Source: a virus
Direction: 5' to 3' (one strand)
DNA: 64,000 nt
UHGV virus genome: UHGV-1368191
Shown: one piece after another, positions 1 through 64,000 of the stretch
How positions within the stretch are numbered: the first letter of the stretch is position 1
Layout of the letters: each line of letters begins with the position of its first letter
The notes under the pieces: generated by a model
Told to the model about the DNA's origin: nothing
The model's database searches: none
The model's input: only the letters and a program-made list of their open reading frames with translations
Translations under genes and position numbers: made by a program

Positions 1-7
1 CAGTTTT

Positions 8-631
8 ATGCTCCAGGATACTCCTAGAGTAGGTAATAACTCTGGCAAGACCCAAGTTATTGACAAGTATGGAAGAACAGCTTGGGCTACTCCTGAAGAG
101 CTTAATAATAAAGAGATTCCTGTCTATAGCAATGGCAAGGCAGCTAATATATCCGCTGACTATAGGCCTGCTTATGTAGGAGAGGAAGAACTCATTAAGT
201 TCATGATAGCATGGCTTAATATCCCTAATCCTATGGATTATAATCGGGATACCAAGACTTGGAGTGACAAAGCTGATATGAGTGAGAGTGAAATCTCACT
301 TAACATGAAAGCTTTGTTAAAGGGAGATGTAAAGGAAATCTCCTCTATAACTCCAGCTGTAGCTCCTTATGCTGTTAAGGCATGCCTAGGGGTAAGAACC
401 ACTGATGAAGGAAGACAATATCAGTCTTTCTACAATAGGATGTTCTTGAGGAATAGTGAGTCTAACTATGGCAGGATTGACGCTGACATCAAAGATGCAC
501 AATCTAGGGGAAGTTTCCCTAATGTGGAATTCAGCACAGCTCCTCTTCATGAATATTCCGTTGAGTCTACACAATTGGGGAGTAAACCTGAACCTGCTAC
601 AGATAATCCATGGGATGCATGGGGTAAGTAA
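8..631 (+). CDS. hypothetical protein (possibly 5'-truncated by window edge)
   Basis: Long ORF with no in-frame stop between window start and the first ATG. No recognisable motif. Confidence 0.4.
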   Translation: MLQDTPRVGNNSGKTQVIDKYGRTAWATPEELNNKEIPVYSNGKAANISADYRPAYVGEEELIKFMIAWLNIPNPMDYNRDTKTWSDKADMSESEISLNMKALLKGDVKEISSITPAVAPYAVKACLGVRTTDEGRQYQSFYNRMFLRNSESNYGRIDADIKDAQSRGSFPNVEFSTAPLHEYSVESTQLGSKPEPATDNPWDAWGK

Positions 632-1636
632 TTGAATATTATTATGGCTATCAGCATTGGAAAACCCAGTATAATGGTGGATGATATATTATCAAAGGTA
701 ACAGAGATTGATATACTATACCACTATTTTGGATGTATTAAGTTTGGCACACCCATAAATTCTCCATTAAGAGAAGACAGACATCCTTCTTTTGTTCTTT
801 ATATCAATAAAGGAAGGGTTAGATTCAAGGATTTCTCAACTGGGGAAGGTGGGGGTCTATTTGATTTCCTAATGGCTTATTGGGGGGAGAGTTACAAATC
901 CACTTTAGAGAGGATTTGGGAGGACTTACCCAATATTTCCAATGCTGAGGCCAACAATAGCATTACTAAAACCCATTATATCAGTAGAATAAATAAGTCC
1001 TCAAGAAGTACAATGGAATGCAGGATAAGAAGTTGGAAGGACTATGATTTAGAGTATTGGGAGAGCTATGGTATAACTCTTCCATGGCTTAAGTGGGCTG
1101 ATGTATACCCTATATCACACAAGATTATCATAAAAGATGGCAAAAGGATGGTATTTAAGGCTGATAAATATGCTTATGCCTATATTGAAAGGAAAGAAGG
1201 CAATATAACTCTTAAAATCTATCAACCTTTTAATAGGGATGGATTCAAGTGGTGCAATAAGCATGATAAATCAGTTGTAAGTCTTTGGACTAGAATACCA
1301 GAATATGGTGACAGGGTGTGTATATGTTCTTCACTTAAGGATGCTCTCTGTCTTAGTTGTAATACAGGAATTCCAGCATTAGCTGTACAAGGTGAGGGCT
1401 ATGGTATGTCTGATACAGCCATAAATGAGTTAAAAAGAAGATTTAAGAGGCAATATGTTCTGTTTGACAATGATAAACCAGGAATAGAGGATGGAATAAA
1501 GCTTAGTCAAAGAACAGGATTTACCAATATTATATTACCCTCATTTGATGGAGGCAAGGATATATCAGACTACTTTAAGGTTTTAGGTAATAAAGAATTA
1601 TTCAGGAATAAGATATTAACTTTATTTGAGGAATAA
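632..1636 (+). CDS. DnaG-like DNA primase (degenerate Cys-less zinc-finger-like N-terminus plus TOPRIM domain)
   Basis: N-terminus 'SPLREDRHPSFVLY...FKDFSTGEGGGLFDFLMAY' parallels the DnaG zinc-binding pattern CPFHxEKTPSF...CFGCG..GD.I.F, with the cysteines replaced. Downstream TOPRIM-like signatures: 'VCICSSLKDALCL' and the DxD motif 'VLFDNDKPGIEDG'. Confidence 0.55.
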   Translation: MNIIMAISIGKPSIMVDDILSKVTEIDILYHYFGCIKFGTPINSPLREDRHPSFVLYINKGRVRFKDFSTGEGGGLFDFLMAYWGESYKSTLERIWEDLPNISNAEANNSITKTHYISRINKSSRSTMECRIRSWKDYDLEYWESYGITLPWLKWADVYPISHKIIIKDGKRMVFKADKYAYAYIERKEGNITLKIYQPFNRDGFKWCNKHDKSVVSLWTRIPEYGDRVCICSSLKDALCLSCNTGIPALAVQGEGYGMSDTAINELKRRFKRQYVLFDNDKPGIEDGIKLSQRTGFTNIILPSFDGGKDISDYFKVLGNKELFRNKILTLFEE

Positions 1637-2330
1637 GATTGATTCAGGGAACATAATATTAACACTTAAATTTGGTTTAGTTATGGAATCAAGAACTATT
1701 AAAATCATCAACAACAGAACACAGAGTCAAACAACTCTCTATACTTCAGCAGCCACTCTGGGAGAATTGAAAAATGAACTGGATAGTCGGGGTATAGACT
1801 ATGATGGACTGGATTTCTATTGTGGGGAAATGAGAGCTGAATTGAAGGAGGATTCAGCACCTCTCCCTGAGAAGGTAATGTGGAAAGGAGAAGAGAAGAA
1901 CTCCCTGACCTTCTTGCTTACCCCAACAAAGAAAATATCATCAGGTTCTAGGCGGGATATCTATGCCACTATCAAGAAATACAATCTGCAAGAAGTGGTA
2001 AAGGCCAAAACTGGAGCCAATTATACTCAAGTTTCAAATGATACCCTTGAGAAGATAATAAAAGACCATGTAAAAGATTCCTCTAAGGGTAATGAGGACT
2101 CCTCTAAGGGTAATGAAGGTTCCACCACTTGTCACACCAAAACTATAGAGGAGAGAGTCAAGAACCTGGAAGAGGCTTTTCTTAAATTGGTTGTAGCTCT
2201 CTATGATATGGATTTTCTTGACAGGGATATTTACTGTGAACTGGTTGAATGTATTGAGGACAGTGACCCTGAGGATGACTTCTTAAGTCAGAGTGAGATA
2301 GATGAGATGTTTGGTAGCTGGGCTAAATAG
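1626..2330 (+). CDS. hypothetical protein: candidate N-terminal ubiquitin-like beta-grasp domain (from internal Met at 1683), tandem SKGNE/D repeats, acidic C-terminus
   Basis: From 'MESRTIKIINN...TTLYTSAATLGELKNELDSRGIDYDGLDFYCGEMRAELKED...SLTFLLTPTKKISSG' the spacing of hydrophobic beta/alpha elements resembles ubiquitin (beta-beta-alpha-beta-beta-beta, ending L-x-L-L-x-x-x-x-SSG). Followed by a 21-nt tandem repeat at 2086..2127 (DSSKGNE x2). Confidence 0.4.
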   Translation: MRNKIDSGNIILTLKFGLVMESRTIKIINNRTQSQTTLYTSAATLGELKNELDSRGIDYDGLDFYCGEMRAELKEDSAPLPEKVMWKGEEKNSLTFLLTPTKKISSGSRRDIYATIKKYNLQEVVKAKTGANYTQVSNDTLEKIIKDHVKDSSKGNEDSSKGNEGSTTCHTKTIEERVKNLEEAFLKLVVALYDMDFLDRDIYCELVECIEDSDPEDDFLSQSEIDEMFGSWAK

Positions 2331-2340
2331 AATGAATGTA

Positions 2341-2373
2341 TAGGTAGGACTTACGTCCTACCTATTTTTTTTT
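2341..2373 (+). terminator. rho-independent terminator
   Basis: Perfect 10-bp stem taggtaggac/gtcctaccta with loop ttac, followed by T9, immediately after the stop of the upstream gene. Confidence 0.65.
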
Positions 2374-2381
2374 AATATTAC

Positions 2382-3686
2382 ATGGATAAGGTAGAATTTG
2401 AAAAGAGTTGTGCTATTCCCTTCTTTAATGAAGTATTAGAGTATCCTAAAAAGATTTATCGGATATTTGAGGACTTCTATGGAGAGGAGAGAGTAGACCT
2501 TCAAGGATTACCAAGCTATGGGAAAGTAGTTGACTTTCTTGATAATGCCTTTATAGGGATAGATACTCCCTCAAAAAGACAAACACTTATTGATAGAGCC
2601 CCAGAAGAGAATAAGGAAATAGTGAAAACTATAATCCTGGAAGCTATAAAAGAGAGTAGCCACATAGAATTTCGGAATAATCCATTTGCCATAAAGTATA
2701 TTTTTCCTTTGGTAAAAGACCGACTTATAGGGGAATTATCAGGGAATTATGAGGTAAATATAATGGTGTGGTTTCCTGATGTAACTGTTACTAATGAGTA
2801 TAATGAGTCTATTAATATAAAAGACTTATATGCCAAGGTTCCAATAAACCTCTTTGGGAGAAGTCTTGGAATGATAAAAATGAACAGGAGTACCTATACA
2901 GAAAGACAACTTAGTAGTGGGTATGTTCATAGTCATGTTCCCAGAATGAATCCTAATACTCGAAGGAATCTGACTTATTTTGAGAGAATTTGCATGGGAA
3001 CTGGTCCTATTAGAACCACTATAACTAACCTAGCTACGGAGTATGATGAAAATCTATGGGAACTACTATGCTTAGAGCTTGATAATTTCACTAAAGTAGA
3101 ATCCATATTAGGAGGTCCCTATGTTAAGTTAGGGGAGATAGGAGTAGGAAGCCAAACGACAATAGAGGGAATGTTTTCCCATAATAAACCTTTTACTGGG
3201 GCTACTTCTTTCAGTGTAAAAGACCTTCATGAATTCATCAAATGGCTTATTTCAAGAAGAGTTTTAAAGTTTTCTCTCACTCCCACTGGAGTGGCACTTG
3301 CTCAAAGTAGATATGATTTAGCTATTAAGATAAGCAATGAATTCCTGAAGTATATCAATATTAAGATCAGTGCTAAAACAGTAGATTATACAATTGACGA
3401 TTTAGTGAACTCCCTTGTATTAAGAAAACTCCTCATAAAGGATGGGAAATTCTATGCTGTAATTCCCATTTCTGATGACTATAGCACTTTAGAGGGAACT
3501 GACTTGTTCACCTTTAAGGGTAAGACTATAAAGCTCCACATAACTGAAGATACAGGGAATGGAGAGAATGTGGTTCTTTTACTGGGAGATGCTATTCTTC
3601 AAGATATATGTAGAATTATTTTGGAAATAATAAATTATCATTATGGAAGGGAAAACAGAGTTGATAAAGGAATCTACTTTATTTGA
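2382..3686 (+). CDS. hypothetical protein
   Basis: 434-aa ORF directly after the terminator. No confident motif. 'HSHVPRMNPN' was considered and rejected as a JAMM motif. Confidence 0.5.
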   Translation: MDKVEFEKSCAIPFFNEVLEYPKKIYRIFEDFYGEERVDLQGLPSYGKVVDFLDNAFIGIDTPSKRQTLIDRAPEENKEIVKTIILEAIKESSHIEFRNNPFAIKYIFPLVKDRLIGELSGNYEVNIMVWFPDVTVTNEYNESINIKDLYAKVPINLFGRSLGMIKMNRSTYTERQLSSGYVHSHVPRMNPNTRRNLTYFERICMGTGPIRTTITNLATEYDENLWELLCLELDNFTKVESILGGPYVKLGEIGVGSQTTIEGMFSHNKPFTGATSFSVKDLHEFIKWLISRRVLKFSLTPTGVALAQSRYDLAIKISNEFLKYINIKISAKTVDYTIDDLVNSLVLRKLLIKDGKFYAVIPISDDYSTLEGTDLFTFKGKTIKLHITEDTGNGENVVLLLGDAILQDICRIILEIINYHYGRENRVDKGIYFI

Positions 3687-4704
3687 TTTAGTGATTCCAG
3701 TGAGTGTTGAGAGAAAGATTAGGATTTTATGTAAAGAGATTCCTAATCTTGAGTGGTCTGGTATATTGTTTTATACAACTGAAGGGAGTTTTGATGATGG
3801 TTCCTTGAAGATTATATGCAAGGATATCTTACAAATGGATGAGGGAACTGGCACTTATACTGAGTTCCAAACTTCTCCTGATATAGCTACCTATTTGGTA
3901 AGTCATCCTGAATTGTGTAATATGTATCAAGGATTAATCCATTCACATGCTGGATTCCAGACTTTCTTTAGTGGAACTGACTTAAATACCTTGAAAGTAG
4001 AGGGCAGTGACATGGCTCATTTTGTATCTTTAATAGTCAATAATGAAGGTACTTATACAGCTGCTATAACAAGGAAAATCTTAGTGACTGGCCACATGAA
4101 AGAAACTATTCCTACATGGAATGGAAAGAAAGACACTAGGGAGTATGAAATCACTAATACGGAAATTCGATATCATTTCCTTAAAGTTACCAAGGAAATG
4201 CAAGAAACTCCTGATGATGATGAACTTCTTAATAGAATAGAAGAGATCAGGAAAGCCAAGAAAGAGACTTTAGCCAATAGGGTTTTCAATATCCCTGATA
4301 ATCTTTATAAGATACCTGTGCCTGAATCTGTGTCTCCTAGAGTTATTGATAGTAAAATGGATACACTAGTGAATAGTGTATTAAGACAACTTATATCAGG
4401 AACTCCTATAATAAACACCAAGAGGATGGACTTAAAAGCCTGGAGTGAAAACATAGAGAAAATCTATAGTAGGAGATTCAAGGACATACAGAGTTTCTCT
4501 AATTGGGCAGATTCCTATATTGATTTCCTTTTTAACTCCTACCAGTGTAGTGACTATGGATATAGTGATAATGAGGACTTTCACTTTCACTCTGACTTAG
4601 CAGAGGAACTTATTGATTCATTAGACCACTTAGGGAATAATGATTATTTTGATGCTTTTATTGAAATATTGAGTACTTATATTATAGATTATGGACATAA
4701 CTGA
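3643..4704 (+). CDS. JAB/MPN (JAMM) family metalloprotease-like protein
   Basis: Exact JAMM signature HxHx7Sx2D in 'LIHSHAGFQTFFSGTD' (nt ~3940-3981), with upstream Glu residues available for the E...HxH arrangement. About 200-aa C-terminal extension of unknown function. Confidence 0.6.
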   Translation: MEGKTELIKESTLFDLVIPVSVERKIRILCKEIPNLEWSGILFYTTEGSFDDGSLKIICKDILQMDEGTGTYTEFQTSPDIATYLVSHPELCNMYQGLIHSHAGFQTFFSGTDLNTLKVEGSDMAHFVSLIVNNEGTYTAAITRKILVTGHMKETIPTWNGKKDTREYEITNTEIRYHFLKVTKEMQETPDDDELLNRIEEIRKAKKETLANRVFNIPDNLYKIPVPESVSPRVIDSKMDTLVNSVLRQLISGTPIINTKRMDLKAWSENIEKIYSRRFKDIQSFSNWADSYIDFLFNSYQCSDYGYSDNEDFHFHSDLAEELIDSLDHLGNNDYFDAFIEILSTYIIDYGHN

Positions 4705-5716
4705 ATTAGAGGAATTGATAGACAGTGATATTACAGCTGAGAGTAATGAAGAACCTACGGGGATTTATGCTCCTATTCCTTACCCTAGTACTACTCAGAG
4801 TGATCTTTTAGTATCACAATTGTCTCAAGGATATCTTAAAATACACTCTATAGAACCATATGAGAGAGACTATAAGGTTATAGTCACTGATGACACAGGT
4901 AATTTCACTGCATATATAGTAGCTTATTCCTTGCTCTTAAGGATAAAAGAAGCAACAGAGCAATATGCTGCCAGTCAAGGAGCTGGTGTAAGTCCTAATT
5001 CCGCTTCCCTTGAATTTGATGAAACTACAAGCAGGTTCAATGGAGCTATTTGGTATGATAAAATCACTAACCAGCACATAATCCTTGCTGGATTAGGAGG
5101 AATAGGCAGTTGGACAGCATTATTGCTAGGAAGAATGAAACCAGCTCTTCTTGCATTGTATGATCCTGATGTAGTTGAAAGGTCTAATATGTCAGGACAA
5201 CTATATGGAGTATCTGAAATAGGATATAGTAAAGCAGCCTCTATAAGAAAGATTGTTAACTGGCTATCTGACTACTTTCCTTCAGCTCTGGATATGAGAT
5301 ATACAGGAACTTCACCAGCAAGAGATGTAATGATTTGTGGATTTGACAATATGGAGTCTAGACAACTATTCTATAAAAAATGGAAAGCTCATGTAAGTGG
5401 CTCAGAAGACAAGAAAAAATGTCTTTTTATAGATGGGAGATTAGCCGCTGAAAGTCTACAAGTATTCGCTATTACAGGTGATGACACCAGATCCATGAAA
5501 CTTTATGAAGAGAAATGGTTGTTTGATGATTCTGAAGCTGAAGCTACTGTTTGTTCTTATAAACAGACCTCCTTCATGGCTAATATGATAGCTTCCATTA
5601 TAACAAATATTTTCGTAAACTTTGTGGCTAATCAGTGTGATCCACCTTTCCCTAGGGAGGTTCCCTTCTTTACTGAATATGATGCTGCTACTATGTTCTT
5701 AAAGATTGAATCATGA
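4691..5716 (+). CDS. E1-like ThiF/MoeB-family adenylyltransferase
   Basis: Rossmann nucleotide-binding motif 'ILAGLGGIGSWTALLLGR' followed by 'LYDPDVVERSNMSGQLY' (cf. ThiF D.D.VE.SNL.RQ). 'MICGFDNMESRQLF' (cf. VDC.DN...R.L.N). Cys-containing segment 'CSYKQTSFMANMIASII...VNFVAN' at the position of the MoeB/E1 cross-over loop. Cys-free 120-aa N-terminal extension. Confidence 0.75.
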   Translation: MDITELEELIDSDITAESNEEPTGIYAPIPYPSTTQSDLLVSQLSQGYLKIHSIEPYERDYKVIVTDDTGNFTAYIVAYSLLLRIKEATEQYAASQGAGVSPNSASLEFDETTSRFNGAIWYDKITNQHIILAGLGGIGSWTALLLGRMKPALLALYDPDVVERSNMSGQLYGVSEIGYSKAASIRKIVNWLSDYFPSALDMRYTGTSPARDVMICGFDNMESRQLFYKKWKAHVSGSEDKKKCLFIDGRLAAESLQVFAITGDDTRSMKLYEEKWLFDDSEAEATVCSYKQTSFMANMIASIITNIFVNFVANQCDPPFPREVPFFTEYDAATMFLKIES

Positions 5717-6510
5717 GTGTTAGTAATCAATTTAAAGATACCCTCAAATCTATGTTTCGTACTCAATGGGTTAAAGATGAGATGTATATTAACCCTGGAA
5801 ACCTCATTAGTGGACTTAGTTATGGGGATGTATGGCAGTCTTTTATCAGTGTGGATTGCAGGGACTTTAGTAGTTTAAGAATACCTCTGTTTCTAGGTGG
5901 GTTCCGCAAACTTAACTCTGTTATAACCACTAATCTTAGATCAGACACATGGGATATGAAGTATTTGATGGTACCCCTGAATCTAGGCAAATATCGTGTT
6001 AATACCCTTAAGAATTTTAAGTCATCTCTTCGGGCTATAAAGGAGATGAATGAGGCTGAACCCAATTTTGGAAATCCTCTATGCCAAGTTAAAATAAATG
6101 ATACCATTTACTATGGAGGTAGGGGAGCTTACTTTGATTCTAAAGGAAATCCCCTACTTATGATAATACTAGAGTGTGGCATGCAAGAGGGATATCATGT
6201 TATAGACAGCAATTATAAGTTACAGATTAAAAATTGTTTTGTGTATATACACCCTAGAGTCTATACATCAAAAGGAGTGCTGGAGAAGTACATAGTATCA
6301 AAGATACTACCTTATGTAATTACCAATACTTTCTGTATAGGGACTTATAACTCATTCATGTCATCTTCCCATGACTTGTACTCCCCAGTAGTTATAATAA
6401 CTGACTTTGACTATATGTTCCACAAGCCTATTATAAATGAGAGTACCTCTAATGAGGAACTCAATGACTTGTTAATAGCTAATGTAGACAGTGTTGATAG
6501 ATTCACATGA
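5713..6510 (+). CDS. hypothetical protein
   Basis: ORF start overlaps the stop of the E1-like gene (ATGA overlap), suggesting co-translation. No motif recognised. Confidence 0.5.
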   Translation: MSVSNQFKDTLKSMFRTQWVKDEMYINPGNLISGLSYGDVWQSFISVDCRDFSSLRIPLFLGGFRKLNSVITTNLRSDTWDMKYLMVPLNLGKYRVNTLKNFKSSLRAIKEMNEAEPNFGNPLCQVKINDTIYYGGRGAYFDSKGNPLLMIILECGMQEGYHVIDSNYKLQIKNCFVYIHPRVYTSKGVLEKYIVSKILPYVITNTFCIGTYNSFMSSSHDLYSPVVIITDFDYMFHKPIINESTSNEELNDLLIANVDSVDRFT

Positions 6511-7220
6511 CACTAAAGGAGTACTTTGGAGATTGGTTGAAGGTATTTGACTATAAAGAATTCAATAGCATACTTGCACAACTTAACACATTATACAGAA
6601 CAAGATTAATATGCCCTAAGAAAGAAAATGTCTTTAGGGCATTTAATCTTTGTCCTTATAATAGTTGTAGGTGTATCTTTATTGGATATGACCCTTACAA
6701 TGATATTTATGAAGGAGAACCTAGAGCCACTGGTATTTTGTTTGGAAATAATAAAAATATCAGTGAAGACAAGTATTCTCCTTCATTAAAAATTGTTAAG
6801 AATGCCAGTATAGATTTGTGTATTCCACATAATTATATTACCTTTGACCCCACATTGGAGAGCTGGGCTAAGCAAGGAATCTTGATGATAAACTCAGCTC
6901 TTACTGTTGAAGCATGGAAGCCAGGTTCACATCTAATGCTTTGGAGGAAATTTATTTCCACTATGCTTAGTAATATCTCACAAATAGAAACTGGAATGGT
7001 GTATGTGTTATTTGGTTCTGAAGCTAAGACTTTTAAGCCTTATATAGGAAAGAATAACACTATACTTGAAGAGAACCACCCAGCTTACTACGCTAGGATG
7101 CATAAAGAAATGCCTCCAGGGCTATTCAGAGAGATTAACACTATTTTAAAACGTATATATAATTATCAAATCAAATGGTTTAATTATGAAAACAATGAAG
7201 AGGAATTACATTACTATTAA
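6507..7220 (+). CDS. ung: uracil-DNA glycosylase, family-1 (UNG)-like, variant catalytic motif
   Basis: 'IGYDPYNDIYEGEPRATGILFG' parallels UNG 'LGQDPYHGPNQAHGLCFS'. 'LMINSALTVEAWKPGSH' parallels 'LLLNAVLTVRAHQANSH'. 'VLFGSEAKTF...HPAYYARM' parallels 'LLWGSYAQKK...HPSPLS'. Confidence 0.65.
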   Translation: MTLKEYFGDWLKVFDYKEFNSILAQLNTLYRTRLICPKKENVFRAFNLCPYNSCRCIFIGYDPYNDIYEGEPRATGILFGNNKNISEDKYSPSLKIVKNASIDLCIPHNYITFDPTLESWAKQGILMINSALTVEAWKPGSHLMLWRKFISTMLSNISQIETGMVYVLFGSEAKTFKPYIGKNNTILEENHPAYYARMHKEMPPGLFREINTILKRIYNYQIKWFNYENNEEELHYY

Positions 7221-7653
7221 TTGTCATTCAATGGATGGAGTTTCAACTGAAGAGGCTGAAAAGTTCTTAGTGGAACTGTTTAAGAAAATGGGAATACTCG
7301 GAGAAGAGGAAGATGAAGAAGAAAGGGAAGCTGATAAAGTCATAGATCACTTAGCACACAGGTTGGAAATAGATGATCCAAGTGCTTTAGAGGATCTATT
7401 GAGTTGGATAGATAATGTTTCTGAGCTTTCTACTTTCCTTATTCTGGCTAAGGAATATGCCCTAATGCATAACTCTGGTACTCCTAAGGCTGATGAGTAT
7501 TATACTTTCAACATCCTTAATGGATGTATAATAAGGATTAAGGATGTGAAAGAGTCAGTTCTTAAGCAGATTCCCTACTTCAAAACTGTAGAAGAGGCTA
7601 AGAAGTGTAAAGAGGTATTATATCCTTGGTGGGAGAGTGTATATGGAGAATAG
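7186..7653 (+). CDS. hypothetical acidic protein
   Basis: ORF with a poly-Glu/Asp stretch (EEEDEEEREAD). Overlaps the end of the UDG gene. Confidence 0.4.
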   Translation: MKTMKRNYITINCHSMDGVSTEEAEKFLVELFKKMGILGEEEDEEEREADKVIDHLAHRLEIDDPSALEDLLSWIDNVSELSTFLILAKEYALMHNSGTPKADEYYTFNILNGCIIRIKDVKESVLKQIPYFKTVEEAKKCKEVLYPWWESVYGE

Positions 7654-8791
7654 AAAGATTAGGGGGGCTACTAAAGTCGAGGTTGGTGAAACTGTCTTCA
7701 AGAGTAAATTAGAAGCTAGAATAGCCGAGGCCTTTCAAGAACTAGGAATAGAGTATGAGTATGAGAAATACAAGATTACTTTATTACCTAGTTTTGACTA
7801 TGACAAGGAGCACTTTAGATCTATGATTTACACTCCAGACTTCAAGGTAGGAAATGCTATTATAGAAGCTAAAGGATTTCCCTCTGACGCTTGGAAAATA
7901 CGAAAGAAAATAATCATGTGGACCTTGAAGAACATTCCAGAATTGGAATATTTCGAGGTTCACTCTATTCAAGAACTTCTTGACATGGTAGAACAAGATG
8001 ATAGATTCCTAACCTATAATATACAGGTGTTTACATTGGATAATACTTTTGTTGGTGAGTACAATTCAGTTACTGATGCTGTAAATGAACTAAACATAAA
8101 GTCAAATAAGTCTAATATATTTTCTTGTATAATAGGAAAAAGGAATAAAGCTGGGGGTTATATATGGAAAAGAGTCTCCAGGGTATTTATTCCAGATGAG
8201 AATGAAGAATGGAAGGATGTCATTGGATTTGAAGGTCTCTACTATGTCTCTAACCTAGGAAGAGTAGCTTCAGCCCAATTCCATGGAATACGTAATTTCA
8301 GGTTAATGAGTCAGTTTTCTGATTCTTTGGGATATCACTTCGTGAAATTGAGGAATTGGAAGAAGGGTATAGTTATGAGTGCTCCTGTTCATAGATTGGT
8401 AGCTGAGGCTTTCCTCCCTAATCCTGAGAACAAACCTCAAGTAGATCATATTGACACTGATCCCTCTAATAATAATGTTGAGAACCTTAGATGGGCCACC
8501 AGCCTGGAAAACCAAAGGAATCCACTGACTTTAGAGAGATTACGTAGTTCCATAATCTCTATGAATAAACAGGGAATAGGACCAAAAGCAAGTGCTAAAA
8601 AGAAAAGAAAGAGAGTCGTATTCACTGATGGAACTTCTGTCACTAGATATGAATCAATTAGTCAAGCTTCCAAGGCTACTGGGCTTTCTACTTGCTCTAT
8701 ACAGAGATGGTGTAACAGGCAGATAAAAGGATGGAGTTATGAACAATCAGAACATACAGAAACTGATCAAGGAAGCGGAGGTAATACCTAA
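7637..8791 (+). CDS. HNH homing endonuclease (NUMOD4-like plus HNH plus NUMOD1-like HTH) with N-terminal PD-(D/E)xK nuclease-like domain
   Basis: N-terminus 'TPDFKVGNAIIEAKG' (PD-x(n)-ExK pattern). 'WKDVIGFEGLYYVSNLGRVAS' matches the typical N-terminus of HNH homing endonucleases. HNH core 'HRLVAEAF...VDHIDTDPSNNNVENLRWATSLENQRN'. Two 'GGYIWK'/'KGWSY' HTH-like segments. Confidence 0.7.
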   Translation: MYMENRKIRGATKVEVGETVFKSKLEARIAEAFQELGIEYEYEKYKITLLPSFDYDKEHFRSMIYTPDFKVGNAIIEAKGFPSDAWKIRKKIIMWTLKNIPELEYFEVHSIQELLDMVEQDDRFLTYNIQVFTLDNTFVGEYNSVTDAVNELNIKSNKSNIFSCIIGKRNKAGGYIWKRVSRVFIPDENEEWKDVIGFEGLYYVSNLGRVASAQFHGIRNFRLMSQFSDSLGYHFVKLRNWKKGIVMSAPVHRLVAEAFLPNPENKPQVDHIDTDPSNNNVENLRWATSLENQRNPLTLERLRSSIISMNKQGIGPKASAKKKRKRVVFTDGTSVTRYESISQASKATGLSTCSIQRWCNRQIKGWSYEQSEHTETDQGSGGNT

Positions 8792-8942
8792 GTTAGAATA
8801 TAATCCAGACATCTTCAAGTTCAGGACTAATGTCATGGCTACTGTCAGGGCAGTTAAGAGAAGATTGGGAGTACTGGAGTCTCTACTAGGGGAAATAGAA
8901 TTTGAGATAACTTTAAATCATTTAGATGATGAAGAGCCTTAA
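8739..8942 (+). CDS. hypothetical small protein
   Basis: 67-aa ORF bridging two genes. No motif. Confidence 0.3.
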   Translation: MNNQNIQKLIKEAEVIPKLEYNPDIFKFRTNVMATVRAVKRRLGVLESLLGEIEFEITLNHLDDEEP

Positions 8943-9969
8943 GGAAATAAGTTGGGAGGTACCTGAGGATATCTATAGGCAAGACCCAGCACTGAGCTAT
9001 AGTACATTAGCTAGATATGAGAGAGAAGGGTTCAGTAAAGTGGATCACTTATTTGATAAAGTGGAGAGTCCTTCACTCCTATTGGGATCTATAGTAGATT
9101 GCCTGATAACTGATGGGCAAGAGGAATTTGACAGAAGGTTTTTGGTAGCTGAATTTCCAGCTATTCCTGATAGTATTATCACTATAGTTAAGGATATATT
9201 CAGTACATATAGTGAAGTGTATACTTCCTTGAGTAACATTCCTGATGACTATATTATAACCTTTGCCCAGAAGTATAATTATCAACCTAACTGGAGACCT
9301 GAAACAAGGGCTAAAGTAATTAGGGAAAAGGGTTCTGAGTACTATAATCTTTTGTACCTATCTACTGATAAAACTATAGTGGATACTGAAACATATAAAG
9401 TAGCTACTGATATGGTAGATGCCTTAAAAAACAGTCCTATTACAGGTAGCTATTTTAGCCCTGATAATCCTTTTGATGATACTATAGGGAAATATTACCA
9501 GTTAAAGTTTAAAGCTACCCTCCATAATGTAGATTACAGGTGTATGGCGGATTTGATAACAGTGAATTACAAGGACAAGATTATTTACCCAATAGATCTC
9601 AAGACCTCATTTAAGCATGAATATGAGTTCTATAAATCCTTTATAGACTGGAATTATCAGATACAAGCCAGGCTCTATTGGAGGATAATAAGGAATAATC
9701 TTGATAGGGATGAATATTTTAAGGACTTTAAGCTGGATGATTACAGGTTTATAGTGGTAAGTAGGGACTTACACCCCCTTGTTTGGTATTTCCATAACAC
9801 TACAGCTTTAGGAGAATTAGTGTATGGCAGACATAATAATATAATAATGAGAGATCCTGAAGAAATAGGAATGGAGTTAAGGAAAATCCTTGATAATAAA
9901 CCTATTTATCCTGAAGGGATAACCTCTAGGGACAATGATATTGTAGACTGGATAAACAATAATATGTGA
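8926..9969 (+). CDS. PD-(D/E)xK nuclease, RecB/Cas4/lambda-exonuclease-like fold
   Basis: Motif order 'GSIVDCLITDG' ... 'MADLITVNY...IYPIDLKTS' ... 'YQIQARLYW' fits RecB-family motifs I/II/III plus the QhxxY motif. No cysteine cluster. Confidence 0.45.
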   Translation: MMKSLKEISWEVPEDIYRQDPALSYSTLARYEREGFSKVDHLFDKVESPSLLLGSIVDCLITDGQEEFDRRFLVAEFPAIPDSIITIVKDIFSTYSEVYTSLSNIPDDYIITFAQKYNYQPNWRPETRAKVIREKGSEYYNLLYLSTDKTIVDTETYKVATDMVDALKNSPITGSYFSPDNPFDDTIGKYYQLKFKATLHNVDYRCMADLITVNYKDKIIYPIDLKTSFKHEYEFYKSFIDWNYQIQARLYWRIIRNNLDRDEYFKDFKLDDYRFIVVSRDLHPLVWYFHNTTALGELVYGRHNNIIMRDPEEIGMELRKILDNKPIYPEGITSRDNDIVDWINNNM

Positions 9970-9970
9970 T

Positions 9971-12862
9971 ATGACAGAGCAAGAATGGCTAAATGATAAT
10001 CAGCTCTCATTGGATATATGGCATAAAAAGTACCAAGTTGACAATGAGAGCTTTGAGCACTGGCTTGATAGAGTAAGTGGAGGAAACCAAGATATAAGAC
10101 AACTTATTCTTGAAAAGAAATTCCTGTTTGGGGGTAGGATACTAGCAAGTAGAGGAGTGACTGACAGAAGGGTTACTTATAGTAACTGTTATGTAATTGC
10201 ACCCCCAAGGGATAATATTGAATCTATCTTTGAAACTGCAAGTAAGTTAGCAAGAACTTATAGTTATGGAGGAGGCTGTGGTGTGGATATTAGCAACCTT
10301 AGACCTAAAGGTACTATAGTCCATAATGCAGCTAAAAGTACATCAGGTGCTATAAGTTTCATGGACTTCTATAGCTATGTTACTGGTCTTATAGGTCAGT
10401 CAGGCAGACGTGGGGCATTAATGATTAGTATTAGCTGTAAGCATCCTGACATTGAGGAGTTTATTAATCTTAAAACTAAAGCTGGAGTATGTGAAAAAGC
10501 TAACATAAGTATCAGAGTATCTGATGAATTTATGGAAGCTGCTATACAGGATAGGGATTGGATAACTGAATTTACAAGTCCTGAGACTGGTACTATAACC
10601 AAGACTTTCAAGGCAAAAGATTTGTTAAAACTCCTAGCTAAAAGAAATTGGGAGTGGGCAGAACCTGGATTATTATATTGGGATAGAATTGCTCATTATA
10701 ATATGCTTGATAATGATGATGCTTTTGCTTATGCAGGGGTCAACCCATGTCTTACAGGAGATAGCTTGATTCAAACAGTGGAAGGGGAAATTCCTATAAA
10801 GGAGTTAGTAGGAAGTACTCCATTTGTATATTGTATGGATTCTGATGGTAATCTTGCTATAAGAAAAGCTGTTAAGGTTTGGAAAACAAGAAAGAATGCT
10901 CAACTTGTTGAGGTTATAGCAGGTAAGGGAAGACTAATTTGTACTCCAGACCATAGAATATTTACTACTAATAGAGGTTGGGTTGAGGCTGCTAATCTTC
11001 AAAAAGGAGATAAAATAAAGGGTCTTAATAGACAAACTACAGGGCATAAATATTGTTCTGTAAGCCTTAGTGGCACTAAGTATGAGAAGGAACATAGATT
11101 TATTGCAAGACACTTCTATGATATAGAAGATATGGATGTTCATCATATTAATGATAATGGGTTTGACAATAGATTATCAAATCTTGAAGTTATCACTCAT
11201 GAGGAACATTCAAAACTTTCTAATACTGGAAGGGTTATTGAAGTTAATAGAGATGAAACTACTGGAAGGTATCTTCCTAAAGAAGAGCATACAGGTAGAA
11301 CCTGTAGAAACTTAGGAAAGGAAGTAGGTATTAATTGGTATATTCAAGAAGTAAGAACTCTTGATTATACTGAGGATGTCTATGACATGACTATAGAGGA
11401 CACTCATAACTTCATTGCTAATGGGTTTGTAGTTCATAATTGTGCTGAAGAGCCATTACCAGCAGGAGGCTCATGCTTATTGGGTAGTATTAACCTTAGT
11501 GAATTTGTAACTAATCCATTTACTGATAAGGCTAAGATGAACTGGATTAGTCTTGTAGAAGCTGTAGAGATAGCTATCTCAGGTCTTAACGAAGTACTTG
11601 ATGAAGGTATGATGTTACATCCTCTTCAAGAGCAAAGAGACTCTGTAAATAAGTGGAGACAAGTTGGCTTAGGTACAATGGGATTAGCTGATATGCTAAT
11701 TAAATTAGGTATTGCTTACGGTTCTAATAAAGCTCTTGAGATAACTGAAAGAGTATATAAGCTTATAGCAGCAACAGCTGTGCAAGCATCTATCAAATTA
11801 GCTACTTTTTCAGGATGCTATCCTATGTGTGATAAGGAGAAGTTAGCTAATTCCTCGTTCATTAAATCATTAAATCTTCCAGATGAAATGATTAGTGATA
11901 TAAGGACTTATGGATTAAGAAATAGTCAACTTCTTACTTGTGCTCCTACAGGTAGTATTGCTACCATGTTGCAAGTATCTACTGGAGTAGAACCTAACTT
12001 TGCATTAAAGTACACAAGAAAGACTCAATCATTGAATGGTAAAGATACTTATTATGAAGTATTTGCTAAAATAGTAGATGACTATATTGGTGATAGATAT
12101 GGTGAAGATATAAAACTTCCTGATTACTTTGTAGAGTCTAAGGATATAGCTTCTATTGATAGAATCAAAATGCAGGCAGTACTACAGAAGTACACTGATG
12201 CAAGTATTAGTTCTACAATAAATCTTCCTAAAGAAGCTACAGTGGAAGATGTGTATAACATCTATGTAGAAGCATGGAAGCATGGACTTAAGGGATGTAC
12301 AGTCTACAGGAGTGGATGCTTTAGGGAAGGTATTCTTACTACTAAAAAGCCTATCAATATGCAAGCTGTAGGTGCTCCTAAGAGACCTAAAGAGCTTCCC
12401 TGTGATATTCATAAGGTAAAGGTGAAAGGAGAGAACTTCATAGTATGTGTGGGTCTTTATGAGGAGAAACCATATGAGGTATTTGTCTTTAGGCTCAAGA
12501 ATAACATAGAGCTTACTGACACAAGGGGAACCATAACCAAGCTCAAGAAGGGTGTATATAGCCTTGAGTCAAAGGATTTGATAATAAATAACCTCCTTAA
12601 TACTGATATTACTGTTGAGGAGAAGGCTGCCACTCTGTATAGTTCTATGCTTCTTAGGCATGGAATCTCTCTTAAGTATATTATTAAGACAGCAAGGAAA
12701 GTCAATGATAATATAATCTCTTTCAGTAGTGCCATGTGTAGGGTACTATCTAAGTATTTACCTAAGGATACTGGGGAATCCTGTCCTGAATGTGGTGAGA
12801 AATTAATAAGAACTGGAGGATGTGTCTCATGTCCTTCCTGTGGTTATAGTAGATGTGAGTAA
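9971..12862 (+). CDS. ribonucleotide reductase large chain (class I/II-type fold, probably cobalamin-dependent class II-like), interrupted by an intein; C-terminal Cys-rich ribbon
   Basis: 'YGGGCGVDISNLRPKG' (first active-site Cys region). Thiyl-radical motif NPC(x)E reconstituted across the intein (AGVNP | intein | CAEEPLPAGGSCLLGSINL). N-terminal 'FLFGGRILASRG'. C-terminus 'CPECGEK...CVSCPSCGYSRCE'. Confidence 0.8.
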   Translation: MTEQEWLNDNQLSLDIWHKKYQVDNESFEHWLDRVSGGNQDIRQLILEKKFLFGGRILASRGVTDRRVTYSNCYVIAPPRDNIESIFETASKLARTYSYGGGCGVDISNLRPKGTIVHNAAKSTSGAISFMDFYSYVTGLIGQSGRRGALMISISCKHPDIEEFINLKTKAGVCEKANISIRVSDEFMEAAIQDRDWITEFTSPETGTITKTFKAKDLLKLLAKRNWEWAEPGLLYWDRIAHYNMLDNDDAFAYAGVNPCLTGDSLIQTVEGEIPIKELVGSTPFVYCMDSDGNLAIRKAVKVWKTRKNAQLVEVIAGKGRLICTPDHRIFTTNRGWVEAANLQKGDKIKGLNRQTTGHKYCSVSLSGTKYEKEHRFIARHFYDIEDMDVHHINDNGFDNRLSNLEVITHEEHSKLSNTGRVIEVNRDETTGRYLPKEEHTGRTCRNLGKEVGINWYIQEVRTLDYTEDVYDMTIEDTHNFIANGFVVHNCAEEPLPAGGSCLLGSINLSEFVTNPFTDKAKMNWISLVEAVEIAISGLNEVLDEGMMLHPLQEQRDSVNKWRQVGLGTMGLADMLIKLGIAYGSNKALEITERVYKLIAATAVQASIKLATFSGCYPMCDKEKLANSSFIKSLNLPDEMISDIRTYGLRNSQLLTCAPTGSIATMLQVSTGVEPNFALKYTRKTQSLNGKDTYYEVFAKIVDDYIGDRYGEDIKLPDYFVESKDIASIDRIKMQAVLQKYTDASISSTINLPKEATVEDVYNIYVEAWKHGLKGCTVYRSGCFREGILTTKKPINMQAVGAPKRPKELPCDIHKVKVKGENFIVCVGLYEEKPYEVFVFRLKNNIELTDTRGTITKLKKGVYSLESKDLIINNLLNTDITVEEKAATLYSSMLLRHGISLKYIIKTARKVNDNIISFSSAMCRVLSKYLPKDTGESCPECGEKLIRTGGCVSCPSCGYSRCE
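10748..11440 (+). mobile_element. intein (231 aa) with embedded HNH endonuclease domain, inserted in the RNR active-site NPC|E motif
   Basis: Starts 'CLTGDSLIQTVEG' (intein block A) right after extein ...GVNP. Ends '...NGFVVHN' followed by extein Cys (CAEEP). Internal HNH signature 'HHINDNGFDNRLSNLEVITHEEH'. Confidence 0.75.
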
Positions 12863-12864
12863 TT

Positions 12865-13053
12865 ATGGTAAAATCAAGATTGACATTGAAAATAGGTGAG
12901 GAAGAATCCTCCTATGAATGGGAACATGAGGATATAGCAGTAGGAGATATATTATCAGCTCTTAGGGGAATGCTGATGTCCCACACATATTCTGATGTAT
13001 CCTTTATTAATGTAATTAAAGATTTAGCTGAACAATATGAAACTGAAGATTAA
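12865..13053 (+). CDS. hypothetical small protein
   Basis: 62-aa ORF between the RNR and dUTPase genes. Confidence 0.3.
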   Translation: MVKSRLTLKIGEEESSYEWEHEDIAVGDILSALRGMLMSHTYSDVSFINVIKDLAEQYETED

Positions 13054-13555
13054 AGTAAAAGTACTAACAGAAGGATGTATGCCTCAAATAAGTGAAAGTG
13101 GTGACTGGATAGATCTTAAAGCTGCCCAAGATGTAGAAATCAGGGCATCTCAAGCAGGGACTCAGTATCAACTTTCCAATGTTAAATATAGAGATGTCAC
13201 CATCCCTGTCACTTATATCCCTTTAGGAGTGGCTATTCAATTGCCTAAAGGTTTTGAGGCTATAGTAGCATCAAGAAGTGGAAGTCCCAAGAAACTGGGA
13301 GTATTCATTCCTAGTGGTCAAGGAGTTATAGATAATATCTATAATGGAGATGAGGATGAATGGCAATATATAGCCTCTCCACTGACTAATACATATATCC
13401 ATAAGGGAGATAGAATATGTCAATTCAGGATTCAGTTAAGTCAGAAGGCTACTATATTACAGAAATTGAAGTGGCTTCTTAGCTCTGGGATAGAGCTGGT
13501 GCAAGTTAATTCCTTAGGTAATAATAACAGAGGAATGAATGTAACTGGAGTTTAA
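13037..13555 (+). CDS. dut: dUTP diphosphatase (trimeric dUTPase)
   Basis: Five dUTPase motifs in order: 'SESGDWIDLKA', 'VASRSGSPKK', 'GVIDNIYNGD', 'RICQFRI', C-terminal Gly-rich tail. Confidence 0.8.
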   Translation: MKLKIKVKVLTEGCMPQISESGDWIDLKAAQDVEIRASQAGTQYQLSNVKYRDVTIPVTYIPLGVAIQLPKGFEAIVASRSGSPKKLGVFIPSGQGVIDNIYNGDEDEWQYIASPLTNTYIHKGDRICQFRIQLSQKATILQKLKWLLSSGIELVQVNSLGNNNRGMNVTGV

Positions 13556-13576
13556 TTTTATATGGTTTAGGTTAAT

Positions 13577-14077
13577 ATGGATTTTTCACTAATATGGGAG
13601 ATAGTTAAAGTATTGCTAATGGTTATTGCAGCAGTAACCTTAGCTTGTATAGTAGATTTTACCAGAAGTAAGAAAAACAAGATGTCCTTTAGGGAATCAA
13701 TGGATTTGACAGAACTTCCAGTGGTTACTTTTAGGCAAGATGGTAAGGATAAATTCAATTTCCTTCTTGATACTGGTTCTTCTCTTTCAGTCATAAATGA
13801 GCCTATATTAAATATAATAAAGCACACTAGTCTTGATTGTACAAGCTCTGTTTATGGCATGGAGGGGAATTGTGTAGAGACTTCATTAGTAAGTATTCCA
13901 TTGAAGTATAAAGACACTGATTATGTGGAGAACTTTCAGGTAGTTGATATGAGTGCTGCCTTTGATAAAGTAAAGAAAGAAAATGGAGTGACAATTCATG
14001 GGATACTTGGTAACTCATTCTTTGTAAAGTATAAATATGTACTTGATTTTAAAGAGCTGATAGCATATTCAAGATGA
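13577..14077 (+). CDS. membrane-anchored retropepsin-like (clan AA) aspartic protease
   Basis: N-terminal hydrophobic helix 'IWEIVKVLLMVIAAVTLACIV'. Catalytic 'FLLDTGSSLSVI' (D-T/S-G-S) and later 'GILGNSFF' (retropepsin flap/GRD-like region). Confidence 0.6.
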   Translation: MDFSLIWEIVKVLLMVIAAVTLACIVDFTRSKKNKMSFRESMDLTELPVVTFRQDGKDKFNFLLDTGSSLSVINEPILNIIKHTSLDCTSSVYGMEGNCVETSLVSIPLKYKDTDYVENFQVVDMSAAFDKVKKENGVTIHGILGNSFFVKYKYVLDFKELIAYSR

Positions 14078-16200
14078 TATATCTGGTCACTAATAACCAA
14101 GAGCTATTTGAATCTGAGGACTATAAAATAATAGGGGTAGACGAAAGTCTATCCCTATTAAGTTCCTTAGATATAGTAGGTCTTGATACTGAAACCAGTG
14201 GATTAAGCTGCCATAAGGATAAGCTGCTGTCTCTTCAACTTGGCTGTTATGATTTTCAAGTAGTCATTGATTGTTCTACTATAGATGTAAGACTGTATAA
14301 AGACTATATTGAATCAGATAGATTATTTCTATTCCATAATGCCAAGTTTGATTTACAATGGCTTTACAAGTATCATATAGTTCCTTATAATGTCTATGAC
14401 TTATTCTTGGCTGAGAAAGTCATGTGGAATGGCTACCCTGTCAGGCTAACTCCTGAAGTATGGGATAAGATTCAATGCCCTAGATATGATTATGTACCAG
14501 CAGACCCTAAGAAGAAGGGTTCAAAAGCAAGTTATGTCTTATTTATGAACTTAAAGAAGTTAGGTGAGATGTACCTTGGAGTAGAACTTGATAAGTCCAT
14601 AAGAGGGCAGATTATCTATAAGGGTCTTGTAGGGGATGTAATTGTATATGCCGCAAATGATGTTAAGTATCTTGAACAGATAAGGGAACTTCAACTTAAA
14701 CAGCTTGAGAAACAAGGGCTGCTTATAGCTATAGAGTATGAGAATAGAGCTATACTCCCTATTGCCTATATGTGCTTCTGTGGCATTAAGATGGACAGGA
14801 CAAGATGGGAGAAGAAGATGGAGCATGACCAAGCTGTCCTTGATGGTATTGTTGATGAAATGAATAAATGGCTTATAGAACATGAGCCTAATTCAAAGTA
14901 TATCAAGATAGATAGACAAGGTGATTTGTTCTCAGGCTTTAACCTTGAACCTCAAGTAACTCTTAACTGGAATAGTCAAAAGCAAGTTATTCCTTTATTC
15001 AAAAAGTATGGAGTTGATACTACAGCTCTTGATAAGGAGGATGATGAGGATAAGGACAGCATAGGAGCTAAGGTATTAGGTCCACAGAAAGATAAGTGTA
15101 GCCTTATTCCTTTGTATATTAGGTTCAAGGAAATGAAGAAGCTATGCAGTACCTATGGAGCAAATGTGCTCAAGCAGATTGATGAAGTAACAGGTAGGCT
15201 ATATACTAACTTTAATTCATTAGGTACTGATACAGCAAGAATAAGCTCAGGAGGCAAGGATAAAACAGCTAAAGTTGATTATGTTAATATGCTTAATATG
15301 CCAGCTGATGCTGAGACTAGAGCCTGCTTTATTGCTGAAGAAGGCAACAGATGGATTTCAATTGACTACTCAGGTCAGGAATCGTATATTATGGCTGACG
15401 TAGCTGATGACAAGGAGATGATTAGGGAACTTACCTATGGAGAGGGTGATTTACATACTCTGACTGCCAAGATAGTATTTCCTGAGATTCCTAAGGATAT
15501 GTCAGCTAAGGAGGTCAAGAAGCAATATCACAAGCTAAGACAAGAAGCTAAGGGTTATGAGTTTGCATTTAATTATGCAGGCAATGATAATACCATTATG
15601 AGGAACTTTGGACTTACTGCTAAAAGAGCTAAGGAAATCTATGATAATTATATGAGGGGCTTTAATGGCCTTAAGAGATATATTGAGTCCAGAAAGAAAG
15701 ACTGGTTCAATAAAGGCTATATAGACTTAAATCCTAAGGTGGGGTATAAGGCTTATATCTATGATTGGAGTTATCTCAAGAAGTTGCAAACTAAGTTTAG
15801 GGAACCTGGATTTTGGGACTATTACAGGGAGATGAAAGTAGATGCGCCTAAATGTGATACTGTGATGATGGTAAAGGAGTTCTTCAAGAGAAGAGCTGAC
15901 TCTGATAGGCAATCTGTCAATTATCCTATACAGCATACTGGCGCATTGTGTTATAAGGTAAGTATGGTGAACTTCTTTGAATATTTAAGGCACAATGACT
16001 TATTATTTAAGGTGCTAATTACTGTAACTCCTTATGATGAAATAAACTGTGAAGCTCCTGAAGAGATTGCAGAAGATGTAGCTCAAACTCTATATGATAT
16101 AATGGTAAAATCAGGAGCTTATTTTGTGAAGAAAGTCAAACTTGATGCAGATATTAGTAGACTGGAGGATGGAACCTTGCCAACCTACTGGATCCATTGA
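14074..16200 (+). CDS. DNA polymerase, family A (Pol I-like) with 3'-5' exonuclease domain
   Basis: Exo I 'VGLDTETSGL'. Pol motif A 'ISIDYSGQESY', motif B 'RQEAKGYEFAFNYAG', motif C 'VTPYDEINCE'. Confidence 0.85.
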   Translation: MIYLVTNNQELFESEDYKIIGVDESLSLLSSLDIVGLDTETSGLSCHKDKLLSLQLGCYDFQVVIDCSTIDVRLYKDYIESDRLFLFHNAKFDLQWLYKYHIVPYNVYDLFLAEKVMWNGYPVRLTPEVWDKIQCPRYDYVPADPKKKGSKASYVLFMNLKKLGEMYLGVELDKSIRGQIIYKGLVGDVIVYAANDVKYLEQIRELQLKQLEKQGLLIAIEYENRAILPIAYMCFCGIKMDRTRWEKKMEHDQAVLDGIVDEMNKWLIEHEPNSKYIKIDRQGDLFSGFNLEPQVTLNWNSQKQVIPLFKKYGVDTTALDKEDDEDKDSIGAKVLGPQKDKCSLIPLYIRFKEMKKLCSTYGANVLKQIDEVTGRLYTNFNSLGTDTARISSGGKDKTAKVDYVNMLNMPADAETRACFIAEEGNRWISIDYSGQESYIMADVADDKEMIRELTYGEGDLHTLTAKIVFPEIPKDMSAKEVKKQYHKLRQEAKGYEFAFNYAGNDNTIMRNFGLTAKRAKEIYDNYMRGFNGLKRYIESRKKDWFNKGYIDLNPKVGYKAYIYDWSYLKKLQTKFREPGFWDYYREMKVDAPKCDTVMMVKEFFKRRADSDRQSVNYPIQHTGALCYKVSMVNFFEYLRHNDLLFKVLITVTPYDEINCEAPEEIAEDVAQTLYDIMVKSGAYFVKKVKLDADISRLEDGTLPTYWIH

Positions 16201-16231
16201 CCTAGTTATTAAAAATACTAAATGAAAGGAA

Positions 16232-16705
16232 ATGAAAGAATTAAAAGTTATAGAAAGTATATCTGAACTCAAAACAGGAGACTCAATTACTTATGTTGGA
16301 ACTGAGGGTTTGAAAATTCCTGGGTTTACACCCTTTAAGGAGTATTATATACAAGGGAATGATGGGTTTGAAGTGATTCTTATAAATGATAATTCTGAGA
16401 TATGCAAAGTAAATTTTGATAATATCAAGAATCAGTTCAGGTTACCTGTATATGAAAAAGATGAAGTAAATCATCCTCCCCATTACACTTGGCTAAAGGA
16501 TAAATGTGGGATTGAAGTTATTGATATAACAAGACATCTTGACTTTGACCTTGGCAATGCACTAAAATATATTCTAAGAGCTGGTAGAAAGCCTATTGAG
16601 ACTGAGAATAAATCAGATTTCTATGCTGGCACTATACAGGACTTAAAGAAAGCTGTGTGGTATCTAAATGATAAAATTAAGATGCTTGAAGAAAATGAAA
16701 GATAA
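16232..16705 (+). CDS. DUF3310-like phage protein
   Basis: 'PPHYTWLKDKCGIEVIDITRHLDFDLGNALKYILRAGRK' resembles the DUF3310 signature (HY...IE.ID....F.LGNA.KYI.RAG.K) common in phage nucleotide-metabolism clusters. Confidence 0.45.
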   Translation: MKELKVIESISELKTGDSITYVGTEGLKIPGFTPFKEYYIQGNDGFEVILINDNSEICKVNFDNIKNQFRLPVYEKDEVNHPPHYTWLKDKCGIEVIDITRHLDFDLGNALKYILRAGRKPIETENKSDFYAGTIQDLKKAVWYLNDKIKMLEENER

Positions 16706-16871
16706 CTTTATAGTAGTACAGGGGTCTAATATTCAAGAATTGATGAATAAAGAAGGCTTTAAGGATAATGTAGAGCTTATTGAGGATGAGAGGTATTATC
16801 AACTTTATGGAGATAATGCTTATTTCGTAAATGAAGACTGGTATAATAAAGTAATGAATCATGGTGAATAA
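16668..16871 (+). CDS. hypothetical small protein
   Basis: 67-aa ORF, co-directional, small overlaps with neighbours. Confidence 0.3.
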   Translation: MIKLRCLKKMKDNFIVVQGSNIQELMNKEGFKDNVELIEDERYYQLYGDNAYFVNEDWYNKVMNHGE

Positions 16872-17130
16872 AGAATGTATAAATAATGAGAGTGACTGTC
16901 ATGTTCCTCCTGTGAATAAAAAGCTCTGGATAATAGAGTTTGAAATCAGGAATGATGGCAGGGGATGTGCAGTAGTAAAGGCTGGTAATCCTAATGAAGC
17001 AAGCAGGGTACTTAAATCTGAGGGACTATATAATGGCAGTCCTATAGATTATATGATCTATAGAATTGAAGAGATAGTACCTTCTCCTGAAACAATGCTT
17101 ATTTGTGAACAAATAGTTAATAAGGAATGA
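16861..17130 (+). CDS. hypothetical protein
   Basis: 89-aa ORF with ATGA overlap into the next gene. Confidence 0.35.
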   Translation: MVNKECINNESDCHVPPVNKKLWIIEFEIRNDGRGCAVVKAGNPNEASRVLKSEGLYNGSPIDYMIYRIEEIVPSPETMLICEQIVNKE

Positions 17131-17621
17131 AGCAGTTTACACAGAGAGAACTTATTAAGATATGTATAGCAAATGGTTTCCACTTTGAAAGAATGAGTGG
17201 AGACCATGCTGTATATATTAATAAGGAAGGAAGACATATCAGTATTCCCAATCATCTCAGGTGTGTAATAGCTAATAGACTTATTAAGGAGAATAATTTA
17301 GAAACTGATTTAAAAAAACTTAAAAGGGAAAGAAAAATGGATAATTATCCTACTATGTCTCAAATTGAAGAGAGTAATGCTCCTTGGAATGACTCTAAGG
17401 AACCTAAAGAAGTTGAAGTTATTGTAAGTATGACTATCAGTAAGGTAGTTAAAGTACAGGTCTCTGATTATGAAGTACTTGACAGCAAGGATGAATATGG
17501 TCAAAATGAAGTGGATTTTGATAACTGTGATTTGAAAACTGCTGTAGAGGAGCAAATCACTCTTCCTACTGATGTCTGTGAAGGTTGGTACATTGATGAG
17601 TTTGAAGCCCTAATATCATAA
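17127..17621 (+). CDS. HicA-like (YcfA-like) domain protein with ~100-aa C-terminal extension
   Basis: N-terminus 'RELIKICIANGFHFERMSGDHAVYINKEGRHISIPNH' follows the HicA pattern (ELIK.L...G....R..GSH..Y.......V.VP.H). Confidence 0.55.
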   Translation: MKQFTQRELIKICIANGFHFERMSGDHAVYINKEGRHISIPNHLRCVIANRLIKENNLETDLKKLKRERKMDNYPTMSQIEESNAPWNDSKEPKEVEVIVSMTISKVVKVQVSDYEVLDSKDEYGQNEVDFDNCDLKTAVEEQITLPTDVCEGWYIDEFEALIS

Positions 17622-17624
17622 AAT

Positions 17625-17777
17625 ATGAAAGTATATAAGGTAACTTGTTTTAATGGTAGTGTCCTTCTTGTAGTAGCTAATAGTTTTGGTGAAGCTGAGG
17701 ATAGGCTTGTCAAGAAACATAGATTATTTTCTATTGAGAGTATAGAAATACTTGACTATGAAGTAATTTGTGATTAA
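17625..17777 (+). CDS. possible small protein (50 aa, below the ORF-track cutoff)
   Basis: Uninterrupted ATG ORF (MKVYKVTCFNGSVLLVVANSFGEAEDRLVKKHRLFSIESIEILDYEVICD) filling a gap in a tightly packed co-directional cluster. Confidence 0.2.
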   Translation: MKVYKVTCFNGSVLLVVANSFGEAEDRLVKKHRLFSIESIEILDYEVICD

Positions 17778-18162
17778 AAAAGAGCATAATATGATTCCAG
17801 AAAAATTTAAATGTTACAATTGCTATGATGATGGTAAAATTACTCATAGTAGACAATATAAAGTTCTTATAACAGATATAATTCCTAGAGAAGAAGCTTA
17901 TGAAGAACTGTTACGTATTTGTTATTTAGCTTTAGAGGATTATCCTGAGCTTTATGATAGTAATTATGATACTATTGTAATAGGAGTATCTTATGAAGAC
18001 CAGATCCCAAGAATTGAAATATTTCTTCCTACTACATATGGTAAATGGATGGGAATTGGTGAATATGAAGAAGGCTCTGATAGTATGAACTCTTACTGGT
18101 GTAGTGGAGTACTGGATGTTGATGGAGAACTTACAAAGCAATTAGAAAAATCTTTAATTTAA
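17770..18162 (+). CDS. hypothetical protein
   Basis: 130-aa ORF. No motif. Confidence 0.4.
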   Translation: MIKKEHNMIPEKFKCYNCYDDGKITHSRQYKVLITDIIPREEAYEELLRICYLALEDYPELYDSNYDTIVIGVSYEDQIPRIEIFLPTTYGKWMGIGEYEEGSDSMNSYWCSGVLDVDGELTKQLEKSLI

Positions 18163-18168
18163 ATCTAT

Positions 18169-18354
18169 TTGAATATGGTAATAACTAGAAGATTATATCG
18201 GATAGTACTAGAAAACTATCTTTCCTATCATGTGGCAGCTGACTCTATTGATGAAGCAATAAGTATTATGAGAAAATGGAGAAAGGACTGCAAGATTACT
18301 AGTGTAAGTAAAAGCAATGATGACGTAGTATTAACTAAAGAGGATGTACAATGA
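18169..18354 (+). CDS. hypothetical small protein
   Basis: 61-aa ORF with ATGA overlap into thyX. Confidence 0.3.
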   Translation: MNMVITRRLYRIVLENYLSYHVAADSIDEAISIMRKWRKDCKITSVSKSNDDVVLTKEDVQ

Positions 18355-20276
18355 GACTTATAAAACCATCATTTGAAATTTGGAAACAAGAACCTGGATT
18401 AGAAGGAATATATAAAGCCATTGAGAGAGCAGGGCGTGTATGCTATAGGTCTGAGGACAAGATAACAGAAGATAGTGCTAAGCCTTTTGTAGATAGAATG
18501 ATTAAAGCAGGTCACTGCTATACAGGAGATACAGAGGTACTAACTGAGAATGGTTGGATTAAATTTAGAGATTATAATGGTGAAAAAGTTGCTGTAATAA
18601 ATAAGGATTGTTCATTTAAAGGTTTTGAAAATCCAAAAAGAATAGTAAGTTATTCTTATAAAGGTAATTTTTATTATTATCCTTCACTAGGTATAGAAGT
18701 TACTGATGGACATAATATGTTTGGGATTTTCAGAGAAAGCAAAAACGACTTTTATAAAAACAATTCGTATTCTTTATTTAAATGCAATGGATATTATAAA
18801 GATAATAATGGCAGAGAAAAAACTTTAGGAGAAAGAATGTTTAAAACTCCAAGACATTGTCTAAAAAGCAAGTCTTTAAATCCTTATGGAGAGTTAATTG
18901 GGTTTTGGTTAGGAGATGGATGCTATAGTCCTGAAACTAAAAATAAATTAGTGTTTCATTTAAAGAAGCCAAGAAAAATAGAATATCTAAAACAATTATG
19001 TGAAGAACTGGGATATATTTTTGAAGAAAGAAAATCTAATTATTATACTGTTACTAATAATAATATAGGGAGTTCTTTTAATTCATTGTTTTATAATAAT
19101 GGCAAAAGAATATCATTACAGTACTTTCCATCATTAGATATAGCTTTTTCTATTATTGAAGGACTAATAAATTCAGATGGTAGTAGAGCAAAAAACACTA
19201 AAACTATAACTTTTACAAATACTAGTAAAAGTATAATTGATTGGTTATTAATATATGCTCCTATATGTGGTTATTCTATTTCTAACAGAGGTATTTCCCA
19301 TAATACTACTTTACATAATCCTGTATATAAAGTATTATTATTAGATACTAACTATACCTTAAATAATGATTCTAGAGATAAAGACTCTAAAGTTATTATT
19401 ACTAATAAAGTAGAGGAAGTCTATTGTGTTACAGTATCTACTGGATTAATAATGGTTAGGGGAATAAATGGGATTACTACTATTTGTGGTAATTGTGCTA
19501 TGTTAGAACATGGTACTGTATATTTAGCTATTCCAATGACTACTTATGCTCCTGAGGCAGTTAATATATATCATAACAATTCCTATTCAAAAGTAAATAA
19601 ATGTAATGAATTTATATTTACTGATAAATACGGAGATAAGGTTGCAGCATGGTGCGTAACAACTAATTTAAGAGTTTTAGTAGAAAATGATTGCTTAGAA
19701 GATTTAGAATTTCTTTGTGAACCTACAGAGTTCCATGAGAAAAGAGTTTGTGTACACTTTGTATGTGATAGAGGTGTATCACATGAGTTTGTAAGGCATA
19801 GAGTAATGTCTTTTGCTCAGGAAAGTACGAGGTATTGCAACTACTCTAAGGATAAGTTTAGTAATGAACTTACCTTTATTATTCCTTGTTGGTGTGATGA
19901 TATTCCTGATGCTTTAAGCCTAAAAGATAGTATGGATGTAAAGAAGTTTGTTTGGGGAACTGATAATTTGGCTGCTACAGTTGAAGAAAAAGGTGTAGTG
20001 AATAGGCAAGTTAGTAAGTTTACTCAAAGATTTCTATATGAAATGCAAGGAGATGAAGATACATATATAGGGCTTATAGCTGCTGGATATAAACCACAGG
20101 AAGCAAGAGCCGTTCTCTCTAACTCCTTAAAGACAGAATTAGTAATGACTGGCTTTGTATCTGATTGGAAACATTTCTTTGAGTTAAGATGTGCTGACAA
20201 TGCTCATCCTCAAGCCAGGGAATTGGCTATTCCTTTAAGAGAAGAGTTTATTAAAAGGGATTATATTAATGAATGA
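18351..20276 (+). CDS. thyX: flavin-dependent thymidylate synthase ThyX, interrupted by an intein
   Basis: ThyX signature 'RHRVMSFAQESTRY' (RHR..S..Q.S.RY). N-terminal extein 'KAGH|...|CAMLEHGTVYLAI' parallels ThyX 'HGHETPFEHIVFTF'. Extein total ~315 aa. Confidence 0.8.
   Translation: MRLIKPSFEIWKQEPGLEGIYKAIERAGRVCYRSEDKITEDSAKPFVDRMIKAGHCYTGDTEVLTENGWIKFRDYNGEKVAVINKDCSFKGFENPKRIVSYSYKGNFYYYPSLGIEVTDGHNMFGIFRESKNDFYKNNSYSLFKCNGYYKDNNGREKTLGERMFKTPRHCLKSKSLNPYGELIGFWLGDGCYSPETKNKLVFHLKKPRKIEYLKQLCEELGYIFEERKSNYYTVTNNNIGSSFNSLFYNNGKRISLQYFPSLDIAFSIIEGLINSDGSRAKNTKTITFTNTSKSIIDWLLIYAPICGYSISNRGISHNTTLHNPVYKVLLLDTNYTLNNDSRDKDSKVIITNKVEEVYCVTVSTGLIMVRGINGITTICGNCAMLEHGTVYLAIPMTTYAPEAVNIYHNNSYSKVNKCNEFIFTDKYGDKVAAWCVTTNLRVLVENDCLEDLEFLCEPTEFHEKRVCVHFVCDRGVSHEFVRHRVMSFAQESTRYCNYSKDKFSNELTFIIPCWCDDIPDALSLKDSMDVKKFVWGTDNLAATVEEKGVVNRQVSKFTQRFLYEMQGDEDTYIGLIAAGYKPQEARAVLSNSLKTELVMTGFVSDWKHFFELRCADNAHPQARELAIPLREEFIKRDYINE
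18516..19493 (+). mobile_element. intein (326 aa) with LAGLIDADG homing endonuclease
   Basis: Starts 'CYTGDTEVLTENGWIKF' after extein ...KAGH. Two LAGLIDADG motifs 'LIGFWLGDGCY' and 'IIEGLINSDGS'. Ends '...ITTICGN' followed by Cys(+1) 'CAMLEH'. Penultimate residue is Gly rather than the usual His. Confidence 0.7.
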
Positions 20277-20580
20277 ATTTGATTTAGCAAGCCTTGCTTG
20301 CATAAAAGAATCTAATCTAAGTATTGCTAAGAATTTAATAGATATTAAATATCTATTGACACAAATACTTGATAATTTAGAGAGGAAACAAGTAAAGCAA
20401 GATAGCTGTTCCACTAAGAGAAGAATTTATTAAAAGAGGATATATCAATGAATAAAGAAGAATTTCTAAACTTTTGCATTAAGAATGGTCTACCCTTTGA
20501 AATAGAATTTAAGGAGCCTTGGTATCCTAAGTCTATAGAGGTATCTAAAGAGGATCTAAATAATACCAAATGATTGATAG
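20226..20580 (+). repeat. tandem diverged duplication of the thyX 3' end plus start of a downstream small ORF (~180-bp unit, ~80% identity)
   Basis: 20226..20276 (AIPLREEFIKRDYINE*) and 20405..20455 (AVPLREEFIKRGYINE*) encode the same 16-aa C-terminus with mostly synonymous changes. Each copy is followed by an overlapping small ORF beginning MNEF../MNKEEF.. . Confidence 0.55.
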
Positions 20581-20706
20581 AAATTCTTAATCAGGCTATT
20601 TTTGATGGTATAATTTACGGAGAATATAAAATTCAAATACAAAATGACTGAAGAAAGATACCAATATCTATCATTAGAAGAGAATATAACTAAATCAGAA
20701 TAATCA

Positions 20707-20868
20707 ATGTTAAATATACTTAAACTCCTAATTATGAGACATAAATGTCATCATGATTGGGAATTACAGAAGCAAATAGTAAGGGAATCAGAATTAGGAA
20801 TCTCCATTACCTACTATTTTATATGTAAGAAATGTGGTAAAACCTCTAAAAGAAAAGTCTATCAATGA
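20707..20868 (+). CDS. possible small Cys/His-containing protein (53 aa)
   Basis: ORF MLNILKLLIMRHKCHHDWELQ...FICKKCGKTSKRKVYQ with CxH...CxxC spacing. Stop overlaps the next start (ATGA). Confidence 0.25.
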   Translation: MLNILKLLIMRHKCHHDWELQKQIVRESELGISITYYFICKKCGKTSKRKVYQ

Positions 20869-21050
20869 ATCTGAAAGACCTATATTTAAGTGGAGATAAG
20901 GAAGTAGTAAGATTTAAAAGTATCTTTAACTTTCTTAATTACTGCTATACCCGAAAACTCACCAAAGAAAATAGTGAGACCTTTTATGACTCTCAAAATG
21001 AGTATATGTATCTTAAACCCTGCAAAGTAGATTTACATACTAATAAGTAA
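20865..21050 (+). CDS. hypothetical small protein
   Basis: 61-aa ORF. Confidence 0.3.
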   Translation: MNLKDLYLSGDKEVVRFKSIFNFLNYCYTRKLTKENSETFYDSQNEYMYLKPCKVDLHTNK

Positions 21051-21059
21051 AATAAAAGA

Positions 21060-21821
21060 ATGGAAAAGAAATATGAAATTTTAAAAGACCAATCTATTAC
21101 CTTAAATGGTCATACCCTATATAGGATAAAACCATTGAAGAGGATTTCTAATATGTTTCCAGGTGTGCTAGGAGGATTCATTGAAAGTGAGGATAATCTT
21201 TCTCATGAAGGAGATTGTTGGGTGACTGAGAATGCAGCTGTTTATGGCCACTCTATAGTTATGGAGAATGCATGGGTAGGAGGAAGTGCCAGAATACATG
21301 GTCATAGTATTATACGTGGAAATTGCTTAATAGCAGGATCTCCTTTAATCATCAGTTCAGAAATCAAGGGAAACTCCGAAGTAACAGAGGAAGCTATAAT
21401 ACAGAACTCTGTACTGCAAGACCGAGCTGTAGTTAAAGGTGATGCAAATTTAGACGATGTTAGGGTTTCTGGAAGTTCCATTATAAAAGACTTCGCCACT
21501 GTGACAAATACAGATATTGAGGGAGATGCATGTATTAGTGGAAAAGTTTGTATTAAGAAGGGCAGTGACTACACAGTAATCAAGAATTTTTGGAGTTCTT
21601 GTAGGATTATCACCTATACCAGACCTAATAGAATGTGGAGAACTGGTTGTTTCCTTGGAACTGGTGAGGAACTTATAAAGAAAGCTTATAATGACTCAAA
21701 AGAAAAGGGGGAGCAATTTAAGTTACTTGTTGAGTATGTTGAGAAAGCCTATGCACTAAAAGAAGGGAAAAAGAAAGAATCCCTACTAAGTAGATTACTT
21801 AGATTTTTAAAGATAGTATGA
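21060..21821 (+). CDS. left-handed beta-helix (hexapeptide-repeat) protein
   Basis: Repeated hexapeptide-like periodicity 'ENAAVYGHSIVMENAWVGGSARIHGHSIIRGNCLIAGSPLI...VVKGDANLDDVRVSGSSIIKDFATV'. Confidence 0.45.
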   Translation: MEKKYEILKDQSITLNGHTLYRIKPLKRISNMFPGVLGGFIESEDNLSHEGDCWVTENAAVYGHSIVMENAWVGGSARIHGHSIIRGNCLIAGSPLIISSEIKGNSEVTEEAIIQNSVLQDRAVVKGDANLDDVRVSGSSIIKDFATVTNTDIEGDACISGKVCIKKGSDYTVIKNFWSSCRIITYTRPNRMWRTGCFLGTGEELIKKAYNDSKEKGEQFKLLVEYVEKAYALKEGKKKESLLSRLLRFLKIV

Positions 21822-21837
21822 AAAGGAGATACTTAAA

Positions 21838-22023
21838 ATGACATGTGAAATATTATTCTTTGTAGCTATAACTTGGTGGGTATCTGTACTCTTTGCTCTA
21901 CTCATACTTGTGGTAGATGAGGAGGTTGAGATAGGTAATCTAGTAATACTTTTATTTCCAGCTAATCTTATCTTTGTGATAAAGTATTGGTGGAAAGCTA
22001 TTATTAAAGCTGTAAAATCATAA
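21838..22023 (+). CDS. small membrane protein (two predicted TM helices)
   Basis: 61 aa, highly hydrophobic (ILFFVAITWWVSVLFALLILVV... LVILLFPANLIFVIKYWW). AGGAG-like sequence 9 nt upstream of the ATG. Confidence 0.4.
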   Translation: MTCEILFFVAITWWVSVLFALLILVVDEEVEIGNLVILLFPANLIFVIKYWWKAIIKAVKS

Positions 22024-22028
22024 ATATT

Positions 22029-22403
22029 ATGGAAAAGAATTTTAAAATAGAACTCCCTGAAGGAGTTAAGATAACCGATATACAATCAACACTTAATGAA
22101 AATGGAACTGTTGCCACAATCACTGTGTGTATGAAAGAGGAATATGTACCAAAGAATGGTGATTTTGTGAGAGTAGTGGGAAGCTGCCAAGAATGTATAG
22201 CAATTTATAACGTAAGTAAAGAGATTGATATATACAAAAAGGGAAATAAGCTATTCTATTATGTATCACTAGGTAAGACGGATGAAAGATTACTGACGAA
22301 TGATTGGATGTATAGTAGAGAAGTATTCCCAGTTACGAAGAAGCTCTCGAAGCAGGCTTACGTGAAGCAATTAAACTGGTTAAAAAGCAATGATTATGAG
22401 TAA
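22029..22403 (+). CDS. hypothetical protein
   Basis: 124-aa ORF. Confidence 0.4.
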   Translation: MEKNFKIELPEGVKITDIQSTLNENGTVATITVCMKEEYVPKNGDFVRVVGSCQECIAIYNVSKEIDIYKKGNKLFYYVSLGKTDERLLTNDWMYSREVFPVTKKLSKQAYVKQLNWLKSNDYE

Positions 22404-22806
22404 GCAGTGTTTAGACGTGCAGCAGATGCAGCACCTGCAAGAGCTGGGGTTAAAGTTGAAACCTTCTCTTATACATTATTATAAAATAATCAATATAGAT
22501 TCAGGTAAATGGTATTTATCAGTAACAACTGGAGATATAAGTGAGGATAGCCCAACGTATCAATATATTCCCGCATACACTTTGCAGGATGTGCTGGATG
22601 CACTACCTACTACCATCTTACATGACAAACAAATATATGAACTTGATATCAATATGTGCAATGAACGTATAGAATACGTGAAAACATCGGTTGATGATGT
22701 GCTTGTAGGATTGTGCTTTACTCAACTACTACTCATTGATGCAGCATACTCTATGCTGTGTTGGGCTATTGAGAATAAATTTGTAGAAACAAATAAAAAT
22801 GAATGA
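22390..22806 (+). CDS. hypothetical protein
   Basis: 138-aa ORF. Local nucleotide composition is noticeably less AT-rich than the flanks. Confidence 0.4.
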   Translation: MIMSKQCLDVQQMQHLQELGLKLKPSLIHYYKIINIDSGKWYLSVTTGDISEDSPTYQYIPAYTLQDVLDALPTTILHDKQIYELDINMCNERIEYVKTSVDDVLVGLCFTQLLLIDAAYSMLCWAIENKFVETNKNE

Positions 22807-22824
22807 GGATATTAGATTAGAAAT

Positions 22825-23172
22825 ATGATAACTTTTAAAGAATATTTTAGTGATTGGATAAAGGTTATTAATAAGAAGGGACTGTTTAAAATTATGAGGT
22901 GGTTAAAAATAGTAAATCCTAATAACTTTTGTCCACCTATAGCAGAAAATTCCTACAAGTTTTTTCAAAACAAGAGTTGTAAGTATTTTCCTTGCCACTC
23001 TAATGTAAGTGAAAAGGACTTTAACTGTATGTTTTGCTACTGCCCTCTATATAGTAAGAAAGAGTGTGGGGGTAATTATCGGATATTAGAAAATGGGGTA
23101 AAGGATTGCTCAGGTTGTGTAATACCTCATGGTAGAAATTCTTGGGGTATAATTCAAGGAAAATTAAAGTAG
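22825..23172 (+). CDS. Cys-rich small-domain protein (putative metal-binding)
   Basis: 'KYFPCHSNVSEKDFNCMFCYCPLYSKKECGGNYR...DCSGCVIPHG' resembles the 'cysteine-rich small domain' pattern (C...C.FC.CPLY...CGG). N-terminus 'MITFKEYFSDWIKV' mirrors the UDG N-terminus 'MTLKEYFGDWLKV'. Confidence 0.45.
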   Translation: MITFKEYFSDWIKVINKKGLFKIMRWLKIVNPNNFCPPIAENSYKFFQNKSCKYFPCHSNVSEKDFNCMFCYCPLYSKKECGGNYRILENGVKDCSGCVIPHGRNSWGIIQGKLK

Positions 23173-23184
23173 TTATTGAAAATG

Positions 23185-23228
23185 TAAGGGATAGTAAGTC
23201 AAGTACTTATTATCCCTTAATTTTTTTC
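23185..23228 (+). terminator. rho-independent terminator
   Basis: Stem taagggata/tatccctta with 17-nt loop followed by aTTTTTTT. Confidence 0.55.
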
Positions 23229-23260
23229 AATATAAAGTTGTGTATCTCAACTGAAATAAT

Positions 23261-23268
23261 TAATTTTG
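23261..23268 (+). promoter_or_regulatory. possible Bacteroidetes-type -7 promoter element (TAnnTTTG) upstream of the giant gene
   Basis: TAATTTTG lies between the terminator and the first ATG of the 3050-aa ORF (ATG at 23290). The ORF-track start at 23266 is a TTG. Confidence 0.2.
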
Positions 23269-26200
23269 CAAAAACTAATTTTATTAAATATGTTAAGAGT
23301 TTATTGCACAGTAGTTACTCCTGAAATAAATGAAATGGCGGAGAAAATAGGGTTACATCCACAAATAGTTAATAACCTAATTTGTGTATGGCAAACCCTT
23401 AATAATAAACCAAATCAATATCCTTCAGAGCAAGAACTACAAGAATTAATTAAAAACAGAGAAAGCTATAATGACGCTTTTAAGTATGCTATTCCTTATT
23501 ATACTAGAAGCGAAGAAAAAGGCTATGGAGTACACTTTGATGAGAATGATAACCTAGTTATTAATCCTTATCCAAAAGATACGCAGCTTAAGGATGCCTT
23601 AAATACACTTCCTTTAGGAGTTCCTGAAGATCTTAAATCTGAAATAACTACGTTTAAAGAGCTTTACATAGTTCAGTTATATGCTGAAAGATTATTACAG
23701 ACAGATCCTAATTATGATATACAGGATAATCCAAATGCATATATAGCAGCTGTGACTGCCTCTATTAGAATGCTTATGGAAGGCAAAAAGAGGCATCTAT
23801 ATGATACTACTAGTACTCCTGTTCCTACAAATCCCCAAGTAGAAAGTGAACAGAAGACTACTAAGACTCCTACCATTGAAAAATCTATAGAGTATACACT
23901 TCCTGGACAGGGAAAACAGACTTATACTATAAAGGGTACACATATTTATAATAAAGATGGTAAAGAGGTCTTTAAAGAAGATAGTGTACACAGAAATAGG
24001 ATATTTGCCAATTTAGCGGTTAAAGAAGGAAGAGCAGTAGTGGTAGAACATGGAGATACTAGTTATGTAGTTAATAACAAAGGACATATTATCTCAGTTG
24101 CTACAGGTAAGATGATGCAGTGGGGAGAAGAAAATAGTAATAGAAAAGCTATTCTGGAGGAAGCTAGGAAAAAGTTCTCCTCCAAGATATCTACTCAACA
24201 AAGTCAAAAAACTGTAACTTCTACTTTAGATACTAGGACTATATCTAACAAGACAGCCTCTTTTGGAGTTACTATATCAGAAAACATAATGGGTAATTAT
24301 TCTGAATGGCTTAAAGATAACCCAAATGGTATAGTAGCTTACAGGGTGGACAAGGAACATTTTAATACACCACAGCTTGTTCAAAGAGGTATTATAGGTA
24401 ATCCATTTAATTGGCAAAAGTATGGTGAGGGGAAATCCCTTCAGATGTTCTATGATTGGTTAACCACAGGTAATAATTTTGGGGAGGAAAGTGCTGCTGA
24501 GGAATATAGAAAGGCTATTATTAATAAAATACTAAGTTCTCCAGTGGGTACTCCTATTCTATACTACAAAGAGAAGTACCAGCCTAGTCACGCCACTATG
24601 ATTGGGTATTTAATTAACCATAAAGATCTACTTAATACTGGGATTGTTTCCAGTACCGAAATCACTACTTCTAAAGGAACTGATTATCCCTCTAGGACTA
24701 GAGAAAATGCTGATTGGTCTGATATAACTATGGCTTTATTTACTGTAAGGTCTAATGGAGAAACTTTAACAGCTCAGGCTGCTGGTTCAAAAGACAGAAA
24801 ACAAATTGGAAACAGAACTATAAGAAATACCAAGGATAAGTATATAGAAGCTGAACTTAGCGATGATTTAAATAACCAAGCTACAATTATTGCTAATAAT
24901 CTTGAAAAACAAATAAAAGAGAAAGGTCTTCCTACCAAGGGAATAAAGCTTAATATAGCTGGTAACGGTATCTATTCTTTTAGTGAAGGAGTATCACAAG
25001 AATATCTTAATGATTTAGTTTCTAGTGTTATTCAGATTCTTCAACAAAAGGGTATTACTATATCTAAGATAAGAAGTGGAGGACAGACTGGTGTAGATGA
25101 GGCTGGTATTATAGCTGCCCAAAGATTGGGTATTCCTAATGAAGTACATACTACTGCTGATTTTAAATTTAGAGGCAGAGATGGACAAGATATAAGAGGA
25201 GAAGAGAGATTTAAGGCAAGATTTATAAATCAACAAAGCACTGAAGGTGATAACAATAGAAGAGATATCCAGATAAAAGGGGAAAACATTTCTAGTAAGG
25301 GTTCAACTTTTGCTAAAATGTTGACTAATCCTGGGAATGATCTTACAGTAGTCTATAAAGGCAAGACATTTAGGAATGCTGAACATGCTTATCAAACATG
25401 GAAATCAGGTGAATTTGATGAAGCTGCTTTTAATAGTACCGCTTTTAAACCTGTAGGCAAAAAGCCTGTAAATAAGTCCTCAAATTTTCAAACTATGGTA
25501 GAGATACTCACTGCCAAGTTAGAGCAACATCCTGAATTGATTCAGGGCATCAATGACAGAAGGGGCATTGAGTATCTAAATAGGTCATGGCATGAAGTTA
25601 CTGGTGATGAATACTGGGAAAAACAAGGTAACTTTATGAAGGCTCTTATCCAAGCTTATAATAGAGTTAATTCTGACCAAAATACACAACAGGAAGAGGG
25701 AACTCCTGAAGACCTTCCTGAAATAGGTATTCCTGAAGCACTTGCAAGCCAGGTACAGGTAAATAAGGAAAGTCCAAGAGCTATTCTTTCAAGGCAAATG
25801 AGTCCTCAAGAAATAACTAGGAGGGAGGATATGATAGCCAGGGATTTCTCTGATATTATTAATGATGCCCTAAGTGACATGCAAGAAGGTCTTAGAAATG
25901 ATATAGAGAATGAAAAAGACCCACTAAGAAGGCTGCAATTATCCCAGAAATTAAATGCACTGGAAGATCCTGTCAAAGGTAGAAGAGCCGCTATAACAGA
26001 GCTTGGAATCGAGGAAATCTTGAATAGAATGAAAGAAGAATATCAAGAATGGATTGACATGGACAGCTCTGAGATAGACTCTTATCTAGGAAAAGGGAAA
26101 GCTGACTATGTAAAACAAGCTTATCAAAAAGTTCTTGATAATTTTGATCTCCTGTTTGATGAGGCAAGCTCTATGATAGAACAGAAAGAGCACTTAAGAA

Positions 26201-29200
26201 TAACGAGAGGAGATACTAAAGAAGTACAGAATACAGAAGACCAAGAACAAGTTTTAGAGGAGGAACTTGGTGATGATGATAGTGGTAACAGAGTAAGTGG
26301 GAATGAAGGGTATACATTCAAAATTAGATTTGTGGATCCTTTTACTTCTATTAGGGCTGAAACTAGGAAAGTCCTTAGTGACATAAAACAGATTGATACA
26401 GAAGGGAATGTAGCCACTGATGATTTAGGTAGAACTATTTATGTTAGGGAAGACTTTGCTCACTCAGCACTGCTGGCTTCCCTTAATTGGATGGATAACC
26501 CTAATGATTTCAGTGTTAAGAATGCAGATGGTACTTATAGCTTACCCGCATTGGAAAATGCCGCTATGATATATCCTTGGATTAATCAGGTAATAGAGGA
26601 ATTAGAGGCTGATCCAAACCTGATAAGTGTCTTCTATAATGATTTCAGAAAAGACTATATATCTTATTGGATGCAAAGAGATGGAAAAGTATTCCCTATG
26701 AATTCTCCTATAGACTATGAAGGAACTTTTAGGGGAATACAACGTAATTATGAGAGTGGCTCTCCACAGGATGATGACTCTATTTTTGATGTTAACCTGA
26801 AAATCAGTAAAGCTAATATAAGGAAAGCCAGAACCCTACTTACTAATGTAAGAAAGAGCCTTAGTAAAGCTGTGTATAGTGAGGATATGGAAACTATAGT
26901 TCCTTCTATACAAAAACTTCTCAATATAATTGGATTTAGCTCTACTAACCTGAATTTGACCCAATTAAAGGATATAAGTAATGTTGGGTTAGCGAACACA
27001 ATCCTTGATAGTATAGCTAGAGTACTTGATAACAGTGATACTCTTCAAGAAGGACAACACTATGTTGATACTGTTAGAGACCCTCTTAATATAATAGCTA
27101 AATTAGTAGGCAAAGTTACTGAACTGGATGCTCAAGTAACATTTAGGCAAGGTAAGAACTCATATCCTTCATATGCTGTTCCAAATTATATAGAAACTGT
27201 GTTTAAAAAGCTCCTTAAAAAGGATGATGACCAGAGGAATGAGTATTTACAAAATGAATTTGGAAAGTATGCCTGGTTCAAGAATAAAAACGGGGAATGG
27301 AATAATGAATGGCTTAGGCTTATAGAAGAGGATCCCAATGTGAGAGACATGGTAACCCTGGTTAATATGTTCAATATGGAAGGAGTTGACTATGAAAACT
27401 GGTCACCTAGTCTTATTACTACAGGGTTCATGAATATGTATTTTGCTATTGATGAGAATCCAGACTTGGATACCCAATATGGATATTATAACTTCCCCAT
27501 ATTCTCTGATACAAAGATGGCCACTTTTGTCAAATTCATTAAATATACTGGTGACTATAGAAGTAAATTAATCCCATTATATAGAAAACTAGTTAATCAA
27601 GAATTAAAGAGAATAAGACTGGTAGAGGATAGGGCTAAAAAGGGTATTCCTCCAATAAGTAATTTTGATAAAAGAGGAAAAAGATTCTGTTTTCTTCCTG
27701 AACTTAATACTCTTAAATTAGATTTTGAGGGTAAAGAAATGACTCTCCTTGATATAGTGAGAGAGTTAAATAGGAGGGGTAATGTAAAGAGTATTGATGC
27801 CTACATTGATAGTGCTATAAACTGGACTATAGATAAACTGGCTGATGACTTTATCTCTAATCATAAAGAGGTAGTAAGTGATGAGAGTCTTGATAAAATA
27901 AAAAAGGCTACTGGAGTAAAGAGTGATGAGGCTGCTGTTGACAAGATTAGGGAATATGTATGGAATCAAATATTCGCTACTTCACAAATGGTTCAAATGG
28001 TAACTACTGACTTAGCCTATTATGCGAGTGATACTGATTTTCAAAAGAGATTTAAGGAGGTATATGCAGCTGGAACTAAGTTGAATACTAACAGTAAATA
28101 TGGAAGAAAGACAGAAAGAACTGTCTATATCAGGGACAATATAGTAACTTCTCCTACTTATATCCCTCTTAAGGAGATGTTTACTAAAGCTTATAAAGAG
28201 GAAAGAATAACCAAGATGGATTTGGATTCTATTCTTTATAAGTTCAGAAACATAAATAGTGTAGATGGACAAGCTTATAGAAGTTTAAGTTCTTATAGAT
28301 CTATACTGGATATGCTAGGAAGGTGGACTCCTAAGATGGAGGAAGCTTTTGATAGATTAAATAAAGGCAATTGGGATATTAGTGACTTTGATATAATATG
28401 GCAGACTATTAAACCTTTTGTCTATGGCCAAGTTGAGACTCCTGATGGGTTAGGGGGACTACTAAGAACCCCTCATCAAAACAAGAACTCAGAGTTTCTA
28501 CTATTAGCTACCTATCAAGTCCTAGGAACAGTATTGAATAACTCTCCACAATTAAGAGGACTTAATAAGTTCATGGAAACGAATAATATTGATGTAGTCC
28601 AATTTGAATCTGCTGTGAAAGTAGGTTGTAGTGGAGTTATAGACATTAATGTAAGTCCTTCAAAAATTAAAAAGGCATCTGAAGACAGATTTATAGAGGT
28701 TAATGGAGAGAAATATGATGTTCCTGATATCAGTGGGTTGAACATCAGTAAAGCTTTTGACCAGATAAAGGAGTACTTTGATAATAGACTGGAAAGAGGC
28801 AGTATTACACAGCAGGAGTATAATAATATCATTGATTACCTTAAGCCAACAGAAACTGAGGTATTTAATACCTTAGTTGAGAATACAAGAAAGAAGATTA
28901 ATGATACTGATGTTCTTACTAAGGATAATTACAACAAGACTACAGTGCATGAAATAAGCTATGATGATTACATGATAGCCCAGCCTACTCCAGAGCATCT
29001 GTTTGATGTTGAATCTATAATAGGTTCTCAGTTCAGGAACCTTATATACTCAGATCTCCCTGAAGATATAGAAATTAATCTTGGAGATATCACTATTAAG
29101 GGAAGGGACAATGTAAAGAGATATTATTTCTCTCTTATGGTTGAGAACCTCTTGGATTCATATAAAGAGGTCAATGAGGTTTTTTCAAGCATAGAAACTC

Positions 29201-32200
29201 TTCAGAACAGGCTACTTTCTATTATTAAAGGCAACCCTAAATATAATAGGGATTTGCTTAATGCCCTGGAAATAGTTGAAGTTAATGGAAGAAAGGTATT
29301 CAATGTTCCCTTTAATGATAAAATAACTTCTACTAAACTAGAGGAGCTACTTACCTCTATATTCAAGAATGGAATAGCTAAGCAATACATTAAGGGTGCT
29401 TCCTGTATATTGGTATCTAATTTTGGATTTACCAATGAGCTAGAGGTAGTAAGAAGGAGAGATGGTAGTATTGAAGCTGTAGAGTGTTATTTACCTGCAT
29501 ATAGTAGAAAGTTCTATGAGCCATTTTTAACAGAAGTGAAAAATAAAAAAGGTGTAACTATAGGATATAAAATAGACTATAATAAGTTAAAAGGTGCTGA
29601 TAAGAAACTTCTTGATTTTGTAGGATACAGAATACCTACTGAGGCTAAATACAGTATGATTCCCTTAAGAATAAAGGGATTTCTTCCTCAACAAAATGGT
29701 AGTGCTATAATGCTCCCTTCAGAGATTACTACTCTCAGTGGTTGTGACTTTGATGTTGACAAGCTGTTTATGATGCTTCCTGAGTTTAAAAGAGAGCAAA
29801 TATATGATGTAGACAGAGCTTGGAGAGACTTCTATAATGATCCTAGTAATAGTGATATTGTTAATGAAATTAATAAGAATATCACAGAGGGAGCTAAGAG
29901 AAAGAATATGTCTGAAAGAGACTTTCTACAGCTTGTTTATGATAATGGCTATAAGAAGTATGATCTTTCAGAAACAGCTCAAGAGAGATTTAGTGACTGG
30001 TTTAAAGGAAGAAAGAAGAACTACTTTGTCGAGGAGAAATTTGAGGTAATTAATTATGACCATAGCAAAGAACCAAAAGATAACAGTAGGGAACAGAGAA
30101 ATAATGAGATAATAAATATCGCTTTTCAAATCCTTACTAATAAAATGGTGGGAGAGGACTCACAAAGTCCTGGTAACTTTGATGTACTTAAACATGATGC
30201 TAGAGTCAGGGAAATCACCAGTAATATAAATTATGTTCACGAGTACATGAGAAGAAATAGAATCAAGAACTATGATGATTTTATATATGAGGTTCTTAAT
30301 GACTCCTTGGAGAATCTTACTGAATTTCTTAAGGAAGTAAAGGAAGAAAGAAATTCTCTTACTGTGGATACATTTATCTATTATCACAACCAAAATATGG
30401 TGGGTAAAGTATTAGTTGGAATCTATGCTAATAATACCACTATGCAAGCTAAATTCCAGGGAACTGGTCTAGCATTAAAAGATGGATTTGAGTTCACTAT
30501 AGATGGAAGGGTAATAAAGAGCTTATCTGATATTTACACAACTGAGAATGGTGCTAAGGTTAAGATATCAAAGAATTGTCAACAATTCTCAGCTGCCTCA
30601 GTTGATAATGTAAAGGACCCAGTTTTAGCTTTCTTAATGCAGAATAAGAACACCGCCAATACAGCTTGTTTTATGCTAAGAGCTGGAATGAGTATCCCTG
30701 AAATAGGAGCCTTCTTTAATATCCCCATTGTAAAACAATGTATAGAGGAAACAGGAGGACTTAGGGAGTTAAGTTCCTATATTTCCAATGTAGAAACATC
30801 TTTGGCTGAACTATTATCCATGAGAGAATATAAGGTTAAGCCTATAAATTCTACTACTTTAGTAGACATAATGCTCACCACACTGGAGTCTAGAGGTATA
30901 ACACCTGAAACTCCTATAGAAAGACAAATCCAAATAATAGAAAAAGAACTTCAATTAGCAAAGTTATTATTGAGAATATCTAAATATGGAGATGCTCTTG
31001 GGGAGACAGTACAGGCTTATAGAGCTGATTCTCCTAAGGCTGCTATAGGAAGAAGTGTTGCCATAGCTAAGATACAAACACTAAATATAGATAGGCTTAT
31101 AAGGAAGTCAAGACTCTCTGATTTTCCTCTTACTGGAATAGAGAATATAGTAAGGAATAATTATATTACCCCTGATATGACTATAGACCAAATGAGGGAA
31201 GCTCTTATGAATTCCAAGATGCCCATGCTTCAAGCATTCTACTCTTTAGGAATAGAATTTGGTGTTAAAAAACTGGCTGATTATTTTGCTACAGCTGGAG
31301 ATTATGCTAATCAAGTAATTGATTTCGTGAATACTCTTTCTATAAGACCTTTAAGAGAAAGAGATGTTCAAACCATCTATAATGCTCTTATACAATTTGC
31401 TCTTAGTGATACAGAGTTATTTGGGGAGAGCAGTGAGATGTCTTTAGAGGAAAAGAGAAATTATTACTTATCAGTATTTCCTAAGGAATTTACTAGGATT
31501 GTAAGTGAAAACCCTGATATAGCTAAGATACCTTTTATACAAAAAATCAGTAATAGTCCCTCTGGAATTATAATGAGGGATTCCTCAAGAAATAGTCACC
31601 AATTGATAGATTTATTAATGAATAGTGCTGATACATTACTATATATGGATAGTAATCCTGTAGCATGGAAATTGGCATTTCATCTATTCAATTATGCCTA
31701 TTTCAAAGAAGGACTTAATTATGGTCCCAGTAGCTTCTCTCAATATTTCAGTACTGTTTGGAAAACATCATTCCCAGAGTATATAGATACCCTTAGGGAG
31801 CTTAATACTTCAATGGGAGTCTCTGATAAATGGAGCAGGTTTATAACACAATACTATGCCAACAATCCAGTGATGGCTCCTACTATCGTTGTACCAAGAG
31901 ATTATTACTCAGAAGATAGGAAGATAGTAAGGATACCTAGTAAAGAAGTTTCCAATAGAAATTTAGTAGTTCCAACACCTGTTGAGTTCTTTTATGATCC
32001 CAATGAACTTACTGTGTATAGACTTAACACTGAATCTATGGAAAATGAAATTCTACAATATGATAGAATATCAACAACACCTGGTAACCTTTATGATGCT
32101 AATAAGGAGTCTAATGATATGGTAGCTGAAAATGAGAAATATCAAAAATCAGCTGAAAAGATGATACAAGCTGAGAAAGAAAGAAGAAATCCTGGTGTTC

Positions 32201-32418
32201 AAGGAGGACAAATTACAGGAAATAGTAATCCAGCTATAAACAATAATGAGGATATATCTTTATTAGGAGTTGATACTGGAACTATTGATGCTATATTGGG
32301 AGAACTGGATGCTGCCGTTGAGGCATCTGAAGAGTATAGTCCTGAAGAGGGATTAAAAGAAGAAGGGTTAAATCCATGTAAAAAAGGTAATGGTGACAAT
32401 GTAATAAAGGAGTTATAA
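23266..32418 (+). CDS. giant virion-packaged protein, putative virion RNA polymerase (two-barrel type) with N-terminal SLOG(YpsA-like) and NADAR domains
   Basis: 3050-aa ORF. 'GCDFDVDKLF' (nt 29746-29760) fits the DxDxD metal-binding motif of two-barrel RNAPs and crAss-like vRNAPs. 'IRSGGQTGVDEAGIIAAQRLG' (nt ~25072-25130) fits SLOG/YpsA. 'TFAKMLTNPGNDLTVVYKGKTFRNAEHAYQTWK...RGIEYLNRSWHEVTGDEYWEKQGNFMKALIQAY' (nt ~25290-25680) fits NADAR. The start codon is uncertain: the first in-frame ATG after the TTG is at 23290, 'MLRVY...'. Confidence 0.55.
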   Translation: MQKLILLNMLRVYCTVVTPEINEMAEKIGLHPQIVNNLICVWQTLNNKPNQYPSEQELQELIKNRESYNDAFKYAIPYYTRSEEKGYGVHFDENDNLVINPYPKDTQLKDALNTLPLGVPEDLKSEITTFKELYIVQLYAERLLQTDPNYDIQDNPNAYIAAVTASIRMLMEGKKRHLYDTTSTPVPTNPQVESEQKTTKTPTIEKSIEYTLPGQGKQTYTIKGTHIYNKDGKEVFKEDSVHRNRIFANLAVKEGRAVVVEHGDTSYVVNNKGHIISVATGKMMQWGEENSNRKAILEEARKKFSSKISTQQSQKTVTSTLDTRTISNKTASFGVTISENIMGNYSEWLKDNPNGIVAYRVDKEHFNTPQLVQRGIIGNPFNWQKYGEGKSLQMFYDWLTTGNNFGEESAAEEYRKAIINKILSSPVGTPILYYKEKYQPSHATMIGYLINHKDLLNTGIVSSTEITTSKGTDYPSRTRENADWSDITMALFTVRSNGETLTAQAAGSKDRKQIGNRTIRNTKDKYIEAELSDDLNNQATIIANNLEKQIKEKGLPTKGIKLNIAGNGIYSFSEGVSQEYLNDLVSSVIQILQQKGITISKIRSGGQTGVDEAGIIAAQRLGIPNEVHTTADFKFRGRDGQDIRGEERFKARFINQQSTEGDNNRRDIQIKGENISSKGSTFAKMLTNPGNDLTVVYKGKTFRNAEHAYQTWKSGEFDEAAFNSTAFKPVGKKPVNKSSNFQTMVEILTAKLEQHPELIQGINDRRGIEYLNRSWHEVTGDEYWEKQGNFMKALIQAYNRVNSDQNTQQEEGTPEDLPEIGIPEALASQVQVNKESPRAILSRQMSPQEITRREDMIARDFSDIINDALSDMQEGLRNDIENEKDPLRRLQLSQKLNALEDPVKGRRAAITELGIEEILNRMKEEYQEWIDMDSSEIDSYLGKGKADYVKQAYQKVLDNFDLLFDEASSMIEQKEHLRITRGDTKEVQNTEDQEQVLEEELGDDDSGNRVSGNEGYTFKIRFVDPFTSIRAETRKVLSDIKQIDTEGNVATDDLGRTIYVREDFAHSALLASLNWMDNPNDFSVKNADGTYSLPALENAAMIYPWINQVIEELEADPNLISVFYNDFRKDYISYWMQRDGKVFPMNSPIDYEGTFRGIQRNYESGSPQDDDSIFDVNLKISKANIRKARTLLTNVRKSLSKAVYSEDMETIVPSIQKLLNIIGFSSTNLNLTQLKDISNVGLANTILDSIARVLDNSDTLQEGQHYVDTVRDPLNIIAKLVGKVTELDAQVTFRQGKNSYPSYAVPNYIETVFKKLLKKDDDQRNEYLQNEFGKYAWFKNKNGEWNNEWLRLIEEDPNVRDMVTLVNMFNMEGVDYENWSPSLITTGFMNMYFAIDENPDLDTQYGYYNFPIFSDTKMATFVKFIKYTGDYRSKLIPLYRKLVNQELKRIRLVEDRAKKGIPPISNFDKRGKRFCFLPELNTLKLDFEGKEMTLLDIVRELNRRGNVKSIDAYIDSAINWTIDKLADDFISNHKEVVSDESLDKIKKATGVKSDEAAVDKIREYVWNQIFATSQMVQMVTTDLAYYASDTDFQKRFKEVYAAGTKLNTNSKYGRKTERTVYIRDNIVTSPTYIPLKEMFTKAYKEERITKMDLDSILYKFRNINSVDGQAYRSLSSYRSILDMLGRWTPKMEEAFDRLNKGNWDISDFDIIWQTIKPFVYGQVETPDGLGGLLRTPHQNKNSEFLLLATYQVLGTVLNNSPQLRGLNKFMETNNIDVVQFESAVKVGCSGVIDINVSPSKIKKASEDRFIEVNGEKYDVPDISGLNISKAFDQIKEYFDNRLERGSITQQEYNNIIDYLKPTETEVFNTLVENTRKKINDTDVLTKDNYNKTTVHEISYDDYMIAQPTPEHLFDVESIIGSQFRNLIYSDLPEDIEINLGDITIKGRDNVKRYYFSLMVENLLDSYKEVNEVFSSIETLQNRLLSIIKGNPKYNRDLLNALEIVEVNGRKVFNVPFNDKITSTKLEELLTSIFKNGIAKQYIKGASCILVSNFGFTNELEVVRRRDGSIEAVECYLPAYSRKFYEPFLTEVKNKKGVTIGYKIDYNKLKGADKKLLDFVGYRIPTEAKYSMIPLRIKGFLPQQNGSAIMLPSEITTLSGCDFDVDKLFMMLPEFKREQIYDVDRAWRDFYNDPSNSDIVNEINKNITEGAKRKNMSERDFLQLVYDNGYKKYDLSETAQERFSDWFKGRKKNYFVEEKFEVINYDHSKEPKDNSREQRNNEIINIAFQILTNKMVGEDSQSPGNFDVLKHDARVREITSNINYVHEYMRRNRIKNYDDFIYEVLNDSLENLTEFLKEVKEERNSLTVDTFIYYHNQNMVGKVLVGIYANNTTMQAKFQGTGLALKDGFEFTIDGRVIKSLSDIYTTENGAKVKISKNCQQFSAASVDNVKDPVLAFLMQNKNTANTACFMLRAGMSIPEIGAFFNIPIVKQCIEETGGLRELSSYISNVETSLAELLSMREYKVKPINSTTLVDIMLTTLESRGITPETPIERQIQIIEKELQLAKLLLRISKYGDALGETVQAYRADSPKAAIGRSVAIAKIQTLNIDRLIRKSRLSDFPLTGIENIVRNNYITPDMTIDQMREALMNSKMPMLQAFYSLGIEFGVKKLADYFATAGDYANQVIDFVNTLSIRPLRERDVQTIYNALIQFALSDTELFGESSEMSLEEKRNYYLSVFPKEFTRIVSENPDIAKIPFIQKISNSPSGIIMRDSSRNSHQLIDLLMNSADTLLYMDSNPVAWKLAFHLFNYAYFKEGLNYGPSSFSQYFSTVWKTSFPEYIDTLRELNTSMGVSDKWSRFITQYYANNPVMAPTIVVPRDYYSEDRKIVRIPSKEVSNRNLVVPTPVEFFYDPNELTVYRLNTESMENEILQYDRISTTPGNLYDANKESNDMVAENEKYQKSAEKMIQAEKERRNPGVQGGQITGNSNPAINNNEDISLLGVDTGTIDAILGELDAAVEASEEYSPEEGLKEEGLNPCKKGNGDNVIKEL

Positions 32419-32419
32419 T

Positions 32420-35400
32420 ATGGCAAATGCATGTGTATTTACCCCTAAAAAGGGGATTAAGACTTTCCAAAAATTAAAAAATGAATTTGGGTATGATGAA
32501 GCTTGGAAGATTTATGGCATAGCCATGAATCCCAAGTTCCAGAATGATTATAAGGACTCTCTCAGCTTTGATGCTGAGGGAGTTCCTTTCTTTGATTCTC
32601 TTATCCAGAATAACTATATAATGAAGGTAGCTGGAAGTAATATAAGAAAGTACCTAGGAAAAAATTTACCTAAAAGGGATGATTCAATAGAGAATTTTAA
32701 CTTAACTCTAGAGGATGCTAAAACTTTCAATGACAGGAGTCCCTATAATAAAAATTTTGTGGCTGTAGTAGGATATGATGATGAAGGAAGAATAGCTATA
32801 CAGTTACTTGGCAGAACTGAAGAGAATGAGAAAAAATTTGCTAATCAGTATGCCACTTATAAACTTAATATGAGGCTTGCTGAAATATTGAAGTCTCTGG
32901 GGGTGAGTGTAGGATTACTTCAAGAAATAGAGCAGTCTTCAGGAAGAGTTGGAGTTACTGATTTCTCTGTAGCTAAGTTATTGGCAACTGATTCAATCTC
33001 CATGATTAGAGTGGCTAATAACATGGAAGGAGCTAAAGCATTAAGTGAGGAGTTTGCCCACTTGATTATAGGAGCTATGAGGGGAAATCCATTAATACAA
33101 AGAAATATAAATACCCTAGCCAATGAGGATTCCTTAAGAGAAATATTAGGAGATGATTACCAAGATGTCTACGATTTCTATGAGGGTGATATGGAATTAA
33201 TGGCTGAAGAGGCTTTAGGACATATTTTGCAGGAAAAACTTCTTGAGAGTGTAACCTCTAATGATATTCAAGGAAGGTTGATAAATCAAGTACAGAGGAA
33301 GTTTAAGAGAATAAAAGAATCTGAAATAGTGGATGCTATCCATGAAGCTGAATCTAGTATGAGTACAATTGCCAAGGGTATTCTAGGAGGTAATTTAACT
33401 CTTTCAAAAAAAGATATTATCAATTCCCAAAGAGATGTTCAGTTTAATGCCCTAAGTGAACAAGTAGAAAGAAATATAAAAATCCTGAAGGATGCTATTG
33501 CAGTAGAATCTAAAAGGTATAAGATTATTAGGGGTAATGAGGACTCAAAGAAGTATGCTGAAAGTATAGTAAATGCCTTAGAGCGTAATATGAACACAGA
33601 TACAGCTTTAGGAGTTCTTACTTATGCAAGGGAAGCATTATCCTCCTTAAAAGTGGCAAGTAATACATTAAGCACTCTCAATACTATGTCACCTGAGGAT
33701 AAGTTTAAACTTCTTATAGGCATAAAGAGCACTATTCAGTCCTATAGTCAATTCATAGATAATCTTAATGATTTAGCTCTTGATGACAAGAATGACGCTG
33801 ATTACACAAAAGACTTTGTGGTTACTGATCATAAGGGAGACAAGGAAGTAGTTAACATGAAGTCCACACTTACTGAGCTTAATTCATTATATAAGTTAAT
33901 TGGGAGAGACTGGCTAAGAATAGCCCTGCCTTCATTTGCTGAATACTTGAAACCTGTATTGGGTGAGAAAATAACTATAGAAATGGGTTCCAGGAAAGGA
34001 GTTTCCATAACTATAGAAGAGCTTCTTAAATCCTCTGAAAGTGATATTTCATACTTAGATAGATGGCTTGATAGTATGGGTAACTCCTCTGATATCTTAT
34101 TAAGGGCATTTGATAAAATATATAAGAATGCCATGGATAAAGCCAGGCTCCAGAGTATAAAGGATTTTAGGAGAATACAGGCTCTTAGAATGGAAGCTGA
34201 ATCCTATGGGATTACTACCTTTGATTGGATGTTTGAAAGAGATAGAGAAGGTAATTTTACAGGTAATTATGTGAGTGAGGTAAACTCATACCAATACTAT
34301 CAAGATAGAGATAGATTTGAGGAAGAACTTAGTGAAAAATATGGTAAGAACCCAAAAGGTGATAACTTAAAAGCTAAGTTAGCTGAGAGGGAAAGATGGC
34401 ATGAAGAGCATAGTGATTTAACTATTCTGGGCACTAGAATCCCCAAGGAATCAGTATATAGAAATGAGGACTTTTATAAGTTATCTGATAAGCAACAACT
34501 CATTAGGAAAAAATTTCTTGAGATAAAAACCCAAATGGATAAACAATATCCTTCTACTAGAGTATCAGAGCTTAAAGCTATTCAACTAAGAAAGGATGGA
34601 GTACAAAGGTTTATTGATTCAGGAAAAGACCCTTCTACTATATTCTCTAATATAAAGGAACATTTAGCTGATGAATTCTTGGAAAGAACTGATGATGATA
34701 CAATATTTGGAGGAAGAACTGGCCTTACTGATTTTGCGGGAAAGGAATTTATGACCTTACCTGTATTATATACCAATAGATTAGAGAATCCCAATGAATT
34801 GAGCACTGATATATTTGGGTCATTGATGGCTTATACAGCTGCTTCAAATAACTACAGGGAAATGGATAGAATCATTGACCCCCTAGAGACTGGAAGAACC
34901 CTGATTAAGGAAAACAGAAAGGTTAAAACAACTAGAGGAGGGATGAACCTAGTGGAGAAGTTTAAGGCATTAGGAAAAAATTTTCAGAATGAGGCTATTG
35001 AGAGTGGAGGCTCTTATATAGAAGATAGACTTGATGACTTCTTTGCCTCCCAAATATATCATAAGTACTTGGAAGATTCAGGAATCTGGGAAGTATTTGG
35101 TAAAAAAATAAATAAAAATAAGGTTGTTTCAGCTTTAATGAAAGGGTCATCAATGGCTCAATTAGGGTTCAACTATTTAACTAATCTAGCCAATGTGACT
35201 ACAGGTGTAGCTATGCAGAATATAGAAGCCGCTGCTGGAGAGTTCTTTAATGCTAAAGAGCTTGCTAAGGCTGACTCTATATATGTTAAACTGATTCCTG
35301 GTAATATAGCAGAGTTCAATAGTAGAACAAAAACCAATAGACTTTCACTGTTTAATGAGCTGTTTAATATAAGACAAGACTTTGATGATGTCTCACACCA

Positions 35401-36379
35401 TGTGATGAGAAAGAGTGCATTGGCTAGGATATTTTCATCTGAAATAGCATATATTGGACAGGGAGCTGGAGACCATTGGCTATACATGAGAACAGCTATA
35501 GCTATGGCTTTAAGAGAGAGAGTGAATGTTCCTGGGAAGGGAGAAATGTCATTATGGGAAGCTCTCCAGATAGAAGATACATTTGATGGCAATGATAAGA
35601 TAAAAGAAATGAAACTCCCTGAGGGAACTACTGGAGCTGATGGTAAACCATTTGATATTGGTAAATTTGGAAGAAAAATAGCTCATGTTAACCAGTCATT
35701 ATTTGGTATTTATAATACTGAGGATAGAAATGCTGCACAGAGAGTTATTATGGGTAGGCTATTACTGCAATATAGGAATTGGATGAAACCCCAATTCAAT
35801 AGAAGATTTCAAAGAGGTCAATTTAACCTTGATACACAGAGCTGGGAAGAAGGTTATTATAGAACCTCTTATAGAATCCTAAGGGGGTTAATAAGGGGAC
35901 AATATCAGCTAGGAGCTGTGTGGCAAGAACTTAAACCTGAAGAAAGGGCTAATGTTAAAAGAGCTATAACTGAAATGCTTCAATTATGTATAGTAGTACT
36001 CTTGGCTGAATTTATTAAGTGGCCTGATGATAAGGATAGACCTTGGGCAATTAAATTAGCTGAATATACATCTAGGAGACTTGAACATGAATTGGGAACT
36101 CTAGCACCTTCCCCAATGATGCTTCAAGAGATGCTTAAGACTGTTAAATCCCCAGCTGCTGTTATAACACAAGTGCAAAACCTTATCAATTTATTCTCAA
36201 GTCTTACTGACCCAAGAGATTGGAATGATGAAATAGAATCAGGTAAATATAAAGGAATGAGTACTTTAGAGAAGAATCTACTTAAATCTGGGCTACCAGG
36301 CTTTGCGCAGTTTAGGCAACTAGATAGATTGATATATGACATGGATAACTCCATTAATTATTATGCTAGACCATATTAA
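32420..36379 (+). CDS. large virion (cargo/ejected) protein
   Basis: 1319-aa ORF immediately after the 3050-aa gene and before the convergent terminator. Helix-rich, no catalytic motif recognised. Confidence 0.45.
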   Translation: MANACVFTPKKGIKTFQKLKNEFGYDEAWKIYGIAMNPKFQNDYKDSLSFDAEGVPFFDSLIQNNYIMKVAGSNIRKYLGKNLPKRDDSIENFNLTLEDAKTFNDRSPYNKNFVAVVGYDDEGRIAIQLLGRTEENEKKFANQYATYKLNMRLAEILKSLGVSVGLLQEIEQSSGRVGVTDFSVAKLLATDSISMIRVANNMEGAKALSEEFAHLIIGAMRGNPLIQRNINTLANEDSLREILGDDYQDVYDFYEGDMELMAEEALGHILQEKLLESVTSNDIQGRLINQVQRKFKRIKESEIVDAIHEAESSMSTIAKGILGGNLTLSKKDIINSQRDVQFNALSEQVERNIKILKDAIAVESKRYKIIRGNEDSKKYAESIVNALERNMNTDTALGVLTYAREALSSLKVASNTLSTLNTMSPEDKFKLLIGIKSTIQSYSQFIDNLNDLALDDKNDADYTKDFVVTDHKGDKEVVNMKSTLTELNSLYKLIGRDWLRIALPSFAEYLKPVLGEKITIEMGSRKGVSITIEELLKSSESDISYLDRWLDSMGNSSDILLRAFDKIYKNAMDKARLQSIKDFRRIQALRMEAESYGITTFDWMFERDREGNFTGNYVSEVNSYQYYQDRDRFEEELSEKYGKNPKGDNLKAKLAERERWHEEHSDLTILGTRIPKESVYRNEDFYKLSDKQQLIRKKFLEIKTQMDKQYPSTRVSELKAIQLRKDGVQRFIDSGKDPSTIFSNIKEHLADEFLERTDDDTIFGGRTGLTDFAGKEFMTLPVLYTNRLENPNELSTDIFGSLMAYTAASNNYREMDRIIDPLETGRTLIKENRKVKTTRGGMNLVEKFKALGKNFQNEAIESGGSYIEDRLDDFFASQIYHKYLEDSGIWEVFGKKINKNKVVSALMKGSSMAQLGFNYLTNLANVTTGVAMQNIEAAAGEFFNAKELAKADSIYVKLIPGNIAEFNSRTKTNRLSLFNELFNIRQDFDDVSHHVMRKSALARIFSSEIAYIGQGAGDHWLYMRTAIAMALRERVNVPGKGEMSLWEALQIEDTFDGNDKIKEMKLPEGTTGADGKPFDIGKFGRKIAHVNQSLFGIYNTEDRNAAQRVIMGRLLLQYRNWMKPQFNRRFQRGQFNLDTQSWEEGYYRTSYRILRGLIRGQYQLGAVWQELKPEERANVKRAITEMLQLCIVVLLAEFIKWPDDKDRPWAIKLAEYTSRRLEHELGTLAPSPMMLQEMLKTVKSPAAVITQVQNLINLFSSLTDPRDWNDEIESGKYKGMSTLEKNLLKSGLPGFAQFRQLDRLIYDMDNSINYYARPY

Positions 36380-36385
36380 AACAAA

Positions 36386-36417
36386 ATAGGGAACCTAAAT
36401 GGTTCCCTATTTTTTTA
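36386..36417. terminator. bidirectional rho-independent terminator between convergent gene blocks
   Basis: Stem atagggaacc/ggttccctat with loop taaat. T6 follows on the plus strand and a T-rich tract (tttgtttt) follows on the minus strand. Confidence 0.6.
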
Positions 36418-36432
36418 CTATTTATCAGTTCT

Positions 36433-39400
36433 CTAGTACATACAATGGAATAAGATTTCTTTTTCAAGAATAGTCATATTACTGTATTCTTTTGGAGATA
36501 TCTTTCTTTCAGATAAATAATCTTTCTGTTCTTTAGATAGTTTATTATAAGAAAGTTTAATCTCATGATATTGTTTTATCTCTATGGTGTCTATAGCTTC
36601 TGTGTTAACATCTCTGTCAATATATTTCCCTTTTAATATATCAGTATAAACTCTGTCAAGATAGAACCAATTACTATTAAAATGATTTAATAGTGCTTTT
36701 AATCTAGACCATAGATTCTTCAGTCTGCCTACAAAAGTCTCTTCATTCTGCATATATCTTCTAAAGTCTTCAGCCATTCTTTCTTCTAGCTCTATAGGAC
36801 TCAAATTACCCCATTGCCTTTTAGCTGATTTAAAGGCATTCTCAAGCTCTTGGTCAGTCATTAGAGTATTGAATACAAAATGGAAGGCCTCATGATAAGC
36901 AGTTCCTCTAGCCGCGTTTTTATAGAGTGTTATAGCTCCATCTTTAAATTGTCCCCAAGCTTTTCCTCCAGGAATTTTTATTAGAGTACCTACTATTCTG
37001 ATTCTATCTTCTTCACTTAATTGAGGAAGTAACTCCCCTATCACCTCTAATTCCCTACCTATTAGAGATTCACTCTCTCCAATGTACTTTCTATATCTAA
37101 TATCATTATCAGTTCTAGAGAATGTTCCAATATTATCTGTAGCTGATTTAATTTGGTTAGGATTAAATACTACTAATTCTACACCATTCTTACCTCTTAT
37201 ATCATTCATGTTAAAAGCACTTCTAAAAACATTCATATTAGAAAATCCTATAGCACCATCATTGTTAGAAGTACTATGTTTATCTATGCCCTTTCTTGTG
37301 TAAATATCTCCAGATTTATATCCAGAAGGTTTATCAACAATAACAGGATTTTTAATATTAAGATATACAGGTATATCGTGAGATTGTGAAAGTTTTTCTA
37401 CAATTTTTCCTACTATAGTAGAATTATCTCTCCAAGGTTTAAACCACAATCCTTCTCCTCTTTTAGATTTATTTAAATCAAAAGTACTAAAATCAGCTCT
37501 TGTACTATGATAAACAACTAAAGGTTCACCATTTTCATCTACTACTTTTGATACATTTCTATCTCCACTGTTTATATCGTCTGCTTGTGGTAATTTATCG
37601 TTAAGTATTCTATAAGTAGTGTGATTCCAATGTCCTACTTTAGGTTTTTCAGATACCACCTCAGCAATTCCATCTTTAACTAAAGATTTCCATAAAGCAT
37701 CTTCGGCATCAGAATTAGATCTATCAGAATATAAAATTTTACCTTCTGATTTGGCAATATTAGCAAGAGCTAAATGAGCTTTTTTTCCATATCCTTTTCC
37801 TCTATATTCTTCTTCTATTTCTGTGGCAGCTCCTATAGATCCTCCCATTCTAATTTTATCTTTAGTTTCAATAACAGGAATTTCTCCTATATATTTATCA
37901 CCTAAAAATATAACTCTTTTACCTCCATCAGGAGCCATATCAGCATCAAATAATGCTTCACTTACAGTAACTCCTTGGTATGTAGCAGATGTAATACTAT
38001 TAGGAATATCTTGACTTTCTCTAAATCTAGAAGAACGGGCAACTCTCTCCCAATTACCAAACCATTTCTTAAATGCTTTAGTTCTCACTTGAGCATATTG
38101 TTTAGGTGTAAGGTTTGATGGTCTACTATTAGGAGCTAGGAGTCTACCTTGAAAATCTCTAGGGGCTTTATCTAGAATAGATTGTTCTTCCTTAGTTAGA
38201 TTAGAAGTGCTAACTTCTCTATTCTTAGGTCTAAGTTGTTCAGCAACAAGGTTATTCAGTTCCTCATCAGACATATTAGGGATAATCTTAGCATCTAAGT
38301 ACTGAGCAAGGGTTTTCAGTATAGGAGTTTTTAGTTTACTGAGACCTTGTATATTATCATCATTTAGTCTGTCTATTCTTGCTTGCCATTTTTTAGGCTT
38401 GAAAACAGCTTTCTTTTTTAAGGTTTCCCTAATAGAAGCTACATCTTGCCTAGGCTCTGAAGTATCAGGTTTATTTTCCTCAGCTTGAGTACTTTGTTCA
38501 GAAGGTTGAGGAGTCGCTTTCTTAAAGTAGTTATCTACATCTATAATAGGTAATGCTATATTAGGTACTTTATTTACTCCTATAACAGTATCATCATTTC
38601 CATAAACAATGGTAAAGGGAACTATAGCTACACCTTCAGTCTTTTTACCAAACCTATCATATAGTAGCTTAGCATAGGAAGATACTTGATAGGTATGGTA
38701 CTCTTTAGTGGACATTGTTTGCCCCCAAGCAGAATTCACTCCTTCATAGCGAAATCCAGCAAAAGGACCCACAGAAGTCTTTACATCATAAATATAGTAG
38801 TTGCCCTTATTATCTATGAACAGTAAATCAACTTCTCCCGCTATTCTTCTCCCATCCAGATATTTTTGATAGAGAACTATATTATTGGCAAATACTGACC
38901 ACTTATGATCATTTAACCACTTATCTAAGGACTTAAGATACTCTATGATACTATTATAGGCCTTATCTGACATAAAATCAGGCTTAGTGGTCTTTCCTGT
39001 ATTAAAGAAGTCTCTTACTATAGTATCAACAGCACTCCCAGTTCTTAGTGCTCTTTGGCTGTTAGCAGTACCAGTATTATTTGAATTAGAAGGAAGTACA
39101 TTATGCACCCTTTGGTACTTATGATACTTGCCATCACTCTCTTTTATATAGTAATAGTTACTATCAGTTCTATTCCTATCTATATTTGATTGATCTGGTA
39201 TTATAGTACTTCTTACAAAGTTTCTCTCCCTACTGGCTTTTACCTCATCTTCAGCTTCCTTTGGAGCATCTTGGATAGATTTAGCTCCTTCCTTTTTCCC
39301 TTTTATTATGGGGTCTATGGTATAGAAATCATTAACTGTATGCAGGGTCCACTTTTCAAGATTGGTTGTAGCTAATTCACCTATAAGACTATTATAATCT

Positions 39401-42400
39401 TGCCCATTGAATTGAGTGTTGATATACTTTCTGGATATCTGGAAAGGTATATTAAGTCCTCCTAAAGCCTTAACTATATCAGTGGATATATCCTCATTCT
39501 GTATAACAGTTCCTCTATAAATAGTAGACCAAGCAGTATCTGTAGAGGAGACTTTTACCCTGAAGTTTACCTGATAATTATTGCCTACCTCTTTTACATC
39601 CAAAAAGATATCACTAACAGCAAGTAGATCCTTAAGTCCTCTTTTCCACTCTTTCTGTGCCTCTTCAGTAAGTAGACTTTTAGGGTCATTCAATTTTTGT
39701 AGATGGGCTACTATTATCTTATATAGACTAGAAGAGGCTACATCACTACTGAAAGTAGGCATAGTAAAGGGAACAGGTACCCACCTTCTTCTTGGGTCAG
39801 AAGTTTCTATAAGTAAATAAGGCTGCCCTGCCAATGCACTCTCAGGACTTACTATTGATTGGTCATCTTCTGTTCTTCCTTGAGACCTTCTTCTTCCAGG
39901 GGTCATTATCATCTTGGCATCAGGGGAGGAAGTCAATGCTATTCCAAGCTTGAAAGGTACTCCATGAGCTATTTCATTAAGAGTACTCCTTTCATTCTTA
40001 GCAGAGTATAAAGGCCTTCCTATATAGGGTCTACTGATAGTTGACTCAGCATTGGGATAAATAACTAAATCTCCATCCACTTTTTCCCTATTCTCATTAT
40101 AGTAAGTGATAACTTCATTATAAAATTCAGCCAACCCTGTGTAGCTCCCAAATGTAGCTGTGTCACTAGGATTAGGTAAGTCAAATAGGATATTACCATC
40201 CTCATTTACCACTAAGAGAACAGGTACTCTCTCTTTTGAGTTTGCATAAATCTTATCAGAAAGACTTTTTGAGATAGCGAATCTTACCTTTTGTCCTACT
40301 TTTATTTCATTATTTCTTATTCTTGTGAACACTCCAGAAGTTCTAAGAAAATCATAGATAGTCTTGAGAATAGCTTGCTTCTTTTTATCCTTTACTTGCT
40401 CATAATAAGGGTCATTATTCTCTGTATTCCTATGAATAGGATATTCAGTAGTACCACTTTTCCAATAACTCTTATCCTGCATTTGAGTATCACTTATTTG
40501 AGTGTTTTGGCTAGCGGCTACTAAATCAATGTTTGTGGTATTTGGGGTAGGAGTTTCCACTTCTTCTCCAGTATCCTTTTCTTCTTTAGTATTACCCTCC
40601 TTATTAACTGTGGGAGGAGCTTCAACTGGGTCTTTGCTTTTAGTACTATCCAGAGTTCTTACTACTTCTGGAGCACCATTTCCCTTTTCAGGTAGGTTCT
40701 TCAGTCTCTCTAGATCCTCTACTACTTCCTTAGTTATCTCAGATAGTACATTTTTGATTTCATCAAGTCTTTGTTGTCTTGATTCATTATATGCTTTTTT
40801 TGCCTTCTCTATATCCTCAGGAGTACTATTTGGATCATTCATTACACTAAGTAATTGTTGTTCATCAACTGTAGGAAGAAGAGAATCTGGGTCATTAAAT
40901 GCTTCAGTATCAAGGTCAATTATATCAGAAGCTACTTCAGCAGATGACGTAGCTCTGTCTAGCATTGCATCTATAGAGGAGAGTATATCATCATCAATAA
41001 CACGCTCTTTAGCTTTCTCTTTTGCTGTATCTCTAGTTTTCTTGATATCTCTAGCTGTGTTTACCTTCTGTTTTCTATCTATTTCTTTTTTCCTTTCAGG
41101 ATCAAGATTTTCTTGTTCAGCATCAGTTAAATCTTCACTTGTAAAGTCAAATTCACTAGCATCTAAGTCCACTTTTCCATTATCAGAATCCTCAACAAGT
41201 TCCTGTACTGATTTATTATCTACATTAGAATTTTCAACCTCTTGTTGGGACTCCTGTTCAGCTTTTTTCCTAGCCTCATCTACTCTCCCAGGCTCTTTCA
41301 TATATTTAGCGAAAGTAATCCCAAATTCTCGTGAATCATTAAGAAGACTAATAGCATCTAGAATATCATTCTCAAATCCTAGGTTACGGTTAATAAGTTC
41401 ATCAACGTTTTTCTTAGTGGATTCCTTATCATGCCCTAAAGCTATATCCAGTATTACATCTCTCCAGTGTTCATTAGTATTACTTGTTTCTATAGTTACA
41501 GTATTATCCCCATTGGGTGTAATAGAAACTCCATTGCCTAATGTCTTTTGTAGGGATTCAACTGTTTCTCCCTTATCAAGAGTAATAGTAAAAGAGAGAG
41601 GAAGGATAGCTTTATCCATTATATTATTAGCTCTTTTTCTAGCAGCTTTTCCTAAATAGTGTAAATAAGCTAGATTACCCTCCTGGTCACTGGTAAGTTT
41701 ACCTCCAGAGACACTATTTACATATTGTACTGACTTAAGATATTCATTAACTCTATCCTTCAGTTTCTTTCCATTGGATTCCAGTTCTTTCCTGATTTCA
41801 TCATTACTTTTGACCCTATTCCCATGGCTATCAACAAATAATCCTATTTTCTTTTCCTCCCCGACAACATTATTAAACTCTCCCATAATTTCACCTATCT
41901 GGTTAAGAGCTTCAGTGGCTTCAGCTTCTTTACCTTCTTCAATAGCCTTCTCAGCTATCTGTTGCAAGGAAGCTACTCTTCTTTTTAAAGTATTTTTTTG
42001 ATTTTCAGTATCCTGTTCCTTAGTAATAGTAACAGTATTCCTACTAACAATGTTGTCTATATCCTCATCAGTTAAGTTTTGAGTAGAGGCATCTATAAAA
42101 GTAAGAAAGTCATCAACAGTCCCTGATCTGACAGCTAAATCAAGATCTTGTACAAATTGCTTCTCCTCAGCGTCTTTATACTGTTTTATATCATCATTTG
42201 CCACTCCCTCATCCATATCAGTTTGAAAATATGAATGAGCTACAGCACTGTCAAATCTATTCCAAAATTTAGGATCTTTATACCTAGTATTTAGGGCTTC
42301 ATTGAGCTTAGTGGCAGCATCAATCTTTTCTTTCATTTCCCTAAGGTTTTGGAAAGAACCTCCTTCCCAAGAAAAGTATCTTCTTGGGTCATATTTTCTT

Positions 42401-43887
42401 TTGGTTTTATCTTGGTTAAATGCCTTAGTGGGCATAGGCATTCCTATAGCCCCTGTAAGACCTCCTACAAAAAATTGTTCCCATTGATCATAGTCTCCCC
42501 AAGAATCAAGAAATCCTTTTCCAATAGCTGTCAATGCAGACATAGTTTCCTGCTGAGAACCTGGATTCATTCTAGCTCTCCAGTAGTCATTGGGGTCTTC
42601 TCTATCATAAGCATATCCTGATAAAGAAGATGCCCATTGCTGGTTCATCTCTTCAGAACCCTCAGATAGTATAGGTTTAAAGAATGCTTTGGTTTTTTGC
42701 CATTTTGCATTCTTCAAGGTGTGTTCCAACTGAGTTTTCAATTCACCAGTTCTGGCCTCTTGGAACATCTTCCTGGCTTTATTTTTTATATCACTTATAC
42801 CATTAAGGAGGTCAGCTCCACCTGACTTAGCAGAAGCTTCAGCCATTTTTCTGGCATTACTGAAAGATTTAGAGAAACCTTTACCAAGAGTAAAGAAGTT
42901 ACCAAGTGTAAGAATGGGCATATTAAGTGCCATGTCTATATTACCAGCACTTCTGGCATCTTGAAGAATCTGTTGTTTACCTGCTATTCTTTTGGCTTCT
43001 ATATCATTGAGAGTGCTTTGGTATGTCATAATATCACCAGTCTCTCTATATCTAGCATAAGCTTCTTCTCTCTGCCTATCAAGTGTATCATCAAGCCTTT
43101 GATTATTAAGGTCAACTAGAGATTCCATAGTTTGCTTAGCTTCTATAGCTCCTTCTCCAGCAGCACTAAACATGGAACCAAGTATAGCTGTACCTATTTT
43201 GGAGGTTTTAGTGGCATTAGAAACAAGGTTTAATGCCTTTGCAGCCAGTCCCAATCCACCAGTGAAAATACTACCACTGGCAGCAGCTCCAAGCATAAAT
43301 CCTACATTCTTGATAACATCATCTCCCCAGAAGGAGGCAGAAGTTAAATTAGTCAAACTAAGCCACGGGGCATTCTGTTGTTCTTTACTTTGGTAAATCT
43401 TAAAGTTGTCCTCCATGAAATCCTCTACCTCACTGAGTCCTCTTGTCAGCTCATTATCCCATAGTCCTGACCATCTGCCTTCATCAATAGCTGTATAGAT
43501 ACCTACAGGAATATTAGCTATTCCACTGACTATAGTGGTAGCAGCTGTACCAAGCATTTTTGCTAGGGCATTACCCAATGCGTCTAAAGTGGACTGATTT
43601 TGGTATCTGCCCTCATTCATGGCATCATAATCATCCAGTCCAGTATTTAAGGTATCATATTTTGAAGTTCCCCAACTGGCTAATGGGTCATCTAATTCTC
43701 TATGTTGTGGGGAAAATAATGCAGCATCTGTGGCATTTTCCCAACCAACATTTCCAGTAGCCTCTGAAGCTCTTACTGCCCTACTATATTGTAGTGCCCT
43801 TTGTATATCTTGTTCTTCTTTAGCTGATATTCCCTTTAATCCTTTAAGGCCTACAGGACCTGTTTTAGTTATATCTTGTTCTGCCAT
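36433..43887 (-). CDS. giant multidomain virion protein with RecB-like nuclease, GNAT-like, PARP-like ART-like and HExxH motifs
   Basis: 2484-aa ORF. 'GEVDLLFIDNKGNYYIYDVKTS...YHTYQVSSYAKL' (PD-(D/E)xK plus QhxxY, nt ~38700-38950). 'YRGKGYGKKAHLALANIA' (GNAT motif A-like, nt ~37800). 'LVVYHSTRADFSTF...GEGLWFKP...NGVELVVFNPNQI' parallels PARP 'LLWHGSRTTNFAGI...GKGIYFAD...LLYNEYIVYDIAQV' (nt ~37150-37530). 'AYHEAFHFV' HExxH (nt ~36880). Confidence 0.5.
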   Translation of the reverse strand: MAEQDITKTGPVGLKGLKGISAKEEQDIQRALQYSRAVRASEATGNVGWENATDAALFSPQHRELDDPLASWGTSKYDTLNTGLDDYDAMNEGRYQNQSTLDALGNALAKMLGTAATTIVSGIANIPVGIYTAIDEGRWSGLWDNELTRGLSEVEDFMEDNFKIYQSKEQQNAPWLSLTNLTSASFWGDDVIKNVGFMLGAAASGSIFTGGLGLAAKALNLVSNATKTSKIGTAILGSMFSAAGEGAIEAKQTMESLVDLNNQRLDDTLDRQREEAYARYRETGDIMTYQSTLNDIEAKRIAGKQQILQDARSAGNIDMALNMPILTLGNFFTLGKGFSKSFSNARKMAEASAKSGGADLLNGISDIKNKARKMFQEARTGELKTQLEHTLKNAKWQKTKAFFKPILSEGSEEMNQQWASSLSGYAYDREDPNDYWRARMNPGSQQETMSALTAIGKGFLDSWGDYDQWEQFFVGGLTGAIGMPMPTKAFNQDKTKRKYDPRRYFSWEGGSFQNLREMKEKIDAATKLNEALNTRYKDPKFWNRFDSAVAHSYFQTDMDEGVANDDIKQYKDAEEKQFVQDLDLAVRSGTVDDFLTFIDASTQNLTDEDIDNIVSRNTVTITKEQDTENQKNTLKRRVASLQQIAEKAIEEGKEAEATEALNQIGEIMGEFNNVVGEEKKIGLFVDSHGNRVKSNDEIRKELESNGKKLKDRVNEYLKSVQYVNSVSGGKLTSDQEGNLAYLHYLGKAARKRANNIMDKAILPLSFTITLDKGETVESLQKTLGNGVSITPNGDNTVTIETSNTNEHWRDVILDIALGHDKESTKKNVDELINRNLGFENDILDAISLLNDSREFGITFAKYMKEPGRVDEARKKAEQESQQEVENSNVDNKSVQELVEDSDNGKVDLDASEFDFTSEDLTDAEQENLDPERKKEIDRKQKVNTARDIKKTRDTAKEKAKERVIDDDILSSIDAMLDRATSSAEVASDIIDLDTEAFNDPDSLLPTVDEQQLLSVMNDPNSTPEDIEKAKKAYNESRQQRLDEIKNVLSEITKEVVEDLERLKNLPEKGNGAPEVVRTLDSTKSKDPVEAPPTVNKEGNTKEEKDTGEEVETPTPNTTNIDLVAASQNTQISDTQMQDKSYWKSGTTEYPIHRNTENNDPYYEQVKDKKKQAILKTIYDFLRTSGVFTRIRNNEIKVGQKVRFAISKSLSDKIYANSKERVPVLLVVNEDGNILFDLPNPSDTATFGSYTGLAEFYNEVITYYNENREKVDGDLVIYPNAESTISRPYIGRPLYSAKNERSTLNEIAHGVPFKLGIALTSSPDAKMIMTPGRRRSQGRTEDDQSIVSPESALAGQPYLLIETSDPRRRWVPVPFTMPTFSSDVASSSLYKIIVAHLQKLNDPKSLLTEEAQKEWKRGLKDLLAVSDIFLDVKEVGNNYQVNFRVKVSSTDTAWSTIYRGTVIQNEDISTDIVKALGGLNIPFQISRKYINTQFNGQDYNSLIGELATTNLEKWTLHTVNDFYTIDPIIKGKKEGAKSIQDAPKEAEDEVKASRERNFVRSTIIPDQSNIDRNRTDSNYYYIKESDGKYHKYQRVHNVLPSNSNNTGTANSQRALRTGSAVDTIVRDFFNTGKTTKPDFMSDKAYNSIIEYLKSLDKWLNDHKWSVFANNIVLYQKYLDGRRIAGEVDLLFIDNKGNYYIYDVKTSVGPFAGFRYEGVNSAWGQTMSTKEYHTYQVSSYAKLLYDRFGKKTEGVAIVPFTIVYGNDDTVIGVNKVPNIALPIIDVDNYFKKATPQPSEQSTQAEENKPDTSEPRQDVASIRETLKKKAVFKPKKWQARIDRLNDDNIQGLSKLKTPILKTLAQYLDAKIIPNMSDEELNNLVAEQLRPKNREVSTSNLTKEEQSILDKAPRDFQGRLLAPNSRPSNLTPKQYAQVRTKAFKKWFGNWERVARSSRFRESQDIPNSITSATYQGVTVSEALFDADMAPDGGKRVIFLGDKYIGEIPVIETKDKIRMGGSIGAATEIEEEYRGKGYGKKAHLALANIAKSEGKILYSDRSNSDAEDALWKSLVKDGIAEVVSEKPKVGHWNHTTYRILNDKLPQADDINSGDRNVSKVVDENGEPLVVYHSTRADFSTFDLNKSKRGEGLWFKPWRDNSTIVGKIVEKLSQSHDIPVYLNIKNPVIVDKPSGYKSGDIYTRKGIDKHSTSNNDGAIGFSNMNVFRSAFNMNDIRGKNGVELVVFNPNQIKSATDNIGTFSRTDNDIRYRKYIGESESLIGRELEVIGELLPQLSEEDRIRIVGTLIKIPGGKAWGQFKDGAITLYKNAARGTAYHEAFHFVFNTLMTDQELENAFKSAKRQWGNLSPIELEERMAEDFRRYMQNEETFVGRLKNLWSRLKALLNHFNSNWFYLDRVYTDILKGKYIDRDVNTEAIDTIEIKQYHEIKLSYNKLSKEQKDYLSERKISPKEYSNMTILEKEILFHCMY

Positions 43888-43889
43888 GA

Positions 43890-45668
43890 TTATTGTTTTG
43901 AAGTTTTAAATGTAGGGATACCATATTTACTTCCCCTTTGAATATTCAACTCATTAATTAGTATAGCCCCTAGATTTTCAGATGCTTCTTTGGCTTCTGC
44001 ACTACCTCTTCTGGCATATTCAGATAGTTGATTCCAAAGGATTGCATGTTCTCTGATTTTATCATCCAAACTGTTTATATTTCCAGTTGGCATAAAGTAC
44101 AATGTTTCACCATTATTGAATGTATATCCCATCTGGTTACCTTGAGTTGAGAAGTATCCGTTTACCGCTAAATTTCTAGCTTTTGCATCTTGTAGAACAG
44201 AGTTAAGAGTTCCAGCTTCCTTAACTAGTTTCCAACTTCCTCCAGTTTCATCCGCTTCTCCTATTTCCCAAACTTTTTGATTTGCTATATTAGAGAAAGC
44301 GTCAATAGTTGAATTTATATCACCTGAGGGTAAAAGTATGCCATTTACATAAGTTGAAGTTCCCGATTTAGCTACGAAGTTCTTCTCATTACTATATAAT
44401 TGTCCTAAGTTGAAAAGATCGGCTCCCTTAGTTGTTCCATTATAATATTCCTTAAGTACAGGAGTTACATTGGCATCATAGAATTGTCCCAGGATAGCTT
44501 TCTCCTCTTTAGTCCTTCCCTGTTTCATGAATTCACTCTTAGTCTTCAACCTGTTATTTTGGGAAGCAACAAATAGATTAGCGTGAACAATAGGTGTTTT
44601 ACTATATTGTACACCTCCAGCAGAAGGAGTACCTACTACCTTTGGCATTCCAGCTATCTGTAGGTTCTTACCAACATATTTACCTCCCTTTATAGTCATA
44701 AATCTACTCAATTTACTCAGCAATGGAGAAGTAGCATTCTTTTTTCCCGCTCCTACTGGTAACGATTTAGTCATAAATGGAAACTTCGGTGTATCAGGGT
44801 TTTCTTGGCTAGCAGCGGCTCTAGCTACTCTTTTCTGTGAGGCTTCTTGTGCAGCTAACCTAGCTCCAAAATCAGCATATTGGTTAAACTTATCTTGTCC
44901 AACAGCACTCCATAATCCCATTCCTATATAACTATCTACATCACTAGCATATTGATTTCTTATAGATTCAGGAACAGTACTATATACATTATCATATATA
45001 GCCCTTAATACTCTATTAGCTTTAGGGTCTCTAGGATTAGCATTAAAGGCGGCTATTTCAGAAGGAGACAATCCATAATGTTCCACGAAGCTATTGGTAT
45101 ATGCATCCAGTTTACCTCTACTTATTCCTCCTAGTCTCTTGGCTATTGCACTAGCTTGCGCAGCAGCTTGCTGTGTTATCAAAGCTCCTGAAGCTGTATC
45201 ACCATAACCATAGTTAGAGTCCTCTAGGAACCTATCCAAGCTAGTCTCTCTACTCCTTGTATTAAAATCTCTTTGATACATAAGAGTGGGATTGGCTAAT
45301 TTAGCCTTTCTCTGTTCTTCAGCAAGCTGATTTCTTCTTTCAATAGCATTCTTTATTGGTACTATCTCTGAAGCATATCTACTTCTCATATCCAGCATAC
45401 CTTGCCTAGAACCAGGAGTAAGGCCATTATTATATAAGTCATCAGCTTGCTTCCTTAAGCTCTCCTCATATCTTTTATACTGAGCATATGTTTCAGGGTC
45501 ATCAACCTCATCAGCCATAGAAGCAATAGCATTGGCCTGTATATTCATTTGATTATAGGCATCCTCAACATTGTGATATGCCTCACCATATATTTGATAT
45601 GGCTGTAAATATCTCTCAAAAGAGAATGGTTGGAATGTGCTATTTACAACTAGACTATAATTAGGCAT
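43890..45668 (-). CDS. virion structural protein (function unknown)
   Basis: 592-aa ORF in the structural gene block. Start overlaps the upstream gene's stop. Confidence 0.45.
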   Translation of the reverse strand: MPNYSLVVNSTFQPFSFERYLQPYQIYGEAYHNVEDAYNQMNIQANAIASMADEVDDPETYAQYKRYEESLRKQADDLYNNGLTPGSRQGMLDMRSRYASEIVPIKNAIERRNQLAEEQRKAKLANPTLMYQRDFNTRSRETSLDRFLEDSNYGYGDTASGALITQQAAAQASAIAKRLGGISRGKLDAYTNSFVEHYGLSPSEIAAFNANPRDPKANRVLRAIYDNVYSTVPESIRNQYASDVDSYIGMGLWSAVGQDKFNQYADFGARLAAQEASQKRVARAAASQENPDTPKFPFMTKSLPVGAGKKNATSPLLSKLSRFMTIKGGKYVGKNLQIAGMPKVVGTPSAGGVQYSKTPIVHANLFVASQNNRLKTKSEFMKQGRTKEEKAILGQFYDANVTPVLKEYYNGTTKGADLFNLGQLYSNEKNFVAKSGTSTYVNGILLPSGDINSTIDAFSNIANQKVWEIGEADETGGSWKLVKEAGTLNSVLQDAKARNLAVNGYFSTQGNQMGYTFNNGETLYFMPTGNINSLDDKIREHAILWNQLSEYARRGSAEAKEASENLGAILINELNIQRGSKYGIPTFKTSKQ

Positions 45669-48378
45669 GGTTACCTCCCTTCCTCTTAATAGTTAAATAT
45701 CCTCCTCTTGATTTCTTAGATTTCTTGGAGCTTTCCTCAGCTCTCTTTCTTGCAGTTCTTATGTCACTTAGATACTCACTCCAAGTATCATCATCCCATT
45801 CTTCAGGTCTCATTGTACTACTTAAAGTACCAAAGGCACCTGATTGAAGAAGTCTATCTCTGTCAGCTCTATTATACTCATCAATTCCTATATTACCAAG
45901 ACTAGTAAATAGATTACTAAAGTTAGCTGATATGGAGTTATTCCTAGCTGCGTCTATAGCATTTCTCATAGCCATAGCTTGTGCTACTCCACTTAATCTA
46001 GCTGAGGCTGCTCTTGAGTAAGCTTCCTGATTAGCCATAGCTGCCTTAAGTCCTTGTTCAGCGTTAAACATATTAGTGCCTCTATTGAAGTTCTCAACAG
46101 CTTGTCTATTCGCGAAATTATACTCAGCAGCTTGTCTAGCAAGTTCTCCCAGCTTTGTTTGGGAATTATAGTCAGCAGCTAATAAACCTGCTATAGCAGA
46201 ACCTCTATTACCAGCTGATTGGCCTGTTATAGCTCTTCTTGTAGCAGCTGTATTGGCATTAAGCTTATTTATATAATAGTCTCTGTCAAGTGGATTATAA
46301 GTCAAGTAATTACCTATAGGAGTAGCTTCTACTGGCATATATTTTCCAGCATTTTTAGAAGCCTCAAGTACAGCGTCAGCACTACTGTAATCAGGTTTGC
46401 TTAACAGACCATGTGTAAGTCCTATAGCACTTCCCAATACAGGAGCATATCTTAACCAAGTAGCATAATTCTGTTCTTTGTCACTGCCTTCATTACCTTT
46501 CTTATCATGCATCTCACTTAGTGTAGGAAGTCCCTTTATAGATAAATCAGCATTATTCAGAGAATCCTGAAGTGTAGGTATAACAGAGTCATCAAGACCT
46601 ATTGAAATAGGTGCTCTGTAATCACTTAATGCCCGCACTCCAAACCTATGCATATCACTAAGCTTTTGGTCATACATACCAGCTAACATCTGGTCAACCG
46701 TAGGATTCTCAGTATTCTTTGAAAAGTATGTTGGAGCGAAATCTTTATTCCAGTATTTATTGAGTAACGTATCATAATTATCTCTTACCCATTGTTTAAA
46801 TCTATTATCATTATATATATCAGCGTATCTCTTTTTCTTGGTATCAAAAAGCTTTGTACCATTATAAGAGAAATCATCCCAGTCGTTGTATACCTGTGAA
46901 CCCTTACTTACACCAGTATTTCCGACATAACCATAAGGATTTTCTTGGTCTAGCAATACATTAGGATCTGGACCTGGACCAGCAAACAGCCTTCCTAATT
47001 TACCTCCTTTAGCATATTTACGCATCTTTCTTTCATTATCTTTTTGCCTAAGTGATTCCTGCTCCATGGCTAACTTAGCCATAATGTCCTGTAATCCTCT
47101 TTGGCTTATTGGATCATTGGGTCTCTCTTCACTTTCTTTTTGGGCATTCTTAGCCAAATCAGCAAAGGTAGTACCACTTAGTTTATACTTCCTTTTCACT
47201 TCTTTAGGAGCCTTAATCCTATTACTATAAACATAGTCATTGAAGATTACTTCTCCCTCTTCAACTAAATTTGGAACACCCTGGTTATCAACTCCAAACT
47301 GTATTCCCTCATAGGGGTTCTGCTCATGTGTGCCCCCTTCATTTATTTCAGTTACTCCATTGGAGAATACCCCACCATGAGTGAATAAGAGTCCTCCATC
47401 AGCATGCCACTTACTTGCATTTCTGGCAAAGTTAGCTTTCTTAACCATAGCTGGACTATAGTTTTCTTTATTAGCTAATACCTGTGAAGCAAATGCCTGT
47501 ACTGATTTACCATGCTTCTTTGCGGCAGCAGTAAATGTACCTCTTTTGCTTGGTTTAATATGTATTCCTCCTCCCCCTGCAAAAGTATTTCCAAAAGGAG
47601 ACATTGGTCCTGTATATCTCATAGTTATTGGTCCTCCATAAGCTACCTCATTTATAAGAGTGCTCTGTACTTGATTACCTAATATATTATTACTTGAATT
47701 AGCTACATTAGCTGTCGCTGTTTGTAGTGCAAGTTGCTTAGCGGCTTGAAGCTCATTATATTTCTTATTCAGTTTACCCTTGGCAAATGTTCCAGCTTTA
47801 CCTATATCACCTTTATTAAAGATATTAGTCTTTACATTGGTATCATAGTCTTCCATAAGAGCATCAGTGCTATCACTGCTAAATGAAGCATTCTTAAGTG
47901 CATCATTGGACTTATTAACCTCATTTATCCTCTCTTGGTTAAAACTTGTTCCAAATAATCTATTAACAGTTCCACCTACTACTCCAGAAGCCGCTGATAC
48001 TATACCTCCCAATACAGGATTAACAGTACTAAGTGCACCTCCTACAGTAGAACCAATACTATTAATAGCACTACCAGCTCCTGAATTAAGTCCTCCACTG
48101 AGTGCTCCATATCCTATTTGCCCCACAGCACTGCCTATGGCACCTATGGGAGATCCTCCCCCAGCACCTAGAATACCTAGACCACCCTTAGCTCCAGAAG
48201 TTGCTCCTCCTGGACTAGGCAAATTTACTTCTCCTAATGAAGGGTTATAATCAGTCAGACTCTGTACTCCAATATTTTTGAGAAAATCTGTTGTAGAACC
48301 TCCATTGTCATATCTGTTATAAGGTCTTAACCATCTCTCTGTCTTTCTTTTCATTGCATCAACATATTTTATTTGCAA
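45661..48378 (-). CDS. virion structural protein with long Gly/Ser/Ala-rich N-terminal region
   Basis: 905-aa ORF. Residues ~50-140 are low-complexity (GGATSGAKGGLGILGAGGGSPIGAIGSAVG...). Basic C-terminal tail (KKSKKSRGGYLTIKRKGG). Confidence 0.45.
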   Translation of the reverse strand: MQIKYVDAMKRKTERWLRPYNRYDNGGSTTDFLKNIGVQSLTDYNPSLGEVNLPSPGGATSGAKGGLGILGAGGGSPIGAIGSAVGQIGYGALSGGLNSGAGSAINSIGSTVGGALSTVNPVLGGIVSAASGVVGGTVNRLFGTSFNQERINEVNKSNDALKNASFSSDSTDALMEDYDTNVKTNIFNKGDIGKAGTFAKGKLNKKYNELQAAKQLALQTATANVANSSNNILGNQVQSTLINEVAYGGPITMRYTGPMSPFGNTFAGGGGIHIKPSKRGTFTAAAKKHGKSVQAFASQVLANKENYSPAMVKKANFARNASKWHADGGLLFTHGGVFSNGVTEINEGGTHEQNPYEGIQFGVDNQGVPNLVEEGEVIFNDYVYSNRIKAPKEVKRKYKLSGTTFADLAKNAQKESEERPNDPISQRGLQDIMAKLAMEQESLRQKDNERKMRKYAKGGKLGRLFAGPGPDPNVLLDQENPYGYVGNTGVSKGSQVYNDWDDFSYNGTKLFDTKKKRYADIYNDNRFKQWVRDNYDTLLNKYWNKDFAPTYFSKNTENPTVDQMLAGMYDQKLSDMHRFGVRALSDYRAPISIGLDDSVIPTLQDSLNNADLSIKGLPTLSEMHDKKGNEGSDKEQNYATWLRYAPVLGSAIGLTHGLLSKPDYSSADAVLEASKNAGKYMPVEATPIGNYLTYNPLDRDYYINKLNANTAATRRAITGQSAGNRGSAIAGLLAADYNSQTKLGELARQAAEYNFANRQAVENFNRGTNMFNAEQGLKAAMANQEAYSRAASARLSGVAQAMAMRNAIDAARNNSISANFSNLFTSLGNIGIDEYNRADRDRLLQSGAFGTLSSTMRPEEWDDDTWSEYLSDIRTARKRAEESSKKSKKSRGGYLTIKRKGGNHA

Positions 48379-48410
48379 AGATAAAAATAATATTTAATCT
48401 ACACAACTAA

Positions 48411-48457
48411 CTTAATAAAAAATAATATAGGAGATAAACATGACATTTATCTCCTAT
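48411..48457 (-). terminator. rho-independent terminator (minus strand)
   Basis: 12-bp stem ataggagataaa/tttatctcctat, loop catgaca, followed on the minus strand by a T6 run. Confidence 0.5.
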
Positions 48458-48469
48458 ACATTAATAATA

Positions 48470-51400
48470 TTAATCAGTAAAATAATGAAGTGCTATATTA
48501 TGTATCCAGTTCTGTAGAGCTACATTATCTTCCTTTATTACAGGCCCTGTAAGTTTAATATAACACCAAGGATTTCTTATTCTATCTTTTATTCCTTTAC
48601 CCTTGTTATCTCTTAAATTATTAACCCTCCAAGTCCTGAATTTTTTCTTTAGACTAGAAGGCCTACCATATAGTTGATTTAATGATATATCCCCACTATC
48701 TTGGTACTCATTCCATATCCTTACCTTAGAGAAAGGACAATCATTATTAGCTTTCTTATATACACTCTCAGGATTATCAGGCATAGGTAATTCCATCTCA
48801 TCACCCTTAAATTCAAGGACATCAAATATCTTGTCCAGCATAGGTTCTGGATTAGCTACTAAAGTAATGGAGTACTCATAAGGAGGAAGAGAATAGTCAT
48901 AGTTTCCCAGATACCTACCATAAGATTTATCATCTCCTCCCTCAAGTTCACTGAATTTTATATTACCAGTGATATTATCTGTCCATATAGCTATATTCAA
49001 GTCATCAACTGTAGTTATATAAGGAGTATGCCTATAGTCTACAAAAGAAGTAAATTGCCCTAGTTGCTCTGAGTAAACAAGAGCTTCCGAATCCCTCATA
49101 AACAATACTTCTCCATTAGTTCTATCATAACCAGACAAGAATGAATTCCTGTTATTTGGACTCCATGTATTATCATCTATATTAAGATTAGACCATCCTA
49201 TAAATCCAGTGTTTGATGATATACTGGATATTGAGTCACTCAACTTATAAATACCTTTAGTCGCACTGTCAATGAAATATAGGGTATTCATCCCGTTTAC
49301 TATAGACCATTTATTATTACAGCCTACTATATCAGAAATATATCTCTTGCCATTCACCAGTCCACTATTAGCTATTTCCACTGGAACTCCACTGGTAGTA
49401 CTTATCTGAGTTTGCTCATTATATAATATTACTGAAATACCATGTTCCTGGAATACATATAGATTATTTCCCAACCTATTTATTGAGGTTACCCTTCCTT
49501 TATTACCATCCAAATCCAATGAGGAAATAGTATTTATCTTCATCCAAGTATCTATAGGTTCCCCAATAGTTTTATTAAGTGACCAATAGATAGTAGTTGG
49601 AAAAAGGTTATTCTTTATTAAATCCTCCTCAAGGTACTGTTGTGCAATAAAATCCTGAGATTGATTATATACCTCATTATATAAATCAAAGTTAGTAGGC
49701 CTAGTGGTAGTATTATCCAATTTACCTCTATTTCTATCAGTTCTCGCTTGGATATTATTATAAGTTTCTAGCATAAAAGAACCTACCTCCACTACACTGT
49801 TTTTATCTTCTTCAGTAAAGGGGTAAGTCTTAAGACAATCCCATCTTTGAAAATAAGTATCTCCAGAAAGGTATAAGGCAAATCTAGGGCATCCAGTATC
49901 ACTTATATCTATTTGGGAGCTGGTACTGATTACATTCCATCTTAATGCACTTAATCCATGCTGGTCATAAGCTATTTCATCGGGATTTTCACCTTCTCCT
50001 TTTCTTTGTAACCCATATATATCAGCAGCTTGAAGGTCTTCAAAGACATCAATCACATATAGTAAAGGAAGATTCTTCATATTACTAGGAGCTATTAGAC
50101 TCAGTTCCTTATTATCTATCTCAAAAGAATCTGGATTACTTGAGACATTTATGACTATAGAACCTTGACTAAATTCTCTGCTTCCTTCATAGAATTCTCC
50201 TACAAAGCATGTACCACCAATCAAAATAGGAACTGGAGATATTACCTTACCAGTTATAGTCAGTATCAGGTCACCTTCATTTGTGCTGATAACCTCTCCT
50301 GTTTCCAAGTCATCTAAATAAGTATAACTTGGGGAGGAATCTACTATTTCCACCTGTACATGCCATATATTATAAAGATTTGAAGATTGTCCACCACCAA
50401 TTTCTACCTTCTGCCAAATAAGATACTCTCCCTCAGTTTTGGGTAAATCATCTGACGTTACAATACCAACAGCTAACTCAAAACCCTTTCCCTTAGTATT
50501 ATCTAATGCCTTCTGGATATCATAGGCCATTGTAAGTCCAGTATTAGAGAGACTACGATTGAGCATTATTGTAGTAGGCTGATTATCCATATCATAAGTA
50601 GAATAAGTAAATGAGGGGAGAGTAGTATAAGTATCTACTCCAGGGGAAGTGTCTTTCTTTATAGGCAAACTAGTTACTATATGTGGAATACTTTTAGTCT
50701 TTATAGGCACAGGTTCCACTCCATATACATAGTCTCTTGCTATAGCTGTAGCTCCCTCAAAACCATACACTATTTGGGGACCATTTACATCTTGAAGTAC
50801 TATAGGGTAACCACCATTTTCAACAAAAGCAGTAGACTCAGTATTTGCTGCATTCTCTTCATCTCTCTTAAAGAGATTATACACCATCACAGTATCTATA
50901 TTACCCATGTAAACCCTGGAATCTACACTTATGGCAGTAGCCTCATTACTATTGTATACTCTAAGGTCTAGAGGTTCTATCTTACTTCCATCATTATTCT
51001 CACTTATATCAGATAGATTAAAATACTTTCCATTTTTAAAATAGGAAGTAAAGTAAGAATATTTTAGATTAGCGAATATCTTATGATCCAGTACAGCTGT
51101 TTGAGCTTTCTCAGTATTGTCTATATTCCTGTCATTATTGAGTGAGCCTTGTCTATGCCACATATATGTAATATACCCAGCTTGAAAGTCTCTGTAGGGA
51201 AGAAAAGGGAAATCCTGAAATTTAATACATCCTCCTTTTGTATCACCCCTTATACCATCCTTCCATAGAGGTCTAGACCTGAGCCAATCTTGGTCATAGT
51301 TTATATTATCTCCACTTATAGGTATATTCAATACTCCTGGGGAATCTAGGTCTGCTTGAGCGGAGGAAGTCTGTACTATATAACTAGAATTATATGAGGT

Positions 51401-53332
51401 AAAAGGAACTACTCCAACTATTCTAACTTGAAATTTACCTTCTAATCCAGGAATAGTGTTATCATTAATATCTGGAGAATAAATGTCTATTATATTCTGG
51501 TCTATATAATAGTTAGTAGTATTTAATTCCCATGAGAAAAGATTCTTTAGGCTATCAGATAGACTACTATACTGGTCCATTGGATAAGAAGCTACACACC
51601 CTACAGAGTTCTGTATCTCAGCATTCTCATTAGCCCTTATAACTAATGTATTTTGTAAGGTCATACCTGCTGTAAAAGCAGGAATAAGACTTCTATTATT
51701 AGTATTTACAAGATCAATAGTGTCATATCCATTAGTTTCTCCCATAGGCCTAAAAGACCATGATGATACACCATAGGGTAAGTTAGAAGACCTCTGTCTT
51801 ATATTGTATAAAGTAGGATTTACTATTCCCTGTAACCTCACCCTGTTATGTCCTATAGCAGGTTCTGCCATAACAGCTCTTACAGCTATGTAATTAGACA
51901 AGTCTGGGGGATTTCCCTCCCAAATATCATCAGACTTAAGCTCTATGGTAGCCTGTGGAATAGTGATTGTATTATCATCAAAATTTACATGAGGTCTCCC
52001 TATAGGTTCATAACTATAAGTATTGTGACCCAGGGAATCACTATGTAAACATATAGGTATCACAGGTGTCCAATCAAGAGTTTTTCTTTGAAATTGCAAC
52101 CCAAATAAGTAGCTATTTCCTTCTTTAAAACCCTTAATTGACTGATTGTCTAAATCAAGATTACTCTCATATGGATATATACCATCAGGAGCATAATAAG
52201 GGACTTTCTTATTGAAAGTAGCAATAGGTAATCCAACTTCCTGGAATCTATTTAAAATATTCTTTAACTGGCCTGAATCTTCACCTATCAATTCAACATT
52301 ACCTATAAACAGTCTACCATCCTTTTGCTCAAAAGTACTAGGGGAAATAGGCTCTGAGGTTTTATATAATATCTCTGTAGGATCTATGGTTTCCTGTGCT
52401 GTTCCTGTATCAACTACCTTGTAGTTTCCAGCTCCACTACTTATTGATACCTCTTTTACTAAATAGGCAGCCACATCCCCATTTATAGAAGTTCTTTGTG
52501 TACTGTAAATTCTTAGATTATCAAAATATTTAGATAACTCTTCAGAAACATTTATACTAAGAATAAAACTGTTAGCTACTGTCTTATCAGCTACTTCTCC
52601 CCTGTTTTTAGGAGACATATAGTACAGTGAAGATTCCCATATTATATTAGTCTCAGCACCATACTTTTTATAAGCTGTAATATAATATTGTATAGTACCC
52701 GCTGGAAAAGAGCCTGTCCCATAATCCTTCTGTATAAATACAGATAAGGGTTCTGAGGAGAACATGGCCTTGGAGTCTATATTATTTATACTTGTATAGG
52801 GAGTGTTATATCTTCTTGTGCTTTGCTGTTTAGGTTGAATATTAGGATCAAGTATATTCAGTTTCCTGAATTGGTTCTTTCCATCAACCCAATACACATT
52901 TATAATATCCTCAGTCTCATAGTACATAGTAGCTTCTATAGGATTATCCACACTGAAATTGAAATCTCCAGCAGCTAATATCACTACTTCCTTGGTGTTT
53001 AAGTCAAGTCTATATATTCTATCCTCAACCCCATTTCCAGAGTCCTTAAAGTAAGGACTATCACAAGAGAACACCACTATATATTGGTTAACACTAGCTA
53101 TTCCTATAGGAGTTCCTCCTACTATTTGGTCAGAAGAATATCCATCAGGGATAACCAATGATATATCAAGAGGTTTATCACCTCTTATATTGGTTATTCC
53201 TAATAATGATGAGTCCTTAGACCCAGTAATACGGATATTCCTGTTTTCAAAGGAATATTGGTTATTAAAGACAAAAGGGTCAGAGTCTTTGCTCATCCCC
53301 TTTATAGTCCAAGTAGTTATCTTCTGTTTCAT
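48470..53332 (-). CDS. large tail protein (tail fibre/spike or muzzle-type structural protein)
   Basis: 1620-aa ORF, beta-rich and Asn/Ser/Thr/Gly-rich composition typical of tail fibre/spike proteins. Followed by a terminator. Confidence 0.5.
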   Translation of the reverse strand: MKQKITTWTIKGMSKDSDPFVFNNQYSFENRNIRITGSKDSSLLGITNIRGDKPLDISLVIPDGYSSDQIVGGTPIGIASVNQYIVVFSCDSPYFKDSGNGVEDRIYRLDLNTKEVVILAAGDFNFSVDNPIEATMYYETEDIINVYWVDGKNQFRKLNILDPNIQPKQQSTRRYNTPYTSINNIDSKAMFSSEPLSVFIQKDYGTGSFPAGTIQYYITAYKKYGAETNIIWESSLYYMSPKNRGEVADKTVANSFILSINVSEELSKYFDNLRIYSTQRTSINGDVAAYLVKEVSISSGAGNYKVVDTGTAQETIDPTEILYKTSEPISPSTFEQKDGRLFIGNVELIGEDSGQLKNILNRFQEVGLPIATFNKKVPYYAPDGIYPYESNLDLDNQSIKGFKEGNSYLFGLQFQRKTLDWTPVIPICLHSDSLGHNTYSYEPIGRPHVNFDDNTITIPQATIELKSDDIWEGNPPDLSNYIAVRAVMAEPAIGHNRVRLQGIVNPTLYNIRQRSSNLPYGVSSWSFRPMGETNGYDTIDLVNTNNRSLIPAFTAGMTLQNTLVIRANENAEIQNSVGCVASYPMDQYSSLSDSLKNLFSWELNTTNYYIDQNIIDIYSPDINDNTIPGLEGKFQVRIVGVVPFTSYNSSYIVQTSSAQADLDSPGVLNIPISGDNINYDQDWLRSRPLWKDGIRGDTKGGCIKFQDFPFLPYRDFQAGYITYMWHRQGSLNNDRNIDNTEKAQTAVLDHKIFANLKYSYFTSYFKNGKYFNLSDISENNDGSKIEPLDLRVYNSNEATAISVDSRVYMGNIDTVMVYNLFKRDEENAANTESTAFVENGGYPIVLQDVNGPQIVYGFEGATAIARDYVYGVEPVPIKTKSIPHIVTSLPIKKDTSPGVDTYTTLPSFTYSTYDMDNQPTTIMLNRSLSNTGLTMAYDIQKALDNTKGKGFELAVGIVTSDDLPKTEGEYLIWQKVEIGGGQSSNLYNIWHVQVEIVDSSPSYTYLDDLETGEVISTNEGDLILTITGKVISPVPILIGGTCFVGEFYEGSREFSQGSIVINVSSNPDSFEIDNKELSLIAPSNMKNLPLLYVIDVFEDLQAADIYGLQRKGEGENPDEIAYDQHGLSALRWNVISTSSQIDISDTGCPRFALYLSGDTYFQRWDCLKTYPFTEEDKNSVVEVGSFMLETYNNIQARTDRNRGKLDNTTTRPTNFDLYNEVYNQSQDFIAQQYLEEDLIKNNLFPTTIYWSLNKTIGEPIDTWMKINTISSLDLDGNKGRVTSINRLGNNLYVFQEHGISVILYNEQTQISTTSGVPVEIANSGLVNGKRYISDIVGCNNKWSIVNGMNTLYFIDSATKGIYKLSDSISSISSNTGFIGWSNLNIDDNTWSPNNRNSFLSGYDRTNGEVLFMRDSEALVYSEQLGQFTSFVDYRHTPYITTVDDLNIAIWTDNITGNIKFSELEGGDDKSYGRYLGNYDYSLPPYEYSITLVANPEPMLDKIFDVLEFKGDEMELPMPDNPESVYKKANNDCPFSKVRIWNEYQDSGDISLNQLYGRPSSLKKKFRTWRVNNLRDNKGKGIKDRIRNPWCYIKLTGPVIKEDNVALQNWIHNIALHYFTD

Positions 53333-53333
53333 A

Positions 53334-54020
53334 TTAATGCAACTTTATGTATTCCCTACTTCCCATGTTTCTGAATCCTCTATCAAAATGGGTATTCTTG
53401 GGAATTAGATTATTATACATTCTAGTGAATGCTTCCATCTCTGAAACACTGGGAATAATAAACTCATTATTACATTGTCCAGCCTTAAATGTATACTCTT
53501 GCTGAGTATTCTGTAGTACAGCTGGAGTTATCTTTCCCATATCAAAAAGAATAGTAAACCATTCCTTTTTTATATATAATTCCAAGGTCTTTAGAAATAT
53601 AGGATTATCAGGAAGAAGAGGTAATCCATCCTTGTCAACTGGAATAGCTTTATAGCTTATTTCCACTCTTCCTTTTTTAAAGGAAGTGTAGATTACCCTT
53701 CCCTGCACTTTAAAGGTTAATTCACCTCTATAGTCCTCATAAGTACCATTGAAATTATCAGTCATCTGTCTCATGCATACACCACTATTGCAGTCTCTCA
53801 CCTGGTTTATTGACACCAAGTCACATGGCAACAATCCCCTGTAGTCATCTATATCAACTACCTCATATTTATCTTCATAAGTCTGTGGTATTCCCATGCA
53901 AGCTATAAAGTCTAAAGTGTACTGAATAGCAGCTTCAAGATTTAAATCCTGAAGTAGAGGATGTCGAAGTACTCTTGATAGTACTTCCCTAAGATTTATA
54001 TAATTAAACTCTGAAACCAT
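53334..54020 (-). CDS. hypothetical structural-module protein
   Basis: 228-aa ORF abutting the start of the 1620-aa gene. Confidence 0.4.
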   Translation of the reverse strand: MVSEFNYINLREVLSRVLRHPLLQDLNLEAAIQYTLDFIACMGIPQTYEDKYEVVDIDDYRGLLPCDLVSINQVRDCNSGVCMRQMTDNFNGTYEDYRGELTFKVQGRVIYTSFKKGRVEISYKAIPVDKDGLPLLPDNPIFLKTLELYIKKEWFTILFDMGKITPAVLQNTQQEYTFKAGQCNNEFIIPSVSEMEAFTRMYNNLIPKNTHFDRGFRNMGSREYIKLH

Positions 54021-54097
54021 AATTATTTGCCATAATAAAATTTCTTTCCACTATTATTCCACCATCTCTGTATATCAGGAGTGTTACTCTCTCATTG

Positions 54098-54664
54098 TCA
54101 AGTCATCCCACATAAGTTCTTCCTCCTTCCAGATTGAAGAGCATCAACAAGACCTAATTTTATATTTCTCTTAAGCTTTGCCTTTAACTCCTTGTTGAAC
54201 ACAAATTCATAATACGATTTATTAGGATAATTAGCTTTTACTTTATCATAGTGTATCTTGTAAATCTCCTTCTCCTCAAGTCTTATAAGTCTTCTATCCT
54301 CATAAGCTTTCTTATCCTCATACCATAATCTCAAGGTATTTTCCCAGTCTACAGGAAGATTAGACCTCACTTTCCCAGAGTCATCTATCCACACATTGCC
54401 TTGATTTTTTCTTAGTTCTACTATACCCATTCTACAGGGTAGTTTTACATCATGGCCTAAAACTATCTCATTAGCTAAATGATTATTTATCCTCCTTATT
54501 ATAGAGAAATATTGAGACTCACTGAGGATATATTTCTTCTCTTTAGGTTTCTTTTTTCTATATGATTTATAGGCATCATATACACCTAGAGAGCCTCTTA
54601 TTTTATGTATTCTGTGTTCAGAAATCTTTCTTATTCTCTTCTTGAATTCTATAAAACTATCCAT
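54098..54664 (-). CDS. hypothetical basic protein
   Basis: 188-aa Lys/Arg-rich ORF. Confidence 0.4.
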   Translation of the reverse strand: MDSFIEFKKRIRKISEHRIHKIRGSLGVYDAYKSYRKKKPKEKKYILSESQYFSIIRRINNHLANEIVLGHDVKLPCRMGIVELRKNQGNVWIDDSGKVRSNLPVDWENTLRLWYEDKKAYEDRRLIRLEEKEIYKIHYDKVKANYPNKSYYEFVFNKELKAKLKRNIKLGLVDALQSGRRKNLCGMT

Positions 54665-55391
54665 TTCCTCCCTCTATTTGTTTCTGTACATCAGATTTCA
54701 TGTTCCTTCTTATATACCCCATCATATCTGACAAGTCATCATCAGCATTATTTTGTGGGTCCTCTGGAGCATACTCAGGACCTCTAAGTTCTTGTACAAT
54801 TAATTGAATCAACTGATTGACAAAATTATCTTCAATAGGAAACTCAGAGTCAAGGATATCACAAGTCTTATCTCCTTCACAAGCTAGTTTAATAGCTTCT
54901 TCAGGGTCTTCAAAGATAGCTGAGAATTTCATCTTTTTCATGTATAAGAACTGAGGATTTGAAGACTTGAAATATAAATAACTATCAGGTCCTAAAGAAC
55001 AATAGATGATATTACCCATCCACTTATTATGTCCAACATACCTCATTCTATCTCTTGTAATCAACGCTATATCCCCCTGATAAAAATCTATTGGATAAAC
55101 TCTTGGGGAACCTATAGTCATGAATACTGGAATTTTCTCCTTACTTCTTAGGTATGAGCCTCCTTCACAAGGTTCTCCAGCTATTGCTGGAACCTCTATT
55201 AAATCTAAACAAAGTGTCTGGTAATTCCCTTCTGAGACATACTTCCTTAGGCTACTTGAATACTCTCTTTTAAGTATCATTGCCCTAAACTTATTTGCCA
55301 GGAAGATAATGTGATCCTCAGTATAATAGGAATCATCACTGGACATCTTCAGTTCATCAAGAATCATGAATACTAACTGTCTATATGTCAT
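54657..55391 (-). CDS. hypothetical structural-module protein
   Basis: 244-aa ORF. Its stop overlaps the downstream gene's start. Confidence 0.4.
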   Translation of the reverse strand: MTYRQLVFMILDELKMSSDDSYYTEDHIIFLANKFRAMILKREYSSSLRKYVSEGNYQTLCLDLIEVPAIAGEPCEGGSYLRSKEKIPVFMTIGSPRVYPIDFYQGDIALITRDRMRYVGHNKWMGNIIYCSLGPDSYLYFKSSNPQFLYMKKMKFSAIFEDPEEAIKLACEGDKTCDILDSEFPIEDNFVNQLIQLIVQELRGPEYAPEDPQNNADDDLSDMMGYIRRNMKSDVQKQIEGGNG

Positions 55392-55415
55392 AATAAATTA
55401 ACTTTTAATCAATAA

Positions 55416-55466
55416 AACAAGACCTTGTGCAAAGATAGAGAATATCTATCATTTACACAAGGTCAT
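55416..55466 (-). terminator. possible terminator (long hairpin, weak T-tract)
   Basis: 9-bp stem gaccttgtg/cacaaggtc enclosing an inner hairpin gataga/tctatc. Minus strand continues cttgttttatt. Confidence 0.3.
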
Positions 55467-55476
55467 AAGAATTTTA

Positions 55477-55827
55477 TTATAGACTAGCTAACCTTATTAC
55501 TCCTTCTTCATCCTGCCTTATTATAGTGTTTTCAGTAATTCTTGGAATTGTATTCAATGATTGATTAAATACAGTGTTACACTTATATTCAGGATAGGGG
55601 ATTAAACAAGATGTACCAAATAGCTTATATAGTACACTGGTCAAGGTCTTATAGTCATCATCTGTAACAAAAGAACTCAAATTTCCATTGAGGAGTTCCT
55701 CAATAAACAACAGAATTACCAGTTTAGCTACTTCCTTGTAACTTTTATACCCAAATATGGATAAAGCATGGAAATAATTCTGCAAACCAGTGAACCCTAA
55801 TTCAGTTAATTTATCCATGGCATCCAC
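55477..55827 (-). CDS. hypothetical protein
   Basis: 116-aa ORF. Confidence 0.4.
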   Translation of the reverse strand: MDAMDKLTELGFTGLQNYFHALSIFGYKSYKEVAKLVILLFIEELLNGNLSSFVTDDDYKTLTSVLYKLFGTSCLIPYPEYKCNTVFNQSLNTIPRITENTIIRQDEEGVIRLASL

Positions 55828-56461
55828 AAGAAGTTATAGTAGTTTTACATGGGTTATTGAGGTTCTTGAAATAGTTATTCCATATATTGATAGCTTCAGC
55901 ATAATGGCAAGTCTTAAGGCTTAATTCAAGAGCTTTAAACCTAAGATATCTGTCAAGGAAATTCTTTGGAATATCACATACCCTTAAGACTTCCTTCATT
56001 GTGCACATCATGGATCTATAATATGGATATAGATTAGCCACCACACCCATAGTGAACTGATTATCCATACCACAAGGAGTATCAGGAGAGGGAATCCCCT
56101 TCACTGTGACATAGACAAAAAACAGTGTCTCCTCAAGTGGTACACCTAAAGTGGTTCTGTTAAGTTCTAACCTAATGGTCTTTTTACCTCCAGGGTCATT
56201 GTCATCTGATTCAGGATTTATCATCGGGTTAAACTTATCCTTATATTGTGAACAGATGGTCTCAGTGGTCACTGGGGTGTCAGCTCCCTCAACAGTATAG
56301 CTAAACACAGGGTTTCCACTAGGACCATTAGACATATATGTATCCTGTGTATCCACTATAACTGAATCTATATAGACATTGTCATAATATGGTAAAGTGG
56401 ACACTGAGGCATCTATTATAAGGTACTTGTCAGTAACCCTCAACTCATTGAATTTTATCAT
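55811..56461 (-). CDS. hypothetical structural-module protein
   Basis: 216-aa ORF. Confidence 0.4.
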   Translation of the reverse strand: MIKFNELRVTDKYLIIDASVSTLPYYDNVYIDSVIVDTQDTYMSNGPSGNPVFSYTVEGADTPVTTETICSQYKDKFNPMINPESDDNDPGGKKTIRLELNRTTLGVPLEETLFFVYVTVKGIPSPDTPCGMDNQFTMGVVANLYPYYRSMMCTMKEVLRVCDIPKNFLDRYLRFKALELSLKTCHYAEAINIWNNYFKNLNNPCKTTITSCGCHG

Positions 56462-56480
56462 ATGCTTCAGTTTTAAGTAA

Positions 56481-56508
56481 ATAAAAAAGGGGAGCTAGTG
56501 CTCCCCTT
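56481..56508 (-). terminator. rho-independent terminator (minus strand)
   Basis: Stem aaggggagc/gctcccctt, loop tagt, followed on the minus strand by T6. Confidence 0.6.
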
Positions 56509-56522
56509 AATATTCTAACTCT

Positions 56523-57563
56523 TTAAAGAGTATCTATCTGCAACTCATCAGGAAGCAACGCATTAACCTTAGCTATAAGGGCATTCATGTCAGTGTGACT
56601 TCCATCATTCTCACATACTATAGTGATATCCTTTTCAGACTTCTGTACACTCTCATTACTACCAGTGGAAGCATAGTGGATATCCAAGGTATCATACTCC
56701 TTATCAGGGTCAACCAGATAAGTGGTCTTTATGATATTAGGATAACCCATCATTCTATACACATCACCTCTAGCACCCATGCAGAAGTATTCAAGGTCAG
56801 CTATATTCTTTCCATTGATTACAGCATCTCCAAACTCTACTTCAGAATCATAGTCATCAGTACCTACTGGAGTAGCACCACTAGGAGTAGCTTGACCCCA
56901 AATAAATTCATCACCATCTACAGTAATAGACTTGAATTGTACATCAAAGGGAATAAATCCTTGAGGCATCATTCCTCTTTCCCAAGCTTGCTCTACCTCT
57001 TCTACTATAATGCCAGTGTAAGTACCAGTAAGAGCACTTTCCTTAGTTTCCTCAGTAAGCTCTGTGGGAGTGCCAGAAGCATCAAGATATACAGTAATCA
57101 GCTTATTCCACTTATCAGCTTTTACATTCTTAAAGAGAGATACAGCCAATGCCTTATAGAGGTCAGAAGCTGTCATGCCATTTGTTGCTGTAGCAGAAGC
57201 ATATTTCTGATATTGGTCTTCCTCACTAAAGCCAATATATTGCCTAAAAGCAACCCTGATTATGTACTCTTGCCCAGCCACTGGGGTATCACTTACAGTG
57301 TTATCCAGGGTGATAAGCACTCTCTTGAGCTTGTGAGCCATCTCATCAGAGGCAGTAGCTTTAATACTCATTACCTTATTTACCTTAATAAGGTCACTTC
57401 TTACTATACCTCCAGGAGACATATACTGGAAGTACATATGTGTCTTGGCTGTGTCTCCCTTGGGGAGAATGGTACCAGCAGCATCAGAAGCTAAAAGATT
57501 AGTACCACTTCCAAGTTTCTTGGCAAAGTAAAAATGCCTAACTTGATTAATAGTTTGTCCCAT
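56523..57563 (-). CDS. abundant virion protein candidate (capsid auxiliary/decoration-like)
   Basis: 346-aa ORF directly upstream of a strong terminator. Confidence 0.4.
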   Translation of the reverse strand: MGQTINQVRHFYFAKKLGSGTNLLASDAAGTILPKGDTAKTHMYFQYMSPGGIVRSDLIKVNKVMSIKATASDEMAHKLKRVLITLDNTVSDTPVAGQEYIIRVAFRQYIGFSEEDQYQKYASATATNGMTASDLYKALAVSLFKNVKADKWNKLITVYLDASGTPTELTEETKESALTGTYTGIIVEEVEQAWERGMMPQGFIPFDVQFKSITVDGDEFIWGQATPSGATPVGTDDYDSEVEFGDAVINGKNIADLEYFCMGARGDVYRMMGYPNIIKTTYLVDPDKEYDTLDIHYASTGSNESVQKSEKDITIVCENDGSHTDMNALIAKVNALLPDELQIDTL

Positions 57564-57588
57564 AATTAATATTAATTATAAAGTTATT

Positions 57589-58290
57589 TTATGATCTGTT
57601 TATTTGAGCTTTACTTACTAAAGCAAGTCTTACAGCTCTTTCCAGTATTAATCTGTGCATAGCTGGATTAAGTTCACATCCACTTATGGAGGTCTCATTA
57701 TTTATTGATAGATTATCAGGGAGTTCTTCCAGTATTATAGGTTTTGGCTTTGATAAATATCTTACCTTATAACCTTCTATAGAATAAGGGGTGATTATCT
57801 CCACTATATTACCCTCAATATCAAGCCTCAAAGCTCTTCTTACAGAGGGTCCCCTAAATGGATTTTCCATAATTCTGTAGTACTCATCCTGTGTTATTGG
57901 TGTTACGAGTATCTCCTTTCCATTATTACATCCAGAGTCTTCTCCATTGAGTTTAACTGACTCATAGGTAATAAACCATACATCATCTGGAAGTTTATAG
58001 AAAATAGAGTTACTTGATAAGCCAATATCTTCCTTAAGTTTATCAACAATAATCTTAGTGAATACTAGAGGAGCCAAATATCTTCTTACCTCTTCAGTAT
58101 TCTCAAATCCTTCTCCATAAGGGTTCTTCCCACTATATATTTCCTTGACAATCTCCTCTTGAGCTTTAGTAAGGAATACTGACTTCTCATATTCATCAAA
58201 ACTCCTTATATCAGTGTTTCCAAATCCCTGTTTTAAGAGATGGGTTTGAAGAAGAGAGTCAAATTCATTTGAAAACTCCTCGGGTGTCAT
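57589..58290 (-). CDS. structural-module protein, tandem paralog (copy B)
   Basis: N-terminus 'MTPEEFSNEFDSL...EYEKSVFLTKAQEEIVKEIY' is nearly identical in pattern to the upstream neighbour's 'MTTQEFSNEFDIL...EYEKSVFLTKAQDEIVKAYF'. Confidence 0.45.
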   Translation of the reverse strand: MTPEEFSNEFDSLLQTHLLKQGFGNTDIRSFDEYEKSVFLTKAQEEIVKEIYSGKNPYGEGFENTEEVRRYLAPLVFTKIIVDKLKEDIGLSSNSIFYKLPDDVWFITYESVKLNGEDSGCNNGKEILVTPITQDEYYRIMENPFRGPSVRRALRLDIEGNIVEIITPYSIEGYKVRYLSKPKPIILEELPDNLSINNETSISGCELNPAMHRLILERAVRLALVSKAQINRS

Positions 58291-58292
58291 AA

Positions 58293-59069
58293 TTATCTAC
58301 TTTGTGCTACAATACCCTTTTCAGTTTCACTTTGGACTCCCAAAGCTAATTGAGAAGATAAATCCCCTGTATAAGCTGCCTTTGCCAGCTCAACTGCTCT
58401 CTGTAAAATCTCATGGTGTATTTCAGGGTCAAGCAAACAAGTCTGCTCTTCTGTTTTACCACCAATAGAAAGTCCTGATTCCTCTAAATCCTCAAGGATT
58501 ATAGGAGAAGGCCTCTTTATGTATCTTATTTTATAGGATTCATTCTCAGAGTTTACAGTATCATTAGGGCCTATAATGATTTCAGCTTTAGTATTGTCAG
58601 TTCCTATTAAATCAGTAGAAGTCCCTATTACCCTCCAAGCTTGCCACTTTATGGGATACTTATAGGGTTTTGACATTACCCTTGAGAGGTCAAGATAGCT
58701 GATAGGAACTATGGTAAGAACTATATTCTTACTAGACCTTGTAACTATAATAGTCTCATTGAGTACCATTAGGGCATCACCTACAAATGGAACAAGGAAA
58801 GTTTTATATCCCAAAGCTCCCTCAGCACCCTGCTCTACTTTAAAACTATCATAAGCTGTAAGCATCGAAAAATCTATTTGTCTCTTAGCACTATCATCAT
58901 ATCCTTCTTGAAATTTATTCCCTTTAGGATTAAAATATGCTTTGACTATTTCATCTTGTGCCTTAGTAAGAAACACTGATTTCTCATACTCATTAAGACC
59001 AGGAGCAGCATTACTCATTATATTATTATAGAGAATATCAAACTCATTACTAAACTCCTGTGTAGTCAT
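58293..59069 (-). CDS. structural-module protein, tandem paralog (copy A)
   Basis: Same N-terminal pattern as copy B, and also the C-terminal pattern 'RYLSKPKPIILEEL' / 'RYIKRPSPIILEDL'. Confidence 0.45.
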   Translation of the reverse strand: MTTQEFSNEFDILYNNIMSNAAPGLNEYEKSVFLTKAQDEIVKAYFNPKGNKFQEGYDDSAKRQIDFSMLTAYDSFKVEQGAEGALGYKTFLVPFVGDALMVLNETIIVTRSSKNIVLTIVPISYLDLSRVMSKPYKYPIKWQAWRVIGTSTDLIGTDNTKAEIIIGPNDTVNSENESYKIRYIKRPSPIILEDLEESGLSIGGKTEEQTCLLDPEIHHEILQRAVELAKAAYTGDLSSQLALGVQSETEKGIVAQSR

Positions 59070-59075
59070 ACTATT

Positions 59076-60056
59076 TTATTGTTTTAATTTAGCCTCAAGA
59101 CTAAGTTTTAACTCTTGATGTTTAGGCATATTAAGGTATTTAGCCGCAAAGTTCAATGTAGGCTCTTCATTGTCCTCACATAAAGGAGTACCATCTGATT
59201 TAAGATAGAGCATTCCTCCCCTATTGCTTATAAGACCTTCTTCAACAGCCTTCTTTATGAGAACCTTAGTGTTTAACATGGGGTCTGTAACTACTTTTAC
59301 AAAGAGCTTTGAGTCAGCCTGAATCAATTTACCTACTTTATCTTGTAAGAATTCTATCTTAGAAGTTTTAGCTACAGGTCTACCATCAATAGTCTCTATA
59401 ATAGTCCTAAGAATATCAGGATTCTCTTGGATTTTACCAAATTCCATATAAGCTTGCATAGTAGCTGAAAGCTTCTTCTTAGAGGCTTTAGACTCTTCAT
59501 TTTCATGAATTATAACAAACTGATAAGTAGCTTTAGGATGGTCTTCTACCTCCTGAAGAGAAGGTGCTATATAGTCTCTATTGGCTAATAGAACTTTGTA
59601 TTTAATATAGTCTTCAGGATTAGATAAATCTAAGTAGTTATCCTGCTTTGTGAGTCTCACCATAAAGTTATCCCAATAATTATCTACTTTATTATATATG
59701 GATAACGCATTATACTCAAGACCCATAACCTCCTCAAGATATGCTTTCTCAGAGTTAGTTAAAACATTAACATATGCTCCAGAACTAAGTCTTGGCACTG
59801 TAAACCACCTAACAGCACTCTCAGCCATTCCTCCATAGAGAAGATGCTTTGGATTAGTAACTAACCCAGTCTCTTTAGGTAAGTGTTTTACTATTATTCT
59901 CTCTTTCCTTAAACAGCATACAAGGTCACTATCCTCAGATTCATCCCTTTTCTCTTTTCTTCTTGTCTTTTTTATCACTTTAGGTTCTACTCTTTGCATA
60001 GCCTGTTCCTCCATTATAGAGGAATCATCCAATACCATTTTTTCTACCTTTTCCAT
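59076..60056 (-). CDS. hypothetical head-module protein
   Basis: 326-aa ORF immediately downstream of the capsid-candidate gene terminator. Confidence 0.45.
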   Translation of the reverse strand: MEKVEKMVLDDSSIMEEQAMQRVEPKVIKKTRRKEKRDESEDSDLVCCLRKERIIVKHLPKETGLVTNPKHLLYGGMAESAVRWFTVPRLSSGAYVNVLTNSEKAYLEEVMGLEYNALSIYNKVDNYWDNFMVRLTKQDNYLDLSNPEDYIKYKVLLANRDYIAPSLQEVEDHPKATYQFVIIHENEESKASKKKLSATMQAYMEFGKIQENPDILRTIIETIDGRPVAKTSKIEFLQDKVGKLIQADSKLFVKVVTDPMLNTKVLIKKAVEEGLISNRGGMLYLKSDGTPLCEDNEEPTLNFAAKYLNMPKHQELKLSLEAKLKQ

Positions 60057-60093
60057 ATTTATTTCTCCCTTAATAATTAAAATAAACCATTTA

Positions 60094-60130
60094 AAGAAAA
60101 AAAGGAGTAGGAGCTTTCCTCCTACTCCTT
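60094..60130 (-). terminator. strong rho-independent terminator (minus strand)
   Basis: 12-bp perfect stem aaggagtaggag/ctcctactcctt, loop ctttc, followed on the minus strand by T7. Confidence 0.65.
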
Positions 60131-60135
60131 CTATA

Positions 60136-61599
60136 TTAACCCTGCAATATAGCAGGTATTAATGAAAGTGTTCTTGTTGGGTCTAACACACATACACCAA
60201 GTGTTGCCATTTTATGAACTGTAGCTGAGTCTTCATCGTAACTCATATGTGGGTTACCCATCTGCCCTGTAAACGGATTTCTTAAGCCCCACTGATAACT
60301 ACGTAATTCATTCTCTCCCTTGATTCTACACTTGAATATATTAGGCTGATCCATAGTGCCTATATACCAAATATCATATCTATAGGAGAATGCTGGACCT
60401 CCATTAGGATGGAGTATCTTATTTCTTACTGGATCATCATAAAATGGATCGACATCCAGTTTTACAGTTACTCCATTAGGAGCCTTAAATTGAACAAATT
60501 GGAATCCAGCACTAAGAGCATTATCATGTAATTGTGATTGGGTTTTATCTACTACATGCAGATAGTCATTATTCATCACAAAAGTGGTCCATCCACTAAT
60601 AGTCTGCAATACCGCTTTATGGAATTGCATAGCTCCTCTTTCACCAGTCTTAATTACAAATACCCTATCATTCATGTCAAGCTTAGATGCTGACAGCTCA
60701 TAAAGGGCATCCTCAAGAAGCTTAAGAGAGAACTTATTATAGTACATAGTATTAGCAACTTCGGTTTGTTCAAATATTCCTGCACCTGTCTTTATCACAT
60801 TGCCACTCTTACCGAAGTTCATGTATTCTCCATTACTATTCCTGTTGGAAGTACCAAATGCCTCTACATTATTCTTATACTCAGAGAATTGAAGCTCCAA
60901 CTCCCAGTCCACATAATGCATCCACATATTAGCGGTATCCTTAACTTGCTTACCAGTCTCATCCCTTCTTACCATGGGAATACCGAAAGCAAGCTTTCTA
61001 CCAAGTTTATTACCCCATACTTTGTGGTGAATCCTAATAGTAGACCACTCATTTCTCATGGAAACAGGGGTACTAAATCTAATGTCACCTACCTTACGAG
61101 AGCCTTCACGCTCTACAGGGGCAAATTCAATAGAGAATCTTTCACCAGCAAGAAGTCTTTCAGATGGAATACCCTGAGTTAAACCACCCATAGTTTCACA
61201 CTTATAACAAGCATTGGAACCTTCCATTCTAGCATTCTCAGTAATTCTAATAGGGTAAACCTGATTAAGGTTACCAACTATTACTTCTCCATAGGCAAAC
61301 CAATCCTCGGGGAATACTAAATAAAAGGGAGAAGTTCCAACACCAACATTAGGACTTCCTGCTTCTACTACAGTTCCATTCTCATCTCTTGCCTCAATAA
61401 GAGGAATATTTCGCCTAGAGGAACCGATGACATCCCAATAATATTCATCATCCGTTTCAAATTCTTTAACGGGAAATTGGCTAAGGAATGTATCAAGAGT
61501 CTTTCCTCTGTGATAGGCGAGAAGTTGTACCATAAGGTTTGTAGCTTTCTGAGGAGCCAATTGGAAGATATGACCCAAGTGATTATCACTAGTCAACAA
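60136..61599 (-). CDS. major capsid protein candidate
   Basis: 487-aa ORF, a size typical for crAss-like HK97-fold major capsid proteins. Preceded by a scaffold-like gene and followed by the strongest terminator in the window. No sequence-level proof. Confidence 0.45.
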   Translation of the reverse strand: MLTSDNHLGHIFQLAPQKATNLMVQLLAYHRGKTLDTFLSQFPVKEFETDDEYYWDVIGSSRRNIPLIEARDENGTVVEAGSPNVGVGTSPFYLVFPEDWFAYGEVIVGNLNQVYPIRITENARMEGSNACYKCETMGGLTQGIPSERLLAGERFSIEFAPVEREGSRKVGDIRFSTPVSMRNEWSTIRIHHKVWGNKLGRKLAFGIPMVRRDETGKQVKDTANMWMHYVDWELELQFSEYKNNVEAFGTSNRNSNGEYMNFGKSGNVIKTGAGIFEQTEVANTMYYNKFSLKLLEDALYELSASKLDMNDRVFVIKTGERGAMQFHKAVLQTISGWTTFVMNNDYLHVVDKTQSQLHDNALSAGFQFVQFKAPNGVTVKLDVDPFYDDPVRNKILHPNGGPAFSYRYDIWYIGTMDQPNIFKCRIKGENELRSYQWGLRNPFTGQMGNPHMSYDEDSATVHKMATLGVCVLDPTRTLSLIPAILQG

Positions 61600-61657
61600 T
61601 TCTGTTACCCTAAAGGCTTTTTATCCTTTAGTTCTTACACTTTACCATTGTGTAAGT

Positions 61658-62302
61658 TCAGCATACATTTTCATACTTGTCAGTATGTTGGGCACTCTTG
61701 GAAGAATTATATTCTATGTTATTATATATGCAAGCTTTTCTGAAAGTAGTATAATTCATATTAAGAGATTTAGCTGCTTTTCTTAAGGATTTACACTCCT
61801 GAATAGCTTTAAGAAGAATATTCTTATCAACCTTATTAAATTTCTCTTCTTCTCTATATCTCTCTTTAATCTCTACTCCAGCATTTCTAAGTTCTGTAGT
61901 TATAATATATCTTGTAACCTCGAACTTCCTAGCTATTTCACTTAAAGTAAAACCCTGATTTTTGTAAAGGTCTACTAAGGTTGAAATGCTTAATGCCTTT
62001 CTTTTGAACTTAGGAGTTTTACCTCCTATGCTTACATTATAACCCTTGGATTTATTTGTAGAATCATATAAATCTATATAGTACATTTCTCTATAATCTA
62101 TAACATCTATATTACAGATTTCTAAAGTCTCTACATAGAACTTATCTACCCCATACTTCCTCATAGCTCTGTTAATAACTTGGTCTCCATATTTAGCGTG
62201 TCTAAGATGCTCTTTCCATCTTGTATCCACACTTACTTTAGTTTGCCCTATGTAGACTTTACTATTAACAGTGTTTCTAATGATGTAAATAAATCCATTC
62301 AT
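61658..62302 (-). mobile_element. freestanding GIY-YIG homing endonuclease gene
   Basis: 'GFIYIIRNTVNSKVYIGQT...RWKEHLRH' (GIY...YIG...R...E/H core) plus C-terminal HTH-like segments ('FTLSEIARKFEVTRYII', 'SLRKAAKSLNMNYTTFRKA'). Sits between two structural genes. Confidence 0.75.
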
Positions 62303-62519
62303 AGTTTCATCTTCTATGCGTTACACTGTCTTTATGTATTACCATAAAAGATTAGCTCGGTATTACCCTAGGCTTTAACTTTGGAGGGCTTCACCGATTT
62401 TACCCAATTTTACAAGGGCTTAACTTGTGAGTCAACCCTTCCAATGTTGGAACTCCAACATTTGAAGTCTACCAAGTTTTCCTGCCATAATTAGTTATAT
62501 TACATTAAACAATACTTAT

Positions 62520-63677
62520 CTATACATCAAGAGACCAGCCTTTACCAGAGTAGGACTCGGGATCATCATCAGTATCACCCATAAAGGTAGGATTTCCCTT
62601 TGGTACATTAGTATTCCTTAATGTATGTTCCAACTCTCTGAGGCTATTCTTGACTTCTTTTCTAACTTTTCCTTTGACAAGCATATCAAGGTTCTTAAAA
62701 CCATTAGTAAGAGTAAAAATCACTCCAAGTTTCTTTCTGAACTCAACAGGATTATCTACTTCATACTTTTGGATAGCTGTAAGATATTCACCATCTTCAG
62801 TCTTATAAACTGGCTTGGCTATGCTATCATAGGCTCTTTGTCTTGTAGCTCTATCCATTGTAATGCCATCAAAGATTTCTTTATCCTCAAGCATTTGCTT
62901 TTTAAGAGAAAGAGCTTCTTTTTTCAGTCTTTCCTTATCAGCATCAGCTTCTTCTTTTCCTTCCTTGATTAGTTCATTGTACTTTGACTCAAAGAAATCC
63001 TTGTTGCTCTTATAAGCATCCTTGGCATCTTCAATGTCTGAGCCACTGTCAAAGGATTTTTTAACTTCCCTGGAAGCTCTTTCTTTAGAGAATCCCCTAT
63101 TTAGAAGATCCTGATATATAAGTTGTTTTCTGAGGGTCTCTCCTTTTTCTGACTCATCCTTTATATTATCTTCAGTAATTTGGTCAAGATACCCTAAAAC
63201 ATTCTCATATTGCCTAATTTCATCAGGCTCTAAATTAGCTTCCAAAGCAGCTGAAATTCTCTTTTGTCTATCATCCAATCTTGCTTCGGCTTGTCTCTCA
63301 ATAGCTTTGGCAAAATCCTCTGAAGACTTTATACTTTTAACAAAATCATCATCAAGGTCAGGGAGGATACCATCTTCTACTAAGGCATTGGCAATGGAAT
63401 TGTAGAAGTTAGAGTTGGGAGAAGAACCACCACCTTTATGTGAAGTGGTATCCTCTGTTCCCTTTTCTTCTTTATCATCATCACTACCTACGCTCTCTGG
63501 TTCAAATAAATCCTCAGGATCTACATGTTCCTCAGTAGTTGGTTTTTCTTTCTTCTCTTTTTCCCCTTTTTCTTCTTTTTCTTCAGCAGGAGGGGTATCC
63601 TGCTCTTCATTGTCAAATAAGCTTAGAGTATCAATCTCATCACCTGACAATATAAAACTATCATTCAGTTCTTCCAT
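62520..63677 (-). CDS. acidic, coiled-coil-rich protein (scaffolding-like)
   Basis: 385-aa ORF, poly-acidic N-terminus (EEKEEKGEKEKKEKP), predicted helical Lys/Glu-rich heptad-like segments. Positioned upstream of the capsid candidate. Confidence 0.35.
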   Translation of the reverse strand: MEELNDSFILSGDEIDTLSLFDNEEQDTPPAEEKEEKGEKEKKEKPTTEEHVDPEDLFEPESVGSDDDKEEKGTEDTTSHKGGGSSPNSNFYNSIANALVEDGILPDLDDDFVKSIKSSEDFAKAIERQAEARLDDRQKRISAALEANLEPDEIRQYENVLGYLDQITEDNIKDESEKGETLRKQLIYQDLLNRGFSKERASREVKKSFDSGSDIEDAKDAYKSNKDFFESKYNELIKEGKEEADADKERLKKEALSLKKQMLEDKEIFDGITMDRATRQRAYDSIAKPVYKTEDGEYLTAIQKYEVDNPVEFRKKLGVIFTLTNGFKNLDMLVKGKVRKEVKNSLRELEHTLRNTNVPKGNPTFMGDTDDDPESYSGKGWSLDV

Positions 63678-63843
63678 AATTATCTTCTCCTACAAGTAAT
63701 TAACTCTGCAAAGTTAGTGACAATTTGAAATATAGACAAGATATTAAATTGAATGTTTATTGAGCTATAAACAAGTACCTTATTTACTGCTCCCTATTAT
63801 ACAAAAGAAGGGATGTAGATTACTACATCCCTACTTGAACCTA

Positions 63844-64000
63844 TTACACTTCCTTGAAGTATTTATATACTTTGGAGCTTCCTTTGTAATCATCATCCTT
63901 GAACCAGAAGTTTACTGCTGATTCAATTATCTTTGTATCAATGTTGTCTCCAAACCATTCTTTCATTAAACTGTAATAGTCATGATACTGGGCATTAATG
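63844..64000 (-). CDS. 3' end of an unidentified gene (truncated by window edge)
   Basis: Minus-strand frame open from the window edge to TAA at 63844-63846, encoding ...INAQYHDYYSLMKEWFGDNIDTKIIESAVNFWFKDDDYKGSSKVYKYFKEV. Confidence 0.3.
   Translation of the reverse strand, partial: INAQYHDYYSLMKEWFGDNIDTKIIESAVNFWFKDDDYKGSSKVYKYFKEV

What the first reader, a model, noticed from the sequence alone, without database searches (positions are those of the whole stretch)
24940..25700. SLOG (YpsA-like) plus NADAR domain pair embedded in the N-terminal third of the giant packaged RNA-polymerase-like protein
'SGGQTGVDEAG' is the hallmark motif of YpsA/SLOG-family nucleotide-binding domains. About 60 aa downstream, 'TFAKML...YKGKTFRNAEHAYQTWK...WHEVTGDEYWEKQGNFMKALIQAY' fits the NADAR (YbiA/DUF1768) domain. 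SLOG-NADAR pairs are linked to NAD/ADP-ribose processing, and NADAR enzymes can remove ADP-ribose from guanine bases (reversal of DarT-type DNA ADP-ribosylation). These domains sit inside a virion-packaged protein that is probably injected with the DNA. That suggests a pre-packaged anti-defence activity that de-ADP-ribosylates phage DNA, or NAD salvage, delivered at infection.
Basis: partly seen in the sequence, partly recalled or inferred. Interest (0 to 1): 0.7.

Follow-up and report, generated by a model that had tools for sequence, protein, structure and literature searches.

The report
ADP-ribose-processing cassette in crAss-like virion polymerase
The giant RNA polymerase that a crAss-like gut phage packs into its particle carries, near its front end, three small swappable enzyme domains of the kind that remove or break down ADP-ribose, so the phage probably injects a ready-made countermeasure against a bacterial defence that tags phage DNA or RNA with ADP-ribose; this function has not been tested.

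Summary
The 3050-aa ORF (23266/23335-32418, +) is the crAss-like virion RNA polymerase. It matches phi14:2 gp66 (PDB 6VR4, E 2.9e-19) and is 35-50% identical to the Kehishuvirus 'putative RNA polymerase' (by size the PhiCrAss001 gp47 counterpart).

Its N-terminal third holds three domains, not two.
- D1 (aa 340-456): a weakly DUF4326-like domain.
- SLOG (aa 465-656): a cpYpsA-type SLOG domain. It scores above the Pfam cut-off and its family profile hits PDB 3IMK at E 1e-14. Its two halves are in swapped order relative to that fold.
- NADAR (aa 672-803): a divergent NADAR domain. The predicted fold's only meaningful PDB matches are YbiA and Phytophthora NADAR. The family profile aligns to YbiA with hhalign probability 90%, E 1.7e-6. 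Pfam is sub-threshold.

The NADAR Glu-x6-Lys pair is present. A conserved His sits in the last strand, as in T4 gp30.3/AdfN.

The three domains recur in many orders in giant polymerase-like proteins from metagenomes. Two Kehishuvirus polymerases that are 97% identical across the junction differ by a clean SLOG-cassette indel.

The best reading is a pre-packaged, injected ADP-ribose-removing counter-defence module. The domain identities are solid. The substrate (ADP-ribosylated DNA or RNA versus soluble ADP-ribose signals) is inferred. I rate it a new variant of a known kind.

The parts
23335..32418 (+). Giant virion RNA polymerase gene. The ORF is open from TTG 23266 (3050 aa). The likely real start is ATG 23335 (MAEKIG, 3027 aa). 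Residue numbers in this report count from 23266.
   Evidence: ORF list and translation. aa 1801-2578 hit PDB 6VR4 (phi14:2 gp66 'DNA-dependent RNA polymerase') at E 2.9e-19. It is 35-50% identical to PhiCrAssBcn1_13 'putative RNA polymerase' from about aa 850 (ORF numbering) onward. The N-terminus aligns with that protein's N-terminus by eye.
23857..24210 (+). D0: an uncharacterised conserved module (aa ~198-315), also found elsewhere in other giant polymerase-like proteins. In two of them it lies directly next to the NADAR-like domain.
   Evidence: blastp gives 34-58% identity to P0100, P0094, P0127 and P0107. No Pfam match.
24283..24633 (+). D1: a compact alpha/beta domain (aa 340-456) with a GNPF motif (aa 378-381) and PSHAT (aa 440-444). 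It is possibly a Cys-less, divergent DUF4326 / rhodanese-phosphatase-like domain.
24658..25233 (+). SLOG domain of the cpYpsA type (aa 465-656). Motifs: Y-x2-RT-x2-N-x4-D-x-T (aa 474-488), GE-x2-T (498-502), NIAGN (563-567) and SGGQTGVDEAG (604-614, nt 25075-25107). The halves are in swapped order relative to the Pfam model and PDB 3IMK.
   Evidence: Pfam PF12694 at 31.7 bits, above the cut-off of 26.2. The two halves match profile positions 48-103 and then 1-24. phrog_10774 at 1.4e-17. Family profile against 3IMK: E 1e-14, in two swapped pieces. All 19 invariant family residues are present.
25279..25674 (+). Divergent NADAR domain (aa 672-803). Candidate catalytic residues are Glu706 (nt 25381-25383), Lys713 (25402-25404) and His776 (25591-25593).
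   Evidence: AlphaFold pLDDT 86.9. Foldseek top hits are YbiA 2B3W and NADAR 8BAU, and the rest is noise. hhalign against YbiA: prob 89.9%, E 1.7e-6. Pfam NADAR is sub-threshold at 15.4 bits. 4 of 30 family members hit Pfam NADAR. E, K and H are at least 90% conserved in the family.
25738..31875 (+). Conserved polymerase body (aa ~825-2870), with the metal-binding DFDVD motif at aa 2161-2165 (nt 29746-29760).
   Evidence: Collinear alignment with PhiCrAssBcn1_13, starting at ORF aa ~851 / subject aa 295. Similarity to other giant proteins starts at aa ~824-853. 6VR4 hit. Motif position.
32371..32415 (+). C-terminal tail NPCKKGNGDNVIKEL, carrying a lone Cys (Cys3038) in an almost Cys-free protein.
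   Evidence: Of the 74 giant homologues, 78% have a Cys in the last 10 residues, against 1.8% expected.

Best explanation
The first ~820 residues of this crAss-like virion RNA polymerase are a variable array of accessory-enzyme cassettes placed ahead of the conserved polymerase body. Three adjacent cassettes form an ADP-ribose-processing module:
- a DUF4326-like domain,
- a permuted cpYpsA-type SLOG domain,
- a NADAR domain with the Glu-x6-Lys pair and a last-strand His.

Because the module is part of the polymerase polypeptide, it would be packaged in the capsid and injected with the DNA. It would therefore be active before any phage gene is expressed.

Proposed mechanism:
- The NADAR domain hydrolyses the N-glycosidic bond between ADP-ribose and a base. 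The model substrate is guanine in ssDNA or RNA, as produced by DarT1-type or ScARP-type ADP-ribosyltransferases.
- The SLOG and DUF4326-like domains bind or further break down the released ADP-ribose or related nucleotides, by N-glycosidic cleavage and phosphate removal.
- The net effect is that early transcription of the incoming genome is protected from host ADP-ribosylation-based defence.

Inferred: packaging of this particular protein, enzymatic activity, the substrate, and the defence being countered.
For: Host protein:
- It is homologous to phi14:2 gp66 (6VR4, E 2.9e-19) and to the Kehishuvirus 'putative RNA polymerase'.
- PhiCrAss001 gp47, the likely counterpart of that Kehishuvirus protein by size and genus, was detected in virions (PMC10172136).

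NADAR:
- Fold match to YbiA and Phytophthora NADAR only.
- Profile match to YbiA at prob 89.9%, E 1.7e-6.
- Glu706, Lys713 and His776 are at least 90% conserved in the family.
- The E-x6-K spacing is identical to YbiA and T4 gp30.3.
- The literature states that His replaces the last-strand Glu in phage NADARs. It also shows that T4 AdfN and other phage NADARs remove ADP-ribose from guanine in DNA and RNA and defeat DarTG1 (PMC11543638, PMC11125620, PMC11825919, PMC11833690).

SLOG:
- Pfam match above the cut-off, 3IMK at E 1e-14, and all 19 invariant residues retained.

Functional linkage:
- 25 of 157 proteins carrying this NADAR type also carry D1 and/or SLOG.
- The orders vary: D1-SLOG-NADAR, NADAR-D1-SLOG, SLOG-NADAR, D1-NADAR and others.

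Accessory, selectable nature:
- The domain sits at N-terminal, internal or C-terminal positions in different giant polymerases.
- PhiCrAssBcn1 and PhiCrAssBcn13 polymerases are 97% identical across the junction, on either side of a clean 196-aa SLOG indel.
- 104 phage records carry the polymerase body, only 7 crAss-like records carry the SLOG, and none carries this NADAR or D1.
Against: - No activity or substrate is shown.
- The NADAR domain is below Pfam's gathering score and has no detectable sequence relationship to T4 gp30.3. The His equivalence therefore rests on motif position, and the alignment is uncertain by one residue.
- T4 and YbiA NADARs were active in vitro yet failed to rescue DarT1 toxicity in cells (PMC11125620), so the fold does not guarantee anti-DarT function.
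- Iyer et al. argue that phage NADAR/SLOG/DUF4326 sets more probably act on soluble ADP-ribose derivatives (PMC9503650).
- D1's assignment is weak. It has no Cys at all, so a Cys-dependent phosphatase chemistry is excluded.
- Whether the N-terminal region survives in the mature virion protein is unknown.
- No host, and no host ADP-ribosyltransferase, is known for this phage.
Confidence: 0.5

Rival explanations
1. The same three domains are injected with the polymerase, but they act on soluble molecules rather than on nucleic acid. They would degrade ADP-ribose-derived immune signals or toxins (cyclic ADP-ribose isomers and similar) produced by TIR/SLOG-type or other NAD-consuming defences. NADAR and SLOG would cut N-glycosidic bonds, and the DUF4326-like domain would remove terminal phosphates.
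For: This is the published prediction for co-occurring phage NADAR, SLOG, Macro, Nudix and DUF4326 domains (PMC9503650, read). Viral SLOG domains are mostly of the YpsA-like clade, which is linked to cADPR sensing (same paper). The trio co-occurs here in many orders. That fits a multi-step breakdown pathway better than a single de-modification step.
Against: All NADARs tested biochemically so far act on base-linked ADP-ribose in DNA or RNA (PMC11543638, PMC11125620, PMC11833690). Fusion to a polymerase, and D1's other fusion partners (UDG, DUF1848), point towards nucleic acid. The related SLOG gene lies beside or overlapping a helicase gene in Vibrio phages. No activity on soluble signals is documented for this clade.
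Confidence: 0.22
2. The module serves the polymerase's own housekeeping rather than counter-defence. Examples would be handling NAD-derived 5' caps or initiating nucleotides, cleaning by-products of RNA repair, or local nucleotide salvage at the start of infection.
For: NADAR and SLOG families include housekeeping enzymes: the YbiA riboflavin-intermediate N-glycosidase and LOG phosphoribohydrolases (PMC11125620, PMC9503650). Physical fusion to an RNA polymerase invites a role in transcription. In RNA viruses NADAR domains sit in polyproteins together with the RdRP (PMC9503650).
Against: The cassettes are dispensable. Nearly identical polymerases exist with and without the SLOG. 104 phage records have the polymerase body without this NADAR. 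Position in the protein is not fixed. The last-strand residue is His, not the Glu that defines the YbiA housekeeping branch. No NAD-salvage genes were found among the left-arm ORFs scanned.
Confidence: 0.1
3. The domains are non-catalytic. They would be ligand sensors or structural/packaging modules that merely retain the folds.
For: Some SLOG clades are non-catalytic nucleotide sensors (PMC9503650). D1 lacks any Cys. The window's SLOG carries a ~20-aa insertion relative to its relatives. Johannesman et al. contrast their catalytic NADARs with another phage NADAR that apparently does not need enzymatic activity (PMC11825919).
Against: All 19 invariant SLOG residues and the NADAR Glu, Lys and His are retained in the window. 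The same domains occur as free-standing 100-250-aa proteins, which argues against a purely structural role in the giant protein.
Confidence: 0.1

Closest known systems
T4 gp30.3 / AdfN and other phage NADAR anti-DarT factors (PMC11825919, PMC11125620)
   Same: It has the NADAR fold, a Glu-x6-Lys pair and a His in the last strand instead of Glu or Asp. It is phage-encoded and is expected to act early in infection.
   Different: There is no detectable sequence relationship to gp30.3 (hhalign prob 0.5%; no PF08010 hit). AdfN is a free-standing early-gene product made after injection. Here the domain is covalently part of a virion polymerase and sits beside SLOG and DUF4326-like domains. Activity is untested.
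E. coli YbiA and Phytophthora NADAR (PDB 2B3W, 8BAU)
   Same: These are the best and only meaningful structural matches. The profile alignment covers the whole domain.
   Different: Sequence identity is 12-19%. The defining last-strand Glu of the YbiA branch is replaced by His. It is a domain of a 3050-aa protein, not a stand-alone enzyme.
cpYpsA SLOG family (Pfam PF12694; PDB 3IMK 'putative molybdenum carrier protein')
   Same: The match is significant and above the Pfam cut-off. It shares the GGQTGxD loop and the RT-x2-N ... D-x-T motifs.
   Different: The two halves are in the opposite order to the Pfam model and 3IMK. The domain is about 190 aa against about 145. The same arrangement is found as a free-standing gene in ICP1-like Vibrio phages beside a helicase gene.
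Viral DUF4326-SLOG-Macro-NADAR associations and 'polyvalent' virion proteins (Iyer et al. 2022, PMC9503650, which cites Iyer et al. 2017)
   Same: The same set of domain families is fused or co-occurring in DNA viruses. The idea that ADP-ribose-targeting enzymes are packaged and injected is the same.
   Different: That survey describes phage NADAR and SLOG as typically stand-alone. It reports about 1% of non-myovirus phages with a NADAR and does not mention crAss-like phages. [quoted passage not shown]
crAss-like virion RNA polymerase (phi14:2 gp66, PDB 6VR4; PhiCrAss001 gp47)
   Same: It has a homologous polymerase body with a DFDxD motif. The gene order matches PhiCrAssBcn1: giant gene (+), then a ~1300-aa gene (+), then a ~2400-aa gene on the opposite strand.
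   Different: The body is at most 38% identical to any phage record searched. The N-terminal accessory region is much larger (D0-D1-SLOG-NADAR) than in PhiCrAssBcn1 (SLOG only) or PhiCrAssBcn13 (none).

Membership tests
NADAR superfamily | Alpha+beta NADAR fold (core helices flanked by small beta hairpins) | tested here: met
   The model has pLDDT 86.9. The top Foldseek PDB hits are YbiA 2B3W (E 9.6e-5, prob 1.00, TM 0.57) and NADAR 8BAU (prob 0.96, TM 0.57). The next hits have prob of 0.08 or less.
NADAR superfamily | Sequence-profile membership (Pfam PF08719 at gathering score) | tested here: not met
   15.4 bits against a cut-off of 35.1. However, the family profile against YbiA gives hhalign prob 89.9%, E 1.7e-6 over 107 columns, and 4 of 30 relatives hit PF08719 (best E 6e-4). 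It is a divergent subfamily, not a canonical member.
NADAR superfamily | Catalytic Glu and Lys seven residues apart (E88/K95 in E. coli C7 NADAR, PMC11543638) | tested here: met
   In AEHAYQTWK these are Glu706 and Lys713. Both are invariant in the alignment with YbiA and T4 gp30.3 and at least 90% conserved in the family.
NADAR superfamily | Charged or His residue in the last strand (Glu in YbiA, Asp in DarT1-linked NADARs, His in phage NADARs) | tested here: inconclusive
   His776 is the only highly conserved polar residue in that strand. It lies seven residues before the Tyr of the D-x-YW motif, the same spacing as the Glu of YbiA's VEH (sequences). hhalign shifts it by one residue. No structural superposition was possible.
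NADAR superfamily | ADP-ribosyl-base glycohydrolase activity | not testable with these tools
   Requires enzyme assays.
T4 gp30.3 / AdfN clade (Pfam PF08010) | Sequence similarity to gp30.3 | tested here: not met
   No PF08010 hit. hhalign of the family profile against T4 gp30.3 gives prob 0.5%.
DarG1-type antitoxin NADAR | Last-strand Asp and an adjacent DarT1 toxin gene | tested here: not met
   The residue is His, not Asp. No ADP-ribosyltransferase was found among the 20 left-arm ORFs scanned. The domain is embedded in a structural gene.
cpYpsA SLOG (PF12694) | Profile match above gathering score, and the GGQTGxD loop | tested here: met
   31.7 bits against a cut-off of 26.2. 3IMK at E 1e-14. 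SGGQTGVDEAG is present and invariant in the family.
cpYpsA SLOG (PF12694) | Domain order as in the Pfam model and 3IMK (Gly loop first) | tested here: not met
   aa 469-526 match profile positions 48-103, and aa 602-625 match profile positions 1-24. The same swap is seen against 3IMK. It is a further circular permutation, shared by the whole phage clade.
DUF4326 (rhodanese-phosphatase-like) | Profile or fold match to DUF4326 | tested here: inconclusive
crAss-like virion RNA polymerase | Homology to phi14:2 gp66 including the DxDxD metal-binding motif | tested here: met
   6VR4 at E 2.9e-19. DFDVD at aa 2161-2165 aligns with DFDVD in PhiCrAssBcn1_13.
crAss-like virion RNA polymerase | Physical presence in virions and injection | not testable with these tools
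   Known only for PhiCrAss001 gp47 by mass spectrometry (PMC10172136), the likely counterpart of the Kehishuvirus homologue compared.

The most novel reading that the evidence does not exclude
The N-terminal region of crAss-like virion polymerases is a hot-swappable rack of pre-packaged counter-defence enzymes. The NADAR/SLOG/DUF4326-like trio works in cis with the polymerase as a template- or transcript-cleaning device. It would strip ADP-ribose from guanines on the just-injected DNA or on nascent RNA, making the first round of transcription immune to DarT-type defence. This would be an enzymatic anti-defence activity built into a viral RNA polymerase, in the most abundant phage group of the human gut. 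The lone C-terminal Cys shared by these cargo proteins may be part of the same packaging or delivery system.
Probability: 0.25. Interest if true: 0.75.

Novelty: new variant of a known kind. Interest (0 to 1): 0.55.

Why it matters
Phage NADARs that defeat DarTG1 were described only in 2025, as free-standing early proteins. The idea that ADP-ribose-processing enzymes are packaged into virions is so far mainly a comparative-genomic prediction, centred on myoviruses.

[quoted passage not shown] The family has at least 649 members in metagenomes at E <= 0.001 and is invisible in the 50,697 reference phage genomes searched.

If active, it would show how crassviruses protect the very first step of infection. 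It would point to ADP-ribosylation-based defence as a major pressure in Bacteroidota. It would also give a tractable test system: natural polymerase variants with and without single cassettes, as in PhiCrAssBcn1 versus PhiCrAssBcn13.

Tried and rejected
1. Single-sequence searches of the NADAR piece and of D1+SLOG against PDB sequences found nothing useful. The narrow 12-sequence NADAR profile also failed.
2. A joint MAFFT alignment of all three domains with 80 homologues was misaligned: the SLOG relatives were placed on D1 and NADAR. It was discarded, and each domain was handled separately.
3. hhalign of the NADAR family profile against a Pfam-positive NADAR from a related phage protein (P0030) aligned only the Glu/Lys motif (prob 4%). 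Against T4 gp30.3 it gave nothing. I therefore rejected membership of the gp30.3 clade.
4. tblastn of the NADAR piece (E up to 1) and of D1 (E up to 10) against 50,697 phage genomes gave no meaningful hit.
5. For D1, the NCBIfam, Pfam and PDB-sequence profile searches were all negative. The afdb50 fold library was unavailable. DUF4326 remains a lead, not a result.
6. Chance similarity or a mis-called frame was rejected. The ORF is continuous over 9.1 kb, and each domain has dozens to hundreds of homologues.
7. A DarTG-like toxin-antitoxin locus was rejected. No transferase gene was found, and the last-strand residue is His, not Asp.
8. The Drobysheva et al. paper (PMC12127119) is not held in the library. 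The gp66 link therefore rests on the PDB entry.
Full report
**What is in the sequence**

The region lies in a single 9.15-kb ORF, 23266-32418 on the + strand (3050 codons; translation). The likely start is the ATG at 23335 (MAEKIG...).
- SGGQTGVDEAG at aa 604-614 (nt 25075-25107)
- YKGKTFRNAEHAYQTWK at aa 697-713
- WHEVTGDEYWEKQGNFMKALIQAY at aa 775-798

**The carrier protein**

- aa 1801-2578 match PDB 6VR4, the 'DNA-dependent RNA polymerase' gp66 of crAss-like phage phi14:2, at E 2.9e-19.
- From about aa 850 onward the protein is collinear with, and 35-50% identical to, the 2608-aa 'putative RNA polymerase' of Bacteroides phage PhiCrAssBcn1 (Kehishuvirus). The match includes the DFDVD metal-binding motif at aa 2161-2165.
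- By size and genus I take the PhiCrAssBcn1 protein to be the counterpart of PhiCrAss001 gp47 (262.5 kDa). gp47 was found in purified virions by mass spectrometry and is described as a cargo protein ejected into the host (PMC10172136).
- Gene order is also shared with PhiCrAssBcn1: giant gene (+), a ~1300-aa gene (+), then a ~2400-aa gene on the other strand.
- The rest of the window is a typical crAss-like replication arm: primase, UDG, ribonucleotide reductase with an intein, dUTPase, PolA and ThyX.
- No record among 50,697 phage genomes is close. The best polymerase-body identity is 38%.
- 'Giant packaged RNA-polymerase-like protein' is therefore justified by homology. Packaging of this particular protein is inferred.

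**The SLOG domain**

- Scanned alone, aa 461-665 score 31.7 bits against Pfam cpYpsA (PF12694), above the curated cut-off of 26.2.
- PHROG 10774 matches aa 466-656 at 1.4e-17.
- A 34-sequence family profile hits the solved cpYpsA structure 3IMK ('putative molybdenum carrier protein') at E 1e-14.
- Both Pfam and 3IMK match in two pieces in swapped order. aa 469-526 match the second half of the model, and aa 602-625 (the Gly-rich loop) match its start. This phage clade is therefore a further circular permutation of the cpYpsA arrangement.
- All 19 invariant positions of the family are present in the window: Y474, R477, T478, N481, T488, A490, G498, E499, T502, N563, A565, G566, N567, G605, G606, Q607, T608, G609 and D611. 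The domain is not a decayed remnant.

**The NADAR domain**

- Pfam alone would not have sustained the call: E 0.022, 15.4 bits against a cut-off of 35.1.
- Homologues were plentiful. The word-indexed search found 11 close ones, one of them named DUF1768 by its source. An exhaustive profile search of 1.84 billion representatives found 649 at E <= 0.001.
- A 30-member family profile aligns to E. coli YbiA over 107 columns with hhalign probability 89.9%, E 1.7e-6.
- Four of the 30 members reach Pfam NADAR individually.
- An AlphaFold model (pLDDT 86.9) has YbiA 2B3W (E 9.6e-5, prob 1.00) and the ADP-ribose-bound Phytophthora NADAR 8BAU (prob 0.96) as its top two PDB matches. The third has probability 0.05.
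- Glu706 and Lys713 align with the Glu/Lys pair of YbiA and T4 gp30.3 at the same seven-residue spacing. These correspond to E88/K95 of E. coli C7 NADAR, which are required for guanine de-ADP-ribosylation (PMC11543638).
- In the last strand the only strongly conserved polar residue is His776. The literature states that this position is Glu in YbiA-type, Asp in DarT1-linked and His in phage (gp30.3) NADARs (PMC11543638, PMC11125620).
- The equivalence of His776 is my inference from its spacing to the D-x-YW motif. hhalign shifts it by one residue.
- The family has no detectable sequence relationship to gp30.3 itself.

**A third domain**

- Directly upstream, aa 340-456 (D1) form a conserved alpha/beta domain. 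The family has 57 proteins and the model has pLDDT 86.2.
- Its best viral fold matches are DUF4326 proteins, but they are not significant (prob 0.80, E 0.17; seven among the top 40).
[quoted passage not shown] The context therefore fits, but membership is unproven.
- D1 contains no Cys. The whole stretch aa 41-1474 is Cys-free.

**Evidence that the domains work together and are accessory**

- Local HMMs built for the three domains and run over all fetched proteins show that 25 of 157 proteins with this NADAR type also carry D1 and/or SLOG. The orders include D1-SLOG-NADAR, NADAR-D1-SLOG, SLOG-NADAR, NADAR-SLOG, D1-NADAR, NADAR-D1, SLOG-D1 and D1-SLOG.
- Most of the 74 carriers of 1500 aa or more are giant proteins (up to 6296 aa) with similarity to the polymerase body. 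The NADAR domain lies before, inside or after the body.
- The conserved body of the window's protein begins at about aa 825. Everything before that is variable between relatives.
- In Kehishuvirus, the PhiCrAssBcn1 and PhiCrAssBcn13 polymerases are 97% identical in the 232 aa after the junction and 87% in the 95 aa before it. They differ by a clean 196-aa insertion that contains exactly the SLOG domain, flanked by a repeated linker (LSPAFEAP / LSNAFDTP).
- Among 104 phage records with a homologous polymerase body, only 7 crAss-like records have the SLOG and none has this NADAR or D1.
- This is the pattern expected of dispensable modules under fluctuating selection, not of parts needed for transcription.

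**Mechanism**

Established biochemistry shows that NADARs, including the T4 phage enzyme, hydrolyse ADP-ribose from guanine in ssDNA and in RNA. Phage NADARs (AdfN) let phages replicate in DarTG1 hosts (PMC11543638, PMC11125620, PMC11825919, PMC11833690).

A copy that rides on the injected polymerase would be present before any phage gene is expressed. It would also be next to the DNA and RNA that must stay unmodified.

I therefore favour a pre-packaged de-ADP-ribosylation and ADP-ribose clean-up module. SLOG and D1 would handle the released nucleotide.

The main rival is degradation of soluble ADP-ribose-derived immune signals, which is the published prediction for such phage domain sets (PMC9503650). 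I cannot separate the two here. Housekeeping and non-catalytic readings are less likely, given dispensability and conserved active-site residues.

**Novelty**

- Already known: the domain families, their association in viruses, the idea of virion-packaged ADP-ribose-targeting enzymes, and NADAR anti-DarT factors.
- Not found in the library searched: any link between crAss-like phages and NADAR or ADP-ribose biology, or any description of these cassettes in the crAss polymerase. The 2022 survey calls phage NADAR and SLOG 'typically standalone' and finds a NADAR in about 1% of non-myovirus phages.
- The library lacks most subscription-journal papers, so prior annotation elsewhere cannot be excluded. 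One crAss record already labels part of its polymerase gene 'DprA-like', which is a SLOG relative.
- I rate it a new variant of a known kind.

**Seen in passing**

These giant cargo-type proteins are almost Cys-free (0.18% overall), yet 78% of them carry a Cys within the last 10 residues, against 1.8% expected.
- The window's polymerase ends NPCKKGNGDNVIKEL.
- The 2484-aa neighbour on the minus strand has a single Cys, three residues from its end.
- PhiCrAssBcn1's polymerase has three Cys, one of them nine residues from the end.
- I have no explanation for this.

Noticed in passing
window 32371-32415; window 36433-43887 (- strand, C-terminus near 36433); proteins P0001-P0273: There is a lone conserved Cys near the extreme C-terminus of otherwise almost Cys-free giant cargo/polymerase-like proteins and of many small proteins sharing their domains. 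Overall Cys frequency is 0.18%. 78% of the 74 giants have a Cys in the last 10 residues, against 1.8% expected and 1.5% in a control window. The window's 2484-aa protein has a single Cys, at position -3. PhiCrAssBcn1's polymerase has 3 Cys, one at -9. This may be a packaging, ejection or anchoring signal. It remains unexplained.
   Followed up: partly
L001 6018-6650 versus L005 2512-2620 (PhiCrAssBcn1 / PhiCrAssBcn13): Two Kehishuvirus virion polymerases, 97% identical after the junction and 87% before it, differ by a clean 196-aa insertion consisting of the SLOG domain. It is flanked by an imperfect ~21-nt direct repeat that encodes the linker LSPAFEAP / LSNAFDTP. This looks like cassette gain or loss by recombination within the gene.
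   Followed up: yes
window 23857-24210: A fourth conserved module (D0, aa ~198-315) lies in the accessory region. It has no family assignment. It is also present at other positions in other giant proteins, and in P0094 and P0107 it lies directly next to the NADAR-like domain.
   Followed up: partly
window 23383-27688 (aa 41-1474 of the giant ORF): The whole accessory region and the first part of the polymerase body contain no Cys at all. D1 has PSHAT (aa 440-444). As I recall, canonical DUF4326 proteins have Cys-His at the corresponding place.
   Followed up: no
window 3643-5716: Adjacent genes encode a prokaryotic JAB-domain protein (sub-threshold, 21.1 bits against a cut-off of 25) and a ThiF/E1-like protein (55.8 bits). 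This is a ubiquitin-like conjugation/deconjugation pair inside the phage replication module.
   Followed up: no
window 7643-8791, 9971-12862, 18351-20276: There is a heavy load of selfish elements: a free-standing HNH/NUMOD endonuclease gene, an intein with HNH inside the ribonucleotide reductase, and a LAGLIDADG-containing insertion in an unusually long (641-aa) ThyX gene.
   Followed up: no
proteins P0024, P0230, P0231, P0236, P0257, P0261: The D1 domain is also fused to DUF1848 (PF08902), uracil-DNA glycosylase (PF03167) and adenylosuccinate synthetase (PF00709) in other phage proteins. This hints at a nucleic-acid or nucleotide substrate.
   Followed up: no
window 17127-17621: A HicA-toxin-like domain (29.2 bits against a cut-off of 27) occurs in a 164-aa phage protein. 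PhiCrAssBcn1 annotates a HicA toxin in the equivalent part of its genome.
   Followed up: no
Vibrio phage ICP1 and relatives: The same permuted SLOG type (31-34% identical) is a free-standing gene in 72 Vibrio phage records. In ICP1 and several relatives the annotated feature beside or overlapping the match is the accessory helicase helA or a Dda-like helicase. This suggests a DNA-linked role for this SLOG clade.
   Followed up: no

Follow-up and report, generated by a model that had tools for sequence, protein, structure and literature searches.

A gp47-type cargo protein of a crAss-like phage with predicted ADP-ribosyltransferase, acyltransferase, nuclease, and metallopeptidase domains

The Gene and Its Neighborhood

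The DNA analyzed here, referred to as the window, is a stretch of viral DNA of 64 kb. By sequence, its source can be assigned to the crAss-like phages; no close genome was found among GenBank phages with megablast. On the minus strand, at 36433..43887, the window possesses an intact open reading frame (ORF) that encodes a protein of 2484 aa. A preliminary description of this DNA had reported the ORF and quoted eight strings from its translation, and all of these are present where it placed them. The gene was identified as an ortholog of crAss001 gp47 and phi14:2 gp65. The tblastn matches to the orthologs crAss001 gp47, cr85_1, and cr128_1 had E values of 4e-46 to 3e-63. Orthology with crAss001 gp47 and phi14:2 gp65 extends over the N-terminal region, the nuclease, the zincin, and the tail, and the gene neighborhood is the same. 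The genes for cargo-2 (crAss_CARGO2), cargo-1 (crAss_CARG1), and the muzzle are located directly downstream, and gp49-like and gp50-like genes lie nearby in convergent orientation. Homology and synteny both indicate a crassvirus gp47-type "RNAP-associated" cargo protein. An identical 2484-aa protein is encoded on nine public contigs of 50-200 kb. The whole protein has no match to PDB sequences (phmmer) or to NCBIfam, and a Kyte-Doolittle scan found no hydrophobic segment of transmembrane grade.

In the conserved scaffold of the protein, a helical N-terminal and central part is joined to a PD-(D/E)xK nuclease of the RecB type, a zincin resembling lethal factor, and a C-terminal tail. The tail (aa ~2441-2484; 36436..36567, minus strand) carries the pattern ...E(K/R)E..(L/F)(R/H)C.. 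of gp47-type proteins and aligns with the C-termini of crAss001 gp47 and of protein P0121. Between the nuclease and the zincin there is a cassette, absent from crAss001 gp47, that contains a short leader, a GNAT domain, and an ADP-ribosyltransferase (ART) domain.

Scaffold Domains

The region of aa ~1600-1812 (38452..39090, minus strand) is a predicted RecB-type nuclease. Its motif residues, D1621, E1685/D1687, D1701-V-K1703, and Q1734...Y1738, are found in part within the strings EVDLLFID (aa 1685-1692), IYDVKTS (aa 1699-1705), and QVSSY (aa 1734-1738). In six homologues the catalytic D1687 and D1701-V-K1703 are invariant, as are Q1734 and Y1738 of the QxxxY motif in the following helix. The Pfam family PDDEXK_1 matches below threshold (16.9 bits against a cut-off of 22), and all six members show such a sub-threshold match, the best with E 1.2e-4. 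An ortholog, L003, has a precomputed match to PF12705. The top Foldseek matches were AdnA (probability 0.97, E 0.027), SduA, Cas4, and HincII, obtained with a model of mean pLDDT 51. The nuclease proposed from motifs in the preliminary description is upheld by invariant motifs, and the sub-threshold Pfam matches and the fold matches of the low-confidence model agree with it.

The second scaffold enzyme is a putative zincin, a gluzincin-type metallopeptidase like lethal factor and PPEP-1 (aa ~2278-2440; 36568..37056, minus strand). Its key residues are H2332-E-A-F-H2336, E2368, E2369, A2372, E2373, and F2375. The HEAFH string (aa 2332-2336; nt 36880-36894) is the one HExxH in the protein, where 0.02 would be expected from composition. 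Across ten homologues at 31-40% identity, YHEAFH and the EE, A, and F of the following EExxAExF motif are invariant and E2373 is nearly so, which agrees with the earlier suggestion of a zincin-type HEAFH. A profile of the domain aligns both motifs to PPEP-1/Zmp1 in the PDB (EEFFAESF in PPEP-1) with E ~0.1. In these M34-like gluzincins and in anthrax lethal factor, HExxH is likewise followed by EExxAExF with the third zinc ligand about 32 residues on. The PPEP-1/Zmp1 match is weak at this E value, and the upstream beta-sheet part is modeled here with low confidence. No Pfam zincin family scored better than E 0.1. The HExxH lies on a predicted helix (residues 389-404 of the nuclease-zincin model), and no zincin was among the fold matches of this poor model (mean pLDDT 51). 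The search for homologues of the construct from which the ART was deleted yielded only four proteins, and for this reason the nuclease and zincin alignments are shallow and the AF2 model is poor. A zincin in the crassvirus gp47-type family has already been described; relatives are annotated as "RNAP associated protein fused to zincin protease" (bioRxiv 10.1101/2020.03.07.982082).

ART and GNAT Domains

The region of aa 2117-2256 (37120..37539, minus strand) is a predicted ADP-ribosyltransferase of the ART-PolyVal family. It matches the curated Pfam family PF18760 over the whole model (positions 1-140 of 140) with 77.7 bits against a cut-off of 31.2 (E 2e-21), so the ART-like domain of the preliminary description stands. 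Its key residues are H2127, W2148, N2177, E2237, and N-Q-I-K-S 2244-2248, and a conserved DIRYR(K/E) junction follows the domain. The preliminary description had also read an H-Y-E triad from three strings, VYHSTRADFSTF (aa 2125-2136), GEGLWFKP (aa 2144-2151), and GVELVVFNPNQI (aa 2235-2246). The His and the Glu are present. H2127, in VVYHS on a predicted strand, occupies the strand-1 position, and E2237, in GVELVVF, occupies the strand-5 acidic position. The strand-2 position (GEGLWF) is occupied by W2148 rather than Tyr, and the predicted active-site configuration is H-W-E, not H-Y-E. Among 28 non-redundant relatives, the His is kept in 26 and an aromatic residue at strand 2 also in 26 (13 Trp, 7 Phe, and 6 Tyr). 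The acidic position is Glu in 14, Asp in 2, and Gln in 2, giving Glu or Asp in 16 of the 28.

The strand order in the predicted model fits the split beta-sheet of ARTs, at a pLDDT of only 40-86. None of the matches listed by the two fold searches was to a solved ART; all were to GNAT proteins. The ART profile gave only chance hits against PDB sequences, with no solved relative. When aligned with PARP1 by hhalign, with the PARP1 sequence checked against the PDB, the His and aromatic motifs were paired (P 0.008, probability 5%). The ART region is covered by only two PHROGs families, both of unknown function. Relatives of the domain are present in 18 GenBank phage records, and in none of them is it annotated as an ART. 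A literature search found no experimental demonstration of ADP-ribose transfer by any ART-PolyVal member.

The GNAT domain (aa ~1965-2095; 37603..37995, minus strand) is a putative acyltransferase. In the motif A region, YRGKGYGKKAHLALANIA (aa 2028-2045), the pyrophosphate loop (Q/R)xxGx(G/A) that would bind acetyl-CoA is R2029-G-K-G2032-Y-G2034. This loop and the RGKGxGK motif are invariant in eight homologues. Pfam Acetyltransf_1 was found below its cut-off of 20.7 bits (13.5-17.6 bits) in six of the eight members, with a best E of 1.1e-4. Fold searches with the predicted model returned protein N-acetyltransferases among the top matches, including RimI, RimL, and HP0935. The modeled region has the GNAT fold, and the GNAT-like signature noted earlier is sustained. 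In relatives whose ARTs share only about 60% identity, the GNAT is conserved at 85-93% identity, suggesting purifying selection on this domain.

Upstream of the GNAT is a module of about 50 aa, here called the leader (aa ~1895-1948; 38044..38205, minus strand; ...LLAPNSRPSNLTPKQYAQVRTKAFKKWFGNWE), that is conserved ahead of ART-PolyVal domains. It is 55-78% identical across about 100 homologues and is modeled with a pLDDT of 85-93. No Pfam model covers it. In the relative P0019 it is present twice, each copy ahead of an ART.

The domains of the cassette could in principle be catalytically dead or be purely structural passengers, in which case the protein would serve only in structure or ejection and as a partner of the RNAP. 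Trp stands in place of the canonical Tyr, the strand-5 acidic residue is found in little more than half of the relatives, and crAss001 gp47 functions with no cassette. However, the protein studied here keeps the His, the aromatic residue, Asn2177, Glu2237, and the invariant NQIKS motif. Its acetyl-CoA loop is perfect and its GNAT identity points to selection. From the counts above, Trp is the commonest residue of the family at the aromatic position and hence is no lesion. A purely structural role for the cassette is considered very improbable.

The substrates are a separate question. There is a small chance that the ART is real but that its target is a nucleic acid (as for DarT and Tpt1) or a small molecule (as for Arr), or that it simply hydrolyzes NAD+, and that the GNAT acts on something other than protein, such as DNA bases in the manner of Mu Mom. 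No feature of the sequence discriminates between substrates. Mom itself scores no better than dozens of GNATs that modify proteins or small molecules, with RimI, RimL, and HP0935 among those at the top, and the authors who defined ART-PolyVal, drawing an analogy to T4 Alt, consider proteins the likelier targets.

An Accessory Cassette

The leader, GNAT, and ART (aa 1890-2270; 37078..38220, minus strand) are compositionally foreign to the gene. The GC3 of the cassette is 0.09-0.17 as compared to 0.24-0.27 in the remaining gene, and in a scan of the 64 kb by 365 sliding windows no values are lower (mean 0.266, SD 0.057). Its position also varies. In cr85_1 and ctcc615 the cassette is at the C-terminus, and about 100 database proteins that are gp49 orthologs carry it as an insert near aa 200. 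A TAG-recoded relative carries it as a separate ORF of 702 aa; the genetic code of L003 has TAG recoded to Gln. Other homologues possess different enzyme-like inserts between the leader and the ART, and in P0013 a NADAR domain is fused to the same cassette. By these comparisons, the leader, GNAT, and ART can be described as an accessory, horizontally mobile cassette, and the pair of GNAT and ART looks like a recently acquired insert.

A stronger reading can be offered only tentatively. The leader, a variable enzyme, and the ART may form an actively exchanged effector unit, like the swappable tips of polymorphic toxins, that hops among gp47 and gp49, the RNAP-associated proteins that crassviruses eject, and a separate ORF. 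In this reading the partner varies by lineage, being a GNAT here and a P-loop protein, an HD-like domain, a second zincin, or a NADAR elsewhere.

The preliminary description had also placed a NADAR in the neighboring giant gene. This was not borne out, as no PF08719 match was found and a cpYpsA SLOG domain was identified instead (Pfam) in the 3050-aa gp50-like neighbor. Pfam and PDB phmmer searches detected no NADAR in the neighbors of 3050, 1319, 1620, 905, and 592 aa. A DUF4326-like "GNPF" stretch was seen by eye in the gp50-like protein and was set aside, being unsupported by Pfam. The gp50 ortholog of another crassvirus does possess a NADAR. Because of that ortholog and of the fusion in P0013, an NAD/ADP-ribose theme in crassvirus cargo proteins is plausible.

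Comparison with Known Systems

With four unrelated predicted enzyme-type domains in one chain, encoded in a cargo/muzzle block, the 2484-aa protein appears to be a polyvalent protein as defined by Iyer et al. (2017), and its architecture fits the concept as it was already published in that year. The ART-PolyVal domain, a neighboring GNAT, and a zincin peptidase have been described in fusion with virion RNAP proteins (PMC5512222), and PMC9503650 likewise describes polyvalent proteins linked to virion RNAP that carry an ART with a GNAT neighbor and a zincin. The prototype, the vRNAP protein of Roseovarius Plymouth podovirus 1 (PMC5512222), shares the ART family and the GNAT neighbor. Polyvalent ART-PolyVal proteins are likewise giant and virion-associated, with a lethal-factor-like zincin in the chain and a link to a virion RNA polymerase. 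The prototype is built on an N4-like RNAP scaffold, whereas the scaffold here is that of the crassvirus gp47 family and contains an additional RecB-type nuclease. The ART-PolyVal configuration was described as H-Y-D, and here Glu takes the place of the Asp and Trp that of the Tyr.

The preliminary description had likened the protein to T4 Alt. This holds as a functional model for the ART, since Alt is packed in the head, injected, and ADP-ribosylates host RNAP and other proteins; the appropriate class is the polyvalent proteins. Alt, an R-S-E (VIP2-like) ART, has only one enzymatic activity in its chain of about 76 kDa and is not homologous at the family level. The strand that carries Arg in the R-S-E site of Alt and VIP2 carries His here, and no Pfam match to an Alt-type family was found in the 2484-aa protein. 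The H-Y-E ARTs of the PARP/diphtheria-toxin type have "hhYH(G/S)(S/T)", "G-x-aromatic-F", and "E-h-V-V" strands in the same order as here. The likeness to PARP is remote, as the hhalign probability given above indicates. Tyr907 of PARP1 corresponds to Trp, and the regulatory and helical domains of PARP are absent.

Packaging and Proposed Role in Infection

The 2484-aa protein is probably carried in the virion and delivered to the host by injection. This expectation, which the preliminary description had also voiced for a multi-enzyme effector, rests on synteny and orthology with crAss001 gp47, which is about 29% identical and which mass spectrometry has shown to be present in virions (PMC10172136). 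Its place would be the cargo zone of the capsid, together with the virion RNA polymerase proteins of the gp49 and gp50 types. At infection it would thread through the tail into a Bacteroidales host, before the DNA or along with it, and refold. Cleavage by the zincin may release separate modules from the polyprotein. The ART would then use host NAD+ to ADP-ribosylate host macromolecules, the GNAT would use acyl-CoA to acylate its targets, and the nuclease would act on DNA. Together, the ART and GNAT may redirect or disarm host functions ahead of any phage gene expression.

The enzymes might instead act in the producing cell or in the capsid, through maturation by the zincin or through modification of phage protein or DNA before packaging. 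Iyer et al. listed autoprocessing before packaging or in the head as an option for the MPTase, and DdrB of phage P1 is processed before packaging. The capsid interior has no supply of NAD+ or acetyl-CoA, however, and the orthologous proteins are full-size in the cargo set, for which the proposed model is ejection (PMC10172136). Action before ejection is regarded as quite unlikely. The preferred reading, held as probable, is a polyvalent virion cargo protein in which a leader/GNAT/ART cassette has been inserted into a conserved scaffold and which is delivered into the host.

Implications

Among the phages of the human gut, crassviruses rank first in abundance. The ART relatives left unannotated in 18 of 18 GenBank phage records represent an annotation gap. 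If the ART and GNAT are active, modifiers that depend on NAD+ and acyl-CoA would enter Bacteroidales cells ahead of phage gene expression. Differences in the cassette between lineages could help to explain differences in host range or defense evasion. Were active exchange of the cassette to be true, the leader of ~50 aa would be a handle for recombination, processing, or targeting, and shuffling of the cassette would diversify the pre-packaged, NAD+-dependent arsenal that gut crassviruses bring to host takeover or anti-defense.

Gene Context

The window covers 64 kb of a crAss-like phage genome (~35% GC). The ORF at 36433..43887 (-) is intact and encodes a protein of 2484 aa. Nine public metagenomic contigs, 50-200 kb in length, encode an identical protein. 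The best relatives identified by tblastn are genes labeled "putative RNA-polymerase subunit" in the crassviruses cr85_1 and cr128_1 and in Bacteroides phage crAss001, in which the counterpart is gp47. Directly downstream on the same strand is a gene with a Pfam match to crAss_CARGO2 (43890..45668, (-)), and the same block contains matches to crAss_CARG1 (45661..48378, (-)) and the crassvirus muzzle protein (48470..53332, (-)). The gp49-like gene (32420..36379, (+)) and the gp50-like gene (23266..32418, (+); 3050 aa) are convergent with the 2484-aa gene. In crAss001, mass spectrometry identified gp45, gp46, gp47, gp49, and gp50 as virion components, and they are presented as capsid-stored cargo that is ejected via the tail (PMC10172136). 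A GTG-started 385-aa ORF that is antisense within the 2484-aa gene (40502..41659, (+)) is probably spurious.

Predicted Nuclease and Zincin Domains

The preliminary description had quoted eight motif strings from this protein as ADP-ribosyltransferase (ART), GNAT, HExxH, and RecB-type nuclease signatures. All eight are present where it placed them, and its spacings hold, with the nuclease motifs ~800 aa from the C-terminus and GNAT motif A 99 aa upstream of the ART histidine. The putative nuclease (aa ~1600-1812) contains D1621, E1685-V-D1687, D1701-V-K1703, and Q1734...Y1738. These residues are invariant in six homologues of 33-37% identity, crAss001 gp47 among them. Judged by its motifs, the domain follows the RecB/Cas4 layout within the PD-(D/E)xK superfamily. 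Pfam PDDEXK_1 matches all six nuclease members below threshold (best E 1.2e-4), and a precomputed PF12705 match is present on an ortholog in another phage. AlphaFold modeled this part poorly; the top Foldseek matches of the model were all PD-(D/E)xK nucleases, namely AdnA of AdnAB (E 0.027, probability 0.97), SduA, Cas4 SSO0001, and HincII.

HEAFH is the sole HExxH of the protein, with a chance expectation of 0.02 occurrences. Among ten homologues, YHEAFH, E2368, E2369, A2372, and F2375 are invariant and E2373 is nearly so. A profile of this region aligned its HExxH and EExxAExF to the matching motifs of PPEP-1/Zmp1 (E ~0.1), where the counterpart EEFFAESF bears the third zinc ligand. Pfam zincin families gave no match to the protein, and Foldseek of the nuclease-zincin model, a poor one, did not confirm the fold. 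Iyer et al. described a lethal-factor-like "MPTase" fused to virion RNAP proteins (PMC5512222). The putative zincin motifs agree with this and with the crassvirus literature, and an ortholog in GenBank MH552500.1 is labeled "putative RNAP associated protein fused to zincin protease." A conserved D-I-R-Y-R-(K/E) junction motif follows the ART in gp47-type contexts (aa ~2263-2268, window ~37063..37080, (-)). It is carried by the window protein, cr85_1, and three homologous proteins (P0003, P0012, and P0016), and is a candidate zincin processing site.

Predicted GNAT and ART Domains

The GNAT segment (aa ~1965-2095) has a pLDDT of 80-95 in the AlphaFold model. Its acetyl-CoA loop, R2029-G-K-G2032-Y-G2034, does not vary among eight homologues, and Pfam Acetyltransf_1 matches six of the eight GNAT members below threshold. 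In the closest relatives this segment is 85-93% identical, vs. ~60% for the adjoining ART.

The ART segment, aa 2117-2256, aligns with the entire Pfam model PF18760 (ART-PolyVal, "ADP-ribosyltransferase in polyvalent proteins") and scores 77.7 bits, where the curated cut-off is 31.2 (E 2e-21). The comparison set for conservation was 28 non-redundant relatives (<90% identity), of which 26 keep the histidine (H2127) and 26 have an aromatic residue at the site equated with the PARP tyrosine (W 13, F 7, Y 6). The strand-5 site, E2237 in the window protein, is acidic in 16 (E 14, D 2), and N2177 and the NQIKS motif show little or no variation. An H-Y-E triad had been proposed with GEGLWF set against GKGIYF of PARP. 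That register is right because PARP nomenclature takes the "Y" of H-Y-E from the Tyr in "YFA" (PMC7955679), but the window protein has W2148 at this site and its configuration is H-W-E. It also differs from ART-PolyVal as first described by Iyer et al., which is H-Y-D and was assigned to Tox-ART-HYD2, a clade akin to PARPs and the diphtheria/cholix toxins (PMC5512222). The ART part was modeled with a pLDDT of 40-86, and its predicted strand order fits an ART core; the search for independent support of this fold yielded none. With hhalign, the histidine and aromatic motifs aligned to those of the PARP1 catalytic fragment, the sequence of which was checked and confirmed; the alignment is weak (probability 5%, P 0.008).

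BLAST-detectable relatives of the ART occur in only 18 of 50,697 GenBank phage records (H29-H46). No record among the 18 names it an ART; the annotations given instead are "hypothetical protein," "putative RNA-polymerase subunit," "methyltransferase," "MutT/NUDIX hydrolase," and "DarB-like antirestriction protein."

A Mobile Cassette

The block of aa ~1890-2270 is outside the conserved gp47 scaffold. crAss001 gp47 has the nuclease, zincin, and tail without the ART, while in cr85_1 and the mouse crassvirus ctcc615 the leader and ART are C-terminal, after the zincin. In ~100 database proteins of ~1.5 kaa, which are gp49 orthologs with ART-PolyVal, they are inserted near residue 200; the window's own gp49-like protein is without them. 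A relative on a 101-kb contig (ENA ERZ28436089, 10001-12109) reads TAG as Gln; three large genes lying side by side contain 4, 24, and 43 TAG codons in frame. Here, leader, GNAT, and ART form their own 702-aa ORF adjoining a 1599-aa PDDEXK_1 protein. The leader, ~50 aa with the motif LLAPNGKPSNLTEKQYAQVRTKAFKxWFGDWE (window 38044..38205, (-)), always precedes ART-PolyVal in the window protein and its homologues (P0001-P0120). It is modeled with high confidence and covered by no Pfam model. Between leader and ART there can be a GNAT, as in the window, a P-loop "GHPAIGKTT" (P0024), an HD-like segment (P0022), or a second HExxH, "GIHELLHAI" (P0008).

The cassette has a GC3 of 0.09-0.17, vs. 0.24-0.27 for the remainder of the gene. 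Among 365 stretches of 160 codons taken from the 36 ORFs of the window (mean 0.266, SD 0.057), those in the cassette rank lowest. The only other region with GC3 as low is the LAGLIDADG-bearing insertion in thyX, where the 641-aa ORF (18351..20276, (+)) has Thy1 at aa 468-635 and is interrupted by LAGLIDADG_3 at aa 266-297, probably an intein or homing endonuclease. Placement in homologues, variable inserts, and low GC3 together indicate a horizontally acquired, mobile effector cassette.

Elsewhere, the window encodes a ribonucleotide reductase large subunit with an intein (Intein_splicing, aa 274-490) and an HNH_3 endonuclease (9971..12862, (+)). A 164-aa ORF (17127..17621, (+)) has a HicA_toxin domain at aa 7-43 (29.2 bits, cut-off 27).

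ADP-Ribosylation and Proposed Role

A NADAR domain had been assigned to the neighboring giant gene as part of an ADP-ribosylation axis. No large neighbor has a Pfam NADAR match, and phmmer against the PDB gave nothing, so this specific statement fails. The broader idea stands as a hypothesis because cpYpsA (SLOG) matches the gp50-like virion RNAP protein in its N-terminal part, at aa 465-516 (24658..24813, (+); 27.4 bits, cut-off 26.2, first 1000 aa scanned), and another crassvirus (L004) has NADAR in its gp50 ortholog and ART-PolyVal in its gp49 ortholog, SLOG and NADAR both being members of the viral NAD+/ADP-ribose network (Iyer et al., 2022; PMC9503650). In L004 (1689-10004), NADAR and DUF7831 are at the end equivalent to the gp50-like SLOG region. 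An 846-aa ENA protein (P0013) has leader, GNAT, ART-PolyVal, and NADAR in one polypeptide; if the precomputed Pfam matches are right, an ADP-ribose writer and a putative eraser are in the same chain.

Publications from 2017-2023 had already described ART-PolyVal in virion polyvalent proteins, a GNAT adjacent to it, fusion of a zincin to virion RNAP-associated proteins, and the set of cargo proteins of crassviruses. The 2484-aa protein joins this published class. Its domain architecture and conservation, its synteny, and the mobility of the cassette are what the analysis shows. The cassette in crassvirus gp47/gp49 orthologs, its movement between them, and its foreign composition in the window appear to be new, as no description of these was found in the literature searched, nor was an experimental study of any ART-PolyVal domain.

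A polyvalent cargo protein is the best-supported reading. By analogy with its orthologs and the polyvalent-protein framework, which also underlie the suggested catalysis and targets, it would be packed alongside the virion RNAP proteins, enter the host by ejection, and perhaps be processed by its own zincin. Its ART, GNAT, and nuclease modules would target host macromolecules as soon as infection begins.
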